Assembly: GCF_964204645.1 (NCBI RefSeq) | Contig: NC_134032.1 | Location: forward strand, 3,744,175 to 3,808,174 | Direction of reading: 5' to 3' | Length of the DNA stretch: 64,000 nt | DNA from: Tubulanus polymorphus | Lineage: Eukaryota; Animalia; Nemertea | Part shown: positions 1 to 64,000 of the stretch, in pieces | Layout: each line of letters opens with the position of its first letter | Numbering within the stretch: the first letter of the stretch is position 1 | Position numbers and translations under genes: made by a program | The notes under the pieces: model-generated | Told to the model about the DNA's origin: nothing | Seen by the model: only the letters and a program-made list of their open reading frames with translations | Database searches by the model: none

Positions 1-40
1 AAATGAAAATAAATCTAAAATATTATTAATGGATTAAAAT

Positions 41-1129
41 ATGATGAAAAAAGAACAATATTTAAGAGATTTATATTATAACCCAGAAAGTGAAGTTTCA
101 TATTCAAGTGTTTCGGAATTATGGGATAAAATTAAATCTGATAATAGCAATATAAAATATAGTGAATTAAAATCATGGTTACAAAATCAACCCACATATC
201 AAATTCATAAAAAGATGGATAAAAAATATTTAACAAGAAAAGTAATGGTTTCATATATTGACCAACAATGGCAAGCTGATTTAATTGATATGAAAAACTT
301 AGAAGAATATAACAAAGGATATTTTTGGATACTAAATGTTATAGATATATTCAGTAGATACGCATGGAGTATCCCGATTAAAAATAAAACTGGTATAGAA
401 GTTACAAATTCTTTCAAATTAATATTTAAAGAAGCTATTCCAGATAAGATACAATTTGATGAAGGTAAGGAATTTTATAACAAACATTTTAAAAAACTAT
501 TAACTGATAACGATGTAGAATATTTTTCAACACATTCAGATAAAAAAGCATCTGTTATAGAAAGATTTAATAAAACATTGAAAACTAGAATGTGGAAATA
601 TTTCACCGCTAATGAAACATATAAATATATCGATGTGTTAGATGATTTAGTTAAAGGTTATAATAATTCTAAACATAGTTCTATAAATATGAAACCTATA
701 CAAGCTAGAAAAGAAGAAAATTCAGAAATAGTTTGGAATAATTTATATGGAGCATTTGTTACACATGATTTTGGAGAACCTAAATTTAAAATAGGACAAC
801 ATGTTAGAATTTCTAAATATCGAAAAACATTTTATAAAGGTTATACCCCTAATTTTACTGAAGAAATATTTAAAATTAAAAAGATAATATTAACTAAACC
901 ATTTGTTTATAAATTGTTTGATTTAAAAGATGAAGAAATATTAGGTTATTTTTATGAACAAGAATTATCATTAGTACCAAATCCAGATGAAATAGAATAC
1001 AAAATAGAAAAGGTATTGAAAACAAAAACTCTTAAAGGAAAAAAGTATTCTTTGGTGAAATATAAAGGATATGATGATAAATTTAATGAATGGATTTTAT
1101 CTAGTAAAATTAAAAGAATAAATGAATAA
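41..1129 (+). CDS. Polinton retroviral-type (RVE) integrase with C-terminal chromodomain
   Basis: DDE core WQADLIDM...IQFDEGKEF...VIERFNKTLK; chromo-like tail YKIEKVLK...LVKYKGYDDKFNEWI; intact 362 aa. Confidence 0.95.
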   Translation: MMKKEQYLRDLYYNPESEVSYSSVSELWDKIKSDNSNIKYSELKSWLQNQPTYQIHKKMDKKYLTRKVMVSYIDQQWQADLIDMKNLEEYNKGYFWILNVIDIFSRYAWSIPIKNKTGIEVTNSFKLIFKEAIPDKIQFDEGKEFYNKHFKKLLTDNDVEYFSTHSDKKASVIERFNKTLKTRMWKYFTANETYKYIDVLDDLVKGYNNSKHSSINMKPIQARKEENSEIVWNNLYGAFVTHDFGEPKFKIGQHVRISKYRKTFYKGYTPNFTEEIFKIKKIILTKPFVYKLFDLKDEEILGYFYEQELSLVPNPDEIEYKIEKVLKTKTLKGKKYSLVKYKGYDDKFNEWILSSKIKRINE

Positions 1130-1739
1130 AGATTTGTTTATATTTGAACCACATAATATGTTAATAACTGGAGTTACAAATTGTGGTAAAACACACTTCA
1201 TATTATATTTATTAGAAACTATTTATAAAAATCATTTTGATAATATAATATTATTCTGCCCAACTTATGAAATGAATGAAACGTATAATAGAGATATAGT
1301 TTTTAAAGATAAAAAGTTTATTATATTAAATTCTAAAACAGTGAAAGATAATTTAGATAATTGTATAAAAATTGCATTAGATATTTATAAAGGATCTAAT
1401 ACATTATTTATTATCGATGATTGCGCAAATTTACATGATTCAAAAGTTAGAGAAAGTGAGTTATGTTATTTAGCTTTCTCTGGTAGACATTTTGGGATAA
1501 CAACATGGGTTTTAAATCAGAAATATAATTCAATTGTGAAAGATTTTAGAGAGAATATAAGATTTCTAGTTTTATTCTACAACAAAGATAGAAAATCTAT
1601 GCAACAATCATTGGAAGAAAATCAACTTATACCTACTGAATTACATGATGAATATATGAATAAATTAAAGAATAATAAAGGTTCAAAATTACTTCTGAGA
1701 CTACAATTTCCATATGAATATAAATTTATAAAATCCTAA
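1122..1739 (+). CDS. A32/FtsK-like DNA packaging ATPase
   Basis: Walker A GVTNCGKT, Walker B LFIIDD, GRH motif; overlaps the integrase stop; starts at TAAATG. Confidence 0.92.
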   Translation: MNKDLFIFEPHNMLITGVTNCGKTHFILYLLETIYKNHFDNIILFCPTYEMNETYNRDIVFKDKKFIILNSKTVKDNLDNCIKIALDIYKGSNTLFIIDDCANLHDSKVRESELCYLAFSGRHFGITTWVLNQKYNSIVKDFRENIRFLVLFYNKDRKSMQQSLEENQLIPTELHDEYMNKLKNNKGSKLLLRLQFPYEYKFIKS

Positions 1740-1747
1740 TTCAAAAT

Positions 1748-2114
1748 ATTATAGAATTCACTGTATATTGATGGATGAGTGGATGAATTGGATGAATTGG
1801 ATGAGTGGATGAATGGATGAGTGTAATAATATATAATTTACATATGTTTTTTATTTTTAAAACAGTAAGAGTTTGATTTGAAGTTATTTTATCAATTTTA
1901 TATTATATTTAAATATTATTTTAATAATATATATATTGTGTTAAATTTAATAAAGAATATAAATATTATATTTATACTCATACTATTCTTCCAATTTATG
2001 TGTTAAAAAGTAAAATATATATATTATTACACTCATCCACTCTTCCACTCATCCAATTCATCCAACTCATCCAACTCATCCATTCATCCATCAATATACA
2101 GTGAATTCTATAAT
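1748..2114. repeat. Internal inverted-repeat module with TGGATGA(A/G)(T) iterons around an AT-rich spacer
   Basis: ATTATAGAATTCACTGTATATTGATGGATGA... (1748-1841) is the reverse complement of 2010-2114. It lies between the stops of the two convergent gene blocks. Confidence 0.9.
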
Positions 2115-2118
2115 CTTT

Positions 2119-3186
2119 TTAATTTTCATTTTCATATTTTTCTTTAAGCTTATTGTATTCTAAATATATATCCCTTTGCATTTTCATTGGTATAGGTCCT
2201 AAATGATTCCCGAGTTTATATTTCCTGAATGTTTCTCTTGAAAATATTTTTGGAATATAATTTTCGATTTCAGTTTTAGATGGATGTTTATTTAAAAATT
2301 CTCTAAAATCATCATATTTAAGTTCAAATAAGTTCATTGCATAACTTACATTTGGTTTAAAGTTATCTAACTTTTTCAATATGGTAATTATATCATTACT
2401 CAAGAAATAATCTATAAATGTTTTTCTATACCACCGATAATCTGATATATTCTTTTTATTAAATTTTGGATTTATAACTGTTGGATTTTCTATTACATTA
2501 TCTGTACCAATATGTTTAATTGAGTATTTATGATTCAATTGTTTATCATATATTACATATTCTTTACATTTTTCACACCAAGATTTAAATACTTGTATTG
2601 CATGGGCTGAATCATTTCCACCTTTTGTTTTTAATTTATAACGTTTTGCCCAATTAGCCTTTGTTATACATTCATTACAGAAGGCACAATAATTCTGATC
2701 CTCTTTGCATTTATCTTTATATATATTGGCATATGTTTTTACTAATTGTAAAATATGTTCATCTTTTTTGATGTGTAATAAATAATCATTGTAATTATCA
2801 AAATCTTCTTCACAATACATACATCTGATGTTATCTTTTGGTTGAACATTTGATTTTTCTATTTTAGGTTCAATATTATATTCTATTTTTGTTTCAATCT
2901 TATCATCATTCGATGTAGAAGGTATAACATTATCTTCTATTTTTGTTTCAATATTATTATCTATTTTTGTTTCAATATTATCTTCTATTTTTGTTTCAAT
3001 ATTATCTTCTATTTTTGTTTCAATATTATTATTACGTTCAATTAAATATTCTTTGTATTGATTTAATTCATTTAATAAAAATGTTCCAATATATTCATTT
3101 ATTCTTTTATAAGGTATTACATAATACAAATCATCATTGATTTCTTTATCAGCTTTGATTCTTTCATATACTTTACCTCCTTCCAT
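2119..3186 (-). CDS. Zinc-finger protein with KIEDNIET repeats, function unknown
   Basis: CMYC...HIKKDEH C2H2-like motif plus CAFC and CEKC...H motifs; intact 355 aa ORF starting at TAAATG. Confidence 0.75.
   Translation of the reverse strand: MEGGKVYERIKADKEINDDLYYVIPYKRINEYIGTFLLNELNQYKEYLIERNNNIETKIEDNIETKIEDNIETKIDNNIETKIEDNVIPSTSNDDKIETKIEYNIEPKIEKSNVQPKDNIRCMYCEEDFDNYNDYLLHIKKDEHILQLVKTYANIYKDKCKEDQNYCAFCNECITKANWAKRYKLKTKGGNDSAHAIQVFKSWCEKCKEYVIYDKQLNHKYSIKHIGTDNVIENPTVINPKFNKKNISDYRWYRKTFIDYFLSNDIITILKKLDNFKPNVSYAMNLFELKYDDFREFLNKHPSKTEIENYIPKIFSRETFRKYKLGNHLGPIPMKMQRDIYLEYNKLKEKYENEN
2882..3030. repeat. 24-bp coding tandem repeat
   Basis: Repeated TCTATTTTTGTTTCAATATTATCT units encode IETKIEDN in the minus-strand ORF. 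Confidence 0.85.
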
Positions 3187-3218
3187 TTATTATATATATT
3201 TTTATTAAAGTTAAAATT

Positions 3219-4466
3219 TTAATACATAACACTATCTAATTGTGAATTTACAATATTTAATTGCGCGTCAGATATAATATAAATGTGCATTTTAAAATTT
3301 TTGATTCCTTTATTCTTTGTCATGAATAATTGTATTCCATCTTTAGTGTTCTGTAGTTTTTTTCCAGAACCATGTAATAAGTTATCTTCAGTTGTTCTAA
3401 AATCTAACCATAATGCATATTTATTACCGGTATAATAATCAATTTGATTAATGTTACAATTTTCAAATGATTTTACTTTTTCATTCATAAAATGTTTTTT
3501 AATTTCTACCCATTGATCTATCATTCTCATTCCTTGACAAAATATTTTATTCGCTATTCCTTCGATAGTTATTTCTACTTTTGTTATTTCAGGATTATAA
3601 TAATTATCAACATTTATTGCGCCATTAGTATACGTTCCAATGGTAAAAAATATTAATATACCTTTAATAGATCTTCTAGGAAAGTTAATATTCTCATTAA
3701 TTATTTCATCATTTGCATTAATAGTTACAGTTTTAAATTTATCAATATAATCATATAATAATGAAAATCCTTGATTGTATTGAGTTTGAATTATACTTGA
3801 AATATTTTCATCAGTTACTGTATCATATTCTAAACATATATTCGATAATTTATAACTCATATCTTTATTAACGCTAGATAATACAATTTCATTTACAGGA
3901 GCAAATGTTATCTCAAATATAATATCTTCTTGAATTGCGTATTTATATAAAGGTGCATTATTATTTATCAATTCAAAGTCTAATGGAAGTTTATATTTGC
4001 TTCCATATATACTTTTTATCAATTTATCTACATCATTAGTTTATATTGCGCTATTAGCTTCTGATCTTAATTTATTTTGGTTTTCTGATTGAATTCCTTG
4101 AAATATCATATTATTTCTATTTTCTTTAGTTAACGATAAATCTTTATAATGTGAAAATAAATTATAATCATCTAATGAGAAAACTGTTTCTGGACCAATC
4201 TTTATTGTTAACTTTTTAATCAAATATCTTCCAACATTATCAACGACATAATTATTATTATTACCGATTACTTTTATATCAGCTGATAAATAAATACTAT
4301 TTGGAACGTAAAAAGTATTTTGTGTTAATCGAGGGATTCTAACGTATAAAGTTTCATCGGGATTAATATTTGAAGGGTTATGAGTAATTATATGATGTAA
4401 TCTTTCTGCTTTAATAGCATTAGATATTCTAGAAATCTTCGAAGGACTTATATAACTCCCACTCAT
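3219..4466 (-). pseudogene. Double jelly-roll major capsid protein interrupted by one in-frame stop
   Basis: ORFs 4041-4466 and 3219-4022 are in the same frame (TAA at 4041-4043, then six sense codons), about 415 aa joined. Motifs THNPS, VGRYLIKKL, PLDFE and LSNICLEYD match my recollection of invertebrate Polinton capsids; not searched. Confidence 0.8.
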
Positions 4467-4487
4467 TTATTTAACAAAAAAAATTAA

Positions 4488-5947
4488 TTATTTATTTTTT
4501 ATCATATTCACTAACCCAAAAATAATAGCACTTACAACTGTAATTAAAAATAAAATAATATGTTCAGCAGCAAAGTTAATAATGTTTCCTGCAGATTTCA
4601 ATATAAAACCAACAATTGAAGCAATAACTCCTGGCAATGCTGCAGCAGATTTTTTAGATAGTTCCCATAAATATTTTGCTAATTTCTTTAAACCATCTTT
4701 AACTTTATCTTGTATAGAATTATTGCCTGGAGGTTTATCTGGTTTATTTGGAGAAGGAGTAGATTTTAAAGCATTTGATATTGCTAAACCAATTGTTGTA
4801 AATAACATAGTTACAGCTGTTAGAATTGAAAGAACTGTTATTCCTTCAAACTTAAATAATAATTTTATTCTATCTTTCAATGATATGTCAGAATTTGGTT
4901 TTAGTATTAACTCTTTAACAACAACTTTTAATCTATTAATACAATAATCATATGATTTTAATAATAATTTCATTTTTTCTTTCTGAAATTCTATGTTATA
5001 TTCTAAATCATCAATTTATTTTTCTAAATATGCATTTCTTTTTTTAAATTCAATTTCTTCAATAACTTTAAATTCTCTATCTAATTTTAATTGTTCTAAT
5101 TCTTTTCTGGTGTCAAATAATTTATTTTCTAAAGGTTTAATTTTATTATATCTAATATGTTTTTCGCGAGCAATTTTATCGGCATCATTTCGTATACTTA
5201 TTATTTCTCTAATTGTTTTTTTAGAAAACATACTTAAAGCTTCTATTTCTTGATCTGTTGCATCAAGTAATCCATTCGGTAAAAGTTTTTCAGTTTGAAC
5301 TTCAGTGTTTGATTTAAGTTTACTAGTTTTGGAAGTTATATTCTGTTCAGAAGTTGTTTCTGTTTCTGGATTATCTTTGATTGTTTCAAATAATTTATTA
5401 ATTCTTTGTTTAAATACTCTTTCATTTTTAATAATTTCTTCTTGTGTTACATCTTCTATTTCATTACTATTACTTATTCTTTTAATTCTAGATAGTAATG
5501 AGTCAGACTTAAGCAAAGTTGATTTTGCTAATATTTTTTCTCCTTTTTTATAAGAGATATCAATATAATAATCATCTTTCAAATGATAATAATATTCACC
5601 ATCTAAAGATTTTAATTCTTTTACTAAAAGTCTGGCGCCTCTGGCATTTATATTATATCCAGAATCTTTAAATACACGTTGAAAATCATACATAAATTCA
5701 ATATTTTCTAAATTTTGTCTTGATAAACCTTGATTTTCATTTTCAGGAATTCAAATTCAAATTCATCTGTTGATGGGGCTTTAGAACCACTATCTGCTAA
5801 ATTAGAATTATATGCTGATTCATCATCATTATCAATATTAGTTTCATTAAGATTAGCGCCTGCATCATTATAATCATCATCAATATATCCTTCATTATTA
5901 TTTCCCATTTCTCCCATTTCATAATCTTCTCCACCTTCTACATCCAT
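4488..5947 (-). pseudogene. Acidic/coiled-coil protein with C-terminal hydrophobic and amphipathic helices, broken by a frameshift and a nonsense codon
   Basis: Three ORF-track pieces join via a 1-bp frameshift near 5750 (DEFEFE/IPENENQ) and an in-frame TAA at 5016-5018; C-terminus LPGVIASIVGFILK...ILFLITVVSAIIFGLV. Confidence 0.75.
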
Positions 5948-5963
5948 TTACATAATAAAAAAA

Positions 5964-7352
5964 TTAAAATTTAAAATATAATATTCCTCCGATTACAATT
6001 CCTATACAAGTTATAGCTAATTTAGTATTTTCATGGGATTTATTATCATCATTTAGTTTAATTATATCATGTTGAATTTTATCAGTTTTTATATTTTCTG
6101 ATGTATTGTAATCTTTTATTTTGGAATCATTAACCAATTTAATATTCTTAGTTTTAGTTTCAGTTGATTGAATATGTTTTTTATTTTTTTCACCTTCCAT
6201 TAATTTTGGAGCAGTAATAATCTTTTTATTTATATCATTTAATCCAAATGAATTATTTATTGTCGCAGTTTTAATTAGATTATTATAACCAATTATATTT
6301 CCCATCTTCAATACTAAATCATTAGAAATAATTAATAGATTAGGGCCTATACAATAATTAAGTCTTACATGAGATTCATCTAAATAATTTTGATATCTTA
6401 TAATGTTTTCTGGAATCGATCTATTTTTATCATTATGTATGGAATCTTCAAATAAAACTTTAAATTGTTTTTGTGTATCGAATGATGTATTCAAATTTCC
6501 AATTATCGGTGATCTTGTTTCAACTTGCGCACCTAAAATACAAATTAAATAAGTTCTAATAGATTGATTTATTCTTTCTATACCTGATTTAGTAAAACCT
6601 TCACTATTTTCTAAAATAAAATATACCCAACCATTATTGTTTTCTTGTTTTAAATTATCATAAAATTTCGGTAATTTATTGAAATTTAATGTTTCTAAAT
6701 CCTTTGTTTCTATTTTACCATAACCTAATTTATTATTATAGATATTATAAAAACTATTAGATGGTATGGGAAGTGCACAATATTCTGCAATCTTTTTAGG
6801 GCAAGGAAGTGATCTTATTGTTCCAATTTTTGTTCTAAAATCAGAATTATTTATATCTATATTAAATTCATTGCAAATTTTATAAAACTTAGATAAATTA
6901 ATATTATTATCTAATTCTTTGAAATACCTAGATCCTGGTAAAGCGCACTCTAATTCATTTAATATTATTCTGATTTGAAAGTATGTATGAAATCTAAAAA
7001 AACTTTGAATTAATTTATATTTAGAATTATTCAAATGATCATTCCAACTAATTCCACATCCTGTTGTTGCACAATAAACAGCAAAATTTAATTGATTCTG
7101 CCAATACTTCATATTAGATTTTAATAACCATTGTTTTTCATCTTTCAATTTTTTAAAATTAATTAAATATATATGAAATATATTTTCCATCTTTGCATTA
7201 AAATTATTAGTTTCAGTAACATAAATTTCTAAATTAGTTAATGAATCTAAAACTTCATTTCTATATGTAATATCTTTATTAAAATCTATTGCTGGAATAT
7301 TATATTTGATTGATTTATTATATTGGAAAGCTTTTGGAAAACTATCTACCAT
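5964..7352 (-). CDS. Polinton-associated protein of unknown function with C-terminal TM helix
   Basis: Intact 462 aa; WQNQLNFAVYCATTGCGIS motif; terminal LAITCIGIVIGGILYF. Confidence 0.8.
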   Translation of the reverse strand: MVDSFPKAFQYNKSIKYNIPAIDFNKDITYRNEVLDSLTNLEIYVTETNNFNAKMENIFHIYLINFKKLKDEKQWLLKSNMKYWQNQLNFAVYCATTGCGISWNDHLNNSKYKLIQSFFRFHTYFQIRIILNELECALPGSRYFKELDNNINLSKFYKICNEFNIDINNSDFRTKIGTIRSLPCPKKIAEYCALPIPSNSFYNIYNNKLGYGKIETKDLETLNFNKLPKFYDNLKQENNNGWVYFILENSEGFTKSGIERINQSIRTYLICILGAQVETRSPIIGNLNTSFDTQKQFKVLFEDSIHNDKNRSIPENIIRYQNYLDESHVRLNYCIGPNLLIISNDLVLKMGNIIGYNNLIKTATINNSFGLNDINKKIITAPKLMEGEKNKKHIQSTETKTKNIKLVNDSKIKDYNTSENIKTDKIQHDIIKLNDDNKSHENTKLAITCIGIVIGGILYFKF

Positions 7353-7368
7353 TTATATAATTAAAAAA

Positions 7369-7802
7369 TTAATAATTAACTAATTCTTTTAATAATTTAT
7401 CTTGTTCTTCAACTGTTATATGACCATTTAAACTTATTATATAATCTAGTGTGTTCTTTAATTCATTTATTTCTTTTATATTAGTTTTAATTTTTTCTTT
7501 ATTACTTTTTATATTTAATTTTGAACTTATACCGGTTAAACACTTGAACTTAATCCTAATACACCAATTGATATAGCTAAAGGTGTTAATGGACTGAATA
7601 TTGCTAAAAATGTTATTACAGAACTAATTGTAACCGAACCACTAATAATAAGATAATATATAATTTTACTTTTTAGATATTTTTTCTTTTTAACTTTTAA
7701 GTCACTTTCAAATTCTAATATTTGTTTTTCTAAATATGTTTTTAATTTAGTTTTATTTATATCATGAGGAATAATATCAATACTATCAACTTTATCTTCC
7801 AT
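7369..7802 (-). pseudogene. Two-TM plus coiled-coil protein with a 1-bp frameshift
   Basis: The ORF stops at 7536 in GTTTAA; adding one T continues it as LTGISSKLNIK...KELVNY to a stop at 7369-7371, filling the gap to the next gene. Confidence 0.7.
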
Positions 7803-7821
7803 TTATTTAGAATAAAAATTA

Positions 7822-8244
7822 CTAATTAGTAAACTTATAAGCAACAAATATAACAATAACTGTTCCACCTAAAATCCAAATTATTTCATATTTCTGTTGT
7901 TCTTTACTTGGGGTATAATAATCTGATAATTTAGGTTTGTATAGATGTAATTTTTCTTTATTTGTTACTGCGTTATATAAACTCATTGCATCATCAACTG
8001 ATTGAAAATCTCTATGTGAAATCTTCTGATCATATAATTCTTTATTGATGTAATCCATATAGTTTTGTCTCTTTTCTCTATATTCTTCTGCAGCTTTATT
8101 GTATTTCTCTAACGCTAAGTTATGTCTTCTTTGTTCTCCTAATGAACTATTTGTATCAATATGTTTAAATAAATAACCACCACCAGTAAATGCTAAAGCG
8201 TTAACAATTGCCGATCCTATAATAGTTATAATTGCAGAAGCCAT
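7822..8244 (-). CDS. Small membrane protein, putative virion component
   Basis: Hydrophobic N-terminus (MASAIITIIGSAIVNALAFTGGGYLF), RRHNLALE helix, C-terminal TM segment. Confidence 0.8.
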   Translation of the reverse strand: MASAIITIIGSAIVNALAFTGGGYLFKHIDTNSSLGEQRRHNLALEKYNKAAEEYREKRQNYMDYINKELYDQKISHRDFQSVDDAMSLYNAVTNKEKLHLYKPKLSDYYTPSKEQQKYEIIWILGGTVIVIFVAYKFTN

Positions 8245-8269
8245 TTATTTAGCAAAAAAAATTATGTAT

Positions 8270-8491
8270 TTATATGGGAGGAATATATTTTTGTTTTTCT
8301 AAATAATCAATAGTTAAATTAGATAAAGTAACTGCTAATGTTAATTTTAGAATATCATTGATATCAAATCTATCAACATTAACACTTCCCATTTTGAATA
8401 CTTTTTTTAATACCATTGAATAACCAACCGTTCCAACTGATAGTAAGGCACCATTATATAATCCAGTTATTATCCACTTATTATCACTCAT
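8270..8491 (-). CDS. Small hydrophobic protein
   Basis: 73 aa with two hydrophobic segments; TAAATG start; tightly packed with neighbours. Confidence 0.75.
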   Translation of the reverse strand: MSDNKWIITGLYNGALLSVGTVGYSMVLKKVFKMGSVNVDRFDINDILKLTLAVTLSNLTIDYLEKQKYIPPI

Positions 8492-8851
8492 TTATTTATC
8501 AAAAAAATTACTATCATCAAAATATTTAGTTAACTTATTTATGATTAATTCAACATTTATTTCATTACTAGTTTTATGATTATCATATATTTTGGATAAT
8601 ATGTTTTTGATATCATCGATGATAAAATCTTCATCTAATTCATAAAATCTTAAAGATTCTCTAATTAAATTAGTAATCTTTTCTACATTTAAAGTTTCTT
8701 TATCAATTGTTGTTTCATACTCAAATGTTGTTTCATTAGAAAATGTAATATTTTTGATATGTGTAATTACATCATTCATGTTAAATGTCATTTCTTTCTC
8801 ACGTTTAAAATCAAATCCAAAACATATACTCGGTCCAACAGTTATATTCAT
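8492..8851 (-). CDS. Hypothetical protein
   Basis: 119 aa; TAAATG start; its stop abuts the next ATG. Confidence 0.7.
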   Translation of the reverse strand: MNITVGPSICFGFDFKREKEMTFNMNDVITHIKNITFSNETTFEYETTIDKETLNVEKITNLIRESLRFYELDEDFIIDDIKNILSKIYDNHKTSNEINVELIINKLTKYFDDSNFFDK

Positions 8852-8867
8852 TTATATAAGTGAAAAA

Positions 8868-9626
8868 TTACTCTCTACATCTTATTACTAATTCATAAAT
8901 TACAGGAAAGTTATTCAAATCAATTAAATATCCATTATGATTTCTTATTTCTAATCTAAAATTATTAAAATGAGGAATGCATGGTTTGAAATCACATTCT
9001 GTTAAATTATAATTTATTTGCGTTCCAAATTCTTTAACATTTTTTAATGGTAAAATATTTAATATACTAGAATTACATGTTGTATCTTTAGTTGCTTCAA
9101 ATGTTTTTGTTGGGTCAATTAAATTGCAATAAATATAAAAATGTGTAAAAGGTATTATATTTGAAATACCGTCTACGTTTACTGTAACAACATCTGGTTC
9201 AATTCCTAGCAATTTAGCTATAGGTTTTTTTACCATAAATGCATGTTGACTTTCATCAAATACCTTTATTTTAATTCTATTTGAGCTATCACTTTTTATA
9301 AATCTTATTAAAAGTTTATCATCTTTTCTAATTTTCAACCGTGCTCTACGATTAATTTCTTGAGATAATGTTTCTAAATTATATAATCCTGGTCTTAGAA
9401 ATAGATGAAACCATTTATTTATATTTCTAATATGAATTAAAAAAGTATTATGTTCAATAGTTTTATTCGATATATTATAAAAAGAATTACATAAACTTAT
9501 ATTTACTAATTTTAAATCTACACAATTCTTGAATTCTCTATCTAATTGTACTAATAAATTATGAGATTTATAATTTGTAAGTTTTCTAGAATCAACAAAT
9601 ATTCTGTATTCTTTTAATTCTACCAT
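8868..9626 (-). CDS. Minor capsid protein (penton, single jelly-roll)
   Basis: IFVDS...NSFYNIS...PGLY...YIYCNLI...LEIRNHNGYLIDLNNFPVIYEL follows the Polinton/virophage penton pattern. Confidence 0.8.
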   Translation of the reverse strand: MVELKEYRIFVDSRKLTNYKSHNLLVQLDREFKNCVDLKLVNISLCNSFYNISNKTIEHNTFLIHIRNINKWFHLFLRPGLYNLETLSQEINRRARLKIRKDDKLLIRFIKSDSSNRIKIKVFDESQHAFMVKKPIAKLLGIEPDVVTVNVDGISNIIPFTHFYIYCNLIDPTKTFEATKDTTCNSSILNILPLKNVKEFGTQINYNLTECDFKPCIPHFNNFRLEIRNHNGYLIDLNNFPVIYELVIRCRE

Positions 9627-9643
9627 TTATTTTACATATTTTC

Positions 9644-9985
9644 TTATTCGAAATCTATTTCATGGTGCCCTTTTTCATTCTTACCTTTATATATGAAATA
9701 GAAATCTCCAGAACATAATTCTTCTAAATCTTCACTTGATAATCTATGAAATCTATCTGGTAAATAAGTTCTGAATTTATATTTATTTCCTTTTAATCCT
9801 TCATATTCTAAATGAATTACTAATTTATCTCCATAGTTATTAGTAACTGTAACAATATTTGTAATTAGATATTTCTTATGGATTGTTAATTCTGTTAACT
9901 TTTTGAATTTATAATCTACAGATTTTACATTTGTTATATCTTTAATTCTATCTAAGAATTCACTGTGTACTTGTTTACTCTCCAT
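9644..9985 (-). CDS. Small beta-rich protein beside PolB, possible OB-fold ssDNA-binding protein
   Basis: 113 aa; KKLTEL...YGDKLVIHL...YLPDRF; function inferred from position and pattern only. Confidence 0.55.
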   Translation of the reverse strand: MESKQVHSEFLDRIKDITNVKSVDYKFKKLTELTIHKKYLITNIVTVTNNYGDKLVIHLEYEGLKGNKYKFRTYLPDRFHRLSSEDLEELCSGDFYFIYKGKNEKGHHEIDFE

Positions 9986-10013
9986 TTATTATACAAATTT
10001 TTATTGAAATTGA

Positions 10014-13000
10014 TTAACACGTTAGAATCCTTTTCATAATCTCATTTTCTTTTGTTTCTTCTCTTTTGAATTTTATATATTCATCTAAATTGCAACCATA
10101 GGCGACTGTGTGGATTCCATCATCTAAAATATATCTTTTATCATCAAATGGGTTTAGACTTATCTTCTCTATCTCTTCAATATACATTTCATGATCTTCA
10201 GATCTTAAACATTTCATTTTATGTTTTCTAACTTCTTCATTAAATATACAATTGATATAATCTTTGAAATGAATATTCTTTTCAACAACGCTTCTGGTAA
10301 TTCCTTTTAACTTTTTAGCTTCATGAGTTTTAGTTTTATAACTATACATTTTAGATCTAATACCAATGAACTCTATCATTTCTTCACCACCTAATTCATC
10401 CTTAAACTTCCCAGGAACTTTTTTATTATTATTGGTAAACAATTCATGATTTTTAGGATAATTACTGAAATCAAAATGATGTTTTAATGTTTTTAAATCA
10501 TCTGTTATGTTATCAGTTTTTATCTTTAATATGTAAGAATCTGTATCAAAATATAAGATTTCTATATGTTTTTCTCCAAAATGAGGTTGTAATACGTTAT
10601 AGTAAAATTGATACATCAATAGCTTTGAAATTTCTAAAACTGCAGCTCCAACATAAATCGGTTTATTAAATTTCATTGAAGTTCTTCTCATCTTAACTGC
10701 TGCTAAATTTTCATCAAATATTCTGTTACCTATAAACTTATGATATGATTGTAAATGCCTTATCCTTTTACCATTACTAACTAACTCAATATCATTTCTA
10801 TTTCTAATATTTTCACAAGTCTTACCATAGAACGCATTGTTCATTAACTTAAAAAAATCTTTTTCAAAATCAGTTTTAGCTTTAGTTCTCTGTGTAGTAT
10901 TAAAATCTATATATTTTTCTAACCATTTAGATTGACTGAATGAAATATATCTATGTACTTTTTTTAATATCATTCCTTGATTCAAATAGAATTTTAACAT
11001 TATATAATGTACTACATAATTATATTTATCTTCTTGAGTTACCATTAATTTTTCAGTATGAATATGATTATCGGGTTTAATTCTTTTTTGATAATTTGAT
11101 AATTCTTCATGTTTAACAGTTTTATGTTCGGGACAATAAGCTAGATTTCTAGATTTGAATTTAATATTTTCAGGGTATTCTAAATCTACAACGAAGAAGT
11201 AACCAATATCTGAATCATCTGCAATATCTAGGATTCTTTTCTTCCAATCAAATTTATCAATTTGTAAAACTTCAGTTATTTCAAACATCCCATAAGGTTG
11301 TGGTTCCATCATTGCCCAACCATAAAGATTATTTGCATCTATGTATAATAATTTATATCCAGGATTATCATTTACATTGAAATATCTATCACCCAATACA
11401 CCTGAAACACCTCCTCTTATAGATTTTTCAAATAATAGTAATTGATCTATATTTGTTAACAAATCCATTTTTATATCTGTAAATTTTAATCCACAATCCC
11501 ATGTTAATCCTGGTGATGAATAACAATGACAAGGATCAATATTGAAATATTTTAGGTTTACATCTCTAAACCTTTCGAATATATCGGTTAATAATAATAC
11601 ATCTGATTTTAAATATAAATCTACTAATTGCCCATGATTTTCTATTTTGAAATGATTCCAAATATTCAATGTTCTATCATAGACTTCATCTTTAACATAT
11701 TCATTTTTTAATTCATCATAAAATTGTTCTTTCAATAATTCAGTTATTTTAAAATCATTATGATTTTTATAGAAAGAATATGGAATCGCTCCTTTATATC
11801 TCATTAATTGAAAATCATCATTATTTGGGTAATATTCTTTTAATATTTGTAATTCATCATCAACTAATGATTTTGATAAGTTATCTAATGAACTATTTAA
11901 AAATCTATATGAATCTATAAATCTTAGACAACCAAATTGGAATGATATATAATTCTCAGATGTTTTAGCTAACATTCTAAATCTATAAGTTGGTATTTTA
12001 TCTTTTGATCTATTTGAATTTAATATTTCTATTTCATTATTGATTTCTTCTATTTTATGACATAACTGTTTGATATATAAATGTGCATCATATCCTGATA
12101 GGTTATGAAATATAACTGGTATAAAGTTAATTTTCTTAGCTTGTAAGTTACAATTCTCATGTGCCGCGCCTCTAAACTTTCCATTCAAATGATCATGATC
12201 TCTTACCTTTTTATCTTTATAATTAAATATCTTTTCACAATAATAACATTTATCTGCAAACGCAAATACTTCTTTATCTTCTTCTGTCATTATAATTTCT
12301 ATATTTGTATTCAATAATTTACTAAATCTTATTTCATATTCAATTAATAAGTCACAAAAATGATTGATAACATTTTCATTTCTATAATTATAATATTCAC
12401 TTTCGATTAGTTCTGGATAATCAGATTTAATATATAACCCGAAAGCTGCAGCTGATTGATGAATCTTTTTAATTGTATTTGTTATTGGTGGTTCATCTGA
12501 AAAATCATTTTCATTAGAATTTAATTTCTTTCTTTTATAATATATATCTTTTCTATCTTTATCTGTTAATTCTTTATTTAATGATTCAAAATCTCCATAT
12601 ATTACAAATGGTACTTTATTTTTGTAATCATATTTATTGAATTCTAATATTTTATCTTTTTCATTTGGTAAAACTAATTTACAATAATCATGATTATCAC
12701 ATAGTTGTTTATGATTTAATAATGTACTTTCATTACTAAATTTATGTAAACATTTTCTACATAGATATATTTTATTATGGTGATCACTTTCTGTTCTAAA
12801 AAATAAATCTATTTGTTTAATCCACATATAATGATTCTCATAATATAGTATATCTATAACATCATTTGAATCATAATCTTTTGATAGATATAAAGGTTCT
12901 AATGTATAATGTTTTATATTGTTACCTTTTGTATTTGGTAATTTGATTAAATCAAATACATTTATCTTTATATTATTATCTCTTTCTATTTTTGGAATAT

Positions 13001-14040
13001 TTTTAATTCTAACAGGATACTTATCTATCTTATAATTACTTTCAAATGGTTTATAATGAGTTAATCTACAAATATTATAAGTTGCAGGATGTAAACAACT
13101 TATTATAGTCCATAGAAAACATTTATCATCTTCATTTTGTATGTTTATAACAGCATTAGTTTTTAAATGGTAGTTTGATATAACTCGATGCTTCAATATC
13201 TGGTTCTTTATAATATGATAAATTATTTTCATCTATTGGTTTTGATTTAGTTAACTTATTATATTTTGTGTTATAAACATGTAAAGTTATAAATATTGTC
13301 TCATCAAATATTAAACCAGATCCTTCAAAATATTTCTCTTCTATTTTAGTTTTTACTTCATTATAACATTTATCTAATTTATCATCTATATGTTGTTTAG
13401 ATATAATATGTTGTGAATGAGAATTTATATTATATATTGGTTTATCTTCAGATTTTATAAACTTTACTTTAACTGATATACTAATTTTTGGATATTCTAC
13501 GTTTGTAATTATTTTTATTATTTCTTTCATATTTTCTAAATGTTTTTTATTTTCTTCTAATGTTTTTCCTTTATGAAATTTAAACTCGATAGCTGCTGGA
13601 CCAATATCACTTTTAAATGCTTCGGTTATCTCTATATCTTTTTTATTATCTAATGAATTAATATAATTTCTTACATCTTCCATATATGGTCTTTTATTGT
13701 TTAATTTATTTTTTATTCTTTTAATTGTCTTCTGTTTCTTATCGTTATCATTATCAAAATAATCTTCACCTAAAATATCATTATTCTTATTTCTAATATG
13801 ACTTATAGATTTTAAATGTTCTTTATAATATCTTTTATCACTGAATGATTGATTACATGTATCACATTTGTATGTTTCTTTTTCATTCTTTAATTCTTCT
13901 AATTTAGATTCTAATATATCATCTTTATATTCTAGTTTCAATTTATTCTCTAAATGTGTTCTAGTTTTATTGTGTCTTGCTTTTTGGGATTTATCTATAT
14001 CGATATTACATGTTGGGCAGTAGTACTTATTTGCTTCCAT
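10014..14040 (-). pseudogene. Protein-primed family B DNA polymerase (ZnF, terminal-protein-like, vOTU-like, Exo with EndoVII insert, Pol), split by a 1-bp frameshift near 13160
   Basis: ExoI YGDFES, ExoII HNLSGYD, Pol motifs DANNLYG, KLMNNAFYGK and YFDTDS. Removing one A from TTTAAAAACTAAT fuses SSYIKLPFK to TNAVINIQNEDDKCF, giving about 1341 aa. Confidence 0.92.
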
Positions 14041-14122
14041 TTTAATACTATATTTTTTATTAAAATTGATTTTAGAAGTTCAATGATTTAAATGTTATTC
14101 ATATATATATGAATATTTTAAG

Positions 14123-14389
14123 AGTAATAGGGGTAATAGGCTTTCGGGTTAAAGGTTGAACGGGCGGGTGAGTAAAAATGAAAAACATAAAAATAATTAC
14201 AATTTCTACTTGAATTAGGAGTGAAACTCATAAAAATGAAAAATAAATTCGAGCGTGTGAGAATTTATTTTTCATTTTTATGAGTTTCGCGAGTAATTCA
14301 AGTAGAAATTGTTATTATTTTTATGTTTTGCATTTTTTACGAGCTCGACCGTTCGACCTTTGATTCGAAAGCCTATTACCCCTATTACT
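14123..14389. repeat. Terminal imperfect palindrome (267-bp hairpin) of element A
   Basis: AGTAATAGGGGTAATAGGCTTTCG...CGAAAGCCTATTACCCCTATTACT; loop GAGCGTGTGA at 14251-14260. Confidence 0.95.
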
Positions 14390-14891
14390 GATCTCTCCTA
14401 ACCCCGATGCCAGGTTGGATTACAGTTCCATCTCCCCTAAGGGTCTCTGAAGGGGATTGTATGGCAGGAGGTGAAATTCTTTGCAGACGTGCTCCCAATT
14501 CCCAAGTTAGTTTTACCAACTTGGATATTTCCAATCTCAGCCCGGGTGCGAAAGACAATTCCGGTTAAACGATTCAGAACTCCTAAGTCTTCGCCAGTTC
14601 CACCCAACAAATGTAATAAAGGAATTTCTTCTTTCCAATCCGAAAAACTTTGTTAAACTCGATCGAGGTCGCATAATCACTTTGGCAATATCCTATCTTT
14701 GAAACAAGTGAATCACAAGACACTGCATAAATTGATGAAAAAATTATTCGTAGCAATACATTCCATTTTTTTCTGAAATCAGTTGGATTTATCTAAAGCG
14801 AAGAAATGATGTTTGGCGATGTTGTTCGATTTGACGGCACAAGTCACGCCACATTTGCATATTCGAAGCAGACAACGGAACCAATAGCGAA

Positions 14892-15842
14892 ATGGTTTTC
14901 GTCAATGTCACCTTCTTGCAACCAATCGGACGCCCTTACCAATCCTACTTCGCTCTGAAATCGATTGTACACATGTCTGGTCCGAATAGAACAGTGGCGC
15001 TGATCACTTTCCCGATCATGTTCATTCTAGGTACGTTCGGCAACACGGCCAGTTTCCTGGTGATGAGTAGCCGAAGATTCAGGCGATTTTCGTACGCGAA
15101 CTACTTGATGGTTTTGTCCATTGCAGATTTATTACTGACCATCAGTATGTCCGGTATGCCGTTGTGGGAGTACGCGTTGAGAAGAGTGGATTTCTCCAGT
15201 CTCGGACAGTGTTTAGCTTACGAATTCGTATTCAAATTTGCGTTTTCCTGGAGCACGACTCTTATAGTTTTTATTACGGTGGAAAGAGTACTAGTTGTCG
15301 TTTTTCCGTTCACGTCGCGTGTCATATGCACGGTAAAATGTTCTCGCCGCATCATGTTAGTAATGGTTGTTCCAAATTTCCTAGTCGCCAGTCACACGTT
15401 TTTCGGTATGCGTTTTTCCGACAAGCTGAAATGTCACTATTACAGTTTCCGCTTCCATAAACAGATGTACTTTTACCTGAACGTATTTTTATACGTCGGC
15501 CCAAGTGTGCTGCTGATCGTTTGTAATTTGGTAATCATTATTTTCATGCGACGCGGATTAAAAGTCGGGGAGACCGGGCGAAAAACGGCTAAAGCCCGTC
15601 GTACAACCATAATGCTGATAACGGTATCTTCGACCTTCGTGGTTACCACATTGCCAAACACGATCACGTCTTTTCTTCCGATTCCCGAACATACCGTCGA
15701 TTATTTCTATACAATTTTCACGATGGTTACGACGTTGAATTACTCGTTAAATTTCTATATCTATCTATTACTGGGGTCTGAAGTCCGCGTGTTCGTAACG
15801 GAGAAGATTACCTGCAGAACCGACGCGAAAATTGCTCGGTAA
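14892..15842 (+). CDS. Intronless class A GPCR (peptide-receptor/chemoreceptor-like)
   Basis: Seven hydrophobic segments; GTFGN, LSIADL, TVERV, TLPN, NYSLNFYIY; host-like base composition. Confidence 0.9.
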   Translation: MVFVNVTFLQPIGRPYQSYFALKSIVHMSGPNRTVALITFPIMFILGTFGNTASFLVMSSRRFRRFSYANYLMVLSIADLLLTISMSGMPLWEYALRRVDFSSLGQCLAYEFVFKFAFSWSTTLIVFITVERVLVVVFPFTSRVICTVKCSRRIMLVMVVPNFLVASHTFFGMRFSDKLKCHYYSFRFHKQMYFYLNVFLYVGPSVLLIVCNLVIIIFMRRGLKVGETGRKTAKARRTTIMLITVSSTFVVTTLPNTITSFLPIPEHTVDYFYTIFTMVTTLNYSLNFYIYLLLGSEVRVFVTEKITCRTDAKIAR

Positions 15843-15989
15843 AATTGGAGACAAAATTACCCGCCAATTTTACCCAATCATTATCATCCAAGTTCCATTT
15901 TAGTGAAGGGAAAATTCGCAAAATGGATGAAGATTAGTCAATCAATTGTGCTTGAAATCGTTACGCCATCGTCAGAAATTTCATTTGTA

Positions 15990-17015
15990 TCTGAAATATT
16001 GAACGATCGTATGGCACATCCGGGAAGAAATAAGACCTTAGCGTAAATTCGCAGTCGATTCTTCTGGCCTGGTATGTCCGCGGATGTTGATTTCTATGTG
16101 AAATCGTGTACACGTTGTGTGGTGCATAAAAGCTCTACGCCGGGGCAACAGAATCCGCTAGTGTCCATCATAACTTCGCATCCCCCCCCCCCCCCCGGGG
16201 TACTTTGTTCAGATTTTATTTTCACATTAGATCAAAGTAAAGGAGGATTTGAACATGTATTGGTCATGACTGACCACATTACTAAATACGCACTAGCAGT
16301 CCCCACTCGAAATCGGCCCACTCGCACTACAGCTCGGGTTATGTTCGAAACTTTTATTTCAAAGCTTGGAGTCCCTATACGAATCCATCGTGATCAGGCA
16401 GCTAATTTCGAAAGTAATTTGGAAGAGAACTGTGCGACATATTTGGTATTTAGAAGTGGCGTACAACCCCATAACATCCGATATGGGAAATGGGGCTTGC
16501 GAACGGTTTAATTCTACTCTGATCTAGCGGTTAGGCCTATTAGAACCAGTGAAAAATAAACCTGGAAAGACCATATATCGTCAGTTGTATTTCAATACAA
16601 CTGCACACCCCACGATACTATAGGATTTTCACCTTACCACCTCATGTTCGGTCGAGAACCTAGTTTGCCAGTTGATGAGGAATACCAACTACATCAACCA
16701 CAAAAGCAATTTACTGCTACCCTCCAAGAGGAGTTTAACCTCCTATGGGCTCAAGCTAGGGAGAAATTACAAAAATCTGCTAAAACATTCGCGCGGAATT
16801 ACAATTAAACGGTTCGAGGTGTTCGATATCAGAAGGGGACATGGTATTAGTGAGATGTGTTGGGGTAAAGGGTAGAAACAAATTAGGAGATCGCTGGAGG
16901 GAGAACCCTCATCTTGTTGCGTCACAACCAAGCACGAGTATTCCCTATATGTAGTCGAAGATACGGTTACAGGCAAACGGAGAACACTCCATAGAAATCA
17001 GCTTTTGAGTTTGTC
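15990..17015 (+). pseudogene. Ty3/Gypsy LTR-retrotransposon integrase remnant
   Basis: HPGRNKT...RFFWPGM...VKSCTRC (H2C2), LVMTDHITKY, IHRDQAANFES, YNCTPHDTIGFSPY; stops and frameshifts. Confidence 0.88.
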
Positions 17016-17019
17016 TCGT

Positions 17020-17320
17020 TAGGGGCCGTCCATAAAAGACATCCACGCTGTAGGGGGAGGGGGTTAAGATTTGTTTGACTTGTGGAAAAGGGAAGGGGGT
17101 TCCTCTGATATGGATGTCCATCTTGAAAGGGGGGTCACTAGTTTAGTAAAATCACTTAATCCACCAATGACTAGTTACCAGAACTTCAGAAGTTATAGTC
17201 ATAATACCAGGTTAAGGTAAATGTAAATACGTTAATAAAAGTTCAGTTTTTTATGCCGCATCAAACCTTTATCAAGTGTGAAACTTAAGGTCCACTGTCC
17301 ACGAGAAAGGGGGTCAAGCT
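17020..17320. mobile_element. Truncated MITE-like element
   Basis: Starts TTAGGGGCCGTCCATAAAAGAC with G-rich subterminal sequence; the other end is missing at the junction with element B. Confidence 0.4.
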
Positions 17321-17639
17321 GATTGGTCGCTCCACTTCGCTACCGCTCCGCTCCGCGACCAATTGATTTATTTACAATACACAAATTCATATAATCAAAT
17401 ATATTCAAATAATAATAATTATTCTATTATTCAACTGAAATACACACGGTTATGAAAATATATTATAGTTTTAAATTACTTTTAATGTTTTGTTTTTAAT
17501 GAGCTCGACCATTCAACCTTTAACCCGAAAGCCCATTACCCCTATTACTCTTAAAATATTCATATAAATGAATAACATTTAAATTGACAGATTATTCAAT
17601 ATAAAAGTGTAAGCTCTTATAGGATATATATATAAATAG

Positions 17640-18250
17640 TTATTTTATAAATTTATATTCATATGGAAATTGTAGTCTCAGTAATAATTTTGAACCTTTA
17701 TTATTCTTTAATTTATTCATATATTCATCATATAATTCAGTAGGTATAATTTGATTTTCTTCCAATGATTGTTGCATAGATTTTCTATCTTTATTGTAGA
17801 ATAAAACTAGAAATCTTATATTCTCCCTAAAGTCTTTAACAATTGAATTATGTTTTTGATTTAAAACCCATGTTGTTATCCCAAAATGTCTTCCAGAGAA
17901 AGCTAAATAACATAACTCACTTTCTCTAACTTTTGAATCATGTTAATTTGCGCAATCATCTACAATGAATAATGTATTTGATCCTTTATAAGTATCAATT
18001 GCTATTTTTATACAATTATCTAAATTTTCTTTTACTGTTTTAGGGTCTAATATAATAAACTTTTTTATCTTAACTATATATCTATTATATGTTTTATTCA
18101 TTTCACAAGTAGGGCAGAAAATATTATATTATCAAAATGATTCTTATAAATAGTTTCTAACAAGTCTAATATGAAATGTGTTTTACCACAGTTTGTTACA
18201 CCAGTAACTAACATATTATGCGGTTCAAATATAAATAAATCTTTATTCAT
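17640..18250 (-). pseudogene. Packaging ATPase pseudogene
   Basis: Reverse-complement homolog of 1122-1739 with a frameshift near 18120 and a TAA near 17944. Confidence 0.9.
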
Positions 18251-19332
18251 TTATTCTTTTAATTTTACTAGATAAAATCCATTCATTAAATTTATCATCG
18301 TATCCTTTATATTTCACCAAAGAATACTTTTTTCCTTTAAGAGTTTTTGTTTTCAATACTTTTCTATTTTGTATTCTATTTCCTCTGGATTTGGTACAAG
18401 TGATAATTCTTGTTCATAGAAATAACCTAATATTTCTTCACCTTTTAGATCTTCTAATTTATAAACAAATGGTTTAGTTAATATTATCTTTTTAATCTTG
18501 AATATTTCTTCAGTAAAATTTGGAGTATAACCTTTATAAAATGTTTTTCTATATTTAGATATTCTTACGTGTTGTCTTATTTTAAATCTAGGTTCTCGGA
18601 AATCATGTGTAACAAACGCTCCATATAAATTATTCCAAAATATTTCCGAATTATCTTCTTTTTTAGCTTGTATAGGTTTCATATTTATAGAACTATGTTT
18701 AGAATTATTATAACTTTTCACTAAATCATCTAACACATCGATATATTTATATGTTTCATTAGCAGTAAAATATTTCCACATTCTAGTTTTCAATGTTTTA
18801 TTAAATCTTTCTATAATAGATGCTTTTTTATCTGAATGTGTTGAAAAATAATCTACATCGTTATCAGATAATAGTTTTTTGAAATGTTTGTTATAAAATT
18901 CCTTACCTTCATCAAATTGTATCTTATCTGGAATAGCTTCTTTAAATATTGATTTAAAAGCATTTGTTACTTCTATACCAGTTTTATTTTTGATTGGAAT
19001 TGACCATGCGTATCGACTGAATATGTCTATAACATTCAGTATCCAGAAATATCCTTTGTTGTATTCTTCTAAGTTCTTCATGTCAATTAAATCTGCTTGC
19101 CAATGTTGATCGATATATGAAACCATAACTTTTCTTGTTAAATAAGTTTTATCCATTTTCTTGTGTATTTGATATGTTGGTTGATTTTGTAACCATGGTT
19201 TTATTCACTATATTTTATATAACCATTTTTCTTATCAGATTTAATTTTATTCCATAATTCTGAAATACTAGAATGTGATACTTCACTTTCTGGGTTATAA
19301 TATAAATCTCTTAAATATTGTTCTTTTTTCAT
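18243..19332 (-). pseudogene. Polinton integrase pseudogene
   Basis: Near-identical protein to 41-1129 (ORF 18353-19156) with frameshifts near 19205 and 18357. Confidence 0.92.
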
Positions 19333-19338
19333 CTGATT

Positions 19339-19711
19339 TTAATCCATTAATAATAATTTAGATTTAGTTTCAATGGTTTTAGGATTTGACTTATTTTCTG
19401 GTATGATAGGTTTATTATCATTGGAATCATTATTGTTATAATCAGATATATACTTATATTTATATATTACACCAGAGAATATAATAACTGTTACTAATCC
19501 AATTGTAATATATAAGTAATTATTACTTCCAGCATTAGAAGAATTAGATGGATTATTATTTGATTCAATATCAGATAAAGTCTGTGATTCATTTATATCA
19601 GTTAATTTTTTTTTTCTTAGCTTTTTTTAATTCTGAAGATCTTTTACCTAATTCTCTTGCCCATTTAATTTGTTTCTCTGATCTAGCCTTTTTCTTAACG
19701 CCATCACTCAT
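19339..19711 (-). pseudogene. Small basic protein with a TM helix, frameshifted in an A-run
   Basis: MSDGVKKKARSEKQIKWARELGKRS...YITIGLVTVIIFSG...KLLLMD*; its 3' end matches window positions 1-37 of element A. Confidence 0.65.
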
Positions 19712-20302
19712 TTATTTTAGTTAATTTTTGTTCTGATTCATTTTCTATTTCACTGTTTGGTTGTAGAACAGCGTCATCTGTTTCGTCCTTACCTGATTTA
19801 TATTCCATAGGCTTGATGTTCGAAACAGTTATGACACCAGTAGAAATTAATGTCATAACCGATCCTAATTGAAATGAAGCATAACCAACCCATTTTTGTA
19901 ATTCAGTCATAACTAAGTAGTCATTTTTCAAATCACTATATAATTTATTTTCATCATCAATTGGTATTAACTGGTTACATAACATTTGACAATACCATCT
20001 GAAATAGAATCATTTATTCGGGATAATCTTGCCTCTTCATAAATCTTAAAATATTTCATTACTTTATCTGGTTTCATAACATCTAATTCTTGAAAAGTAA
20101 TAGTCTTAGTTAAAAACTCTTTAGTTTTTCCACCGGCAATCAATAGTTCTAGATGATGCTTACAATATAAATAGTATTCATAATCTATATTACAATTAAC
20201 TTGAGCACAATTAGTTACAACTGTATCTTTATTATCACTTATACCCAAATCATCTAATGTCTTTTCAATATCAATACTATTCGTATTAGATTTCTTTGAC
20301 AT
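19704..20302 (-). pseudogene. Polinton hypothetical protein split by a frameshift
   Basis: Overlapping ORFs 19967-20302 and 19704-19985 join near 19985; TAAATG start. Confidence 0.65.
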
Positions 20303-20648
20303 TTATATTAGAGAAATTTATTAAGAAAAATATCATAAGTATTCTTCAAATGATACCAGTATCTCTTTAGATTAATACTAGCTTAGTTAAAGGTAAAGAA
20401 TTTTAGTATTAGTTATTGTTTTTTTAGTATTTTTTATTTGTGATATAAAGTATTCTTTTTTGAAAAGAAAATATTAAAAATATAATAGAATTCACTAGCT
20501 AGTTGAAGTTATTGTTTTTTAATATTTTTTATTTAAAATCTATTATTCTTTAACCACTCATTAAAGACTCAACGTATTGTTCATTATTTGGATCATTGTT
20601 CCAAATTGCAAATTTCTTTGCCTTTGTTAACTGTTCTAAATATAACTG

Positions 20649-21212
20649 TTAATCTAGTTTATTAGATTTAATTATGTTTTCCTTCTTTTCTAAAGGTCTT
20701 AAATTCTTCCAATTCCAAACAAGTTTTTTATTGTATTCATCATTCATGTTAAATTTAGAAATCGGCAACACGTGATCAATATGGCAATAATCCCCATAAT
20801 TATCTATATTCATTTTATCATCGAATTGAAATATAATCCATGATTTGAGAAATTCATCTGTATAACACAATAAATTAGATAGTGTTTCTGAATGTGTTTC
20901 TTTGTTGAATAATTGTGTTAATCTAGATCTTAAGCATTGTTTCGATCTAAAATTAAGATCTGTTTGATATCTTTCTCTCATGTATTCTGCCATATAATAA
21001 TTATAATGTTCTATATTATCTTCTCGGTATTGTTTGGTATATAGTTTAAAACGAGTTTTACAACAATATTGAAAACCATCTTTGCTAATCTTACGCTTAC
21101 TAAATTCTGTTAATGATTTATCTAATTCACATTTAGAACACTTCTTGTAATATATATTTATAACACCAGTGTTATTTGTAATATTTATAGTTTGTGGTTG
21201 TTCTGGTTCCAT
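20649..21212 (-). CDS. HNH endonuclease with N-terminal Cys cluster, of the type common in large DNA viruses
   Basis: KKCSKC...CCK, then HIDHVLP...WKNLRPLEKKENIIKSNK. The frame continues past the stop to about 20551, so the stop may be premature. Confidence 0.8.
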   Translation of the reverse strand: MEPEQPQTINITNNTGVINIYYKKCSKCELDKSLTEFSKRKISKDGFQYCCKTRFKLYTKQYREDNIEHYNYYMAEYMRERYQTDLNFRSKQCLRSRLTQLFNKETHSETLSNLLCYTDEFLKSWIIFQFDDKMNIDNYGDYCHIDHVLPISKFNMNDEYNKKLVWNWKNLRPLEKKENIIKSNKLD

Positions 21213-21329
21213 TTATTATACGTATTTTTTACTAAATTGGTTAATATTTTAGAATCCTCTTCCATTTCTTCGACCAACGTCATCCTTTTTCATTCCTCGC
21301 TGCTTTTGATAAGTTTTTTCGATTCCCTG

Positions 21330-21890
21330 ATATCTAAATAATACCACTGGGCGAAACTGCTCTTATAGGAGCGTTTTTGCTTAATGCGCATGCGTTAATC
21401 ATAATTATATATTCATTCTATAAATTCTGTAAAATAGAAACAACATATGCGTTACATGCGTCACATGCGGCCATTGATGTCCGGTTTTGCTTAATGCACA
21501 TGTGTTAATCATAATAGAAACAACCGACATGAAATATCTAAATAATACCACTGGGCAAACCGCTCTTATAGGAGCGTTTTTACTTAATGCGCATGCGTTA
21601 ATCATAATTATATATTCATTCTGTAAATTCTGTAAAATAGAAACGACCGACATAAAATATCAAAACGTGTTCGCATTAGGCAAAACCGCTCTTATAGGAG
21701 CGTTTTTGCTTAATGCGCATGCGCTAATCCAAATTATATATTCATTCTGTAAAATAGAAACAACTGAACATAGAAAATTCAAACGCATGTGCACTAGGCA
21801 AAACCGCTCTTATAGGAGCGTTTTTGATCAATGCGCATGCGCTAATCCTAATTATATATTCATTCTGAATAGAAACGACCGAACATAAAA
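21330..21890. repeat. Tandem array of about 120-200 bp units
   Basis: Four copies of GCTCTTATAGGAGCGTTTTT...AATGCGCATGCG plus one partial copy. Confidence 0.9.
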
Positions 21891-22429
21891 ATTCACCAAT
21901 CAGATTTACACAATACATTATACAAGTTGTTCGGCCGTTTCTTCCAATACATCATTTGATTTCTATAAATACAATTTATAATTACAAACATTTTTTCAAT
22001 TGCTGGTAAATATTTAACTACATCAACAAATGTTAAACTTAATCATTGGAGTCTTAATGTTTTTGAAATTCTTATATAGTTTCTTCGTCGATCTTTTGGC
22101 GATTCTTGTGTTTCTTGTGCTAATTTCTATTGGTTCGATATCCATTGCTGTTGATTCCTCAGTCAGAAAGAGTATCTTGAGTTTCTCTATCACTTCTTGA
22201 TGCGTATGGCGTTTTATTAATCTAAAAGATATTAGCGGTAACTCTAGCTATCTAAAAGATATACTAAATACACTTAAATATATCTAAAGGTTTCATATTT
22301 ATTAGCCCTAATAACTTACAAAAACAGTACTTACATTTAGATTTTAGAATTGTAAACTATAAACTCCTAATTTCGTTTCGAGAGATAGAATATCCTGAGC
22401 ACAATGTTACAGCGTCTGTTCATTTCCGG

Positions 22430-22570
22430 GGCGATTTCTAGAATGAACACGCCGTTGATTATTACACGTCATCTGGTTCCGGCACACCTTTCTAGAATAT
22501 TCTACATGTTTCTGATTATGACATGTCATCTCTATTCAGAGTTCCAGCACACCTCTCTAGAATTTTCTCT
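22430..22570. promoter_or_regulatory. Cluster of heat-shock-element-like motifs
   Basis: TTCTAGAATATTC (22490-22502, perfect TTCnnGAAnnTTC), TTCTAGAA near 22436, CTCTAGAATTTTC near 22555. Confidence 0.5.
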
Positions 22571-22860
22571 ACACGTTTGCAATAATGATTCATATGTCTC
22601 GGCGTCATAGTAACAGCTGTAACAGCTGTGAATTTATAGATTTATTCAATCGTTCATTACATGAAATGTATATAGGTTCAAATAGAATCATGTTCTAGTA
22701 TAAACAGCTATGAATTATTTCAATCACACTTTACTAACACTTTTAATGTTTAAAATCTAACTCACACAAATATGAATATTGAAATAATGTTGTAATTATA
22801 TACTTTTATATCGAATAATCTGTCAATTTAAATGTTATTCATTTACATGAATATTTTAAG

Positions 22861-23263
22861 AGTAATATGGGTAATGGGCTTTCAGGTTAAAGGTTGAATG
22901 GTCGAGTTCATTAAAAACAAATATTAAAAGTAATTTAAAACTATAATATATTTTCATAACCGTGTGTATTTCAGTTGAATAATAGAATAATTATTATTAT
23001 TTGAATATATTTGATTATATGAATTTGTGTATTGTAAATAAATCAATTGGTCGCGGAGCGGAGCGGTAGCGAAGTGGAGCGACCAATTGATTTAATACAA
23101 TATGCTTTTTAAATTATTGATATCTTAGAATAAATATTTAGTTATAATATAAAATGCGCACGGTTATGAAAATATATTATAGTTTTAAATTACTTTTAAT
23201 GTTTTGTTTTTAATGAGCTCGACCGTTCGACCTTTGGCCTGAAAGCCTATTATCCCTATTACT
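22861..23263. repeat. Terminal imperfect palindrome (403-bp hairpin) of element B
   Basis: AGTAATATGGG...CCCTATTACT; apex stem AAATCAATTGGTCGC/GCGACCAATTGATTT at about 23040-23093. Confidence 0.93.
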
Positions 23264-23269
23264 AGTGTC

Positions 23270-23740
23270 TTTCTTCCTGGATATTGTCCGTTATCCTACC
23301 GAATACTGGGTGGTTGACAATCCGCACCTTGTTCTCAATTAAGGTGCTGATATCTGCGAGAGTAATTTTACGAAATTCTAGTTGAGTAATATAGTTCGCT
23401 TTAACTCACCACCGTTTCCGGGAGTCGACCGGTTACTTGGCGCAGATTGTCGGGATTTTGTTTAAATAACCAATTTCGTTCGTTCAGCGTGTTTCTACAA
23501 GTAATCGATGATAAAAAAAATCAGATTAGGTGAGCCATTAATCAGACGATCAACGGGAGCGATAGCAATGCGATGATTATTGCTGTATTTTCCATACAGG
23601 AGATGCTTCGTTTATTTATATCATCTTTTCATCAGTTCTTGTGCGTCGCTTCTAGTGTACTGAACTTAATAATACAGTCGTTCACTATTACCAACGTTTT
23701 TGTAACCATAAAGCTTTCCATCTTTGTTGACTGGCAGCAC
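23270..23740 (-). pseudogene. BEL/Pao retrotransposon gag remnant
   Basis: Minus-strand translation gives ERLYY*VQYT...IAIA and ISTLIENKVRIVNHPVFG, recalled as BEL gag patterns; degenerate. Confidence 0.55.
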
Positions 23741-24019
23741 GTATATGTTTAAACCTTTAAAATCTTAAGACATATCGTTACTATTGTAATGAGATATATC
23801 AAACTTTCTATTCAAATCCAAAATCCAGAATAAAAAGTAATGGGTTCTTAACTTAACCCTTCATTTTTGGAAAAGGGGTTCAATAAGAATGTCCAATGAG
23901 CGCGATACCTCACATAATAGCAGCAAAACCACTAAAATACGCGAAAACAACACCAGAAAAGAATGAAACTACCAGACAACACAGAACTTAAAATCGAACA
24001 GTATACTAATAACACTATA

Positions 24020-24110
24020 CTATGTGTAACTGACTTAGAATCACTGAATGAAGTCTTGACAACTTTAGCTCTTTTTGAACGGGCATCGGGTGCAAAAATT
24101 AAACTAATAG
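24020..24110 (+). pseudogene. L1/Tx1 reverse transcriptase fragment
   Basis: VTDLESLNEVLTTLALFERASGAKI. Confidence 0.5.
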
Positions 24111-24617
24111 GGAATCTATTCTGGTGAGCTTCGAACTCGCAATAATTCGTACAGCAGCGTATCGCCTATACCACCCGAACACCGGGTCCAGTCAGCAGTA
24201 GTGATGATTGGCGCTTTTATACATGTATCGCGTGTGTCTTATATGCCTCTCATTTGTTGGTATTACCCCCAGCCTATAACTCTAAACACGTACGCATCAG
24301 TCTGAGTTCGATTCGGATAATTCGATTTTTTTCTGAATAAGCTACTACTTCCGAGGTAACAGCCTCTATGGCACTTTATGAACGGTGCACATCCGCGATT
24401 TTACAGCGTCCACTAACGACCAACTTTACAGGCGAATGCGACGAATAGATTATCTTTTCGATGCATTACAAATAGTAGTTAAGAGATCTTTTCTAAACTA
24501 TTCGCTACTAGCCAGATAAATAAAACCATTCAAAACATGATTCGCCCTATATAGTAGAGTTGCACCCACGTGGCCAAAAAGTACAAACCAAGCGTATGAG
24601 CCGAATAGTCTACAATT

Positions 24618-25890
24618 AGGGACATAATATCTTAACCGTGCGTAGAAGAAACCGCAATATCTATTAATTTTGAAATATCTAAGTATCTCTTGAAGCTATA
24701 TTTCCAATTTTCACAGAGGTTAAAGAGGGTAATTTGCAGTTTAAGCCTGCGTTAAAATCTTTTGAATATCTTTCCTGACGACTGATCTGTACCCGCTTGA
24801 GTTTGAGATTACGCGCAAAAGGGGTCTCCCACTGCGCATTGCAATTTCACTGAACATTGAGATTTGCGACAAGAAATCTTTAAATGCAATTTGATTTCTT
24901 CACATTTTCCAAGGGGGATATTTTGAGATGATAAGCCATATCTTGTTTGTTCCGTATTTTGGCGGGGGCAATTCGTTAATCTGGTTTCGGGATCCGGTTT
25001 GTCCTGCTATTGAAGTTTGAACGGCCCAGTTGAGGAATTGTCGTATACAGCCCGTCCAGCCTTGCGCCGATTTTGTGTTCGGTGAAATCAAACGAGTCGA
25101 TGGTGAAACGTGCCAGTCAATTTAAACGCTTAGGACATATTTAACGCATATCGCTCTCTGGTAATCCCTCAATCTGGGATCATACGATGAATTTACTGAA
25201 TCTCAACCTTCTTGCTGGAAAACATCGACTAGAAAACCTTACTGATATAAAATTCCAATATAATATTTAAAGGGGTTCATATCTGTCCCCCATTTGATAT
25301 TCTGTTTTAGGGGGTCAACGTCCAGTTTGGCAACTTTCAGCTGCGCCACATATTCCAAAATATATAAAAACTTAGAATTTTTTTCTAGTGTCCAACCATG
25401 AGTGGTACATTCGGTTGAAACGCAAATTAGGTTCTCAACTAGGCCGCATTTGCAACCAACACGGAAAGTCCCCACTTTAACAAGAAATCCTTTAATTTCC
25501 CAACGCTACAAAACTCAAATTCATCAAAGCACTCAAAGTCCATTTTCAACAATACGAAAATAAAGGTAATATATATAACCATCAGAAGCAATATTAATAA
25601 TTACAAACCAGTATAAAATCTTATTTCTGCGATTTCTTTTCACAAATCTCAATGTTCAGTGAAATTGCGGCGCGCAGTGGGAGACCCCTTTTGCGCGTAA
25701 TCTCAAACTCAAGCGGGTACAGATCAGTCGTCAGTAAAGATATTCAATAGATTTTAACGCAGGCTTAAACTGCAAATAACCCTCTTTAACCTCTGTGAAA
25801 ATTGGAAATACAGCTTTAAGAGATACTTTAATATTTTAAAATTAATAAATATTGCGATTTCTTTTACGCGCGGTTAAGATATGCGGTCCT
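24618..25890. mobile_element. Non-autonomous DNA transposon with about 250-bp TIRs
   Basis: 24627-24878 is the reverse complement of 25631-25882; no coding capacity; TSD not resolved. Confidence 0.8.
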
Positions 25891-26139
25891 TGGTTTCACA
25901 TCGTCACTGTTCATCATTGTTGGGTTCAAAAATTCCAAGAATCGCCAGCAAATATCTGCATTTCATTTGCTTTAAAATGGTGTATAGAATGATTTCGTCG
26001 AGCAAGGGACTGCAGAACTATATGATATTCAATCTAAACTTATGTTTTAAAAATGAGCGCAAATTATCGCAAAAATGGGGACCTCGAGGGACCGCCACAA
26101 AATGGCGCCTAGAAACTGGAACCTTCTTTATTGAATAAT

Positions 26140-26435
26140 GACCAGCCCGGGAATAAATCGTTATTGCGCTTCAGAAAAAGTCTCGTCGAGAGGCTGGTTC
26201 CCGAAGTAGCCATCGATGTGCAACGCGGCCGTCCGTCACTTGGCCCACCTCTCTGAGAGTTTAGACGGCAAATTTCATCGTCTGATGGCCGAAGCCAGGG
26301 CATCAAAGTCGTGCAAAGTTTGCTTCGATTTCTCTGCTGGCGTGCGCAAAAACAAACATAGCTCTATTGCGGCACTTGCACTGATCGACCTGGTCTGCAC
26401 CACGGCGATTGCTACAACCGATACCACACTGAAAA
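26140..26435 (+). pseudogene. piggyBac transposase C-terminal remnant
   Basis: LLRFRKSLVERL...RGRPS...LDGKFH...CKVC...LYCGTCTDRPGLHHGDCYNRYHT, read across frameshifts (Cys-rich domain). Confidence 0.65.
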
Positions 26436-26879
26436 AGATTACAAGAACAACTGATCATCTATTCAATAACTACACCGTTGTAATAACTATCAATACTATT
26501 CCACAATCATGGAACTAACTTTGAATTTGTACTTGGAAATAATAAACTGAAATCGTTTATCATTCAATTTTCATTATATTTAGATGAATATATGTACATA
26601 TACTAATTTGAAAGTCCGAATGTCTTTCATACACTTTAAGAAGATATCGCTGACGAATACGCCATCTAGAGTTGTATTGAAATGGTAACGCCAAGCCGCC
26701 GATTGCAAATTTCGTTCAATTATTGATTAAATCCACTGCAGGATATGTGCAAAACCGACGTAATTATTTCAAATTGATAAAGTGCGGTTTCTATTTCGTT
26801 CGAGAACACTAATTTTGTTCTCACTTTTAAGACCGCCTTTCTTTGAGTTAATTCTAGAAACAATATCAATATGTCGCTT

Positions 26880-28425
26880 CAATATGAACAGCGCAAACCA
26901 TGAAAATCAACAGCAGTATTCTACATTTCATCTAAATCGTAAATACGTGTGCATTTAACAGTGTACACGTAAATACAATCATTAAACTATTCTGATTATT
27001 ATTAACACTATACCCATGTTATATCTGTAGAAATAAGTTTAAAGGACTGGCAACTTTTATCCAGGGCACAATCTGTAATTCAATGTTATTCCCTGTAATC
27101 GAAGTGTAATAATATGTAATCGATGCAATAACCAGATAAAACCTAGTAATATTATTATTATTATAAAATCTGTAATTCAATGTTATTCTCTGTAATTAAA
27201 GTGTAATTAAACCTTTTCGTTTCGTTGCAACTGACAATTTTTCATGTTCATTTCGTAACATTACTGCTCTTAATACATTGCTTGATAATTATTTGAAAAA
27301 AATGTGATTGATCGTTAATTGTGGTCATAGAAAAGAAACTCAACACTCTACCGAAGAATAATTCCAAAAAGAATTATTTTATCTACCAAATAAAACACAT
27401 AGCGCCTGTATATTATGTATACTTGAATCCAATGATTGAATATAAGTCATTAAAAAAATTTCCCTATATTATACAAAGCAAATATTACAAAATAGGCCGA
27501 CCGAGGTGGTTTTTAGATATGTCGTAGTCTAGTAATCAAATTCAAAGGACGAGCTCTGACTACTGTTGTTTAGTTGTTTCATCGAGTATATCATACGACA
27601 ATACAGCATCAGCACAATTTATAGGAAGATTGACACGAACAAACTTAGGGCCTATTTCCAAACAAAGACATTGTCAACTAGAAACAAAATGCTTAAGTAA
27701 TAGACACACCTTTCAGTAATAGAAATAATCATAATATCTATGATGTTATGGTTTACGTCGTTCTACTTGATGTTCTTAAAGAGAAAGAGATGTATAAAAC
27801 TGCAATGAGGCTCTTTCACAAACACACTAACCATTACTCAAAAATGTCTATACCATTGCGTGGTTACTAATTACGGAGTTCAGCTATAGGCATGATGACA
27901 CATCACAGGTGACACACTGTTATTAAAAATGGCATTGTTTAATAGCGCAAGTCGACTAACTTCCCTGAAAGGACTTATAGAGTAGATGCTCATCGAGCCT
28001 CGGCTAAACATAGCAACAACCAGCTTACTCTTAAAATTCCAAAACGCAAATGCCTCTAAAAATATATGAAACATATATACGATCGTGGTGTTTGACTAGT
28101 GAGACCAGAAACAGAATTGATTTCTACAATTTGATCATACAAATGCTTACAGATTTATTCAAGCAACAATATCAATATATCGATGCAATATGAACAGTGT
28201 AAACCATGAAAATCAAATATGACATCGAATACACACAATGGCACAGTGAACCATAGGACCGCGTCCCAAAAGCGATATTCTACATTTCAATAAATCGTAA
28301 ATACGTGTGCATTTAACAGTCTACATGTAGATACAATCATTAAACTATTCTGATTATTGTGAACACTATACCCATGTAAAATCTGTTGAAAGCTTTAAGG
28401 ACTGGTAACTTTTACCCAGGGCATA
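26880..28425 (+). repeat. Direct repeat pair of about 200 bp (26880-27075 and 28187-28425)
   Basis: Shared ATCGTAAATACGTGTGCATTTAACAGT...AAGGACTGG.AACTTTTA.CCAGGG. Confidence 0.75.
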
Positions 28426-30026
28426 ATTTCCCTGGGTATTTTCAGCAACAACAGCAGTGTAGACATTTTCCATACAGATGCGCCCACAAACTATTAGGCG
28501 TAAGAATAGTACGTAAAAGTTTGATGCTCAAGTCTAGTGAGACCCCCCCCCCCCCCCCCAGACAGGGTGTCTTTACCCCCGAAATGTGAACTGCCGATTA
28601 GTCATTCGGATTCGAAAAAAGCTTCAGATTTGAAAAAATCCCGTTTTAGATTCAACTCACCTAACCTCGCCTGAGGACCGGACATATATGCACCTGTATA
28701 GTAAATTCAACTTGTGTTAAGAATGAATCCTCAGAACTGGTTGACAACACAAATCGAACGTATTACATGATTTCAAAGACCGAAGACAATAACAGGACAC
28801 AATGTAAACAGATCTTGTCATAATGCGGTTCAACGGACAGCGTAAATAAAGTGCACTGCCAGCACCGCTGTACTGACCATGTATACATTCTAACTTCAAG
28901 CAATATTCTAACGTTTTTGAAGTAAGATATTCTAGCGGTCCTCACTAAAATGATAAGTTTATAAAGCAACTTTTATCCGGAAAATCTTAGTACGGTTTGC
29001 GATATATACATTCAATTACTGCACCACCAAAAGATTGTTAAGTTTTAAAAACGAGGTCGGATAGAGCAAAACATCTGCTAATGTTAAAAAATACCAAACA
29101 CACCCATATGTTTTCTTTACTTCTCTCATTCCGTTTCATAATACTTGAAAACACGTTCTGCTAATTCGAAGGTATGATGTGTTGTTCACCACATTTTTTC
29201 TAATCAACAACAAGAATTGATTGTGAATCAAAACAGCCAACTGTACGTGAATAAATTAGCTCATTAAGGTACAGTATCTCCCCAATTCGTTACGCTAATG
29301 TTTCAATATTCTTATTATTCGGTGTACGAGGGTGGCATGAAAATATGATATTAAACCTCAACAGGTTTCTTCATATGTCCCTTAATCCTGAATTCTTGTA
29401 TTTATATTCGTATTTGTATTACTAACGTACAAATATCATAATTCAAAATGGAAAAATAAATTATCATGATTATCATCATTACATAAAAAAATGAATTCAT
29501 GGCTAACCCCCAAATTGCAACGTCTGCCATTGTTTCAAAGAAGGGCCAGACAACCACTCTGAGCTTCAATTCTTAAACTATCAAGATCAGGTCCTAGCTT
29601 ATATGAGAAGCCGTGCCAATCATAACGATTAGAATTTTCAATTTCAAAACATACCTGCAAAAATGCTGTCTGTTAGGCTATCTACAGATGACCAGGGGAC
29701 TGGTATCCTTCTTCGGAATAAAGGAACTGACAACTCCGAAAACTTGGTTTAGACTGAGATTTTTATTCTATACACAAAACTGTCATATTATACAGAAAAC
29801 CGATGAAGTATGAAGTATGGAGGGAATGAAGAACCAATAAATGTCTAATTTAAATTGCACATGAAGTGATATGAGTATATGACTATTTACAATGACACGT
29901 TTGGCCGGTTATAAGCTCACGATATGCGTGACAATCTACGCGCTATTTTACTATACGTATTCTAAATCATATTCTTAAACTACGTGTGTACTGATTGTTT
30001 ATTTGTCAATAAGATTTATAAACAAG

Positions 30027-30400
30027 AAAATTAATTTTAATGAATTATTTGACGCCTGCGAAAAAGAATTTCTTGGATAAGCTAATGTGGAATTGCAAAT
30101 TTGAAATCGAATTTTTAAGAAATTTGGGGAATTATGAGATTTGGCGATTGGGTAGATGATACAGGTCTTCGACTGGCCTAATTTAAAAAAATTGTCAACT
30201 TGCGACCGACTTCGATTCACTTTTGCCTCTAAGCTGGTCTGCAAATTCATTGCCTCCATGGTTGAAGAAAGAGATCTTCTGATGTCTGCTTCATCATGAC
30301 TTTGAGCATATCGTGTAACTAGCCGGCCCGGTCCCCCGAGCCTGGTTTGGCTGTCCCTCGATATCCTAGACTTGAGTCTTGGTTGAAGTAGACATTGTCA
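30027..30400. repeat. Dispersed repeat, second copy at 60110-60320
   Basis: Shared AATTAATTTTAATGAATTATTTGACGCCTGC...GAGATTTGGCGATTGGGTAG. Confidence 0.7.
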
Positions 30401-33400
30401 TTTAAGTAACTTATTAATGTTATTCTGTATGAATTACTCGTGTGTCTTGACTTTTCTTATTTTGAAATTTGTAACTTTAATGAATTTGGGAATTTCAATG
30501 TAATAAGGATCAATGATAAATTGAATTGAATTGCCACCTAATACACATGCCATCAGTGGACGCGGAGCCGTATATGACAGCTATGCTATTATAAATTGCT
30601 AATCTCATGAAATCTGCATACCCCTAACATATTTTCTAAGATATTTAAATATTGAAATTATATATGTTTACACGTTTTTATATAGACCGCTTGTAGCCGC
30701 CGACGCTGGCCCTACATAGATCGTAGATAGTTTCGTCATTCCACCAGCATCTCCATGTCAGGGTCTGACTTTTATATCAGACTTCCAAATCGTGTATACA
30801 TCCGCCATTTAACCGATCAATCCGATTTACTTATCATTTCTATATATGCCTGCCGCTCCTGATATAATCATACATCCTTTACTATTAAAATACGTCTTCT
30901 CATGACATTCAATGCAATGTAACATTTCGACGTTCAAATAGAGGTCATTATATAATCACAGGAAGCCATTCTACATCTTTGTCAATAATATTTTGCCAAC
31001 TAGCTTGTATGTGTACGCATAGACCTGTGACGTTTTGCACATCGATTTATGGTTGTCGTTTGTAAAATGACGCTGAATGGTTAACATTGTTAAGGGTTCA
31101 TAATGGTAACGTTTTATAACGCGTCAAAAAACCATATATTCTTTTTACTATCATAACGAGTATTATGTTTTGATCTATGTTGCGATAAATTGCCGGTGAA
31201 TGGCTGTAATGGAAATTCTAGAAGGATGTGGCCATTGTGAACTGGACGAATCAGTTTGAACCTAGTCATCGTCACCCTATTATAGTATGGAATAAATGAA
31301 AAGTTTGCTTTATCTGAATTTTTTTTTACATAAGAACTCCTGTCAACTAAAAAAACTGTTTAATATTCGAATTATAATTACAATCTTGTGAACACAAATT
31401 TTCACGACCATTGCAACGATATGAAATGTCAATGTAATTCATCCAACTCGAATTATCATCTCAACTCAAACACTAATCACTGGTCATGATTAGTTTTTTT
31501 ATACTCCAATTTATTAACATCAAACTGACATACGTTACAAAAGAAAGATACCTGTCACGCGGGAATAAACGATTGGACAGGTTGAACATATAATTACATA
31601 CATAAACATATGAATAGAATGACGCAAAACTAACGAAAAACGAAAAACACTGGGGAAAATTAAAATGAGAACAATGCTATCAGGGTAGTGGTAAACGGTC
31701 GCTAATTTTGCAAATGAATTTGGATTAGAGAGTGATGATCTTAGTATTAGTGTTTAAGTCAAGCAAGGCTGGGTTGGCAATTAGAAGAAAATTATATTTT
31801 TCTGTTAGGTTTAGGAGATTGGGATGTCGAAGGTAGCTAGTTCGTCCAGAAGGTTTGTAATAGATAAAAAGTGAGTTGGTCGGTTACACTGGAGCAAGAA
31901 ATGAATTGTTGTTTGATTCTTGTTTCAGTACATACAATTTCCATCTGGTACAAAGATATTATGTGAGAAGATTTTTAAGTGAGAAGTCGACCCTTAGTCT
32001 ATTGAGATTAATTTCCTCTTTCCTACTCAAACCTTTAATTTGCACAGAAATAAGGATGTGATTTCCAGTGAACTTAAAACAAACCTTCCGTTTAAAGGGG
32101 GTCAGTTCAGAAATGTTTCTGGTTTCTGTTTCTATAGAATTCCATAATTTAGCAAGTTGGCAGGCAGGAGATAACATAAAGTTACTCGATGAATATGGGA
32201 TTATATATATTCGTGGATTTCTTAGGTTATTTCCACGATGAGATTTAAAATTTTTCGAAAATTTCATTAACATAGGAGCCGATAAGTCATTGTTAACTTT
32301 AAACATGTAATTTTTGTGCGCTCATTTCTTCTGGACGCGAGACTTTGCCAGTTCAAAATATGTAGTACTTTCATTCTATTCGAACCACGAATGCATCCCG
32401 AAACAAGCAGTGCGGCGCTATACTGCAGCCTGTCTATATACTCTGAGAGGTGAAAAGAATATCGCAATAATCGAAATGGGGACTGATATACGAGCGATCT
32501 TATCCAGATGTTCGGATTCATGGTCCTACTTAGATGTTTCAGCGGGTTTATTAGTTTTTGTATCTTAGTGGCTACAAAATCGATATGATGCCTAAAGAAT
32601 AGATTATGGTCTAGAACTATACCTACGTGCTTATGGCTGAGTTTCTGGGGCACAGCTAGGTTCCGAAGAAGGGCCGACGGATATTGCCTGACACCACGTT
32701 TGGTAAAAGTATTGTCAACGCTTTTCGAGGGTTTAAACTAGAGGCCCCAGAGTGAAGACCAATTGTACGACTGAGATCCCCTTGTAAGGAATTTGAAGCA
32801 ACACGTGGACTTCTAGGATATATAGGCACATATAATGATGTATCATCGGCATAAATGAAACACTTTGCTATCAGGTAAATCGTTTATATAAACGAGAAAT
32901 AGCGAAGGTCCCAGAATAGAGCCCTGGGGCACACCCGTATTAATAAAACCATTTTCGGATTGTGCAGACACTTCCCCATGAACACGAATCTGAATTTGTC
33001 GGTTAGATAAATAGCTTTTGATCAGATCGTGTGCGCTTCCCTGGACACAATATGACTTATGTAGTAGAAATTCATGTGGAAGTGCATCAAATGCAGCGGA
33101 TATGTCTAAAAAGATACCTCGTAGTACGTCTTCGTCAGTGTCAAGGTGATGCACACAGTGACATATACCTAAGAGTTGATCGGTTGTGCTATGACCTTGT
33201 AGAAAACCAGATTGATTTCTATAAAGGAGATTGTTTTCTACTAAATGGTTGTACAGAGACCGATGGATTATTTTTTCAAAAAGCCCCTCAATATTGTATT
33301 AAGTAAAGTAATGTGCCGGTAGTTTTCCGGGTTACTTTTGTCAACTCTTTTTTTAAATGACCGATACAATACCAGTTTTTAAGGTATCAGGGAAGATTCC

Positions 33401-33689
33401 TTCTGTAATCAACCGGTTAAAAAGTTTGACAAGTACATTACTTATACTTGAGGGTATTACCTGAAGTATTTTGTTTGTAATAAGATCAGTCCCGCATGCC
33501 TTTCCAAGTTTAAAAGCCATTAGAATCTTGTATACTTCATCATAACTTGTGGGTGTATAATAAGTCTCTGATCGATGAGTGTTGGCATTTCTGACACACA
33601 TTTGTTGCGTGAAAGCAGGCAACAAGACGCACAGTCCTGTGACGCACACAGCCTCATATCCACACCCAGTGGCTACAGCAAGTTTGTCC

Positions 33690-33990
33690 AAACACATTGG
33701 ACGCCCGCACACAGTGGGCTTTCAAAATCTATCCAAATACAATGGATCGCTAAAAATTTGGTTCTAACACATTGGACGCCCACACACAGTGGGCTTTCAA
33801 AATCTATCCAAACACAATGGATCGCTAAAAATTTGGTCCAAACACATTGGACGCCCGCACACAGTGGGTTTCAAAATCTATCCTAACACAATGGATCGCT
33901 AAAAATTTGGTCCAAACACATTGGACGCCCGCACACAGTGGGTTTCAAAAATCTATCCAAACACATTGGATCTGACCACACACATTGGAC
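33690..33990. repeat. About 72-bp tandem repeat inside the LINE
   Basis: About four copies of ACACATTGGACGCCCGCACACAGTGGG...CAATGGATCGCTAAAAATTTGG. Confidence 0.9.
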
Positions 33991-34740
33991 TACTCCCTAT
34001 TCCACACATGGGGGAATACCCCGGACGACTGACTCCAAACTACACAAAAGAGGACACGCAGTTCAACAAAAGTACATGTTCACAGCATAAAGCCAAACCG
34101 TGAACCACCACAACCGCACGCCAAGCACGTCCGTTAGCGAGGAAAACCAAAGCCAAACTGATTTCTTCCGTCTGTCCGCAGCACCACGTAGTGAGAATAG
34201 TTTGAAAAGTTTCTTGCGCTGTAATGATTTCACGATCCGCCGCAATAGATTTGGCTTTGTACAAAAGAGAAACAGTCATATAATCCACTTCTTTTGTAAC
34301 GTTTATACAAACGATTCCTCGAGGCGATGGTACGGCGCACTCGATCAGTAATCCAAGGTCTTTTATGCCTTATCACCCGATTAGGGATATACGTTTCTAG
34401 AAACTCTGTCAACTGTGAGGTTACTCAAATCATAGACAACTGAAGGTTTGAATCGTTAACAATGGTGTACCAGTTAAATTCGTTGATAGATTGATTGAGC
34501 AAAGTCGAGTCACAAGATCGAGTCATAATTCCAGATAATTACGGTAGTAGTATCGGGCATACCGGGTTTGACATCCAAGTCTAAGCGCAATGTGAAATGG
34601 TCCGAAAAACCAACCAGCGGATTATTAACAGCGACACGGCCAGGAGAATCAGTTACTATAAGATCAATGCACTAATTCGATGTTTGAAAAATACGCGTAG
34701 GTTCACAAACCAGCTGATTAAGACTGAGGCTATCGATAAT

Positions 34741-35065
34741 AGCCGCGATCACACCGAGACGATTTGGCCCGGGCCAAATTGGCACGGATCAGGCTCGGCC
34801 CAAATTTGGCCCGTTTGGCCAGAGAGCGCGTTCGCACGCAAACCATTCACTCGATACTTAGCAATGCTCAAACAAAGCGAAGTAGATCATTTTCAGTGCC
34901 AGTTGCAATTCAAACGCAATCATTTGTCTGGTGCTAAAATTTGTTTCGGGCCCGGTCCGACGTTTTTGGTCGGGCCAAACAGGCTCGAGCCCATTTGACA
35001 CCCGTGTGAACAGTTGTACCGGCACAAATTTGGCCCGGGCCAAAAATGCTCGTGTGATCGCGGCT
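34741..35065. mobile_element. MITE with 3-bp TSD (PIF/Harbinger-like) nested in the LINE
   Basis: TIR AGCCGCGATCACAC/GTGTGATCGCGGCT with AAT on both sides; removing it rejoins EFKDI-IDSLSLNQLV. Confidence 0.8.
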
Positions 35066-35844
35066 AATATCTTTAAATTCGCGGCCGGGATTATCGGTTT
35101 TGTCAGAAGGGCTGAAGGAATTATGTTTAGCATTAAAGTCACCAATTATCAATTGGTTTCAATCAGGTTACTTCTAGTAGTCCCCGTCAGAGTTTTGAGT
35201 TGTACGTGCCGACTGCGCGAGGTTACTAAAGAAAGTCTTACGACTCTCAGGTAACTGAGAAGAGAGCGATATTAGAAACGATAACGGATTTAGAATATTT
35301 ATGATTTATACTGAACCAAATGCAGTCATGCATTGAACCAGGCTTATCTTTGAGTAATGGTCAGTTTACAGAAACGTGGGAATAATCTAATAGACCACAG
35401 TTTGAAGCTGTGTAACATAATATATCGAAGTCAGGCACTGATGCCATTTATATTTGTGTGGAGAATAGTGAAATTTGGTCCAGGGTTAGTTTCAACATCA
35501 CCGCTCAAAAGAATTAGTAAATCACCTGTTTATAAGAAATGCGATATTTGCAAACCCAGGTACAAACAATAACGCCAGGAGACCGATCACAGAATAGTAT
35601 ATCGTCCTTATATTCATAGGATGATTACCAAATCTATGGATGATGGGCAACCAAGATATTACTAGCAACAGGTTGACCAATAACATAATGCCATGGAAGA
35701 AACTCAATATAGATATTACAGCCGCAATGAAAACTAGGCAAGACCCATACATTTTGCACAAGATATATATCATAGAAATCACAATCAGAAAAAAAATAAG
35801 AAACAGAATGGAGACATTATCAGGGAAATTCTAGAATCAAAATG

Positions 35845-36630
35845 AATTTGGTAGGAATATTCCCCCCAAGGTCAAGCGAAGAGAATTTGACCTTCAGGTC
35901 TGATATTCATATCGACTTCGGGAGGAATATTCCTTGGAATGTCAAACGAAGGAAAATGGACCTGGTCTAATATTCGAAATATTTTTGATGAATTTTCTTC
36001 CAAACCACTAAACGCTAAAAACCTGAGCATGATTGGTAAATATATATAGAACGCAGTCTCAAATGTCTTGTTACTTTCTCAAAATGTATCAGAAATTTAA
36101 CTAATTTTTAGTTCATAGTCCTCAAATATTCATGAATGAACAGTTAAAAAATGTTGAAACATGTCGACTCTGCCGTAAAATCAACCTATTAACAGTCCGG
36201 AATGTGGGATAATGTCAGGCTTTAGAGAACATAATGCCCCCGAGGTCTTCACATTTACAGAGAAGATTACGTAAGTGATTCACGCGCAGCGCGCGATAGG
36301 CGCACAATAGAAATCTTAGCCGCTCTTTTTTTGAGTATCACCAATTGAGAGGACCGCTATTGTAAAAATTGACCTTGGGAGGAATATTCCTCCCAATCGA
36401 TGGAAACCTGACCAAGGCGTTCGATATTCAAACAATTGACTTTGGGAGGAATATTCCTCCCAAGGTCAAACGAAGAGAATTTGACCTTCGGGTCTGATAT
36501 TCAAAGTATCGACTTCGGGAGGAATGTTCCTCCGAATGTTAAATGAAGGAAACTGGACCTGGTCTGTTATTCGAAATATAGACTTTGGGATGAATGTTCT
36601 TCCAAACCACTAAACGCTAAAAACCTGAGC
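35845..36630. repeat. Repeat built from GGGAGGAATATTCCTCCC palindromes, with a duplicated unit of about 185 bp
   Basis: 35845-36030 resembles 36440-36630. Confidence 0.75.
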
Positions 36631-36684
36631 TTATATTAATTTTATTGGTGTAATCATTGTTTTTAATAAGTAGTATACTATAGC

Positions 36685-36774
36685 AGTAATAGGGAAAGTG
36701 TTGTTTCATACCAAAGGTCGGGTCGAGCACACTCTCCCCAACCTTTGATATGAAACAACACTTTCCCTATTACT
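36685..36774. repeat. 90-bp terminal hairpin of element C (mirror copy at 40989-41078)
   Basis: AGTAATAGGGAAAGTGTTGTTTCATACCAAAGGT...ACCTTTGATATGAAACAACACTTTCCCTATTACT. Confidence 0.95.
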
Positions 36775-37049
36775 TTTCAGTTCTTTCATATTTAAATCAG
36801 TGAATATTTTTATTTAAATGTGTTAAATTCTTGATTTTAACATGAAAAGTAACGACTACTTAAGGAGTTGAAGAAAATATCATCCAAATGTCATATGGAC
36901 GAGTGAGTAAAGTGTGAGTGAAATAATTCATATTTAAATCAGTGAATATTTATATTTATATGTGTTAAATTCTTATTTTCAATATAAAAGTAACGAGTAA
37001 TTAACGAGTTGAGGAAAATATCAATTTTAATAAAAAATTTGATATTAAA

Positions 37050-37283
37050 ATGGAAGCAAATAAGAAGTACTACTGTTCAACATGTAAAATCAATATAGAT
37101 AAATCTAAAAAATCAAGACATAATAAAACTAAATCTCATTTAGAAAATAAATTGAAATTAGAATATAAAGATGATATATTAGAAACTAAATTAGAAGAAT
37201 TAAAGAATGAAAAAGAGATATATAAATGTGATACATGTAATCAATCATTCAGTGAAAATGAGATACCATTAAGAACATTTTAA
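37050..37283 (+). pseudogene. Truncated copy of the PolB N-terminal zinc fingers
   Basis: MEANKKYYCSTC...YKCDTCNQSFS is near-identical to the start of ORF 13156-14040. Confidence 0.85.
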
Positions 37284-37396
37284 GTCCAAAAGTCATATTA
37301 GAAATATGAATAATGAGTTAAATAATATAAAAAGTAACGAGTAATTAAATTAAAGAGTTGAAGAAAATACCAATTTAATAAAATAATGACTAATAA

Positions 37397-37974
37397 ATGA
37401 CTGAACAGATGCTACAATTCAAAGATATCGATTTAAATGAATTAGAAAAATATTTTACAGTTAAAAATTTCATTCCTATTAAAGATTTGATTAAAAGTGC
37501 GCGCCTTCGTTTTCAAGTGAAAAATATTACCGAATTAAAGTTTAAAAATCATTATCTAATAATAGAGTTATCGAATGATAAAAAGATAAAATCTTATACA
37601 ATACAATAATTCCAAAATTGACAACATTTGAAGAAATCGATCAACATTTAATAATTACAGATGAAATGCAATCACTTTTTAATAATGAAAATTCACATAA
37701 AACATGATTTCTACACTTACGTTATTGCCCTTTCAGAGAATGCTATGTAATGTTTTCCAGAGTAGAAGAAAAGAGATTCATCCCCGACATTCAAAATGAA
37801 AAATCATTCAAAGATGTTGGAATTCAATGTAACTTAGACAATAAAATCGAAACACCTAAATATGAACCTAATGAAAAAGCGTTATGTAATTGCGGAAAAT
37901 ATTATACTCGAAGCAATAAATCACACCATCTTAAAACAAAATATCATAACTCAAAAATAATAATTCAACTCTAA
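37397..37974 (+). pseudogene. Broken ORF ending in a CxCG...H...H zinc finger
   Basis: ORFs 37397-37609 and 37750-37974; C-terminal CNCGKYYTRSNKSHHLKTKYH; decayed mirror copy at about 40105-40580. Confidence 0.55.
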
Positions 37975-38018
37975 ATATTCAAAATAATATATTTCAAATT
38001 ACTTTTTTTCTTAAATAA

Positions 38019-38240
38019 ATGGATGGTTTCAGCATTCCAATTGGAAAAAGTGATTTGAAACATTATCTTATAGCAGGAAGGTTAATATTGGCTTCATTAT
38101 ACTTTTACTGTGACATTATTTCAAAAGATCTAATGAATGAAAACATTAAATTGAGTAAAAAGTTAAAGAAGTTAAATGGAAACAATCACAGGAAAAAAAA
38201 CAATAAAAAAGTTAATGATTTAAATGATTTAGAGGATTAA
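38019..38240 (+). CDS. Small orphan protein with a hydrophobic segment (mirror copy 39845-40060, minus strand)
   Basis: TAAATG start; open in both diverged arms, with an in-frame 6-bp indel between them. Confidence 0.65.
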   Translation: MDGFSIPIGKSDLKHYLIAGRLILASLYFYCDIISKDLMNENIKLSKKLKKLNGNNHRKKNNKKVNDLNDLED

Positions 38241-38287
38241 GACAGAATCTTTTAATTTAATTTATTTTATATATTTTAACTATAAAA

Positions 38288-38557
38288 ATGAGTGAAAATA
38301 TATTAAATTTATTACATCTTATTTACAGAAATCAAGAGCGCATTAAGTTAATCATTGTGATTTCAGGTTTATTATCATTCTCAATTTATAGTATAAAGCA
38401 GTTGTTAGAATTCTATGATTCTTGTAAAATTAGATACGCGGAATTAAAAGATAATATCAATTATCTATCAGATAGAATTGATAATAATAAGTCTTGTGAA
38501 ATTTGTAATACAAAATATAAAAATAAAAAGTGTTTAAAAACTCAGGTATATTCATGA
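38288..38557 (+). CDS. Small TM plus coiled-coil orphan protein (mirror copy 39555-39797, minus strand)
   Basis: LIIVISGLLSFSIYSI segment and CEIC motif; mostly open in both arms. Confidence 0.6.
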   Translation: MSENILNLLHLIYRNQERIKLIIVISGLLSFSIYSIKQLLEFYDSCKIRYAELKDNINYLSDRIDNNKSCEICNTKYKNKKCLKTQVYS

Positions 38558-38606
38558 ATTAGATGATAAATTCAAATAAATTTTGATAATTAAAAAGATT
38601 AATTTC

Positions 38607-39353
38607 CTATACATATTGATGGATGAATTGAATGAATTGGATGAATGGATGAATGGATGGATGTAATAATATATATATTTTACTTTTAAACACACGAATT
38701 GGAAGAATAATACGAGTATAAATATAATATTTGTATTCTATATTAAATTTAATATAGTATATTAATATCTTATTAAAATAATATTTAGATATAGTATAAA
38801 TAACTTGGATGAATGGATGAGTATTCCAATTCATCCAATTCATCCACTCATCCATTCATACACAATTCCAAATTCTATAATATTACAAATTATGATTTTA
38901 TTTTTGAAATTTATATTAATATATGATATTGGTAGTATCTCTACGCAGCACTAGAATAATATGAGTGATACTAAGTTAGTTAGTTTATCGTTTTTCTAAT
39001 TGAATTCTAGTCAAATGTAAAGAAATTTGATATTGATAAAAATTATTAAAAAAACATCAGAAAAACAATACATTGAATAAGTTAGTGTTGCTTATTCAAT
39101 TGTATTGGTTTTCTAATGTTTTTTTATTAATTCTTATCAATTGAAATATTATAGAATTTGGAATTGTGTATGAATGGATGAGTGGATGAATTGGAAGACT
39201 CATCCATTGATCCATTCATCCATTCATCCAAGTTATTTATACAATATTTAAATATTATTTTACTAAAATATGAATATATTATGTTAAATTTAATATAGAA
39301 TACAAATATTATATTTGTACTCGTATTATTCTTCCAATTAGTGTGTTTAAAAG

Positions 39354-39423
<70 letters not shown>

Positions 39424-39465
39424 ACACTCATCCATTCATCCAATTCATCCATCAATATGTATAGG
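38607..39465. repeat. Two inverted copies of the GGATGA iteron module flanking the foldback centre; includes (AT)32 at 39356-39419
   Basis: Homologous to 1748-2114, including spacer sequence TATTCTTCCAATT. Confidence 0.88.
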
Positions 39466-41227
39466 AAATTAATCTTTTTAATTATCAAACTTAATTTGAA
39501 TTATGTAATTTATCATCTAATTCATGAATATATCTATGAGTTTTTGAACTCTTTTTATTTTTTTATATTTTTTTTACTACACATTTCACAAGACTTAATA
39601 TTATTAATTCTATCTGATAGATAATTGATATTATCTTTTAATTCCGCGTATCTAATTTTACAAGAATCATAGTATTCTAACAACTGCTTTATACTATAAA
39701 TTGAGAAAGAAAATAAACCTGAAATCACAATGATTAACTTAATGCGCTCTTGATTTCTGTAAATAAGATGTAATAAATTTAATATATTTTCAATCATTTT
39801 TATAGTTAAAATATATAAAATAAATTAAATTAAAATATTCTGTCTTAATACTCCAAATCATTTAAATCATTAACATTTTTATTGTTATTTTTCCTGTGAT
39901 TGTTTCCATTTATCTTCTTTAACTTTTTACTCAATTTAATGTTTTCATATATTAGATCTTTTGAAATATTTTCACAGTAAAAGTATAACGCAGCCAATAT
40001 TAACCCTCCTGCTCTAAGATAATGTTTCAAATTACCAATTGGAATGCTGAAACCATCCATTTATTTAAGAAAAAAAGTAATTTGAAATATATTATTTTAA
40101 ATATTTAGAGTTGAATTATTATTTTTGAGTTATGATATTTTGATTTAAGATGGTGTGATTTACTGCTTCCAGTATAATAATATTTTCCGCAATTACATAA
40201 CGCTTTTTCATTAGGTTCATATTTAGGTGTTTCGATTTTATTGTCTTAGTTACATTGAATTCCAACATCTTTGAATAATTTTTCATTTGGAATGTCAGGG
40301 ATGAATCTCTTTTCTTCTACTCTGAAAAACATTACATAGCATTCTCTGAAAGGGCAAAAGTGATTGCATTTTATCCGTAATTATTAGATGTTGATCTATT
40401 TCTTCAAATGTTGTGAATTTTGGAATTATTATATTGAATAAGATTTTATCTTTATCATTTGATAACTCTATTATTAGAGTTATTATTGATTTTTAAACAT
40501 TATGTCCGTAAAATTTTTCACTTGAAAACGAAGGCGAACAGTTTTAATCAAATCTTTAATAGGAATGAAATTTGTAATTGTAATTGATTTTACATGTTGA
40601 ACAGTAGTACTTCTTATTTGCTACCATTTTGATATCAAATTTTTATTAAAATTGATATTCTCTTCAACTCGTTAATTACTCGTTACTTTCATATTGAAAA
40701 TAAAAATTTAACACATATAAATATAAATATTCACTGATTTAAATATGAATTATTTCACTCACACTTTACTCACTCGACCCTATGACCTTTGGCTGATATT
40801 TTCTTCAACTCGTTAATTACTCCTTACTTTTATGCTAAAATCAAGAATTTAACACATATAAATATAAATATTCGTTGATTTAAATATGAATTATTCACTC
40901 GTTAATTACTCGTTACTGTTTGTCAAAATCAAGAATTTAACACATTTAAATATAAATAGTCACTGATTTAAATATGAAAGTACTGAAAGGTAATATGGAA
41001 AGTGTTGTTTCATATCAAAGGTCGGGGAGAGTGGGCTCGACCCGACCTTTGGTATGAAACAACACTTTCCCTATTACTTATAGCGACGTCACCAGACATA
41101 TTTAGGCAATTTGAGTGATAATGTACACGGTATTTGAGGGTCTGCGACGAATGATTTTTAAAGTTAAATAGCTGTAGTGCAGGTTCTAACAATGAGCCTA
41201 ACATAGTCTTCACATCGCAATCAGTTG

Positions 41228-42130
41228 TTAGAATGCATCTTCCTTTTTTGACTTGATCTTGAATCTTTGACTAGTTACATATTTTCTTGATTGGTTCACG
41301 CTGGGAGGTCTTGTTTGCGGAATAACTTCGTCAATGGCCTTGAATATGTAGTGATTATCACGAAATTTTATCGGAGATTTCGCAACCACGACAAGTCCAT
41401 AGATATCATTATCAACCACGAATTTGAAAATACTCCGGCATATACCGTATTCTTTGTCGTCGTCGAAACCACATAAATCCTCATCATCTATGCCCTTTGC
41501 GCGTTAGGCGTATTGAAACCTCGAATTAATCAATACACTGCGGTCTGCGCGCGCTCTCACAAGGGCACCTTTGATTTCGTGAACCTTTTCAGAACGAATT
41601 GTACGAGCGCCAATCTCACAATTTTTGATCGATTTTATTTTTGATTGGATTAATTCGGTTTCGTGAATTTCAACTAAATCCACTATGTCGGGCGTTAGTG
41701 GGTTGCGAGAAAACTCCGGTCGCTTGATTTCTCCATTCAGCATGAACATATCTCGAACGATTCTCACACGGTTTTGTTCATTGTGTTTTAGCGCTTTGAA
41801 GTCATTGATTTGGGCGGCTGCTCTATCATTCATTTTTAGGGGTAGTTGGTCTCGTACGCAGTAATTCGAACCTTTTAGGTTTTTGCTATGCGTCATAGCT
41901 TCATTTTTCCCGCTGCGCGTTGTGAAGCGGATAACTATTTGGGCACTTACTTCCCGATCCGATACGATGTGCTATGTCTAAAACAGCTTTACTGTTTTCT
42001 GAAGCGAGAGAAACTTTCATTTTCTCAGTTAAAAAAGTTACGGGCCACTTCGGGAGTTTCAGGAACATAGAAGACGAGCAAGTTTTGCCTCAATGATCGA
42101 TACCTGAGCTCGATATTTTCTTGTTTCCCA
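41228..42130 (-). pseudogene. LINE ORF1-like remnant with possible C-terminal IMPACT-like domain
   Basis: RSLRQNLLVFYVPE, LKGSNYCVRDQLP, VRIVRDMFMLNG, then GFDDDKEYGICR...LVVVA; degenerate. Confidence 0.5.
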
Positions 42131-42479
42131 TTGTGTTGAATTTGTATAATATTGCTATCAATTTTCCCACTCGGGGTTCGATTATCTTTTTGGAACCAAT
42201 TACATTGAATTGCAGTACTCAAATATTTCATGTCATTTAGCTAACCAATAGTTCCACTTGTTTCTAAATTTAGCAAAAGGAAATTATATTTTTTTTATAA
42301 GTGATATTCCCCGGGCTACCAGTCAATGGATGCACTGTATTGACGCAAAGAAACATGGTCCAGAAATATATTTAAACTTTATCCTAAAGGCATGAAACAG
42401 ATTTTAAAAATATCAAAACCTAATATGTAAAAGGCTACCCGTATGAAAGTGGTAAGAAAATAAATTCAAAAAGAAAGAA

Positions 42480-43130
42480 TGCGTGTGTCACTGAGACAGG
42501 TTATTTAAAGTATTACTGTTTCAGACCCCTCGCCGTTACGTATCTCATCCAGTGAAATATAACCCAGTTCACATATTCGGACACTGTGATATCGTCCAGT
42601 TTCAAAAGGAAGATGGCGGGACCCAAGGCGTTATTCGGAGAATTCGCGGCGATTTGTGAAGTTGTTGGCAAGAACATAATTTTCTTTAATAAAGCGTGAT
42701 TTAAATAGTTTGTAGGATTGGTGTTTTGGGTTTATTGTTTATGTCGTTCATTTCTTTGAGCCATATGGATGAATAAAGGGCTTTCATTTTAGATTGCAGA
42801 AGATTAATTATTTGTTGGGATGGTTTAACCCGATTGAACCAAACACCTGAGAGGTCGAGGCATTCTAGAAGTGAGTGGAGACTTGTGCACCAGTTCTGGG
42901 TAGAGTGTATAGACATTAGGTTTTCATGATATGCTTTATATACCATTGTCGAAATGTCTATTTTAGAGATGCGCAGCCAGTATTTGACCGTAGTGGCAAG
43001 AAGGTTATAAGTAGAGGGAACTGTCCCAGATCACCGCGAACAGCTGCATTAACAGAGCGTTTCTTTACCCCGAGTAGAGACTTGCCAAATGTGATGAACG
43101 ATTTTCGCAGGGTAGATAGTTTCATAATAT
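42480..43130 (-). pseudogene. Non-LTR retrotransposon ORF2 3' remnant
   Basis: LGVKKRSVNAAVRGDLGQFPL...KYWLRI...NWCTSLHSLL. Confidence 0.65.
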
Positions 43131-44011
43131 TGTAAAAAAAGAGATTGTATATTACGCAGGGGATTGGTTACAGCCAGACATTATTTGCCAGATCATTCAT
43201 TCAATCTAAATGTCCGAAGCTACGATCATGTTAACGACCGATGGCAATTCATTCATTATAAAACGGAAACCTATGCAATGTAAGTCAATGGTTATAGCAT
43301 CTTATAGAGCCAATATTCATGTGATGGCATGGTTACAAAAAGGCAGGACCTCGACGAGTGAGGGTTCGGGGTAGCGGATGAACCCCCTGAAATTTTTCAA
43401 AATTAACATTTATTTTTCATGTTTTTTTTTTCTTTGGAAAATGATAAGCCTTAGCTTTGTTTCTCATCTTCTTCCAACGGACCGAATTTCAGCTATTTCG
43501 ACCGTACCAACTATAAGTGGATGATAGATGTGAGTATATTTCGCAAGATTTCTGATATTTTATTCATGCCAGGTAGTAAAGTAACTTTATTTCTCTAACG
43601 GAATATAGCTATCATGAATAAGACTGTATTCGTATCAAATTAATTAAACAAATATGCGAGAGTGCGCGCAAACAGTATGATACCATCAATCCTATATGGC
43701 GAATAGTTTGACAGTATCTCGACTAATGAATGGTGAATAGCTATCACCAGTAAGACTTGTAAATTAGACATTTTGTAACCACACGGATCTCTTTCTCGTG
43801 AAATTAATTTATCGATTCATCAGAGAATGCAGCCATTCCATGCAGTGGAGACGATCATCCATTAATATTACATGGAAATATGAGGTGTTAAGATTTGGAT
43901 GCTAATGTGATTTGCTAGAATTTGAAGGCAAACAAGAAATTACAATAGGATATAACATTTAGAAGTTTCTAATAGATTTGTTACTCCTAACGTGCTACTT
44001 GTTGATCCGAG

Positions 44012-44962
44012 ATGAATTATACCGAGATGCACTTAGTTGGACGACCTTACAGCGGTTACATCGTTCTAATGGCATTGGTGAACAAGTCTGGCACCTACCG
44101 TACAGTTTCATTGGTCATACTGCTTGTCATGTTCTTGTTAGGAGCGTTTGGAAATTCGGCTACATTCCTGATAATGATAAGTCGCAGATTCCGCAGTTTA
44201 TCTTACGCTAACTACCTGATCGCTTTGTCTATCAGTGATTTAGTGTTCTGTGTCGGTTTTACGCTGATGCCTATTTTACAGTTTGTTCTCTTTAGTCTAA
44301 ATACTGGTCAAATAATCTTGGTAGATTCACTGATCAGTTGTCAAATATACGAATTCTTAATAAATTCGTTGGGCGCCAATAGTGCCTGGTTAATAGTAGC
44401 GATATCTCTAGAACGTGCGGCAGTTGTTCTCTTCCCGTTCACATCTCGTTTGATATGTACACCGAGATTCGCCCGATGCGTCATTGCTTTTATGTCCACA
44501 ATAAATGCATTCGTAATTGGTGTTCATCCAGTAGCAACAATGAAATTTGTTTATCCTTTCGGATGTTACTACAAGTCTTGGGACCAAACCTTACTTTTTA
44601 TGATATGTGTAATATACGTTTTTCTTGTACCGTTAACGTTCATAATAATATCAAATTCAGTCATAATAATTCAGTTATTCAGAGGTTCAAAAATGGTTTC
44701 GTCCGATCAGAAAACTACAAAATCAAAACGTACAACAATAATGCTTCTAACAGTTTCACTCGCATTTGCAATTTTTACACTGCCAAACTCTCTGGTCGTA
44801 CTTTTACCAATTCCACCGGAACATACAGACTTCCTCATAGATATTTCCTCCCAGTTCGAATCATGTAATTATGTCATCAATTTCTACATATACCTTTTGC
44901 TGGGACAAGAAATTCGTGAATATTTCTGTATGAAAATCCGCTGTAGAAATTCATTAAAATAA
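44012..44962 (+). CDS. Intronless class A GPCR, paralog of 14892-15842
   Basis: GAFGN, LSISDL, SLERA, TLPN, NYVINFYIY; shares GRPY and RTTIMLxTVS with the first copy. Confidence 0.9.
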   Translation: MNYTEMHLVGRPYSGYIVLMALVNKSGTYRTVSLVILLVMFLLGAFGNSATFLIMISRRFRSLSYANYLIALSISDLVFCVGFTLMPILQFVLFSLNTGQIILVDSLISCQIYEFLINSLGANSAWLIVAISLERAAVVLFPFTSRLICTPRFARCVIAFMSTINAFVIGVHPVATMKFVYPFGCYYKSWDQTLLFMICVIYVFLVPLTFIIISNSVIIIQLFRGSKMVSSDQKTTKSKRTTIMLLTVSLAFAIFTLPNSLVVLLPIPPEHTDFLIDISSQFESCNYVINFYIYLLLGQEIREYFCMKIRCRNSLK

Positions 44963-45249
44963 CCATCGATTTCAAGTTTTTATTTATTTACCGAATATAA
45001 TATAACGCTTTAAAACAGTTTCATGAATTCATCGTCAAGCTTATAATTACTGTACCGACCAACGGCCCCTATATGACCTTATTTCTTGTGATACACGCGC
45101 GTTCCTCTCTCATTCCATAACCAACCTCCACTTTGATATCGTATATTGCCTGCCTATAGTCCGTCCAGTCGGTTTTCCAGAGTCAAAGTGTCTGGTCTGG
45201 TATACGGAAGAAATGACCCGAGAAAAAATGTCCCCAGAAAAAATAACAA

Positions 45250-46715
45250 TAAATATAGCTGCCAAGCAGCGATGACGGGTTTTCCGCAAAGCCATTCAGA
45301 AAGATGGGAATTGTAGTAAATTGAAATATCGATACATAGAATAAACTGCATTGACAGATTCTAACCTAATATGCTACCACTGTGTAAACGTCAAATGTGA
45401 TTCAGCTTTGAAACCGAACATACGCGGACGTACAATCAACAAATATTAATCTATTTGACCAGGCATTTATTTTGGCATTCAAACATCATGATACTGTATT
45501 ATCACCATGCTTAAAAATGGATCTGTCCTATTAAGAACTCATCTTAAGCACCTGCTGAGTCGATAGATTGAGTGAATTTACAGATAAGAACGTATTATGA
45601 TTTAGAATAGATTGAAGAAGTTAATGTTTTTATTGAAATATTTTAATAAATACATGTACATATATTGTAGTGTAGATTCAATAAATTATGAATTGATCTG
45701 GTCTGGGTTTCCGGTTGATGTTGATTTTGGCTTTTATGGATTACAAATTCTATAGTGATAAACAATTGATACCTGCAACATGTGTGTAAATCAAACCTAA
45801 TCCACTAGATGCGTGTGTTTCCTAATAAACGGGAGAATCACTCTTGATCTGAGTTATTAGAAAATTAGAAAAATAATGTTCATTTAGTTATAGAAATTCA
45901 TTGCCTTTTTTAAAATTCTGTAGTGATATTTGTTCTTTCCTAATTTTTATTACTGTATGAACCAATGATATGCTTTGTAAATATGATGTAATAAAATAAA
46001 TTTTATTTTGAATTAAATTTGATCATGAGAATCAGGCATAACTTGTGTCTTTTTTAACTTGTCTTTTGTTAACAGTTCCAGAGTTCAAAATTCAAATTGG
46101 CTAAAAAAGTACATAGGACTAAATGAAATGTACCGTTTAGTTACTGCAAACCTATTCCAGTGTTATGTCGATCGTGTTGAATCATGAACTTTGCTTGAGT
46201 TGAAAGAATCAGATCTTCTATGGTGCAACATCGGTCGAAGAGAGATATCTTGGTGTTGACTGTCCATCTAACTTCATGCGTTTGACATTGCAATCAGCAT
46301 CATACTCATTTGAACTTCAAAATATTCATACAACATGAAAACCTACAGTACATGTATAAAGTAATCAAAATTTCACCGATGTTGGATATTTGAATGAACC
46401 TTAGGCTTATTTCAGTATTCTAAAGCAGGAAATAATAAGCCCAATCAATAGGCCCTATTCCCATTGGAACAATTGTATAATACGTACAGCTGTACCGTAC
46501 ACTTATCAGTCAAGAATGGAGAAATCGGTATACCAAACCTACGAACAGCAAAATGTACAGACCTACAATGATTTCTGGTATACAAGCCGTGACCATATGA
46601 ACGTTTTGGATCTAGGTTTGACTATTAATGTCAGGTCAGAGAAGGCCTGGTCAAATTTAATCACATGGCTCAAATCAATTGGCCTTTATGCGTGTGAATA
46701 CTTCACTGTATTGTT
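45250..46715 (+). repeat. Dispersed repeat, second copy at 49178-50290
   Basis: Both copies start AAATATAGCTGC.AAGCAGCGA and stay collinear to AATCACATGGCTCAA. Confidence 0.8.
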
Positions 46716-46717
46716 TT

Positions 46718-47836
46718 AACTAGGGGTCCAGGGACACCATGCCCACTTGGGAAGTGGTTCCGAATGCTCAACAATCTAACAATTTCAATATTCACACCCC
46801 CTGGTGACCATATTCAAAACCCACTGACCTTGAAACTCACCCCAATCATAAAACATGTCACGAACTATAACTTTGTAATTGATCATGGTTACAAAATATG
46901 CCTAGATACCAATATAATAAGTTATTCTACTATTCAACGCCCCCTGGTGACCATATAGAATAACTATTGGCCTTAAAACTTGTCACAATCATAGATGATG
47001 TCATGAGCTACAACTTTGCAATTGATTGTGGTTACAAAATATGCATTGATACGAATATAATATAGAAATACTAAGATATTGTATTAAACGCCCCCTGGTG
47101 GCCATATACAAAAAAACCAATGACCTTCAAACTCACCACAATCATAAACCATGTCATCAGCTACAACTTTTCAATTGATTGTGGTAAGAAAATATGCTTA
47201 AATATCAACAATATAATGTGGAAAAACTTTTCCCACCTACGAATGAGTGCTTATGACACCAAGATGGCCGCCAATTGCGTCATAATTGGCTGATCAAAAA
47301 TACATATCTCAGGTATAAATCATCCCTTTTCAAAGAATACCCTCAAAGAATACCCATCGCAAATTGCAATGAGAAATGGCGAACCAGTAGGGAGCAACAG
47401 CACTCAGAATTCGGGCCAATATTGACATTTTTGGGCACTAAAAAGGTCATAGGACGGTCGGTCATCTTGAGTCCGATCGACCCAATTTTTGTTATGGGCA
47501 ATGGGCTCTGGGGGGATTCACATACATCCAAAAGATCAAGGTAACTGATCAAAGCGTCTTCAAAATTTCCCTCAAAAAGTTCAAAAATGTGTAAAAAGTG
47601 TTGATTTTGTCAAACAACAATGGCTGCCAATCGGCCATCTTGATTCTGACAGGGCCAGTTTTTGGGCTGAAGATGTGTCTAGAGTAGATACATGTGTAAC
47701 CCAAATATCAAGACATTACATTGAGGCGTCTTCAAAACTTCCCAAAATGACTGGATTCCGTCTACGGACGGATGGACGACGGACGAAAAGTGAACACAAT
47801 AGCACGCTGGGACTAAAGTCCCAAGTGGGCTAAAAA
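46718..47836 (+). mobile_element. Helentron-associated (HINE/DINE-like) non-autonomous element
   Basis: Subterminal inverted repeat CCCACTTGGGA/TCCCAAGTGGG, internal tandem units of about 145 bp (CCCCCTGGTG.CCATAT), GGAC microsatellite, 3' stem-loop GGGACTAAAGTCCC. Confidence 0.65.
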
Positions 47837-48025
47837 TAGGCCTATCGAGTGAATTAGTACATAGACTGAATTAGACATTAGGCTTGTCCTGACCAAATCC
47901 TATCCATGTTATAATGGAACCAGTTATTAGTAACATCACTGTAGGGCCGACGAGAGGGGAAAAAGTTGTGTTTGTAGCACATAGGCATGGTAGGCTTGTC
48001 GCACTCACTTAATACTTAAAACGCT

Positions 48026-48351
48026 GTTGTTACCTGTACGTGACTGTACGGCGATTACTACAGGTTAGCCATATGTGAGTACGTTGACGCTCAGACATGC
48101 AATATTGGGATTCGAAACCAAACGAAAAAAAAAATCTAGTAGTAGTCCAGTGATTTACCCACTGTGCCACAGAACGTAACTGCAGGTTAAATGAAATTTG
48201 ATTTACAAATAGCCTAGCCTCACCTAACCCAAACTCTATTCTTTTACGCACGCGTGTTTGCAGATTATAGGAACTCACGTACGGCGTTAGTAGGGAACTC
48301 ACGTATGGTTAACCTGTGGAGATCACCGTACAGTCACGTACAGGTAACAAC
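48026..48351. mobile_element. MITE
   Basis: TIR GTTGTTACCTGTACGTGACTGTACGG/CCGTACAGTCACGTACAGGTAACAAC. Confidence 0.8.
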
Positions 48352-50318
48352 TACTTACTTAAAATGCTATTGGGTACTATATAATAGGCCTATATAGACA
48401 AATAAATACCGGTAGGCTTTCTTAGCTTCCACACTTCACAACCGAACCAACTGACCAACCAGTATATTTATTCCCAGTACGCACCAACCGGCACAGGCCT
48501 AACCCTGTTTGTCAACTGTGTGTACCGTAGTAGGCTATCGATAATCACCTGATACTTTTCTGTCGTTTGTTTTCTCTCTGAGACGAACGTAATTCTAATA
48601 GCCCTCCGCGACTCAACGACCTTGATTTAAACTTGATCAATTCAAAATCTGTTTATTGACGGTTTTGGTTACATGAACTGATCAGCAATATACTTAAATG
48701 AAATAACCGGAATAACAAGAAATCAAAAATATTAAAGATATAACCAACAAATGCCCGTAAACCTGTCAGACACGCGAACGCCGGACTCGTAAACTCTTGG
48801 ACTCGGACCCGCTGAGCAATAAATTCATAAAATTGACTTTGAAATTGATTGTGGAGAAGAGAGGGAATAATTCGATAGCTCTTCCTCATAAAGAAGAGAG
48901 AAATTTCGGAAAGAAAACACAACATGGCTACTAATTGAACGGAGCCAAATTTCCGATGTTTACGGCTCGACAGTGCCTTTATAACGTGGATTCATCAAAA
49001 TTCCCATGCAGCATCTGGAGATTGAAGTGAGCTGAATGATATCATACGGATTGTATCGGCGACAGCGGTAAGGTAAGGAAGCCTTTACACTTTTAACAAA
49101 AACTGTGTGGAAAAGGGAAAAAAAATAATCACTCGAATTTCAATAGGGTTTTCTGTGAAGAAACAGAAAACCCTAATAAATATAGCTGCAAAGCAGCGAC
49201 AACGGGTTTTCTGCAAATCCGCACCATGCCATTCAGGTTGATAGGAATTATTGAAAATTTAAATGCCGATACATGAAATATAATGTATTGACAGATTCGA
49301 ACCTAATATACAACCACTGTGTCAACGTCCAATGTTATTCAGTTTTGAAACCGAACTTACGTGGACGTAAAATCGATAAATATGAATTGATTAGACCAAG
49401 CATTTATTTTGTATCACCACGCTTAAAATATATCTGTTCTATTAAGAAACCATCTTAAGAATCGGCTGACTCAATAGGTGTTGAATACATTTACTGATAT
49501 AGTAACGTATTAGGATTTAGAACAGATTTCAAGGAATTAATCTTTTTATTGAAATATTTGAATAAATACATATATTGCATTGTGGATTCAATCGATTGAT
49601 TATGAATTGCTTTGGTCTGGGTATTGGGCCGATGTTGATTTTGGCTTTTATGGATTACTAATTCTATACTGATGAACAATTTAAACCTTGCAACACGTGC
49701 GTAAATATCAAACCTATTCCACGGGCTAATAAACTGTTAGCCACTGCAAACTATTCCAGTGTTATGTCGATTGTGTTAATCGCTTTGCTTGAGTTGAACG
49801 ATTCAGACCGTACATGATGCAACATCGGTCGAAAAGAGTTGGTGTTGACTGACTGCCCTTGACCATTTATCTTCAGGTGTTTGACATCAGCATATACCCA
49901 TGAACCGCAAAATATTCATAGAACATGAAAACCTATATACATGTATACAGTATTCAAACTTTCACTGATGTTGGATATTTGAATGAACATTGGCTTATTT
50001 CAATATTCTAAAGCACGAAATAATAAGCCCAATCAATGGGCCCTATTCCCATTGGAATAATGCGTTCAGCTGTACCGTACACTCATCTGTCGAGATTGGA
50101 GAATTCGGTATACCAAACCTACGTACAGCAAAATGTACAGGCATACATAATGATTTCTTGTTTTCTTGAATACAAGCCGTGATCACATGAACGTTTTGGA
50201 TCGAGGTTTGACTATAAATGTCAGGTCAGCAGACAAGGCCTGAGCAAAATGTAATCACATGGCTCAATTAGCCTTTGTGTGCGAATACTTTAGGTAGGGA
50301 CACACGAGCGTATTTTTT

Positions 50319-53300
50319 CACCCCTGTGAAGCTGGCTCCCGGTTCCCGGTCCCTTATTCGGCTCCCGATTCAAAATGCTGTTGCGTAACTATTTGCAGTG
50401 AATTGCAGACGAAACATGAAGCCTTAACGGCCGTTTAAAAAAAATTATACCAATTGCAATTGTAAAATAAAAATGAGATAGAACCTAAGTTAAAATTCTG
50501 GCCATTTCTAAAATGTTATTACTAATTTTTAGTCAGTGCGGAACGTTTGGTTTTCCAACAATAATGAGGGGTGGTAGGTAGTCATGCAATTCAAGTCATC
50601 ATTTATTACACGTTACTTCCGCGTTGTTGAAAATCTCGCGAGTCCTGGACCAAACCCCATTGAACAATGTGATCTGTGTGCTGGCCACAAATGCACACAG
50701 ATCACACTACACTACCCATTACAAACTCCAGTACCCACAGCTTTCATATATCCATCCAAATATTTAGAGTGTCTTTCTTCCTGGGTTTAAGAACGTGTGT
50801 ATTGCTCAGTCGTTTTTCTCGTCACCGAATCGACTTCTTCATCTGTTATTCGCCTCTTTAATCATTTAATCAATAAACCATCGATTGTTCCCGCGCTATA
50901 GGGTATTGATTAGTCAGCACTGAAAGGGTTAACAAGAGAGAAAGTTTCTAACGAAAGTTATCGAATCCCCAAGAAAATAATATCTGCAAGCACATGAAAT
51001 TGTAAGATATAAAATAAACAGACGCTTTCTGCCCGCCGTATAAATCACCCTTCATGCAGGGTAAATCCATTGTCAAAGATGAAAAAACAATCACTTCAAT
51101 ATTCTATTAAACTTAATATTTTCCTATCTATCAAATTCCATAGAAAACATAAAAGAACATTTTTCTCATCCCTAAACCGAAAATAGCTGGAAATGAGAGC
51201 GCACACAAAAATTCTAATCCAATAGTTACCACGGTTGCGTGGTAAAACAAAGAGACCACTAACATTGGCGCAGAGATAAGATGGTTGTTTAGACGTCTCA
51301 ATTGCAAAATGTGAAGCTGGCTACTTATTCGATTCGACTCAATTGCGGACAGCAGGTAAACATAATTACGTAACTATGTCTGCTGAAATGAGTGCAACCT
51401 TGACCTCGGCCACCAGGCTAATCGAGACGTCTAAAATTAACACCACGCGTGTGACGATTTCCTCCCGATTCAAAATTATTTTGAATCGGGAGCCGAACCA
51501 GTAGCCGCTTCCCGGTTCCCGGTTCAAAACCATTTTGAATCGGGAGCCGAACCGGGAACCGGGAACCGGTAGCCGGCTACTGGTTCGGCTCCCGATTCAA
51601 AATGTGAAGCTGGCTACTTATTCGATTCGACTCTATTGCGGACAGCAGGTAAACATAATTACGTAACTATGTCTGCTGAAATGAGTGCAACCTGACCTCG
51701 GCCACCAGGCTAATAGAGACGTCTGAATTAAAAACACGCGTGTGACTTCAATATACACAGTTACTAGGCAACTATATTCTATACTATAAGCGGCTAAGCA
51801 ATAGCGTATTAACTTTGTAGCGTGTAATATCCGTTCGTGTGGCTTCGATTAAGCGTTGAGTGGTATGGATTAAAAGAGGATGGTCTGATCTGTGTTTATG
51901 AATAGATTTCGTGCCGATACGATAAAGTTTAGGTAGACTTTTCTACCATTAAGTTTGGACTTTCCGCGTGACGTCACTGCGCGCGATGATGAAAACAAAC
52001 ATTTGCGCGATGTGAGCGTCAGCTGTTGCTCGATGACCACAGAGGCGTCGGTGACCTAATTTCATTTTGTCTGCCTACAGAGACGCGGATGACGTCAATT
52101 CTGGGGAATGTAATAGTGGAGAATACTGCAATGTGAGCATCATCGGTCTGATACGAGAAAGATGTACTGCATGAGTTGTTATATGTTGCTAGTTCTTCTG
52201 CCCTGGGCCCGGTTTAGGTGATAATTCTAATGGAAAATGCTTAATTCGGGTTAGTTAATTGGTTTACCTTTGTCAGCGATATGAAGTTGGCTATTGAAAT
52301 GTGTATTGAAATATTGTCAACATATTTGAAAATCATTTTCAATCGGGAGCCGAATCGGGAACCGGTAGCCGGCTCCCGGTTCCCGGCTCCCAATTCAAAA
52401 TGTGAAGCTGGCTACTTATTCGATTCGACTCTATTGCGGACAGGTACATGTTATGATTGCGTAACTATGGTGTCCGCTCTCAAGTGCTAGCCGCAACCTT
52501 GACCACCAGTCGAGACGAGGCCAATCGAGACGTCTAAACACATCGCGCAACCAGGTGTGCTGACCGCGAGCGTTGCCCGGAGCGTTGACATGCACTTTGA
52601 CTCAGTAACTCATAATATCTTCTTTCATTCATTGAAGGTTTTGTGAAATAAGCGAAATCCTCGGAAATTTCTTTCCTTTTAAAGGCCGAGGAGTATGGAT
52701 GCTAGTTAACCGGGTGGCAAACACTTGAAATGGGGCGTCCCACTTTTACAGTATCTTGTTTAAGCGAGGTTGGCTCGCAACAGAAAAGCAGGTCACACAC
52801 AGTTAAATTTGACAAATTCATAAAAGTTTTCATAACAAGTTCTAAACTAATTTTAAATAATCTAGTCATAGTGGGAATGAAAATCTGATGCTAGCGATCT
52901 TTTTTTGTAGAGATAGGGCCAAGATTAAAGATTTTAGAGACATTTCAAATTTTTTGAAAATCATTATTTTTTATCCAATTTCGATGAAATTTGGACCCCT
53001 GTGAAGCTGGCTCCCGGCTCCCGGTTCCCGGTTCCCGATTCAAAATGCTTTTGAATCGGGAGCAGAACGGGGAACAGGGAGCCGGCTACTGCTTCGGCTA
53101 CCGATTCAGGTTTTGAATCGGGAGCCGAATCGGGAACCGGGAACTGGGAGCCGGCTACTGGTTCGGCTCCCGATTCAAAAATGTGGAGCTGGCTACTTAT
53201 TCGCCAGGTGGCGCTGGTATACACTATGCCAGACATTTCACGTAACTACGTAAATGTCTACTCTGCTGATAAACAATGTCGACCTCGACCTTGACAACAA

Positions 53301-53720
53301 ATCACCAGGTGATGGCGCGAGCCAACCCAGACGTCTAAACACGATTGCGTATGCGACCGCGAGAGCGGTCAGCTGTATGTAGCTTTTATACGTCAGTAAG
53401 CTGCGTCTATTAATAACATAACTTGGTTTAAGAACGTGTGTATTGCTCGGTCGTTTTTCTCGTCACCGAATCGACTTCTTCATATGTTATTCGCCTCTTT
53501 AATCAATTAACCATCGATTGTTCCCGAGCCCTTAACAACAGAGAAAGTTTCTAACGAAAGTTATCGAATCCCCTCACCAAGAAATCAATATCTGCAAGCC
53601 CATGAAATTGAAAGATATAAAATAAACAGATGCTTTCTGCCCGCCTATGTATAAAATTCCATAGAAAAGAACATTTTTCTCATCCCTAAACCGAAAATGG
53701 CCGGAAATGAGAGCGCACAT
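50319..53720. repeat. Composite repeat region (GAATCGGGAGCC/GGGAACC palindromic arrays and duplicated blocks)
   Basis: CCCTGTGAAGCTGGCTCCCGG at about 50321 and 52997; 51305-51450 resembles 51600-51745; 50785-51205 resembles 53425-53720. Confidence 0.75.
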
Positions 53721-56083
53721 AAATACGTATAGATAACTCATAGATAATAGACAAAGCTTTTTATAATAATGATAACGTGGTTAGCCTTGGTTCTTGTAGC
53801 CCCAAACATTCAGAAATGTGAACATCGAATTTGTCAATCCTCAAGAAATGAATCAGTGCTCTTCCACATCATTCCATGATTTCATGTTCGATTGGAAACG
53901 ATTTTGTTGTTTTCGCACCTCTTCGTAAATGAATGTATATATCTTTTTTCATCTATCTTATAATCTTTATTCTCTTTTGGTATTTTGACTTTATTTGCGT
54001 CTTAATTTAGCCCTTCGTTACCGTATATCCACTATGTTATGTTTAAAATTCTCATGTCTTTATACATTGAAAACATTGAATTGTCAACGACTTGCTGATT
54101 AACTATTATTTACAATATTTCTTAATTGATTGTGATCAACTTTCTTCACGATCCAGTTAGATAGAATGCTAAAAACATGATAACTTTGTTGCACTGTTTA
54201 CATTAAGGATGAAATTTACGTTAATTTCGCTTATTACACAATGAATGCAAGAAGATGTATATGTATATATTTATGAGGTTCACACCTGTAGCATATTTTA
54301 TAAAGTAACCTATTTCCATAGCTAGATATTAAAATAGACGCAACTTCGTTACGTGTAGTAACCGCTCGCGGTCAGTAGATATGCTTACGCAATCGTGTTT
54401 GGACGTCATGATAGGCTTGCGCCATCACCTGGCGATTTGTTGTGTCCATGTATTCGATTGACCGCGGTCGTGGTCAACGTTGTTGATGTTTAATGTTCAA
54501 TGTTTAATGTTTGGCTAACCGTTTTATCAGATAGAGGAGAGCGCCACCTAGCGAATAAGTAACAAGAAATAGATCAGACATTTCAATAGGTAACAAGGCT
54601 CTTGAGGGGTAATGAGAGGTCACCTGTATTTGATACTAGAGGACGCACCTTACTGCAACCATAGTGTTGGGTCAAGTGTTTAAGTGAAGTCTAAGTGGTT
54701 GGATTAGAACTACAGATTAACGGTTAATTGTAAATCACATCAGCCGTCATCACACAGAGGCCAATTGGGCACGGGCCAAATTGGCCGTGGAACAGGCTAC
54801 CGCCAAAAACTTGGCCCCGTGCCTGAACACACGTGAACCACGCTCACCGGATACTACAAAAAAAGCAACTAGAGGACTAAAAGTCCTGAGGCTCGAAAAA
54901 TATCAGAAATTCAAAGGGTGTCCCCCTTTCGAGTTTAGAACTTTACATTCCGTGGTATTATACCGGTACCTTCTGAAACATGGCCATGGCCGCGACTGCA
55001 CATCAATACCTGGCATTGGGATTTTCCGTGTTACACTTATATATACATGTACAACGTAAGGTAAACGGAGATCGGGAAAACACAAACAATGAACGCTTTT
55101 ACGGCCGCAAAATGTGATCTACCGATCTCAGAAAAATTATGTGACCCAAGCCTCAATAACCCTCATCCCCCTAAATCTCTACATACATATTTCCACTGCT
55201 CTCTGGAATGATGAGATACAAGAATAGAAATCGACATCAGTAGCACCAAAGCTAACCGTACCATTTTTTCTCACTACTTGAAATAAAATATGCGCAAAGC
55301 CAGAGAAAAATTTGCGATTTAGTGAGAGATGAATATAATGCAACACTCATCATCGATTCGACACAGCAGTTGCAGGCCTGATTGGTCGATTGATGCGCGC
55401 GGGCAGTATCTTATCTTCAAGCACAAAACTATCGTATTGTTTCCAATAATTAATTGTTACATGTTTACACTCTTTGCGTAAAAGTAACGACACATTAGAA
55501 TTTCTTCCGGAAAGCAAAGAAAAATTAGGTGACAATTGGAACTATTTAATTTCGCGCATTGAAACATACATACGCTTTAAGCGGCGTGATCAGTACGCAC
55601 GATAGGGACCATTACCTTGCAACAAAGCTACATCAAATTTATATGCATTTAAAGCCATTGCAATGCAAGAGACAAATACGTGTAAATCAATCTATAACTT
55701 TAGACAATCTTCAATGTTTGACCGGAGTTTTTGTTGACCTTTTTACTTAACTGGAAAAGTCAATATCCTTAGATCAGTTATAGATCCAACTTAGATTTTA
55801 CAGGTCCTGTGTTGTAAACGGTTATAGAACCAAAGCATAATTCCACTGGCCTAATGCTGTTGGAATCTAGAAGAACCTCAATGAGTTAAGACTTGTCTCA
55901 AGTTGTTAGGTTTGGAGCCAACATTTCCATTATTAGGTTTTAAGTTGTTAACTGGCAAAAGGACCAAAGCATCTCATCAATTGTGTGTTTGTTTTATTCA
56001 ATACATATATATCATTTTATTGACAGGTCAAATTTATCACATGAAATTCAAGCTTAAAATCCCGTACTATTATTTTTCTAAAG

Positions 56084-56223
56084 GTGCTGTAAAGTGCACG
56101 ACGATTGTTACGGTCGTATTAGCAACAACGAATGTAAAAGCAAGAGTTTTTGGGACATTCTGTTTACTTCAGTTTATCTGAATAGATACGCGTGGAAAAT
56201 GCAAAATGGCGCGATCATTTGCG
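56084..56223 (+). CDS. Secreted phospholipase A2, catalytic exon
   Basis: AG/GT-bounded 140-nt exon translating CCKVHDDCYGRISNNECK...GAIIC (CCxxHDxCY motif); absent from the ORF track. Confidence 0.88.
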
Positions 56224-56875
56224 GTACGTATATCCAACCAGAGATATCTTAACGTCGATAGTGCCGATCACTTAAACCCGATTGTTGCACTTAGCGTTTT
56301 GAAATTACGTACTTTACTCAAATTCAATATAAGATAAGTACCGACGTTTACACGGTACATTTGAGGAGAACACTGACAACACAATCTGAGTCCGTGTTGC
56401 AAAGATGGTACAAAACCCAACATTGAAAATAAAAACAGCCTGAACCCTTTCGCTGGGCACTATTTGAATACTCCATGAGCAATAAATCTGTGTTTATATC
56501 TATTTTGATTTCAAAATGAATTCATACGGTTTTTTAATGAAGAAAGACTCATCAAACTAGTATCGGTTATGATGCTAGTTGTATGAGCTATAAACGACGA
56601 TACAATGTTTGGTACACAAAGTTTGAACATCAAGGTAACCAGTGACTTAGATCTCGATGTTAATTTTAGTTCACGTCTTTGTTTACATGAATTAGTTTTA
56701 TAATAATAGAAAACATTGTAAGCACTTTCAATGAGTATTAGAGCATTTCAACGACTGTAAGACATCCGTATAGCAAACTGATGACGTTTTAGCAGTCAGG
56801 TGGCTAGTTTGACATCTAGTGGAAATTAGGTTAATAGGTCAAGTGTCACGTGTCAGGGGACTTCGCCGATATCTA

Positions 56876-59140
56876 CACTGTAAAAAGTATTTCCGTAAGT
56901 TAACGGCTAAAAGCCGTAATTTGACGTTGCAGCAGTGTTTCCGGAAATAAATCCGTATATACTGATTCACCGTTTAAGAACGGCATGGATGGTCAACGGA
57001 TTGAGAACCGTATTTCCGTCATTATACGGTACACTTTACGGGCCAGACCAGAAACTGATCCCTTTTATAACGGTAGAGATCCGTAAATAGACGTTTGTAA
57101 AACCGCTCCCAAACGGTGTGAAATCCTCAAATACTTGACCTGTAGAGAGTTCGTCCTTCCAGGGTTCGAACCGATATACTACTCCAGTTGCTGAAACCTG
57201 GCTCGCGTGACGGTGCTTGCCAACTACCACTGAACATGTATGCAGCAAGGGCAATCTTGTCTCAATCAAATCAGATACGAAAACATAAAAAAATGTAATA
57301 TAATGGAAATATATTTTCCAGGTGTTTCTACCCATTGAATTATATACATAAGATCACATTTCTCAATTGCACAATATCTTAATATTTGCACTCATTACTT
57401 GTCTCAAAAGATATGGTAAAAAAATCCATCAATATTTGGCTGAGGAAAATATCATTTGATTACTATCCACGACTTTAATTGTAGGTACATAATTATTTGA
57501 TAGAGAAAAAATTGGCTCTTAACAAATTATTCTTTAAAACTATTATACATGGGATAAAATAAAGTAAAGCTTTGGCTACTTTGGTTTGAAACTTAGCACT
57601 AAAAAAAATCCAGCTTAAAGCATAATCAGCACCGACTGTCCATCTGTACTGTTTGATTCAACAACATCAAATTCATTTTTCAAAATGTAATTATTCAGAA
57701 ACACTATATATGATCAAAATGAAGCAGATTACTTTCCTTAATACATGTACACTGTATCAAGTTTAATGGTCTCATGTATGCCTTGAAAAATTAAGCAGAT
57801 AAAATATTCAAAGTATTTTAAGTACAACTCAATATAGATGCTAGATTGGGTAAATAACTGTTTACATAATGGCAAAATACCATGAATGAAATATATGATT
57901 GTATGATAGTTTAGAACCACCATTCTATAAAATTGATTGGTATTACATCTGTTGATGCCCAAGCTAGGCAGCCTTGGATTTAGTACATCCTCCTGGGTCG
58001 TATCGAACAATGAAACGCGTAATGGAATACTGGCTATCTTTTTACTTCTGGATAGTAGTTCAAACCGAAGTATCGGTACACGCACCCTCGCCTGCCAGGG
58101 GTCCTGTATCGCCCGCGAACTCGCTTCCACCCCCTGGACTCACGACGCGTGATTTCATTACTGGCGCTTTTGCACATGACGTCATGTATCAACTTGCGAA
58201 ATAGTTCCTTGTTCGCCCAAAGTTCGCTGATTGGTCCATTTAACGGGAATTCCAACAGAAGCCTCATGTCATTTGTTATCGGTACAACCAGATTCTGGTC
58301 GGCCATTTATATACCAACGACTCGCGAGGTGACGTGAACCGTGATGATGTATTGCTAACTATCGATCTTTACTGTAACAGAGAAAATGCAAAAAGTACAT
58401 GATCTTAAATTTAATTGCCACCCTGCGACAGTGATGGTCTTGGTGAAAGCATTGTCACTAACCCAAGGGCAGTTCTGGGTTTACTGCAAGATCCTGGGCA
58501 TAGGTGTATAGGCCTACCTATTCTTCTTGTTCCCATTTTGACAGTGAACAATAGCAAAGGAACAATGTCGAAGGATCATGACATCAAAATGACACTGTCC
58601 AACCGACAGGCAAAGCCAAATTTGTATTATTCTTAGCTTCTTCGATAAGTTCATGGGCCGTTTTGGTATCAAACAAACACACACACATTGTACTTCAATG
58701 ATTCCACTGCATCAAACAATAAATCATGGTTTAAAAAGCAATTTACCTGCTAAAAGTTTGCTGTCATCCTCAGTGGTACCCACCATTTTGAAATTGTGGT
58801 GTGAAACGCGAAAAAAACCGTCAAATGACGATTTTAACACCGTGCTAAACCGGCAACAACCGTCCATAGACGGTTCCATATCCGTCACTAATTTTAGGTC
58901 GGGACGAAAAACGTTGTTCAACGGCATCACCGATTTTAAACGGTTTCATACGTCTATTCACGGATTGGACGGTTCCAAAACCGTATATTGACTGAAATTA
59001 AGTCGTATGAAAGGTACGACGTGGTCATTGCCGTATAATAGCGGAAAACGCCGTTAATTGACGACCTTCTCCGTCCTCAGACGTTTTTAAACCGCACCTT
59101 TACGGGAAAACGGGAATTTACCGTTTTACTTTTTACAGTG
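56876..59140. mobile_element. Non-autonomous EnSpm/CACTA-type element in the PLA2 intron
   Basis: TIR CACTGTAAAAAGTA/TACTTTTTACAGTG, TA on both sides, many subterminal CCGT/ACGG repeats. Confidence 0.85.
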
Positions 59141-59489
59141 TATCGGATTACATCGTCACAACCCAAATGATATCGCCAGTGAAAGGGCGAAGCAGATGAT
59201 ATGAAATTTGACACGTCAAGAACTGCAATGTGTCGTTAAACTAATAGACTATTCGGCGTTTGTAATTAAGCTCATGAGATCTTATGATTCAATTCCATAT
59301 TAAGAGCATTTTTTTGTGAAGATTCTTTTGAGCTAAGTCCAAACGTCGAGATGACTATATAATGATGAAGTCGAAACGTGGAATGAAGTATTACCTGGAA
59401 AATATTGAGAACGCTTTAAGCCGTAACAATACTCTGTGAATGTGTTTATCAATTCGATAATTAACAATATACATCATATTTTCTACTAG

Positions 59490-59632
59490 AATCAAGAAAT
59501 AACAGATGTGATATGGTACTGTGCCAATGCGACAAGACTGCCGCCGAGTGCTTCAAGAAAAACTTACGATTTTACAACCCGGCCAGAAAATCGTCGAGTC
59601 ACTTGGATAAATTCATCCACGCGTTCTACTAA
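59490..59632 (+). CDS. Secreted phospholipase A2, last exon
   Basis: After TTCTACTAG; phase-compatible with the previous exon; (E)SRNNRCDMVLCQCDKTAAECFKKNLRFYNP...FY*. Confidence 0.88.
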
Positions 59633-62564
59633 AATGATGACTTTACGTCAAAAATGTAATATTTTGCCATAAATACATATTGAGTCTATGTCACCAGGTC
59701 ATCATCAAACGTTTGTTTGTGTCTCTAGGATCTTTCAATTTGTGCTCGTCTATAAGTTACCTCAGTGAAGTTGGTTACTTGTTCCTTATTCCCTTACTGA
59801 GTTCTCTACGTTTGCGAGGTCGTTCCATGGCTCCTCTGTAGCCTGTTGTCAATGATTATCACTTGTGAATTGCCTACCAATCGATGCATTGTTTCACTGC
59901 GATTTTCACAAGAATTAAAATTTTCTCTAATCTCTAAAATCATTCATTCTCGCACTTAGGAAGAAATTGGATTTCAATGGATTTCAAATTCATTCGATGA
60001 TAACGTAACCACGCAAAATGCCCTTGTTTCTCATCTGCCTTCTGAAAACGTGAGGAAGGCGGTAAGTTTTTAGCTCTACCTCCATTTAAAAAAGCAGAAA
60101 TAACGAGACAATTAATTTTAATGAATTATTTGACGCCTGCAAAAATTAATGTAGGACTTTTGGGATAAGCTAACGTGGCAAATTGCAAATTTGAAATCGA
60201 AGTTTTAAGAAATATGGGGAATTGTGAGATTTGGCGATTGGGTAGCAGGTCGACCGGGCTAAATCCCGGCCGGGGACTGCCACTCGATCCTCTTGAGTCT
60301 GGGTTAAAGTAGACACAGTAGATTTTTATGCTATGAATATACAGATGCGAGCGAACGAATAAGTAAATGTACTAATATAGGCACTAATTAGACACTGGCC
60401 AGTCCGGCAGTGCGTGAAAACAAGTTGTTTTATGAGGAGATGAGGGGAGTTTTTGATTTTCCTAAGAAGGGGACAAAAGGTACGACAATGGGCTGCTATA
60501 TCGTGACAACGGCTTTTGGTCGAACTGAAAATATCAAGTTTTACATTTTACTTACAGTGACGCTAAGTGAATAAGTGTATTTCTAGCTAGCGTACAGCTA
60601 TATAGCACCCTGAGATTTCCGCATCGCAAGCCCTGGGTAACTACGTAAAAATTCCTTAAGTCGACGATCAGGAAGCAACGACGAGAAAACGTTCTTAAAA
60701 CTTCAAACCGTAAATTTCACTTTATTTTCTTCGATATATCGGAGAGACGAGGCTGGACATCCAACCCGCTCATAAGCTACAACTCGAATCTCTGATGTCC
60801 TTCAACAAATTTTCAACCAGGATACTATCACATAAGACACCAAGGGTGGCAGAGACCAGAAGGCAGTTACCAAAACAATACAAACTGACTGACACTTCAA
60901 GTAGATTTCTAAAACAAACAAACAGTCCGACACCCCAAAACTGACTAACATCCTGCCCCCTTAGTAACAACAATGAAAATAAGACAATAATTGTAAAATA
61001 AGAAATAGAATTCATAACTAGACCTAAAAATGCTCTGTTAATTTAGACTAAATTTAGTTAAATATCTACGGTGTTATAGATATAAGACGTTTCAGATACG
61101 ATAAATTTCCTTGAATGAAACGGTGATTGTGGTGTGTGTGATCTAGAACCCTCTCAAACTTACGATTCACATCAATTTGAGTAGATTTGTATTCTATGAA
61201 TGTCCAGATGCAATAGAACGAATGAGTAGATGTACTTATATAGGCACAGATCATTAGCCACTGGCCAGTCCGGCACCGATAAAAGGTCAAGCCTACTATT
61301 TATTTGCATATTTAATTAGTAATGAAACAGTTATCAAGTAACTTGAATATATTGTTAAAGTTATTCAAAGATATTACAATTTCTATCATTTCTGTATCAT
61401 ATGCCCCTCCTTTCACAGATTCGACCGAGAATCGTTCAAAAACTGTACATACATCATCAAATGGCAAGAGCAAAATTATATTTCAAAAAAATCGCAGAAA
61501 ACAAAAAACGTATATGCGAAAGGATGCGTAATAAGACTGATCAATCGAGGGGATGACTACACTACTACATTTATGATATGACTTGCGGATGATATCGAAA
61601 CTACAAAATAGAAAATAGAGAGGTAACTACCGAATAAATAACATCTTTTCAGCGCTCCCCGGTCCGTACCACAAATATATAGCACTCGGTTATCTAAATG
61701 GTTATCTAAATGATCTCAAAAAACATGTCACTATAACAGTTTATATCTAATCTGGACCGAATTCCACGTTCTTGAAATATTTATGTTACTGTATATTGAA
61801 ACAGATCTCTATAGAACCTAATCAAGAGCTGTGTAACCAGGAGAACTTTTCAATCATATCAGCGTTTTTACTTACAAGAACAACCGTGCAAACATAAAAC
61901 ACAGGTTCAAATCTCAAACAATGAGAACAAATCTGCTTCAAAATCACGAGGAATTCAAATAAACAGAAAACCTGTGATCTTATTCATTTTCAATTACTAA
62001 TTTTTTATACAGCGCGATCTGAATCTAGCTACATTTAAAACCTCGATATTATTTTGGGTTCATTGGATTAAACATTTTCAAAACTTCAAGTCGACCCATT
62101 AAATGTAGCCATCTGAAAATAAACATCACCGATCAAGCCTTTGAAAGAAATGCCATGTTCTATGGCACAACTTTCCCATATTATAAACCAGGGGTACACC
62201 TCCAATTCGTGACTTTGGAATATAATGTGATTGAACGTCATTTAGGACTGTGCTCTCGCTCATCTTACTTTTTGAACAATTTCGTTTTAGGTCAGTGTGT
62301 TACTAGACCGGGTGTTGAAGATAGATTTTTTAAACAAAAATTTTTTGATTTCACTTCAATCGCGTGGACCGAAACAACAGCCGACATGGCTATATCAATA
62401 TATCACGTGACAGAGGCATGGTTGAATATTGGTCCGTGAAAATTCAATTTTACTGCATTTCAGTGTCTTAGTAGAAGACACGGAGCAGTAGTGTCCGTAC
62501 ATTTTTCATACAGTTTCGTCATATCAAGAGGTATGTTGTTTAGATCTTTTCAATGTCGAGAGGT

Positions 62565-62845
62565 GTGAACTGTCCGATAGCGGGTGAACTGCCCGATAAC
62601 TAGCGAACAGTCTGACAGCTAGTGGGCTATCTGACGGCTTGCGGGCTGTCAGACAGCTATCAGCTGTCTGACAGCTAGTGGACTGTCTGCTAGTCAGCTT
62701 TCTGGTAGCTAGTGAAATGTTTGATAGCTGTCTGGCAGCAAGGGAGCTGTCTGATAAATAGGGAACTGCCTGAGAGCTAGTGAGCTCTTTGATAGCTAAA
62801 ATGTACTGTATGATATCGCGCGAACTGTGAGAGAGCTACCGGTAG
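62565..62845. repeat. Degenerate minisatellite of about 20 bp
   Basis: GTGAACTGTCYGAYAGCTA-like units. Confidence 0.7.
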
Positions 62846-63869
62846 AGAGTTAAAGTCAGCAACACGGAAGCTTCAGCCTGAATATGGGTAGAGGTTAATT
62901 TTGAAAATACAGGAAAAAACAATTGATAGGTCAGTAGAATGTCTGCACTGTTAGAGATAGAATGATGTAATTCTAATTCTGTTTTTCAGTGCAAGTACGA
63001 TGGCGGAGAGAAAACCAGAAATAAATGTAGATAATTCCAAAATAAGGATAGGCGGTAACAATAATAAGACGACAATATCGTCAAGTTTCGAAGGCATCAG
63101 CAGACCTGCTGAGAATCTAGGTAATAATATATGGTTATAACCAGTGTTCATTTGTACAGGTGTGACTTGAGTCCAAATGTAATCTTAAATAGTAAAGTAG
63201 GCAATAAAAAAATGTGTGTCTGGAAATTCTGAAGTAAAAAATGGACCCCTCACCCGAATGTTTTTAATTCTTGAATGAATATTAAACGACCAATGGTCCA
63301 GTGGCCCACCAAACTGTGCGAGGTAAAAATCTGCTACGCTGTAACAACAATGCATAGATAAGAAAAAAGTTTATCAAAAATTGAATCGATTTTGGTCAGT
63401 GTCGACTTTTAATGAAACCGAGCATTATTTGGGCAAGAATGAAATCTTCGAAAGTTTGTTTATGGGAATTTTAGATGCAACAAATGGTCTCAATTTTAAT
63501 ACAACCCGAGAGGGAATGACATAAAATAACTAAAACTACCAGAACGGCATAAGATAAGTAAAACTACCAGGTTACGCGCATCTTTACAACGATTTGTCAG
63601 TGAAGATGTAAGCTTGAACCATGTTGTTTTCATGACTCTAGTCCCAGCGGGCTATTGTGTTCACTTATCGTCCGTTTTCCATAGAAGGTATCGAGTTATC
63701 TTAGTAAGTTTTGCAGACGCTTCCTCGATGGATATGATATTTCATTTGTACAATATACGTTCATCTTCCCGGGATGAATCAAAAGAAAATCCCACTATTT
63801 GTATTTTTATGTTTTGAGCTAGTTTAGGTTTAGAGAATTATTGATAAAATTAGGTTTTCATATCTGAAA

Positions 63870-64000
63870 AACCTGATAGAAGCGGCAGGCAGAGAGAGTT
63901 AGTTATCTGTAAGACCTGATAGAAGCGGCCGGTAGAGAGTTTGTAATCTGTTAACCTGATAGAAGCGGTCGGTAGAGAGTTTGCAATTTATAAACCTGGT
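63870..64000. repeat. Tandem repeat of about 41 bp running off the window
   Basis: Three copies of ACCTGATAGAAGCGG. Confidence 0.8.

Follow-up and report, generated by a model that had tools for sequence, protein, structure and literature searches.

TAAATG gene starts in a Maverick/Polinton of the ribbon worm Tubulanus polymorphus as candidate promoters for the RNA polymerase of a large DNA virus

In a Maverick/Polinton provirus of the ribbon worm Tubulanus polymorphus, 11 of 13 true gene starts lie in the hexamer TAAATG, and with a probability of roughly 0.65 these sites are promoters served not by host Pol II but by the RNA polymerase that a large DNA virus brings into the same cell. Gene starts of poxviruses and invertebrate iridoviruses often bear TAAATG as well, and the sharing of this signal suggests that the element likely borrows such a polymerase. 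These sequence patterns are best read as signs that the element lives like a virophage, with an animal as host.

The window, as the whole stretch of 64,000 nucleotides analyzed is called here (NC_134032.1, positions 3,744,175 to 3,808,174), contains three related elements. Element 1 is an integrated Maverick/Polinton that combines a protein-primed-type PolB (pPolB), an rve integrase, an A32 ATPase, and a double jelly-roll capsid. Its features and those of its neighbors are as follows; T-class and A-class denote starts preceded by a T-run or by an A-rich box.

1..14389: element 1, Maverick/Polinton provirus, ~22% GC, left end beyond the window
41..1129, + strand: rve integrase with chromodomain (Pfam PF00665), start TAAAAT-ATG
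1122..1739, + strand: A32-like packaging ATPase (PF04665), TAAATG start within the integrase 3' end
1730..2132: long imperfect palindrome at the junction of convergent genes
2119..3186, - strand: 355-aa protein with Cys/His clusters, A-class start
3184..3212, - strand: A-class promoter candidate of 3186 (A-run at -17..-13, T at -12, TAAATG)
3219..4466, - strand: broken gene for the major capsid protein, in two ORFs at 4041-4466 and 3219-3860
4464..4486, - strand: candidate T-class promoter for the capsid gene
4488..5947, - strand: broken gene conserved in Mavericks, in three ORFs, its product with hydrophobic segments, start at 5947 T-class
5964..7352, - strand: conserved 462-aa Maverick protein, T-class start
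7372..7802, - strand: small membrane-protein gene, broken, T-class start
7822..8244, - strand: conserved 140-aa hydrophobic protein, T-class start
8270..8491, - strand: conserved 73-aa hydrophobic protein, T-class start, T-run within upstream coding sequence
8492..8851, - strand: 119-aa protein, T-class start
8868..9626, - strand: presumed minor capsid (penton) protein, a label from the first-pass annotation, A-class start
9644..9985, - strand: predicted OB-fold single-stranded-DNA-binding protein (SSB), A-class start
10014..14040, - strand: pPolB carrying a zinc finger at its N terminus and an endonuclease VII insert (Pfam)
14038..14068, - strand: A-class promoter candidate of PolB, start TAAAATG
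14123..14389: right terminus of element 1, 267-nt imperfect hairpin
14892..15842, + strand: host GPCR gene beside element 1, its product sharing 90% identity with a protein of Tubulanus polymorphus
17322..23263, - strand: element 2, a decayed copy that has inverted ends and an internal deletion
22861-23263: terminal hairpin of element 2, 403 nt
36685..41078: element 3, a non-autonomous derivative, palindromic and bearing terminal hairpins of 90 nt

The capsid gene of element 1 is 70-76% identical to intact relatives, among them that of locus L006 (74%), for which a double jelly-roll fold is predicted that matches double jelly-roll capsids at E ~1e-13, with no preference for virophage capsids over those of iridoviruses or PBCV-1. 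PolB is split into two overlapping ORFs with a PF03175 match at E 2.7e-16, and the integrase start agrees with residue 1 in relatives, its chromodomain match being sub-threshold in Pfam. For the SSB (model pLDDT 81), a phage SSB is the second match at E 8.6e-5, and the top PDB row is PRD1 P12, a weak match at E 7e-3. An atlas search with the 355-aa protein returned only zinc-finger matches scoring below 0.9, and no Pfam match to a capsid maturation cysteine protease occurs within the part of element 1 inside the window. Many different flanks are joined to element 1 at position 14389 in reads, and the element is multi-copy. Inverted ends are likewise present in element 3, which is associated with a 6-bp target duplication.

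All 16 ATGs that the first-pass annotation had placed in TAAATG do lie there, with PolB (14040) in TAAAATG. In element 1, TAAATG marks 11/17 ORF starts, compared with 46/583 ATGs overall (8%) and 12/148 spurious ORF starts; when the 25 nt upstream were shuffled over 20,000 rounds, such starts averaged 1.6 and never exceeded 8. Of the six exceptions, 3860, 4973, and 5693 are internal pieces of broken genes, and 13232 is by inference an internal piece of the broken PolB, leaving TAAATG at the 11/13 true starts. Even the two true starts without it, those of the integrase and PolB, have TAAA within 7 nt. Further TAAATG starts occur at 18250, 19711 (a broken gene), 20302, and 21212 in element 2 and at 37397, 38019, and 40060 in element 3. 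Variation among genomic copies of two promoters (316 nt) comprises 24 variable sites, with 0 in TAAATG or at -12 where ~1 would be expected, and thus has no power to address constraint on the promoters.

The motif is embedded in a rigid upstream context. T occupies position -12 at 40/43 starts as against 34/85 non-start TAAATG sites, with no enrichment in clade C (8/16). All seven genes of the capsid/membrane block, 4466 to 8851, were found to carry TAATTTTT as earlier claimed, its start constant at -19/-20 and so tighter than the 12-20 nt first given. Likewise, the A-box noted before 14040, 9985, 3186, 21212, and 37397 is present in each case, while the presumed penton gene (9626), previously assigned to neither class, proves to be A-class, with 4 A in -17..-13 and a full A-box in its L006 ortholog. 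The L004 and L008 orthologs of the 355-aa protein retain its A-box. Within the window's clade, the split between T-run and A-run at -17..-13 is genuine; clade B has no bimodality in this region, and the promoter class of the SSB and HNH genes differs between orthologs. A-box genes comprise PolB, SSB, the HNH nuclease, 3186, and the presumed penton, and T-run genes the capsid and hydrophobic proteins. A role for the T-run in early termination of the gene upstream was considered and rejected, as the run is fixed relative to the ATG, can lie inside coding sequence (8491), and can stand well away from a stop (183 nt separate the start at 7352 from the closest ORF stop upstream).

Comparison across related loci, in groups that were set once the counts and tree were visible and whose members share descent and are not independent, gives TAAATG at 87/99 core genes of motif-positive loci (n=31, 20-45% GC, window included), 0/17 in AT-rich sister loci (n=6), and 3/83 in GC-rich loci (n=31). 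The sister loci have TATA at 24/26 gene starts. African swine fever virus has TATA as its late initiator. The TAAATG and TATA lineages form an open fork in the ATPase tree. Divergent pairs carry TAAATG on both strands in 24/28 cases, two of them with ATGs 4 nt apart, and in 12/12 clade-B loci the overlapping ATPase codons are fixed so that the antisense motif results. In the near clade, T-runs are ~30-50% depleted in coding strands. AATAAA is depleted in no group and therefore fails to discriminate, and no early-type AAA..TGAAA box occurs in 110 upstream regions.

Resemblance to the gene starts of large DNA viruses extends beyond the hexamer. Chordopoxvirus controls have T at -13/-12 in 68% and 62% of cases, and the correlation of their profile with that of the element is maximal at offset 0 (r 0.73-0.79). 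The profile of invertebrate-iridovirus-like loci is likewise in register (r 0.53-0.67), and their AATAAATG form is present at 8/11 window starts. As 84/230 ORFs (37%) of these loci start at TAAATG, the motif is not specific to poxviruses and the helper need not be one. Thus, of the proposal that poxvirus-like promoters occur in an integrated invertebrate element, the motif, the register, and the Polinton identity are borne out, and the restriction to poxviruses is not. A matrix-based call between poxvirus and iridovirus was dropped, performing no better than shuffles (null 0.55-0.88). The T-class profile correlates with poxvirus late promoters at r 0.45 and intermediate ones at 0.08, and the A-class profile with intermediate at 0.44 and late at 0.28, values obtained with a late-versus-intermediate classifier that was rejected after calling only 4/12 of its own poxvirus controls correctly. 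The two promoter classes of the first-pass annotation stand for the window's clade, and late and intermediate identities, with which the trend agrees, may apply to them. Element proteins show no similarity to the fetched poxvirus or iridovirus loci, the L006 kinase gives no clue to a donor, and scans of viral contigs with ATPase and capsid alignments returned no match.

Were a helper polymerase used, transcription would by analogy with vaccinia start inside the AAA of TAAATG. The anti-Kozak T at -3, which precedes this proposed start, would then stay untranscribed, and slippage may add a 5' poly(A) leader. The provirus would presumably be silent until infection by a helper whose post-replicative initiators are of the TAAA(T) kind, and then be replicated by its own PolB and SSB, self-packaged, and reintegrated in a mavirus-like manner. 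Under the same model, chances are about even that A-box genes are switched on before T-run genes. The helper is likely a member of the Nucleocytoviricota; a poxvirus-like virus is tentatively the leading candidate, an iridovirus-like one appears unlikely, and another lineage of the group more so.

Instead of a viral polymerase, an unrecognised initiation factor encoded by the element could steer host Pol II toward a promoter that is linked to TAAATG and private to the element. No RNA polymerase or TBP gene is recognisable in the part of element 1 inside the window; its left part lies beyond, several ORFs are without annotation, the 355-aa A-class protein remains unexplained, and an ORF in sister locus L021 weakly resembles VLTF3 (E 6e-4, short of the Pfam cut-off). 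This explanation is nevertheless unlikely, as none of 31 window ORFs, nor any ORF of the TAAATG-positive loci among 59 loci scanned, has a Pfam match to TBP, TFIIB, VLTF, or an RNA polymerase domain, and divergent starts 4-6 nt apart with T at -3 would better suit initiation at the codon itself than Pol II transcripts carrying an ordinary leader. One candidate initiation factor turned out to be SSB-like and was set aside.

Alternatively, the promoters may be a relic of a helper-dependent free virus whose present copies spread in the nucleus helper-free. The element 1 copy has broken capsid, PolB, and two further genes, and its DNA lies ~50-fold above single-copy DNA in read depth, pointing to genomic amplification. 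Yet many diverged relatives with intact genes keep TAAATG, and the A-class promoters of PolB and SSB also have the motif, with no second promoter type seen, making this account rather improbable.

AT content, Kozak context, and stop-start coupling do not explain the TAAATG starts, and the enrichment asked of the motif over these backgrounds is found. That TAAATG serves translation, whether by stop-start reinitiation, as a stop in frame that guards the start, or as an AT-rich Kozak variant, is highly improbable, for although TAA is an in-frame stop and an upstream stop abuts the start in 7/128 cases, 8491 in the window among them, 52/128 starts are divergent, the triplet preceding ATG is TAA 125 times, TAG twice, and TGA never (n=127; true stops in GC-richer clades are 30 TAA, 14 TGA, and 10 TAG), T stands at -3 in 91/102 starts where GC-rich relatives carry a purine (82/93) and the two GPCR genes that make up the host start-codon comparison are also opposite, and T at -12 is fixed, to our knowledge a feature of no translation signal.

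Among known systems, Mavericks/Polintons share with element 1 pPolB, rve integrase, and A32 ATPase (PMC8502044; bioRxiv 10.64898/2026.06.19.733378), as well as the double jelly-roll capsid and multiple copies in an animal genome; the inverted ends of elements 2 and 3 and the 6-bp target duplication at element 3 are likewise traits of this group. They differ in lacking its near-universal TAAATG starts and long terminal hairpins, and an adenain-type protease is unseen in its visible part. Animal Mavericks encode capsids and no RNA polymerase, and no virion has been observed (bioRxiv 10.64898/2026.06.19.733378). Endogenous Cafeteria mavirus-like virophages are alike in integration, rve integrase, and pPolB, and carry the late promoter motif of their helper, which differs by virophage type (PMC10945749), a pattern paralleled by the lineage-specific TAAATG and TATA promoters. 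Those virophages have a protist host, a Lavidaviridae capsid lineage, a known helper, and demonstrated induction, whereas the element has an animal host and possibly two promoter classes. Polinton-like viruses associated with entomopoxviruses are proposed poxvirus parasites in invertebrates, a link drawn from their having been sequenced together with occlusion bodies; they possess a protease but lack an rve integrase, in contrast to element 1, which has the integrase, and the word promoter does not occur in that report (PMC11296320). Vaccinia intermediate and late promoters (PMC11980589, PMC12917281, PMC4542343) have in common with the element a TAAA(T) initiator overlapping ATG, an upstream T ~10 nt from the initiator, and T-rich versus A-rich variants. 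The element, compared by sequence, has the more rigid spacing and T at -12 in both classes, a T that vaccinia intermediate promoters lack per review. Yeast pGKL virus-like elements (PMC6211774) are linear, with TAAAN initiators, 5' poly(A) leaders, and a poxvirus-related polymerase, but encode their own RNA polymerase, a gene not found in element 1, and use an ATNTGA upstream element.

No report of such promoters in Mavericks, nor of any large DNA virus of nemerteans whose initiators are TAAAT-type, was found in the literature searched; the model predicts such a virus. How genes are expressed in animal Mavericks is a standing question that a helper-polymerase promoter makes testable by 5' end mapping, and the published in vitro vaccinia intermediate transcription system could serve the same question. 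A broader and more doubtful proposal is that a widespread branch of animal Mavericks consists of integrated virophage-like parasites of large DNA viruses, each helper named by the promoters, with the TAAATG lineages, the window's included, running a two-step cascade on an undiscovered poxvirus-like ribbon-worm virus and the sister lineages having switched to asfarvirus-type TATA. On this broader proposal, Polinton promoters across invertebrates would preserve a fossil trace of large viruses yet unseen, and such elements may represent an inducible antiviral defence in animals. If the helper-polymerase model alone is true, the virophage lifestyle would extend to animals outside insects.

The element at bases 1-14389 of the window (element 1) is the right part of an AT-rich Maverick/Polinton (about 22% GC), with Pfam matches to an rve integrase, an A32 ATPase and a family B polymerase (PolB) that carries a zinc finger and an endonuclease VII insert. 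Its capsid gene is broken; intact relatives are 70-76% identical, and one of these has a double jelly-roll fold. The product of ORF 9985 (genes are named by their start) is predicted to be an OB-fold single-strand-binding protein (SSB). The GPCR gene flanking element 1 encodes a product with 90% identity to a protein of Tubulanus polymorphus, which makes a nemertean host probable; a second, single-exon host GPCR gene lies at 44012-44962, and a decayed integrase fragment of retrotransposon type (16074-17000) separates element 1 from element 2. Two derivatives and the long imperfect DNA hairpins (267, 403 and 90 nt) that form the element ends are as follows.

17322-23263, derivative element (element 2)
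36685-41078, derivative element with a 6-bp target duplication (element 3)
14123-14389, terminal hairpin
22861-23263, terminal hairpin
36685-36774, terminal hairpin
40990-41078, terminal hairpin

Every terminal hairpin is accompanied by an ATTTAAAT palindrome inside the element, and a literature search turned up no description of long hairpin ends in Polintons. Internal long palindromes with TGGATGAA-like repeat units, situated between convergent genes at 1730-2132 and about 38569-39502, may represent a terminator or a replication origin. In element 2, a repeat of about 120 nt in four to five copies (21321-21890) adjoins what is left of the 3' end of PolB. Read depth in one DNA run is about 200-1200 for most element bins and 5-15 for flanking DNA, so that the element is present in roughly 50 copies; in the same run, reads at the right element end run out into many different flanks.

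All 16 ATGs assigned to TAAATG by the first-pass annotation proved on direct sequence check to sit in that motif. Its enrichment over background is likewise borne out, as TAAATG begins 11 of the 17 ORFs of element 1 compared with 46 of 583 ATGs and 12 of 148 spurious ORF starts, and 20,000 rounds of shuffling gave a mean of 1.6 and a maximum of 8 such starts versus the 11 observed. Four ORFs lacking the motif are internal pieces of broken genes, and the remaining true starts without it, those of the integrase and PolB, have TAAA within 7 nt.

ATPase and PolB searches provided 83 related loci, 68 of which were placed with element 1 in groups drawn post hoc, once the counts and tree were known; 15 that were fragmented or outside the groups were omitted (L001-L003, L036, L038, L041, L044-L049, L066, L067 and L079). 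Of the full-length core genes, 87 of 99 have TAAATG at their start in the 31 loci with 20-45% GC, compared with 3 of 83 in 31 GC-rich loci, 0 of 9 in the sister locus L021 and 0 of 17 in six sister loci with a mean GC of 28%. AT content thus fails to account for the motif. Because of shared ancestry, the counts among relatives given here are not independent events. Kozak context, raised earlier as an explanation, is rejected because 91 of 102 genes have T at -3, whereas 82 of 93 genes of GC-rich relatives have a purine there. Coupling to an upstream stop, the other explanation raised, fares no better: only 7 of 128 TAAATG starts abut such a stop, and 52 have a divergent neighbor. The triplet preceding the ATG is TAA in 125 cases, TAG in 2 and TGA in 0, and true stops in two GC-richer clades comprise 30 TAA, 14 TGA and 10 TAG. 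Both genes of a divergent pair carry TAAATG in 24 of 28 pairs, with ATGs 4 nt apart in two. In 12 of 12 loci of clade B, a further TAAATG-using Maverick clade, ATPase codons are fixed to supply the antisense gene's TAAATG, something seen in 1 of 25 GC-rich loci and in none of the 6 AT-rich TATA loci.

The motif also occurs at 7/7 ORFs of L003, a Polinton whose ATPase is very divergent, at 4/6 ORFs of a Polinton-like contig in a bacterial bin (L086) and at 3/3 ORFs of L139, a presumably virophage-like contig with one ATPase-like ORF and one ORF of 500 aa. L084 is a GC-rich Maverick containing a tandem duplication; its contig carries the label of a bacterial genome bin, in which it is probably animal DNA.

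Upstream of the motif, T occupies position -12 in 40 of 43 starts of the window's own (near) clade, and in 21 of 21 gene families, versus 34 of 85 non-start TAAATG. Two further clades have this T in 13 of 16 and 40 of 52 starts, and a fourth, at 8 of 16, shows no enrichment. The T-run noted earlier upstream of the gene block 4466-8851 starts at -19/-20 in each of its seven genes. Starts with a T-run or an A-run at -17 to -13 (T-class and A-class) are split in a position-specific manner in the near clade, with variance 2.6-2.8 times binomial at -17 to -12 and at most 1.4 times for windows starting outside -18 to -14; clade B shows no such bimodality. The T-run is kept in 4/4 capsid orthologs and the A-run in 5/5 orthologs of 3186 and 9626, and the SSB and HNH genes change class between orthologs. 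Gene 9626, earlier said to fit neither class, is in fact A-class, as is its ortholog. T-class genes in the window encode the capsid and hydrophobic proteins, and A-class genes PolB, SSB, an HNH nuclease, 3186 and the presumed penton, an association (Fisher p 0.01) that is post hoc and uses partly inferred functions. A deoxynucleoside kinase gene in a close relative of element 1 (L006:10340-10981) has a T-class start.

Vaccinia late promoters, as described in part of PMC11980589, combine TAAAT(G) with a T conserved at the tenth nucleotide upstream; intermediate promoters lack that T and pair TAAA with an AT-rich stretch at a greater distance upstream. An extract of PMC12917281 places the initiator at -1 to +3, recognized by the polymerase itself. 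In a poxvirus control of 36 stretches, three with identity confirmed by Pfam, TAAATG begins 337 of 725 ORFs, with T at -13 and -12 in 68% and 62% of these starts, and the T profile of the element gives its highest correlation at offset 0 (r 0.73-0.79). Late poxvirus orthologs correlate at 0.45 with T-class starts and at 0.28 with A-class starts, and intermediate orthologs at 0.08 and 0.44, respectively, in a comparison whose leave-one-gene-out control within 12 poxvirus genes was correct for only 4. Of the two classes proposed earlier, the position-specific T/A split thus stands in the near clade, but with the control misassigning genes, the late and intermediate labels are a trend only.

Similar starts are also found in 18 loci (L202-L219) taken as invertebrate-iridovirus-like by gene content, in which 84 of 230 ORFs (37%) begin at TAAATG and whose profile also fits the element in register (r 0.53-0.67). 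The AATAAATG form is almost invariant there (59 of 61 unique starts), and only 29 of the 61 have T at -12. The form is found in 8 of 11 window starts and 7 of 51 clade B starts, and a literature search yielded no account of it in invertebrate iridoviruses. Judged from sequence, poxviruses are a better match than these loci for the lineage taken as a whole, and the window copy by itself does not decide between them. The suggestion of a poxvirus-like helper, a co-infecting large DNA virus that would supply RNA polymerase, gains from the lineage-wide fit and is weakened by the use of TAAATG in iridovirus-like loci.

The sister Mavericks L016-L021 and L028 share the gene set but have TATA near the ATG. 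It lies within 20 nt in 24 of 26 genes of these seven loci, the AT-rich group plus L021, with shuffle maxima of 12/17 and 5/9, respectively. A Pol II TATA box so near the ATG would place the transcription start inside the coding sequence. TATA serves as late initiator in African swine fever virus according to an extract of PMC7458399, and in pacmanvirus according to one of PMC11788076. L021 has a TTTTCT-like box about 10 nt upstream, an arrangement similar to late promoters of asfarviruses, and a weak, below-cut-off Pfam match to poxvirus VLTF3 (6543-7052, E 6e-4). The ATPase tree does not resolve the branching order of TAAATG and TATA lineages. Endogenous virophages similarly have different promoter motifs among related elements, and in the part of PMC10945749 that describes them only the type carrying the helper's late motif was induced.

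The motif, spacing and conservation of the TAAATG element are direct observations, and the probability that these sites are promoters for a helper polymerase is put at about 0.65. Transcription would then begin inside AAA, transcripts would carry poly(A) leaders, the two classes would fire in temporal order, and the element would stay silent without its helper. That a self-encoded factor steers Pol II to these promoters is unlikely; Pfam detected no such factor in 31 window ORFs, which cover the right part of element 1, or in the motif-positive loci among 59 ORFs scanned. Less likely explanations are a relic promoter, slightly more doubtful still, and a translation signal, which is highly improbable.

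Such promoters in animal Polintons are not reported in the literature compared, mostly main texts of open-access papers, including portions of PMC8502044, PMC4542343, PMC5294985, PMC6211774 and bioRxiv 2026.06.19.733378, 2023.08.22.554363 and 2024.03.23.586382. The available portion of bioRxiv 2025.04.19.649669 reports a ribbon worm with a herpesvirus-like insert and no poxvirus. Polinton-like viruses have been proposed as poxvirus parasites (PMC11296320), a link that in the portion covered comes from co-sequencing without promoter analysis. The promoter grammar is a real, lineage-wide property within a known element family, and probably a virophage-type strategy in a new form.

Follow-up and report, generated by a model that had tools for sequence, protein, structure and literature searches.

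Strand-polarised terminal palindromes in pPolB-encoding Polintons of an animal genome

Known terminal structures and the elements of the window

Polintons or Mavericks (adintoviruses) are described, in the accessible parts of the literature, as elements with an RVE integrase, an A32 ATPase and a multidomain pPolB that comprises a terminal-protein domain, vOTU-type motifs and an inserted HNH-type nuclease; they carry TIRs, a 6-bp TSD and AG...CT termini (PMC11161782, PMC10748475, PMC8502044). These features are shared by the elements reported here. Unlike in the described elements, the tips of the TIRs are palindromes of 90-400 nt with strand-polarised mismatches. The word stem 'palindrom' does not occur in the accessible text of PMC10748475 and PMC8502044, the latter likewise has no 'hairpin', and in the accessible text of PMC11161782 'hairpin' is found only once, inside a reference title. 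In these sources Polinton replication is described only as a model, and the step from the protein-capped genome to integration is called unclear in the available part of PMC11161782.

According to the available portion of a 2026 preprint (bioRxiv 10.64898/2026.07.28.741278), endogenous virophages/PLVs of Halocafeteria seosinensis have palindromes inside their TIRs, adjoining the TSD, and a hairpin-priming model was put forward for such protist virophages/PLVs, preferentially non-pPolB ones. These palindromes measure about 52 nt in the figured subtype, and strand polarity is absent from the palindrome section of the preprint. The elements of the present study differ in being animal, in encoding pPolB and in having a conserved terminal-protein domain. 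Hairpin priming at terminal palindromes has already been proposed for protist elements. No report of a strand-polarised terminal hairpin in an animal pPolB Polinton was found; Kapitonov and Jurka 2006 or the Repbase entries may already mention palindromic ends.

The 3' overhangs of Streptomyces telomeres (Tpg/Tap) contain sheared G·A pairs and GNA loops and are primed by a terminal protein. Pairing of their terminal 13 nt to a palindrome further inside is possible, extension of the DNA end is described as an extra product with Mn2+, and fold-back fill-in is known there as a limited way of mending truncated tips (PMC4513846, PMC5449611, accessible parts). A similar folding of the 3' strand with sheared G·A pairs or GNA loops is predicted here from sequence. 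However, the single long stem is replaced in Streptomyces telomeres by several short palindromes, they depend on an internal origin with end patching, and neither a family B polymerase nor an integrase is involved. The window element encodes pPolB with a PRD1-like terminal-protein domain instead of a Tpg/Tap system, and the likeness is an analogy, not membership.

Rolling-hairpin termini of parvoviruses (AAV; left end of MVM/LuIII) and poxvirus telomeres share the imperfect palindrome and the paired 3' end with our elements. Single-orientation ends exist in parvoviruses, and the asymmetry of the arms at such left ends is a further shared trait (PMC1185569, accessible part). The window elements differ in their conserved terminal-protein domain, in showing no flip/flop in the reads and in that no HUH nickase was found among the scanned ORFs. 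Flip and flop in similar amounts, typical for AAV and poxviruses, were not observed among the integrated ends.

Within the AT-rich animal DNA of the window, by which we mean the whole analysed stretch of 64,000 nucleotides, three Polinton copies (A, B and C) were recognised. Element A ends at 14389 and begins upstream of base 1, so that its other end lies beyond the window. It encodes an RVE integrase with chromodomain (41-1129, plus strand; PF00665, E 7.8e-9), an A32-type packaging ATPase (1122-1739, plus strand; PF04665, E 3.8e-12) and pPolB with an Endonuclease_7 insertion (PF03175, E 2.7e-16). Together with TIRs (in B and C), a TSD in the range of 5-8 bp (on C) and AG...CT termini, these are traits of Polintons/Mavericks. 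A Capsid_N match at 4044-4466 (E 9e-4) is weaker than the curated cut-off, and an Adenain-like maturation protease had no Pfam match in the scanned ORFs, which cover short ORFs in part. A further palindrome of 400 nt lies inside element A (1730-2132) between convergent genes and shows little strand preference (-96.9 vs -100.9 kcal/mol).

Element B (17322-23263) is a deletion derivative of roughly 6 kb, in which the terminus abuts the ATPase/integrase block almost directly and no polymerase was seen. Its left end (17322-17549, minus strand) comprises only inner arm and apex. The outer arm is lost, and the hairpin is broken about 25 nt beyond its centre, beside an LTR-retrotransposon fragment (16047-17321); the break point may mark the apex as fragile. 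Element C (36685-41078) measures 4.4 kb and consists of the polymerase end in inverted duplication, flanked by the 6-bp TSD TATAGC (36679-36684, plus strand; second copy 41079-41084). The long inverted duplication forming its body (36775-40988) served as a mismatch control. The turnaround of C is located near a homologue of the internal palindrome of A; C looks like a copy-back defective genome, yet the TSD is retained. In the host DNA separating the elements we noted two intronless rhodopsin-family GPCR ORFs (14835-15842 and 44006-44962).

Folding and mismatch polarity of the terminal palindromes

A preliminary description of this DNA, made from the letters alone, had reported palindromes at each intact end, and the present analysis confirms them with pairing up to the tip. 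They comprise 267 nt in A (14123-14389) and 403 nt at the right end of B (22861-23263), in both cases with the plus strand as the 3'-terminal one, and 90 nt at either end of C (left, 36685-36774, minus strand 3'-terminal; right, 40989-41078, plus strand, slightly decayed). All intact ends start at a terminal AGTAAT motif and are paired through the last base, except at isolated decayed sites of B right and C right; B is intact at the right only, since its other end is without outer arm. The termini are real: C has its 6-bp TSD and 1615 reads of run X5 break off behind 14389 into heterogeneous flanks (agreement 0.34).

As the preliminary description had suggested, folding energies were computed for each strand as single-stranded DNA. 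At all four window ends the 3'-terminal strand folds better than the opposite one: -106.3 vs -94.5 kcal/mol in A, -116.3 vs -104.5 in B, -40.3 vs -36.4 at C left and, with a gap of just 0.6, -38.7 vs -38.1 at C right. For A, the 3'-terminal strand reaches z=-24, and none of 200 shuffles was equally good.

The same polarity is found in the mismatches, read on the 3'-terminal strand. The seven G-T transitions counted before in A, with G-A as most of the remaining mismatches, were recovered exactly (7 G·T, 0 A·C, 6 G·A, 1 T·T, 1 G·G), and B agrees with A, its basal stem having ten G·T against no A·C, besides one T·C. C left has 2 G·T and 2 G·A. Summed over the stems of A, B right and C left, this gives G·T 19, A·C 0, G·A 8 and T·C 1, with apex loops and B positions above 109 excluded (the middle of B is unalignable); when apex loops and the middle of B are added, A·C is still absent from every window end. 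The strand flip between the two ends of C, formerly taken as a fulfilled prediction, does exist but adds no independent evidence, as both ends are inverted copies of one sequence, and they were not treated as independent in the counts.

When homologous positions are counted once (merged by hand), 14 distinct G·T sites and no A·C site remain (binomial p=6e-5); these sites share ancestry, so the p-values given for them overstate independence. Control inverted repeats show G·T and A·C at 27:28 in total, that is 19:19 in the long arms of C, 6:6 in a host inverted repeat and 2:3 between the two TIR copies of B. The comparison of 14:0 distinct sites with 19:19 in the C arms yields p=7e-4 (Fisher). 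The excess of G·A is weak when taken alone (binomial p=0.02; 0.056 against the control).

Tandem G·A pairs are present in A (stem and apex) and in C. The apex of B (23053-23075, plus strand) contains three cGNAg triloop mini-hairpin motifs, two GCGGAGC and one GCGAAGT; a single further one occurs in the relative L035. All of them are on the 3'-terminal strand, the opposite strand having none. GNA triloops are described as exceptionally stable in DNA in the accessible part of PMC3201870, and GCGGAGC is named as a GNA-type loop in that of PMC5449611. By prediction, the mismatches promote the fold on that strand which has its 3' end at the respective terminus. The earlier idea of a hairpin selected to fold as single-stranded DNA is supported by a bias that the controls do not show, by the G·A pairs and by triloops on one strand only: the 3'-terminal strand appears to be selected for such folding.

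The two arms are not equivalent. Mismatches are concentrated at arm positions 25-49 (14147-14171 in the inner arm of A, plus strand), where 22 of 94 positions are mismatched, compared with 16 of 274 elsewhere (p=7e-6). In this zone two GGTCG copies are found in outer arms (GGGCG in L035), and in inner arms at least one GGTCG copy is broken, mostly into GGTTG. We infer that constraint acts on the sequence of the outer arm, but in the inner arm only on its one-strand pairing.

Genomic copies, relatives and the polymerase

Reads of runs X1-X3 and X5 stood in for a genome-wide census of ends. In X5, coverage is about 2860-fold at the end and about 20-fold on the flank, from which about 100 copies of the terminal palindrome are estimated, a rough order of magnitude, as the flank reads differ from the window. 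Among the copies, paired positions covary, A>G at 14138 going with T>C at 14374 and G>A at 14146 with C>T at 14366.

Flip/flop isomers, which had been named as something to look for, left no sign in the reads, and integrated ends occur in a single orientation. Flop ends were expected as inner-arm reads with loose host flanks before 14123. No such loose-end row is among the best six of X5 (the smallest with 343 reads; 377 further rows exist), as compared with the 1615 reads behind 14389, which bounds flop at roughly under a fifth, provided that the ranking of rows follows support. With hairpin transfer as in AAV or poxviruses, the palindrome is turned over in every round and a polarity would be erased, so ends of one orientation argue against it. 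However, an integrase could filter flop ends from the integrated copies, and the single orientation may then misrepresent the free pool. Considering this together with the single-orientation ends of parvoviruses, the orientation weakens hairpin priming rather than excluding it.

The best-supported 15 of 78 X5 joints include one strand change, at 14231-14241, off the hairpin base, and no head-to-head junction across the base. At the end of C, none of four joints changes strand, with only about 50 reads crossing the apex. The joint at 14231-14241, where 78 X5 reads connect opposite strands, is missing from the contig runs and represents either an apex-rearranged subfamily or a library fold-back artefact. 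Read joints within 14132-14335 point to several shorter hairpin subfamilies that have base and apex in common and differ in stem length.

The relative L035 (78% amino acid identity) has a terminal palindrome of 257 nt with a C-GAA-G apex and pairing up to the last base. Its basal stem shows G·T 3 : A·C 0 and T·C 3 : G·A 1, and both strands fold equally (-69.5 vs -69.4). Because of the T·C to G·A ratio and the equal energies, polarity is weak in L035; the count over the whole arm (G·T 9, A·C 5) takes in the unalignable apex region. In L032 the inner arm is present and cut by the contig end. L036 (63% amino acid identity) has kept the outer motif, while its contig is without inner arm, an absence that may be real or due to assembly loss.

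An AGTA-started terminal palindrome was detected in one of 127 scanned PolB loci, namely L035; most of these loci are distant and without identifiable ends, and the present finding concerns this clade. In viral contigs the exact terminal-palindrome pattern had no match, and relatives of the queries P0003 (viral contigs) and P0002 (metagenomes) were not found. Five loci from a scan with a degenerate end motif (L128-L132) have no long palindrome and were rejected as chance matches.

Among distant relatives, hairpins of 180 nt were observed upstream of pPolB in L107 (7526-7708) and L013 (4657-4840), with the bases ACTACTATA...TATAGTAGT, so that the motifs are arranged the other way round than at the termini in the window. 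The one in L107 may be a terminus; the palindrome of L013 was rejected as such, being internal and between genes. Polinton-type pPolB contigs were also encountered within bacterial and archaeal metagenome bins (L112-L127), likely as mis-binned eukaryotic elements.

The polymerase gene of element A is split by a frameshift into two frames on the minus strand. The N-terminal part (13156-14040) comprises zinc fingers and the terminal-protein (D1) domain, with the predicted linking Ser at 13318-13320; the remainder (10014-13232) comprises vOTU-type Cys/His motifs, the Endonuclease_7 insertion (aa 316-364) and DNA_pol_B_2. In relatives at 78-80% identity, both parts form one ORF of 1319-1365 aa. 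An AlphaFold model of the N-terminal ORF reached pLDDT 81 with an alignment of 72 rows, and a single-sequence model with pLDDT 45 was set aside. The model is ordered as strands 149-156 and 161-168, helix 178-191, strands 198-209 and 215-219, helix 228-251, Ser254-Gly255 and strand 257-269. It thus has the TP/D1 fold with a Ser between helix 2 and the last strand, a trait of PRD1-like terminal proteins.

The best PDB matches are C-terminal little-finger regions of Y-family polymerases: Pol eta (Z 8.3, rmsd 2.8, 104 aligned), a second match (Z 8.1, rmsd 2.8, 95 aligned) and the PolIV little finger (Z 7.8), values around Z 8 being rated as modest by the tool. For Polinton terminal proteins, the same topology, the same position of the linking residue and a link to the Y-family fold are described in the accessible part of PMC11161782. 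The predicted linking Ser is conserved in 70 of 72 aligned proteins. In the following domain, called vOTU-type by motif and position, Cys and His are each conserved in 39 of 40. BFVD matches include PolB proteins labelled as adintovirus, MELD-virus and densovirus. Judged by model and alignment, the polymerase is predicted to keep the terminal-protein fold, the linking Ser and the vOTU-type Cys/His residues. Endonuclease_7 is common in distant relatives too, and nuclease insertions are known in Polinton pPolBs (PMC10748475, accessible part), so the domain is not regarded as a hairpin-specific resolvase.

Proposed replication at the folded ends

We consider protein-primed replication, in which the hairpin is a folded single-stranded 3' origin or cap, to be the best reading, with a probability of about one half. 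Strand displacement or excision would release a single strand, whose 3' end would fold immediately. The outer arm may be kept by its sequence, with the doubled GGTCG as a likely protein-binding site, whereas the inner arm would be kept only by pairing and drift through wobble-compatible changes, by which the motif is lost; this loss would prevent a false end in the duplex. Terminal protein and polymerase would start at the 3' tip and open the hairpin through strand displacement. Copying that starts at the tip would always leave the same sequence on the 3' strand and hence give no flip/flop. Limited fold-back fill-in may mend nibbled ends and keep the arms matched.

The preliminary description had gone further and proposed hairpin-primed replication. 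Its part on the folding of the 3' strand can be retained; hairpin priming as a replacement of protein priming is not supported in that form, given the conserved predicted linking Ser of the terminal protein, the conserved vOTU-type Cys and His and the reads without sign of flip/flop. Streptomyces 3' overhangs fold and a terminal protein primes nevertheless, so a folded, paired 3' end alone need not imply self-priming. Points against protein priming at the folded end are that a terminal sliding-back repeat was not demonstrated at the ends and that the terminal-protein domain could be kept for some steps only.

A further point against the best reading is that a flush, fully paired 3'-OH with a long template beside it makes a textbook primer, of the kind that phi29-type polymerases extend. 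It is possible, at a clearly lower probability, that both modes are combined: the terminal protein makes the 5' ends, and the 3' hairpin also self-primes the second strand on displaced or excised single strands. A cut immediately behind the terminal TACT, made in 3'-processing by the integrase or by the Endonuclease VII domain, would reopen the closed end. Protein-primed patching would come next, or else integration with host fill-in, and the orientation would be preserved. This mode is consistent with the pairing to the last base in the intact ends and in L035, with the better fold on the sole strand that yields a primer, and with family-specific middle stems that are still palindromic, which suggests that arms are copied from one another. 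The conserved arm asymmetry recalls the single-orientation left ends of parvoviruses (PMC1185569, accessible part), fold-back extension was obtained with Streptomyces telomeres in vitro with Mn2+ (PMC4513846, PMC5449611, accessible parts), and the same model was proposed for protist virophages/PLVs (bioRxiv 10.64898/2026.07.28.741278, available portion). It is weakened by the lack of head-to-head junctions across the hairpin base among the best-supported 15 of 78 joints, by the occurrence of Endonuclease_7 in distant relatives, by the outer-arm motif without inner arm in the contig of L036 and by the preference of the palindromes for non-pPolB elements in the available portion of the preprint. 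We retain it because the primer is so good and no block to a processive polymerase is evident.

Unlikely is that the fold serves excision or integration, with the folded transferred strand offering the integrase a duplex-like end on single-stranded DNA. RVE integrases join the 3'-terminal strand, an RVE integrase and the 6-bp TSD are present, and integron attC and the IS200/605 systems are precedents of strand-specific folded DNA substrates. However, RVE integrases work on duplex ends, and excision of one strand would require cuts at both ends, of which the 5' end folds worse.

We regard three further explanations as very improbable. Pure hairpin priming of the parvovirus or poxvirus type, without a role of the terminal protein, would account for imperfect terminal palindromes carrying a paired 3'-OH. 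Against it stand the conserved terminal-protein fold, Ser and vOTU residues, the reads without flip/flop sign and the absence of the HUH/Rep family among the scanned window ORFs, the far end of A lying beyond the window.

Equally improbable is a mutational bias, by CpG decay or strand-specific deamination, acting on palindromes that arose from accidental snap-back. Four of the 14 distinct G·T sites are of CpG type, coding copies of A and B lean toward the same bias (42:26, p=0.07), the two strands of L035 fold equally, and accidental annealing is named as an alternative in the available portion of the preprint (bioRxiv 10.64898/2026.07.28.741278). However, when G-T and A-C were counted outside CpG, as proposed in the preliminary description, the bias outlasted the removal (10:0 distinct sites, p=0.001). 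CpG decay is also unlikely because host DNA is without CpG depletion (o/e 1.04-1.05), and the control repeats are balanced at 27:28. Deamination can yield neither the G·A excess nor GNA loops on one strand, it does not fit the covarying pairs 14138/14374 and 14146/14366 among copies, and by reasoning it should strike the displaced or non-template 5'-terminal strand, opposite to the data. Wobble positions 27/28 and the GGTCG motifs are, furthermore, recurrent across families.

An RNA hairpin in an outward transcript as the selected structure is just as improbable: G·U and tandem G·A stabilise RNA as well and RNA energies have the same polarity (A, -166.6 vs -138.7), but stem and DNA terminus coincide exactly, transcription of the nearest gene is off the opposite strand, and the cGNAg triloops of the apex are described as exceptionally stable in DNA (PMC3201870, PMC5449611, accessible parts).

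The strand-polarised terminal hairpins provide sequence-level evidence of a single-stranded stage with a selected 3' shape in this Polinton clade. The 90-nt end of C is a defined DNA substrate for distinguishing between protein priming, self-priming and processing by the integrase. If the combined mode were true, parvovirus-like self-priming would have been added to protein priming in a Polinton clade, and these elements would stand, with a hybrid replication mode, as living intermediates between DNA viruses that use terminal proteins and those with hairpin telomeres. Any contribution of self-priming would link protein-primed viruses to hairpin-ended ones.

Follow-up and report, generated by a model that had tools for sequence, protein, structure and literature searches.

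Element C of Tubulanus polymorphus, a palindromic Polinton derivative of probable snap-back origin

Borders, terminal hairpins and neighbours

The DNA analysed here (the window) is a 64-kb stretch of the Tubulanus polymorphus genome, holding Polinton A, the related element B and a palindromic element, C (Table 1). C spans 36685-41078, is 4.4 kb long and has Polinton-type inverted ends, starting with 5'-AGTAATAGGG at 36685 and finishing with CCCTATTACT-3' at 41078. AGTAATAGGG is present at both ends of C and is common to A and B, while the end of another relative, L004, is related to it. A 6-bp TSD and ends of the AGT...ACT type are described as marks of Polintons (PMC8097293; PMC4196379). Polinton termini and a clean 6-bp TSD had been proposed for C in a first-pass annotation, and both are confirmed from the sequence: TATAGC would recur by chance with a probability of about 3e-4, computed from flank composition. 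The flanks show no mirror symmetry (local score 25.0, against 24.2 for shuffled sequence). C may interrupt a LINE endonuclease frame, but the flank piece 41085-41270 gave no Pfam match. Within the window there is no second copy of C.

Table 1. Features of element C, with the neighbouring elements A and B for context.
Feature	Position	Strand	Basis
Polinton A (context): rve integrase, A32 ATPase, capsid piece, pPolB in two frames	1-14389	.	
Element B (context): two terminal-repeat copies enclosing the integrase and ATPase half; PolB absent	17322-23263	-	
Left TSD, TATAGC	36679-36684	+	sequence
Left terminal hairpin, 38-bp stem, start AGTAATAGGG as in A and B	36685-36774	.	
AT-rich subterminal repeats, units of ~100-140 nt	36775-37030	+	
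Protein-primed PolB start region and N-terminal zinc-finger part, ATG 37050	37017-37316	+	
ORF X, ~190 codons, three pieces; ends in CxC...HxxxxxH zinc-finger-like motif	37397-37974	+	
ORF Y, 73 aa, open	38019-38240	+	
ORF Z, 89 aa, hydrophobic stretch and CxxC	38288-38557	+	
GGATGA repeat module	38590-38885	+	
Left-only 144 bp; 38886-38940 matches 3' end of A's ATPase gene, antisense	38888-39031	.	
Central hairpin; symmetry apex 39082-39090 (9 nt)	39032-39141	.	
GGATGA module mirror, (TA)n expansion at 39354-39421	39141-39490	-	
ORF Z mirror, 80 aa; 3' ends differ through indels	39555-39797	-	
ORF Y mirror, 71 aa, open	39845-40060	-	
ORF X mirror lacking its 5' part; breaks near 40483, 40357, 40246	40105-40583	-	
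PolB start mirror, shorter, cut by 361-bp gap	40583-40659	-	
Mirror of subterminal units, 87 bases extra	40650-40988	-	
Right terminal hairpin, 86/90 identical to left	40989-41078	.	
Right TSD, TATAGC	41079-41084	+	sequence

The 90-nt hairpins at the two ends have z-scores of -14.9 and -13.3, values reached by 0 of 200 shuffles. It had been suggested that C retains the terminal hairpin of A and B. The hairpins are indeed homologous, but they are not shared: those of A and B are 267 nt (in A, 14123-14389) and 403 nt long, and BLASTN finds no match between them and those of C.

A strand bias is seen in the terminal hairpins of four relatives, where the mismatches are G-T on the 3'-ending strand by 28 to 1; this total excludes L003 (3:1), a candidate terminus with a hairpin upstream of PolB. 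Such a bias indicates the folding strand, and suggests that it may be the 3'-ending strand that folds back.

The capsid evidence in A is a weak Capsid_N match, while its pPolB corresponds to PF03175. The terminal repeat that A and B have in common extends to A 14086, and no PolB match exists at the integrase-side end of B, in contrast to C, which has PolB-start DNA at both ends. In L004 another gene lies between hairpin and PolB. With A's PolB as query three distant loci were found. No intact helper is seen within the window: the pPolB of A is split and B has none. A is 12-13% distant from C.

Symmetry and content of the arms

From the outside inwards, each half of C carries a terminal hairpin, the polymerase-gene start, three small ORFs and the GGATGA module, and the halves join at the 9-nt apex. 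When they are folded there, 1716 positions match and 103 do not (94.3% identity); the alignment covers the right half to 91.5% and the left to 75.9%. Eleven gaps are at least 5 nt long, and at the three of 361, 144 and 47 bp the DNA is left-only. The inverted arms and whole-element palindrome described earlier are thus borne out: C is self-complementary over nearly its whole length with one end duplicated, as is a snap-back genome.

The earlier annotation spoke of a 260-bp centre. This is not a unique spacer but consists of 144 unpaired bp, absent from the right arm, and a hairpin of 110 bp around the apex (z -9.7 to -11.8). The right arm enters this hairpin directly. With a single 144-bp gap, of the kind also seen at 361 and 47 bp on the right arm, the hairpin is a continuation of that arm. 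The match of 38886-38940 to A's ATPase gene has a score reached by 0 of 500 shuffles. A further ATPase tail at 38936-39085 was rejected, with 246 of 300 shuffles scoring equally, and about 90 bp left of the hairpin match nothing.

The polymerase start in the left arm has 88% DNA identity to A 14073-13778, is broken near 37257-37261 and is truncated; L004's PolB (1363 aa) is matched over residues 1-93 only. What had been listed as a PolB upstream motif with a zinc-finger start is PolB-start DNA, and the zinc finger is the polymerase gene's own N-terminus. A 30-nt piece of the subterminal units matches B 22709-22738, which is integrase-side subterminal DNA, at 93%. This match and the extra gene in L004 imply that end modules have been shuffled in this family, which makes the term polymerase-side end less strict.

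None of the ORFs X, Y and Z is matched in A, B or L004, in line with the earlier remark that C carries small ORFs not seen in A or B. Their start context is AT-rich (...AA-ATG), the same as in the genes of A, B and L004. The left copy of X breaks near 37580 and 37705. ATG-initiated ORFs of at least 70 aa number four in C, against a shuffle mean of 0.03, and none exceeds 116 codons. The GGATGA module is retained, as had been stated, and is 87% like A 1897-2073. A has a single, mid-genome copy, where the ATPase and 355-aa genes converge (1744-2141), while C has two copies inverted relative to each other. Counted from the PolB end, their placement follows the order of A, and the module leads into the ATPase tail.

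That C lacks integrase, Pol core and capsid genes is confirmed by protein comparison with A and B and by Pfam, and the ATPase gene is absent as well. When the 20 proteins of A and B were compared with C, the sole match was the N-terminal piece of pPolB. A's integrase gave no match, and neither rve nor an SF1 helicase was found by Pfam among 10 ORF pieces. For capsid and packaging ATPase there is no protein-level match, and at the DNA level only the 55-nt ATPase tail. An inactivated-polymerase fusion is also absent. C is thus a non-autonomous Polinton derivative: it has Polinton termini, a 6-bp TSD and a Polinton-descended interior, but no complete pPolB, no integrase and no capsid or ATPase genes.

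Homologue searches gave no matches for ORFs Y and Z, nor for the 3' piece of X when longer proteins were searched. With its stop read as X, ORF X had 15 matches (E 9e-7 to 9e-4), mostly centred on the zinc-finger motif, ten of them unnamed or called 'hypothetical protein'. The best Atlas scores, 0.77 for Z and 0.82 for Y, are leads only. An exact look-up of 10 window proteins in a protein collection returned none, Rfam gave no matches, and a metagenome scan for the end pattern of C was empty. In viral contigs, exact-match scans found neither the end patterns nor the module pattern, and ORF Y and the ATPase had no matches. A weak seeded match of ORF Z to the viral-contig locus L005 (36% over 33 aa) was treated as chance.

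Relative to A the arms are sisters, as is supported by 245 three-way columns: left and right agree against A in 21, left agrees with A in 6 and right with A in 3, while 2 are all different and 213 all the same. The arms have diverged evenly along their length (p=0.31 over six bins of 300 columns; identity 86/90 at the terminal and 46/50 at the innermost extreme), so the ends and the interior are of one age. Across 225 codons of X, Y and Z the arms differ by 25 non-synonymous and 5 synonymous changes. The resulting pN/pS is 1.1, compared with 0.15 for the integrase of A versus B and 0.24 for the PolB start of C versus A. The arms have diverged neutrally after insertion, with no sign of coding constraint, and this copy of C is thus a decaying fossil.

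Origin of the palindrome

We consider it probable, at roughly 70%, that C arose from a Polinton by snap-back; its copying and insertion would likely have depended on the polymerase and integrase of a helper. The copy-back origin proposed earlier gains support from the 9-nt apex, the sister arms and PolB-side DNA at both ends; the clean TSD and the Polinton ends likewise support insertion by a Polinton-type integrase. A counterpoint is that a parent carrying X, Y and Z is not among A, B and L004.

The process may have begun with a deletion in a relative of A, removing most of what lay between the polymerase start and the module-adjacent genes. During extrachromosomal strand-displacement copying, the nascent strand would then have reversed just past the module and copied itself to the end. 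The displaced palindromic strand could self-anneal, restoring a duplex end, so the helper's protein-primed polymerase could copy C without any genes of C's own. Finally, the helper's rve integrase would have joined the double-stranded form to the chromosome, leaving the 6-bp TSD.

Several other histories would yield inverted arms. C could be an internal deletion within a Polinton subfamily having terminal repeats of about 2.3 kb, the central hairpin being a separate local feature. Gene order varies between A, B and L004, the unpaired 144 bp could be a remnant of a unique interior, and TIRs of 100-1000 bp are published (PMC4196379). However, the repeat would have to contain both the PolB start and a module that is mid-genome in A, while the TIR of B, about 290 bp inside the loop, includes neither, and no unique DNA intervenes between right arm and hairpin. 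Fold-back is favoured over two ordinary terminal repeats because both arms hold the end of the PolB gene, orphan ORFs and a mid-genome module, and we regard such a deletion as rather unlikely.

Inverted repeats in chromosomes recombine, so a normal two-ended element might have inserted first and host repair then have swapped one half for the inverted other. This needs no viral replication step, and TIR-linked inversions of Polintons are reported (PMC11414722). It predicts, however, that the outermost 90 nt are older than the interior, while the observed divergence is even, and it requires two template switches sparing the TSD; we find it improbable. A long-read fold-back or assembly artefact is hardly credible: as had been argued, the arm indels speak against it, the arms differing at 103 sites with gaps up to 361 bp, and so do the non-mirror flanks and a TSD that is a direct repeat.

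The first-pass annotation also saw in C a functionally transpoviron-like satellite in a three-tier system of giant virus, Polinton and satellite. C is small, linear, TIR-bounded and free of capsid genes, and zinc-finger proteins, some of them in Nucleocytoviricota clusters, weakly resemble X and Z. Yet the function fails on gene content, with neither helicase nor inactivated-polymerase fusion, and the Atlas score of 0.77 is under Atlas's own lead level. All traceable parts of C come from the neighbouring Polinton family, giant-virus DNA is not seen in the window, and nothing indicates a virus above the Polinton. The hierarchy finds no support, and this explanation is very improbable.

Within the snap-back reading, the odds are about equal between a one-off defective genome and a member of a family. 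More tentatively, C could be a copy of a self-propagating snap-back satellite: a hairpin-duplex replicon with X, Y and Z as its own genes and arms kept identical while free. Its 3'-strand terminal hairpin, with G-T pairs conserved family-wide, would then provide the helper's protein-primed polymerase with a self-made duplex origin and the helper's integrase with a substrate. We hold this to be possible, though not the likelier case.

The current model of Polinton replication is described as built from sequence, with a single-stranded racket intermediate (PMC4196379). A chromosomally fixed fold-back derivative would be a fossil of a replication intermediate and a clue to self-copying. Because the window also contains a near parent, the proposed turning point maps just past the converging-gene junction, where B also ends. 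If C is multicopy, defective-interfering or satellite forms exist among animal Polintons as they do among true viruses.

Comparison with known systems

With animal Polintons/Mavericks of the adintovirus type C shares the AGT...ACT-type inverted ends and the 6-bp TSD (PMC8097293), and its traceable parts are 87-88% like Polinton A. Alpha and Beta classes are distinguished (PMC8502044). In contrast to the 15-25 kb given for Polintons/Mavericks (PMC6431247), C is 4.4 kb, without core genes and wholly palindromic. A literature search by title and abstract found no whole-element palindromic Polinton described.

Repbase includes non-autonomous Polintons, and the truncated derivatives of C. elegans and Tlr1 are helper-dependent or remnants. 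The C. elegans remnants come from the pPolB end, as in C, but the cited account describes remnants or TIRs and, unlike here, no whole-element palindromes with a TSD (PMC11414722). Tlr1, unlike C, retains a helicase and is now classed as a PLV (PMC5499653).

Transpovirons, like C, are small linear DNAs that have TIRs but lack structural genes. They are, however, described as ~7 kb, with an SF1 helicase gene and carried by mimiviruses (PMC5499653), none of which is seen for C. In Halocafeteria virophages and PLV subtype 4, TIR palindromes adjoin the TSD and are proposed to fold and prime replication; they mostly occur with non-pPolB elements, while those here belong to pPolB Polintons (A, L004) and, unlike those reported, show strand-specific G-T bias (bioRxiv 10.64898/2026.07.28.741278).

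The protein-primed yeast linear plasmid of Kikuchi et al. 1985 reportedly yields a perfect hairpin and a palindromic dimer; unlike C, it is said to be cytoplasmic, with no integrase and no TSD. AAV snapback genomes, defective interfering particles reported in symmetric and asymmetric forms, are self-complementary subgenomes that, like C, retain the promoter of one end and part of a replication gene (PMC8235507). AAV itself, a single-stranded parvovirus, replicates by means of Rep, whereas C has integrase-type ends and is chromosomally fixed; C would resemble the AAV snapback genomes in its working, not in membership.

The palindrome and its surroundings

C, a palindromic element of 4.4 kb (36685-41078), starts with AGTAATAGGG and ends with CCCTATTACT. 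Its 10-nt end is found also in the neighbouring Polinton A and the neighbouring element B, and TATAGC flanks C on both sides as a direct target-site duplication (TSD). Polintons are marked by a 6-bp TSD and by (AG)3 or (AGT)2 ends (accessible part of PMC8097293); the end of C agrees with the AGT start, yet is an imperfect (AGT)2. The inverted halves, or arms, align at 93.9% (1684 matches, 110 mismatches) and, with the fold set at the apex, at 94.3% (1716 matches, 103 mismatches), and the flanks show no mirror symmetry. The palindrome with Polinton ends and TSD reported in the first-pass annotation is confirmed. That it is a read or assembly artefact appears, from the sequence, very unlikely, since the gaps between the arms reach 361 bp and the TSD is a direct repeat.

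The 260-bp centre once proposed is replaced by a hairpin (39032-39141; 9-nt apex, 39082-39090; 0/200 shuffles on either strand) and a left-only stretch of 144 bp; the right arm passes directly into the hairpin. Because 361 and 47 bp elsewhere are also missing from the right arm, the 144-bp gap is most simply read as one more loss there, and given this loss C would be palindromic except for 9 nt.

All the evidence used here is drawn from the window itself and from relatives located in other sequences. The window resembles animal DNA, judging by its GPCR ORFs and its GC contrast: the three low-GC elements present have 23% GC (A and C) and 27% (B), and the remainder of the window has 38%. The insertion site of C may be old LINE DNA, and a weak endonuclease match (E 0.00095) lies at 34937-35158. 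B contains an integrase, an ATPase and an HNH-like ORF, without PolB. One of its terminal-repeat copies is joined about 30 bp past the ATPase stop, the gene junction near the fold-back point of C. On its left, B is cut short at the hairpin loop, and a TSD was not observed at the ends of 17322-23263. Four direct repeats of 100 nt lie within B at 21321-21890, upstream of the HNH-like ORF.

Features of the window and terminal hairpins (window positions unless L004, a metagenome relative, is named; hairpin mismatches as G-T:A-C)
Feature	Position	Description
A	1-14389	rve integrase, A32 ATPase, weak Capsid_N match, PF03175 PolB
Rhodopsin-family GPCR ORF	14892-15842	single-exon, 316 aa; start 500 bp from A's end
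Decayed rve integrase fragment	15950-17300	host-like GC, adjoins B's truncated left end; probably LTR retrotransposon
B	17322-23263	integrase and ATPase ~92% like A's, flanked by two terminal-repeat copies
MITE-like element	24620-25889	1.27 kb; inverted arms 259 bp, 92% alike
LINE-like remnants, minus strand	34934-35158 and 41085-42240	either side of C
Rhodopsin-family GPCR ORF	44012-44962	single-exon, 316 aa
Clustered GC-rich repeats	51305-53655	direct and inverted, GGGAGCCG/GGAACC units; probably another repeat family
Hairpin of A	14123-14389	267 nt; 7:0; other mismatches 8
Hairpin of B	22861-23263	403 nt; 13:1; other mismatches 14
Hairpin of C, left	36685-36774	90 nt; 2:0; other mismatches 0
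Hairpin of L004	L004 190-446	257 nt; 6:0; other mismatches 8

Arm content, descent and divergence

From the end inward, the arms are built of the terminal hairpin, AT-rich repeat units, a 300-bp A-like stretch, three small orphan ORFs (X, Y and Z) and the GGATGA repeat module. The 300-bp stretch is 88% like A 14073-13778 and the module 87% like A 1897-2073, in agreement with the earlier claim that the zinc-finger start and the module are retained. Only 1 of the 20 proteins of A and B matches C, through the N-terminal piece of PolB (residues 1-93). C indeed lacks integrase, capsid and Pol core genes. Its small ORFs are not seen in A or B.

C descends from the polymerase-side end of a Polinton together with the module. 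Its left arm keeps the order of A through the module and 55 nt of the ATPase 3' end (0/500 shuffles); the 90 bp that follow gave no match. Among 245 columns shared with A, the two arms group together at 21 sites and one arm groups with A at 6 and 3; in the stretches common with A, the arms are sisters relative to it. In A the module is present once, between converging genes, where it (1744-2141) is itself quasi-palindromic, with arms at 1730-1804 and 2058-2132, and is perhaps a two-way terminator.

L004 and A are 82% alike along 4.1 kb. The PolB of L004 is a single ORF of 1363 aa starting with a zinc-finger region that matches the 300-bp stretch of C, so the A ORFs 14040-13156 and 13232-10014 are one split gene, a pPolB (10014-14040) in two frames split near 13162-13166. 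L004 571-5833 comprises a hairpin, a homologue of A 9644-9985, PolB and a homologue of B's HNH-like ORF, with a similar AT-rich motif upstream of each gene; the gene order of A differs from that of this close relative.

Four ATG ORFs of at least 70 aa lie in 37390-38560 of C, against a shuffle mean of 0.03 (0/300). Their start codons sit in an AT-rich ...AA-ATG context that genes of A, B and L004 also show and that one of the two host GPCR ORFs does not, and X, Y and Z are therefore probably Polinton accessory genes; homologue searches gave no firm homologue for any of them. Both copies of Y and of Z are intact reading frames. The two copies of X are interrupted, each at other positions, so X was probably whole when the arms duplicated. 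Over 225 codons the arms differ by 25 non-synonymous and 5 synonymous changes (pN/pS 1.1, from simple site counts that leave out AT bias). By the same simple counts, neutrality predicts 5.4 synonymous changes, and five or fewer would have a P of 0.0006 if the ratio were 0.25. The constrained controls give 0.15 (integrase, A vs B) and 0.24 (PolB start, C vs A). The arms have thus diverged by neutral decay, as a chromosomal fossil. Since the terminal repeats of B are 97.6% alike (282/289 identical), C is probably the older insertion.

Strand bias in the terminal hairpins

Stem mismatches were scored on the strand that has its 3' end at the terminus. Among the transition-type ones, G-T exceeds A-C by 28:1 in total, leaving out C right (2:0, a copy) and the viral contig L003 (3:1, terminus unproven); the long arms of C, as a control, give 19:21. 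The binomial P of 1e-7 exaggerates the strength of the bias, some positions being common to families. In A, B and C left the 3' strand has the more favourable folding energy; in C right it barely does, and in L004 it does not (-69.5 vs -69.4). Strand-biased deamination could produce a G-T excess; however, the strand left exposed by displacement, and equally by inward transcription, would be the 5'-ending one, which is the wrong strand. A released strand likely folds back at its 3' end, forming a local duplex end. A preprint describes terminal palindromes in virophages of protists and in one PLV subtype, for the most part where pPolB is absent, and suggests that hairpins act in priming (accessible part of 10.64898/2026.07.28.741278). 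In L003, a 184-nt hairpin with AGTAGT motifs (4657-4840) lies upstream of a distant Polinton-type PolB.

Origin of the element and comparison with known systems

We interpret C as a fold-back derivative of a Polinton, replicated and inserted by the enzymes of a helper, with a probability of roughly 0.7. The interior of a parent Polinton would have been deleted, and extrachromosomal copying would have turned back just beyond the module. The pPolB of the helper would then have replicated the product and its integrase inserted it. When displaced, a strand of the palindrome would snap back into a half-length hairpin duplex with its end intact, and the dimer would form again once copying had passed round the apex.

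The arms could instead be long terminal repeats, which we consider unlikely. A duplication of one half on the host side is about as unlikely; the arms have diverged uniformly along their length, from the ends in to the apex (p 0.31), and the arm duplication is therefore no later than the insertion. From the interpretation in the first-pass annotation we retain the fold-back origin and the insertion by a helper's integrase, at the probability given for our reading, and drop the likeness to a transpoviron.

No whole-element palindromic Polinton was found in the titles and abstracts searched. Non-autonomous Polintons appear in Repbase Reports. The accessible text of PMC8097293 does not mention palindrome, hairpin or non-autonomous, and the accessible part of an anole survey (PMC3014272) does not report non-autonomous Polinton copies. 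In gene content C is neither an autonomous Polinton nor a transpoviron, the latter as described in the accessible part of PMC5499653. C shows all those marks of a non-autonomous Polinton derivative that the sequence allows one to test. In its working, C would resemble a snap-back defective genome, and a yeast hairpin plasmid is built by the same snap-back scheme. Snapback genomes of AAV likewise combine snap-back with copying round the apex (accessible part of PMC8235507).
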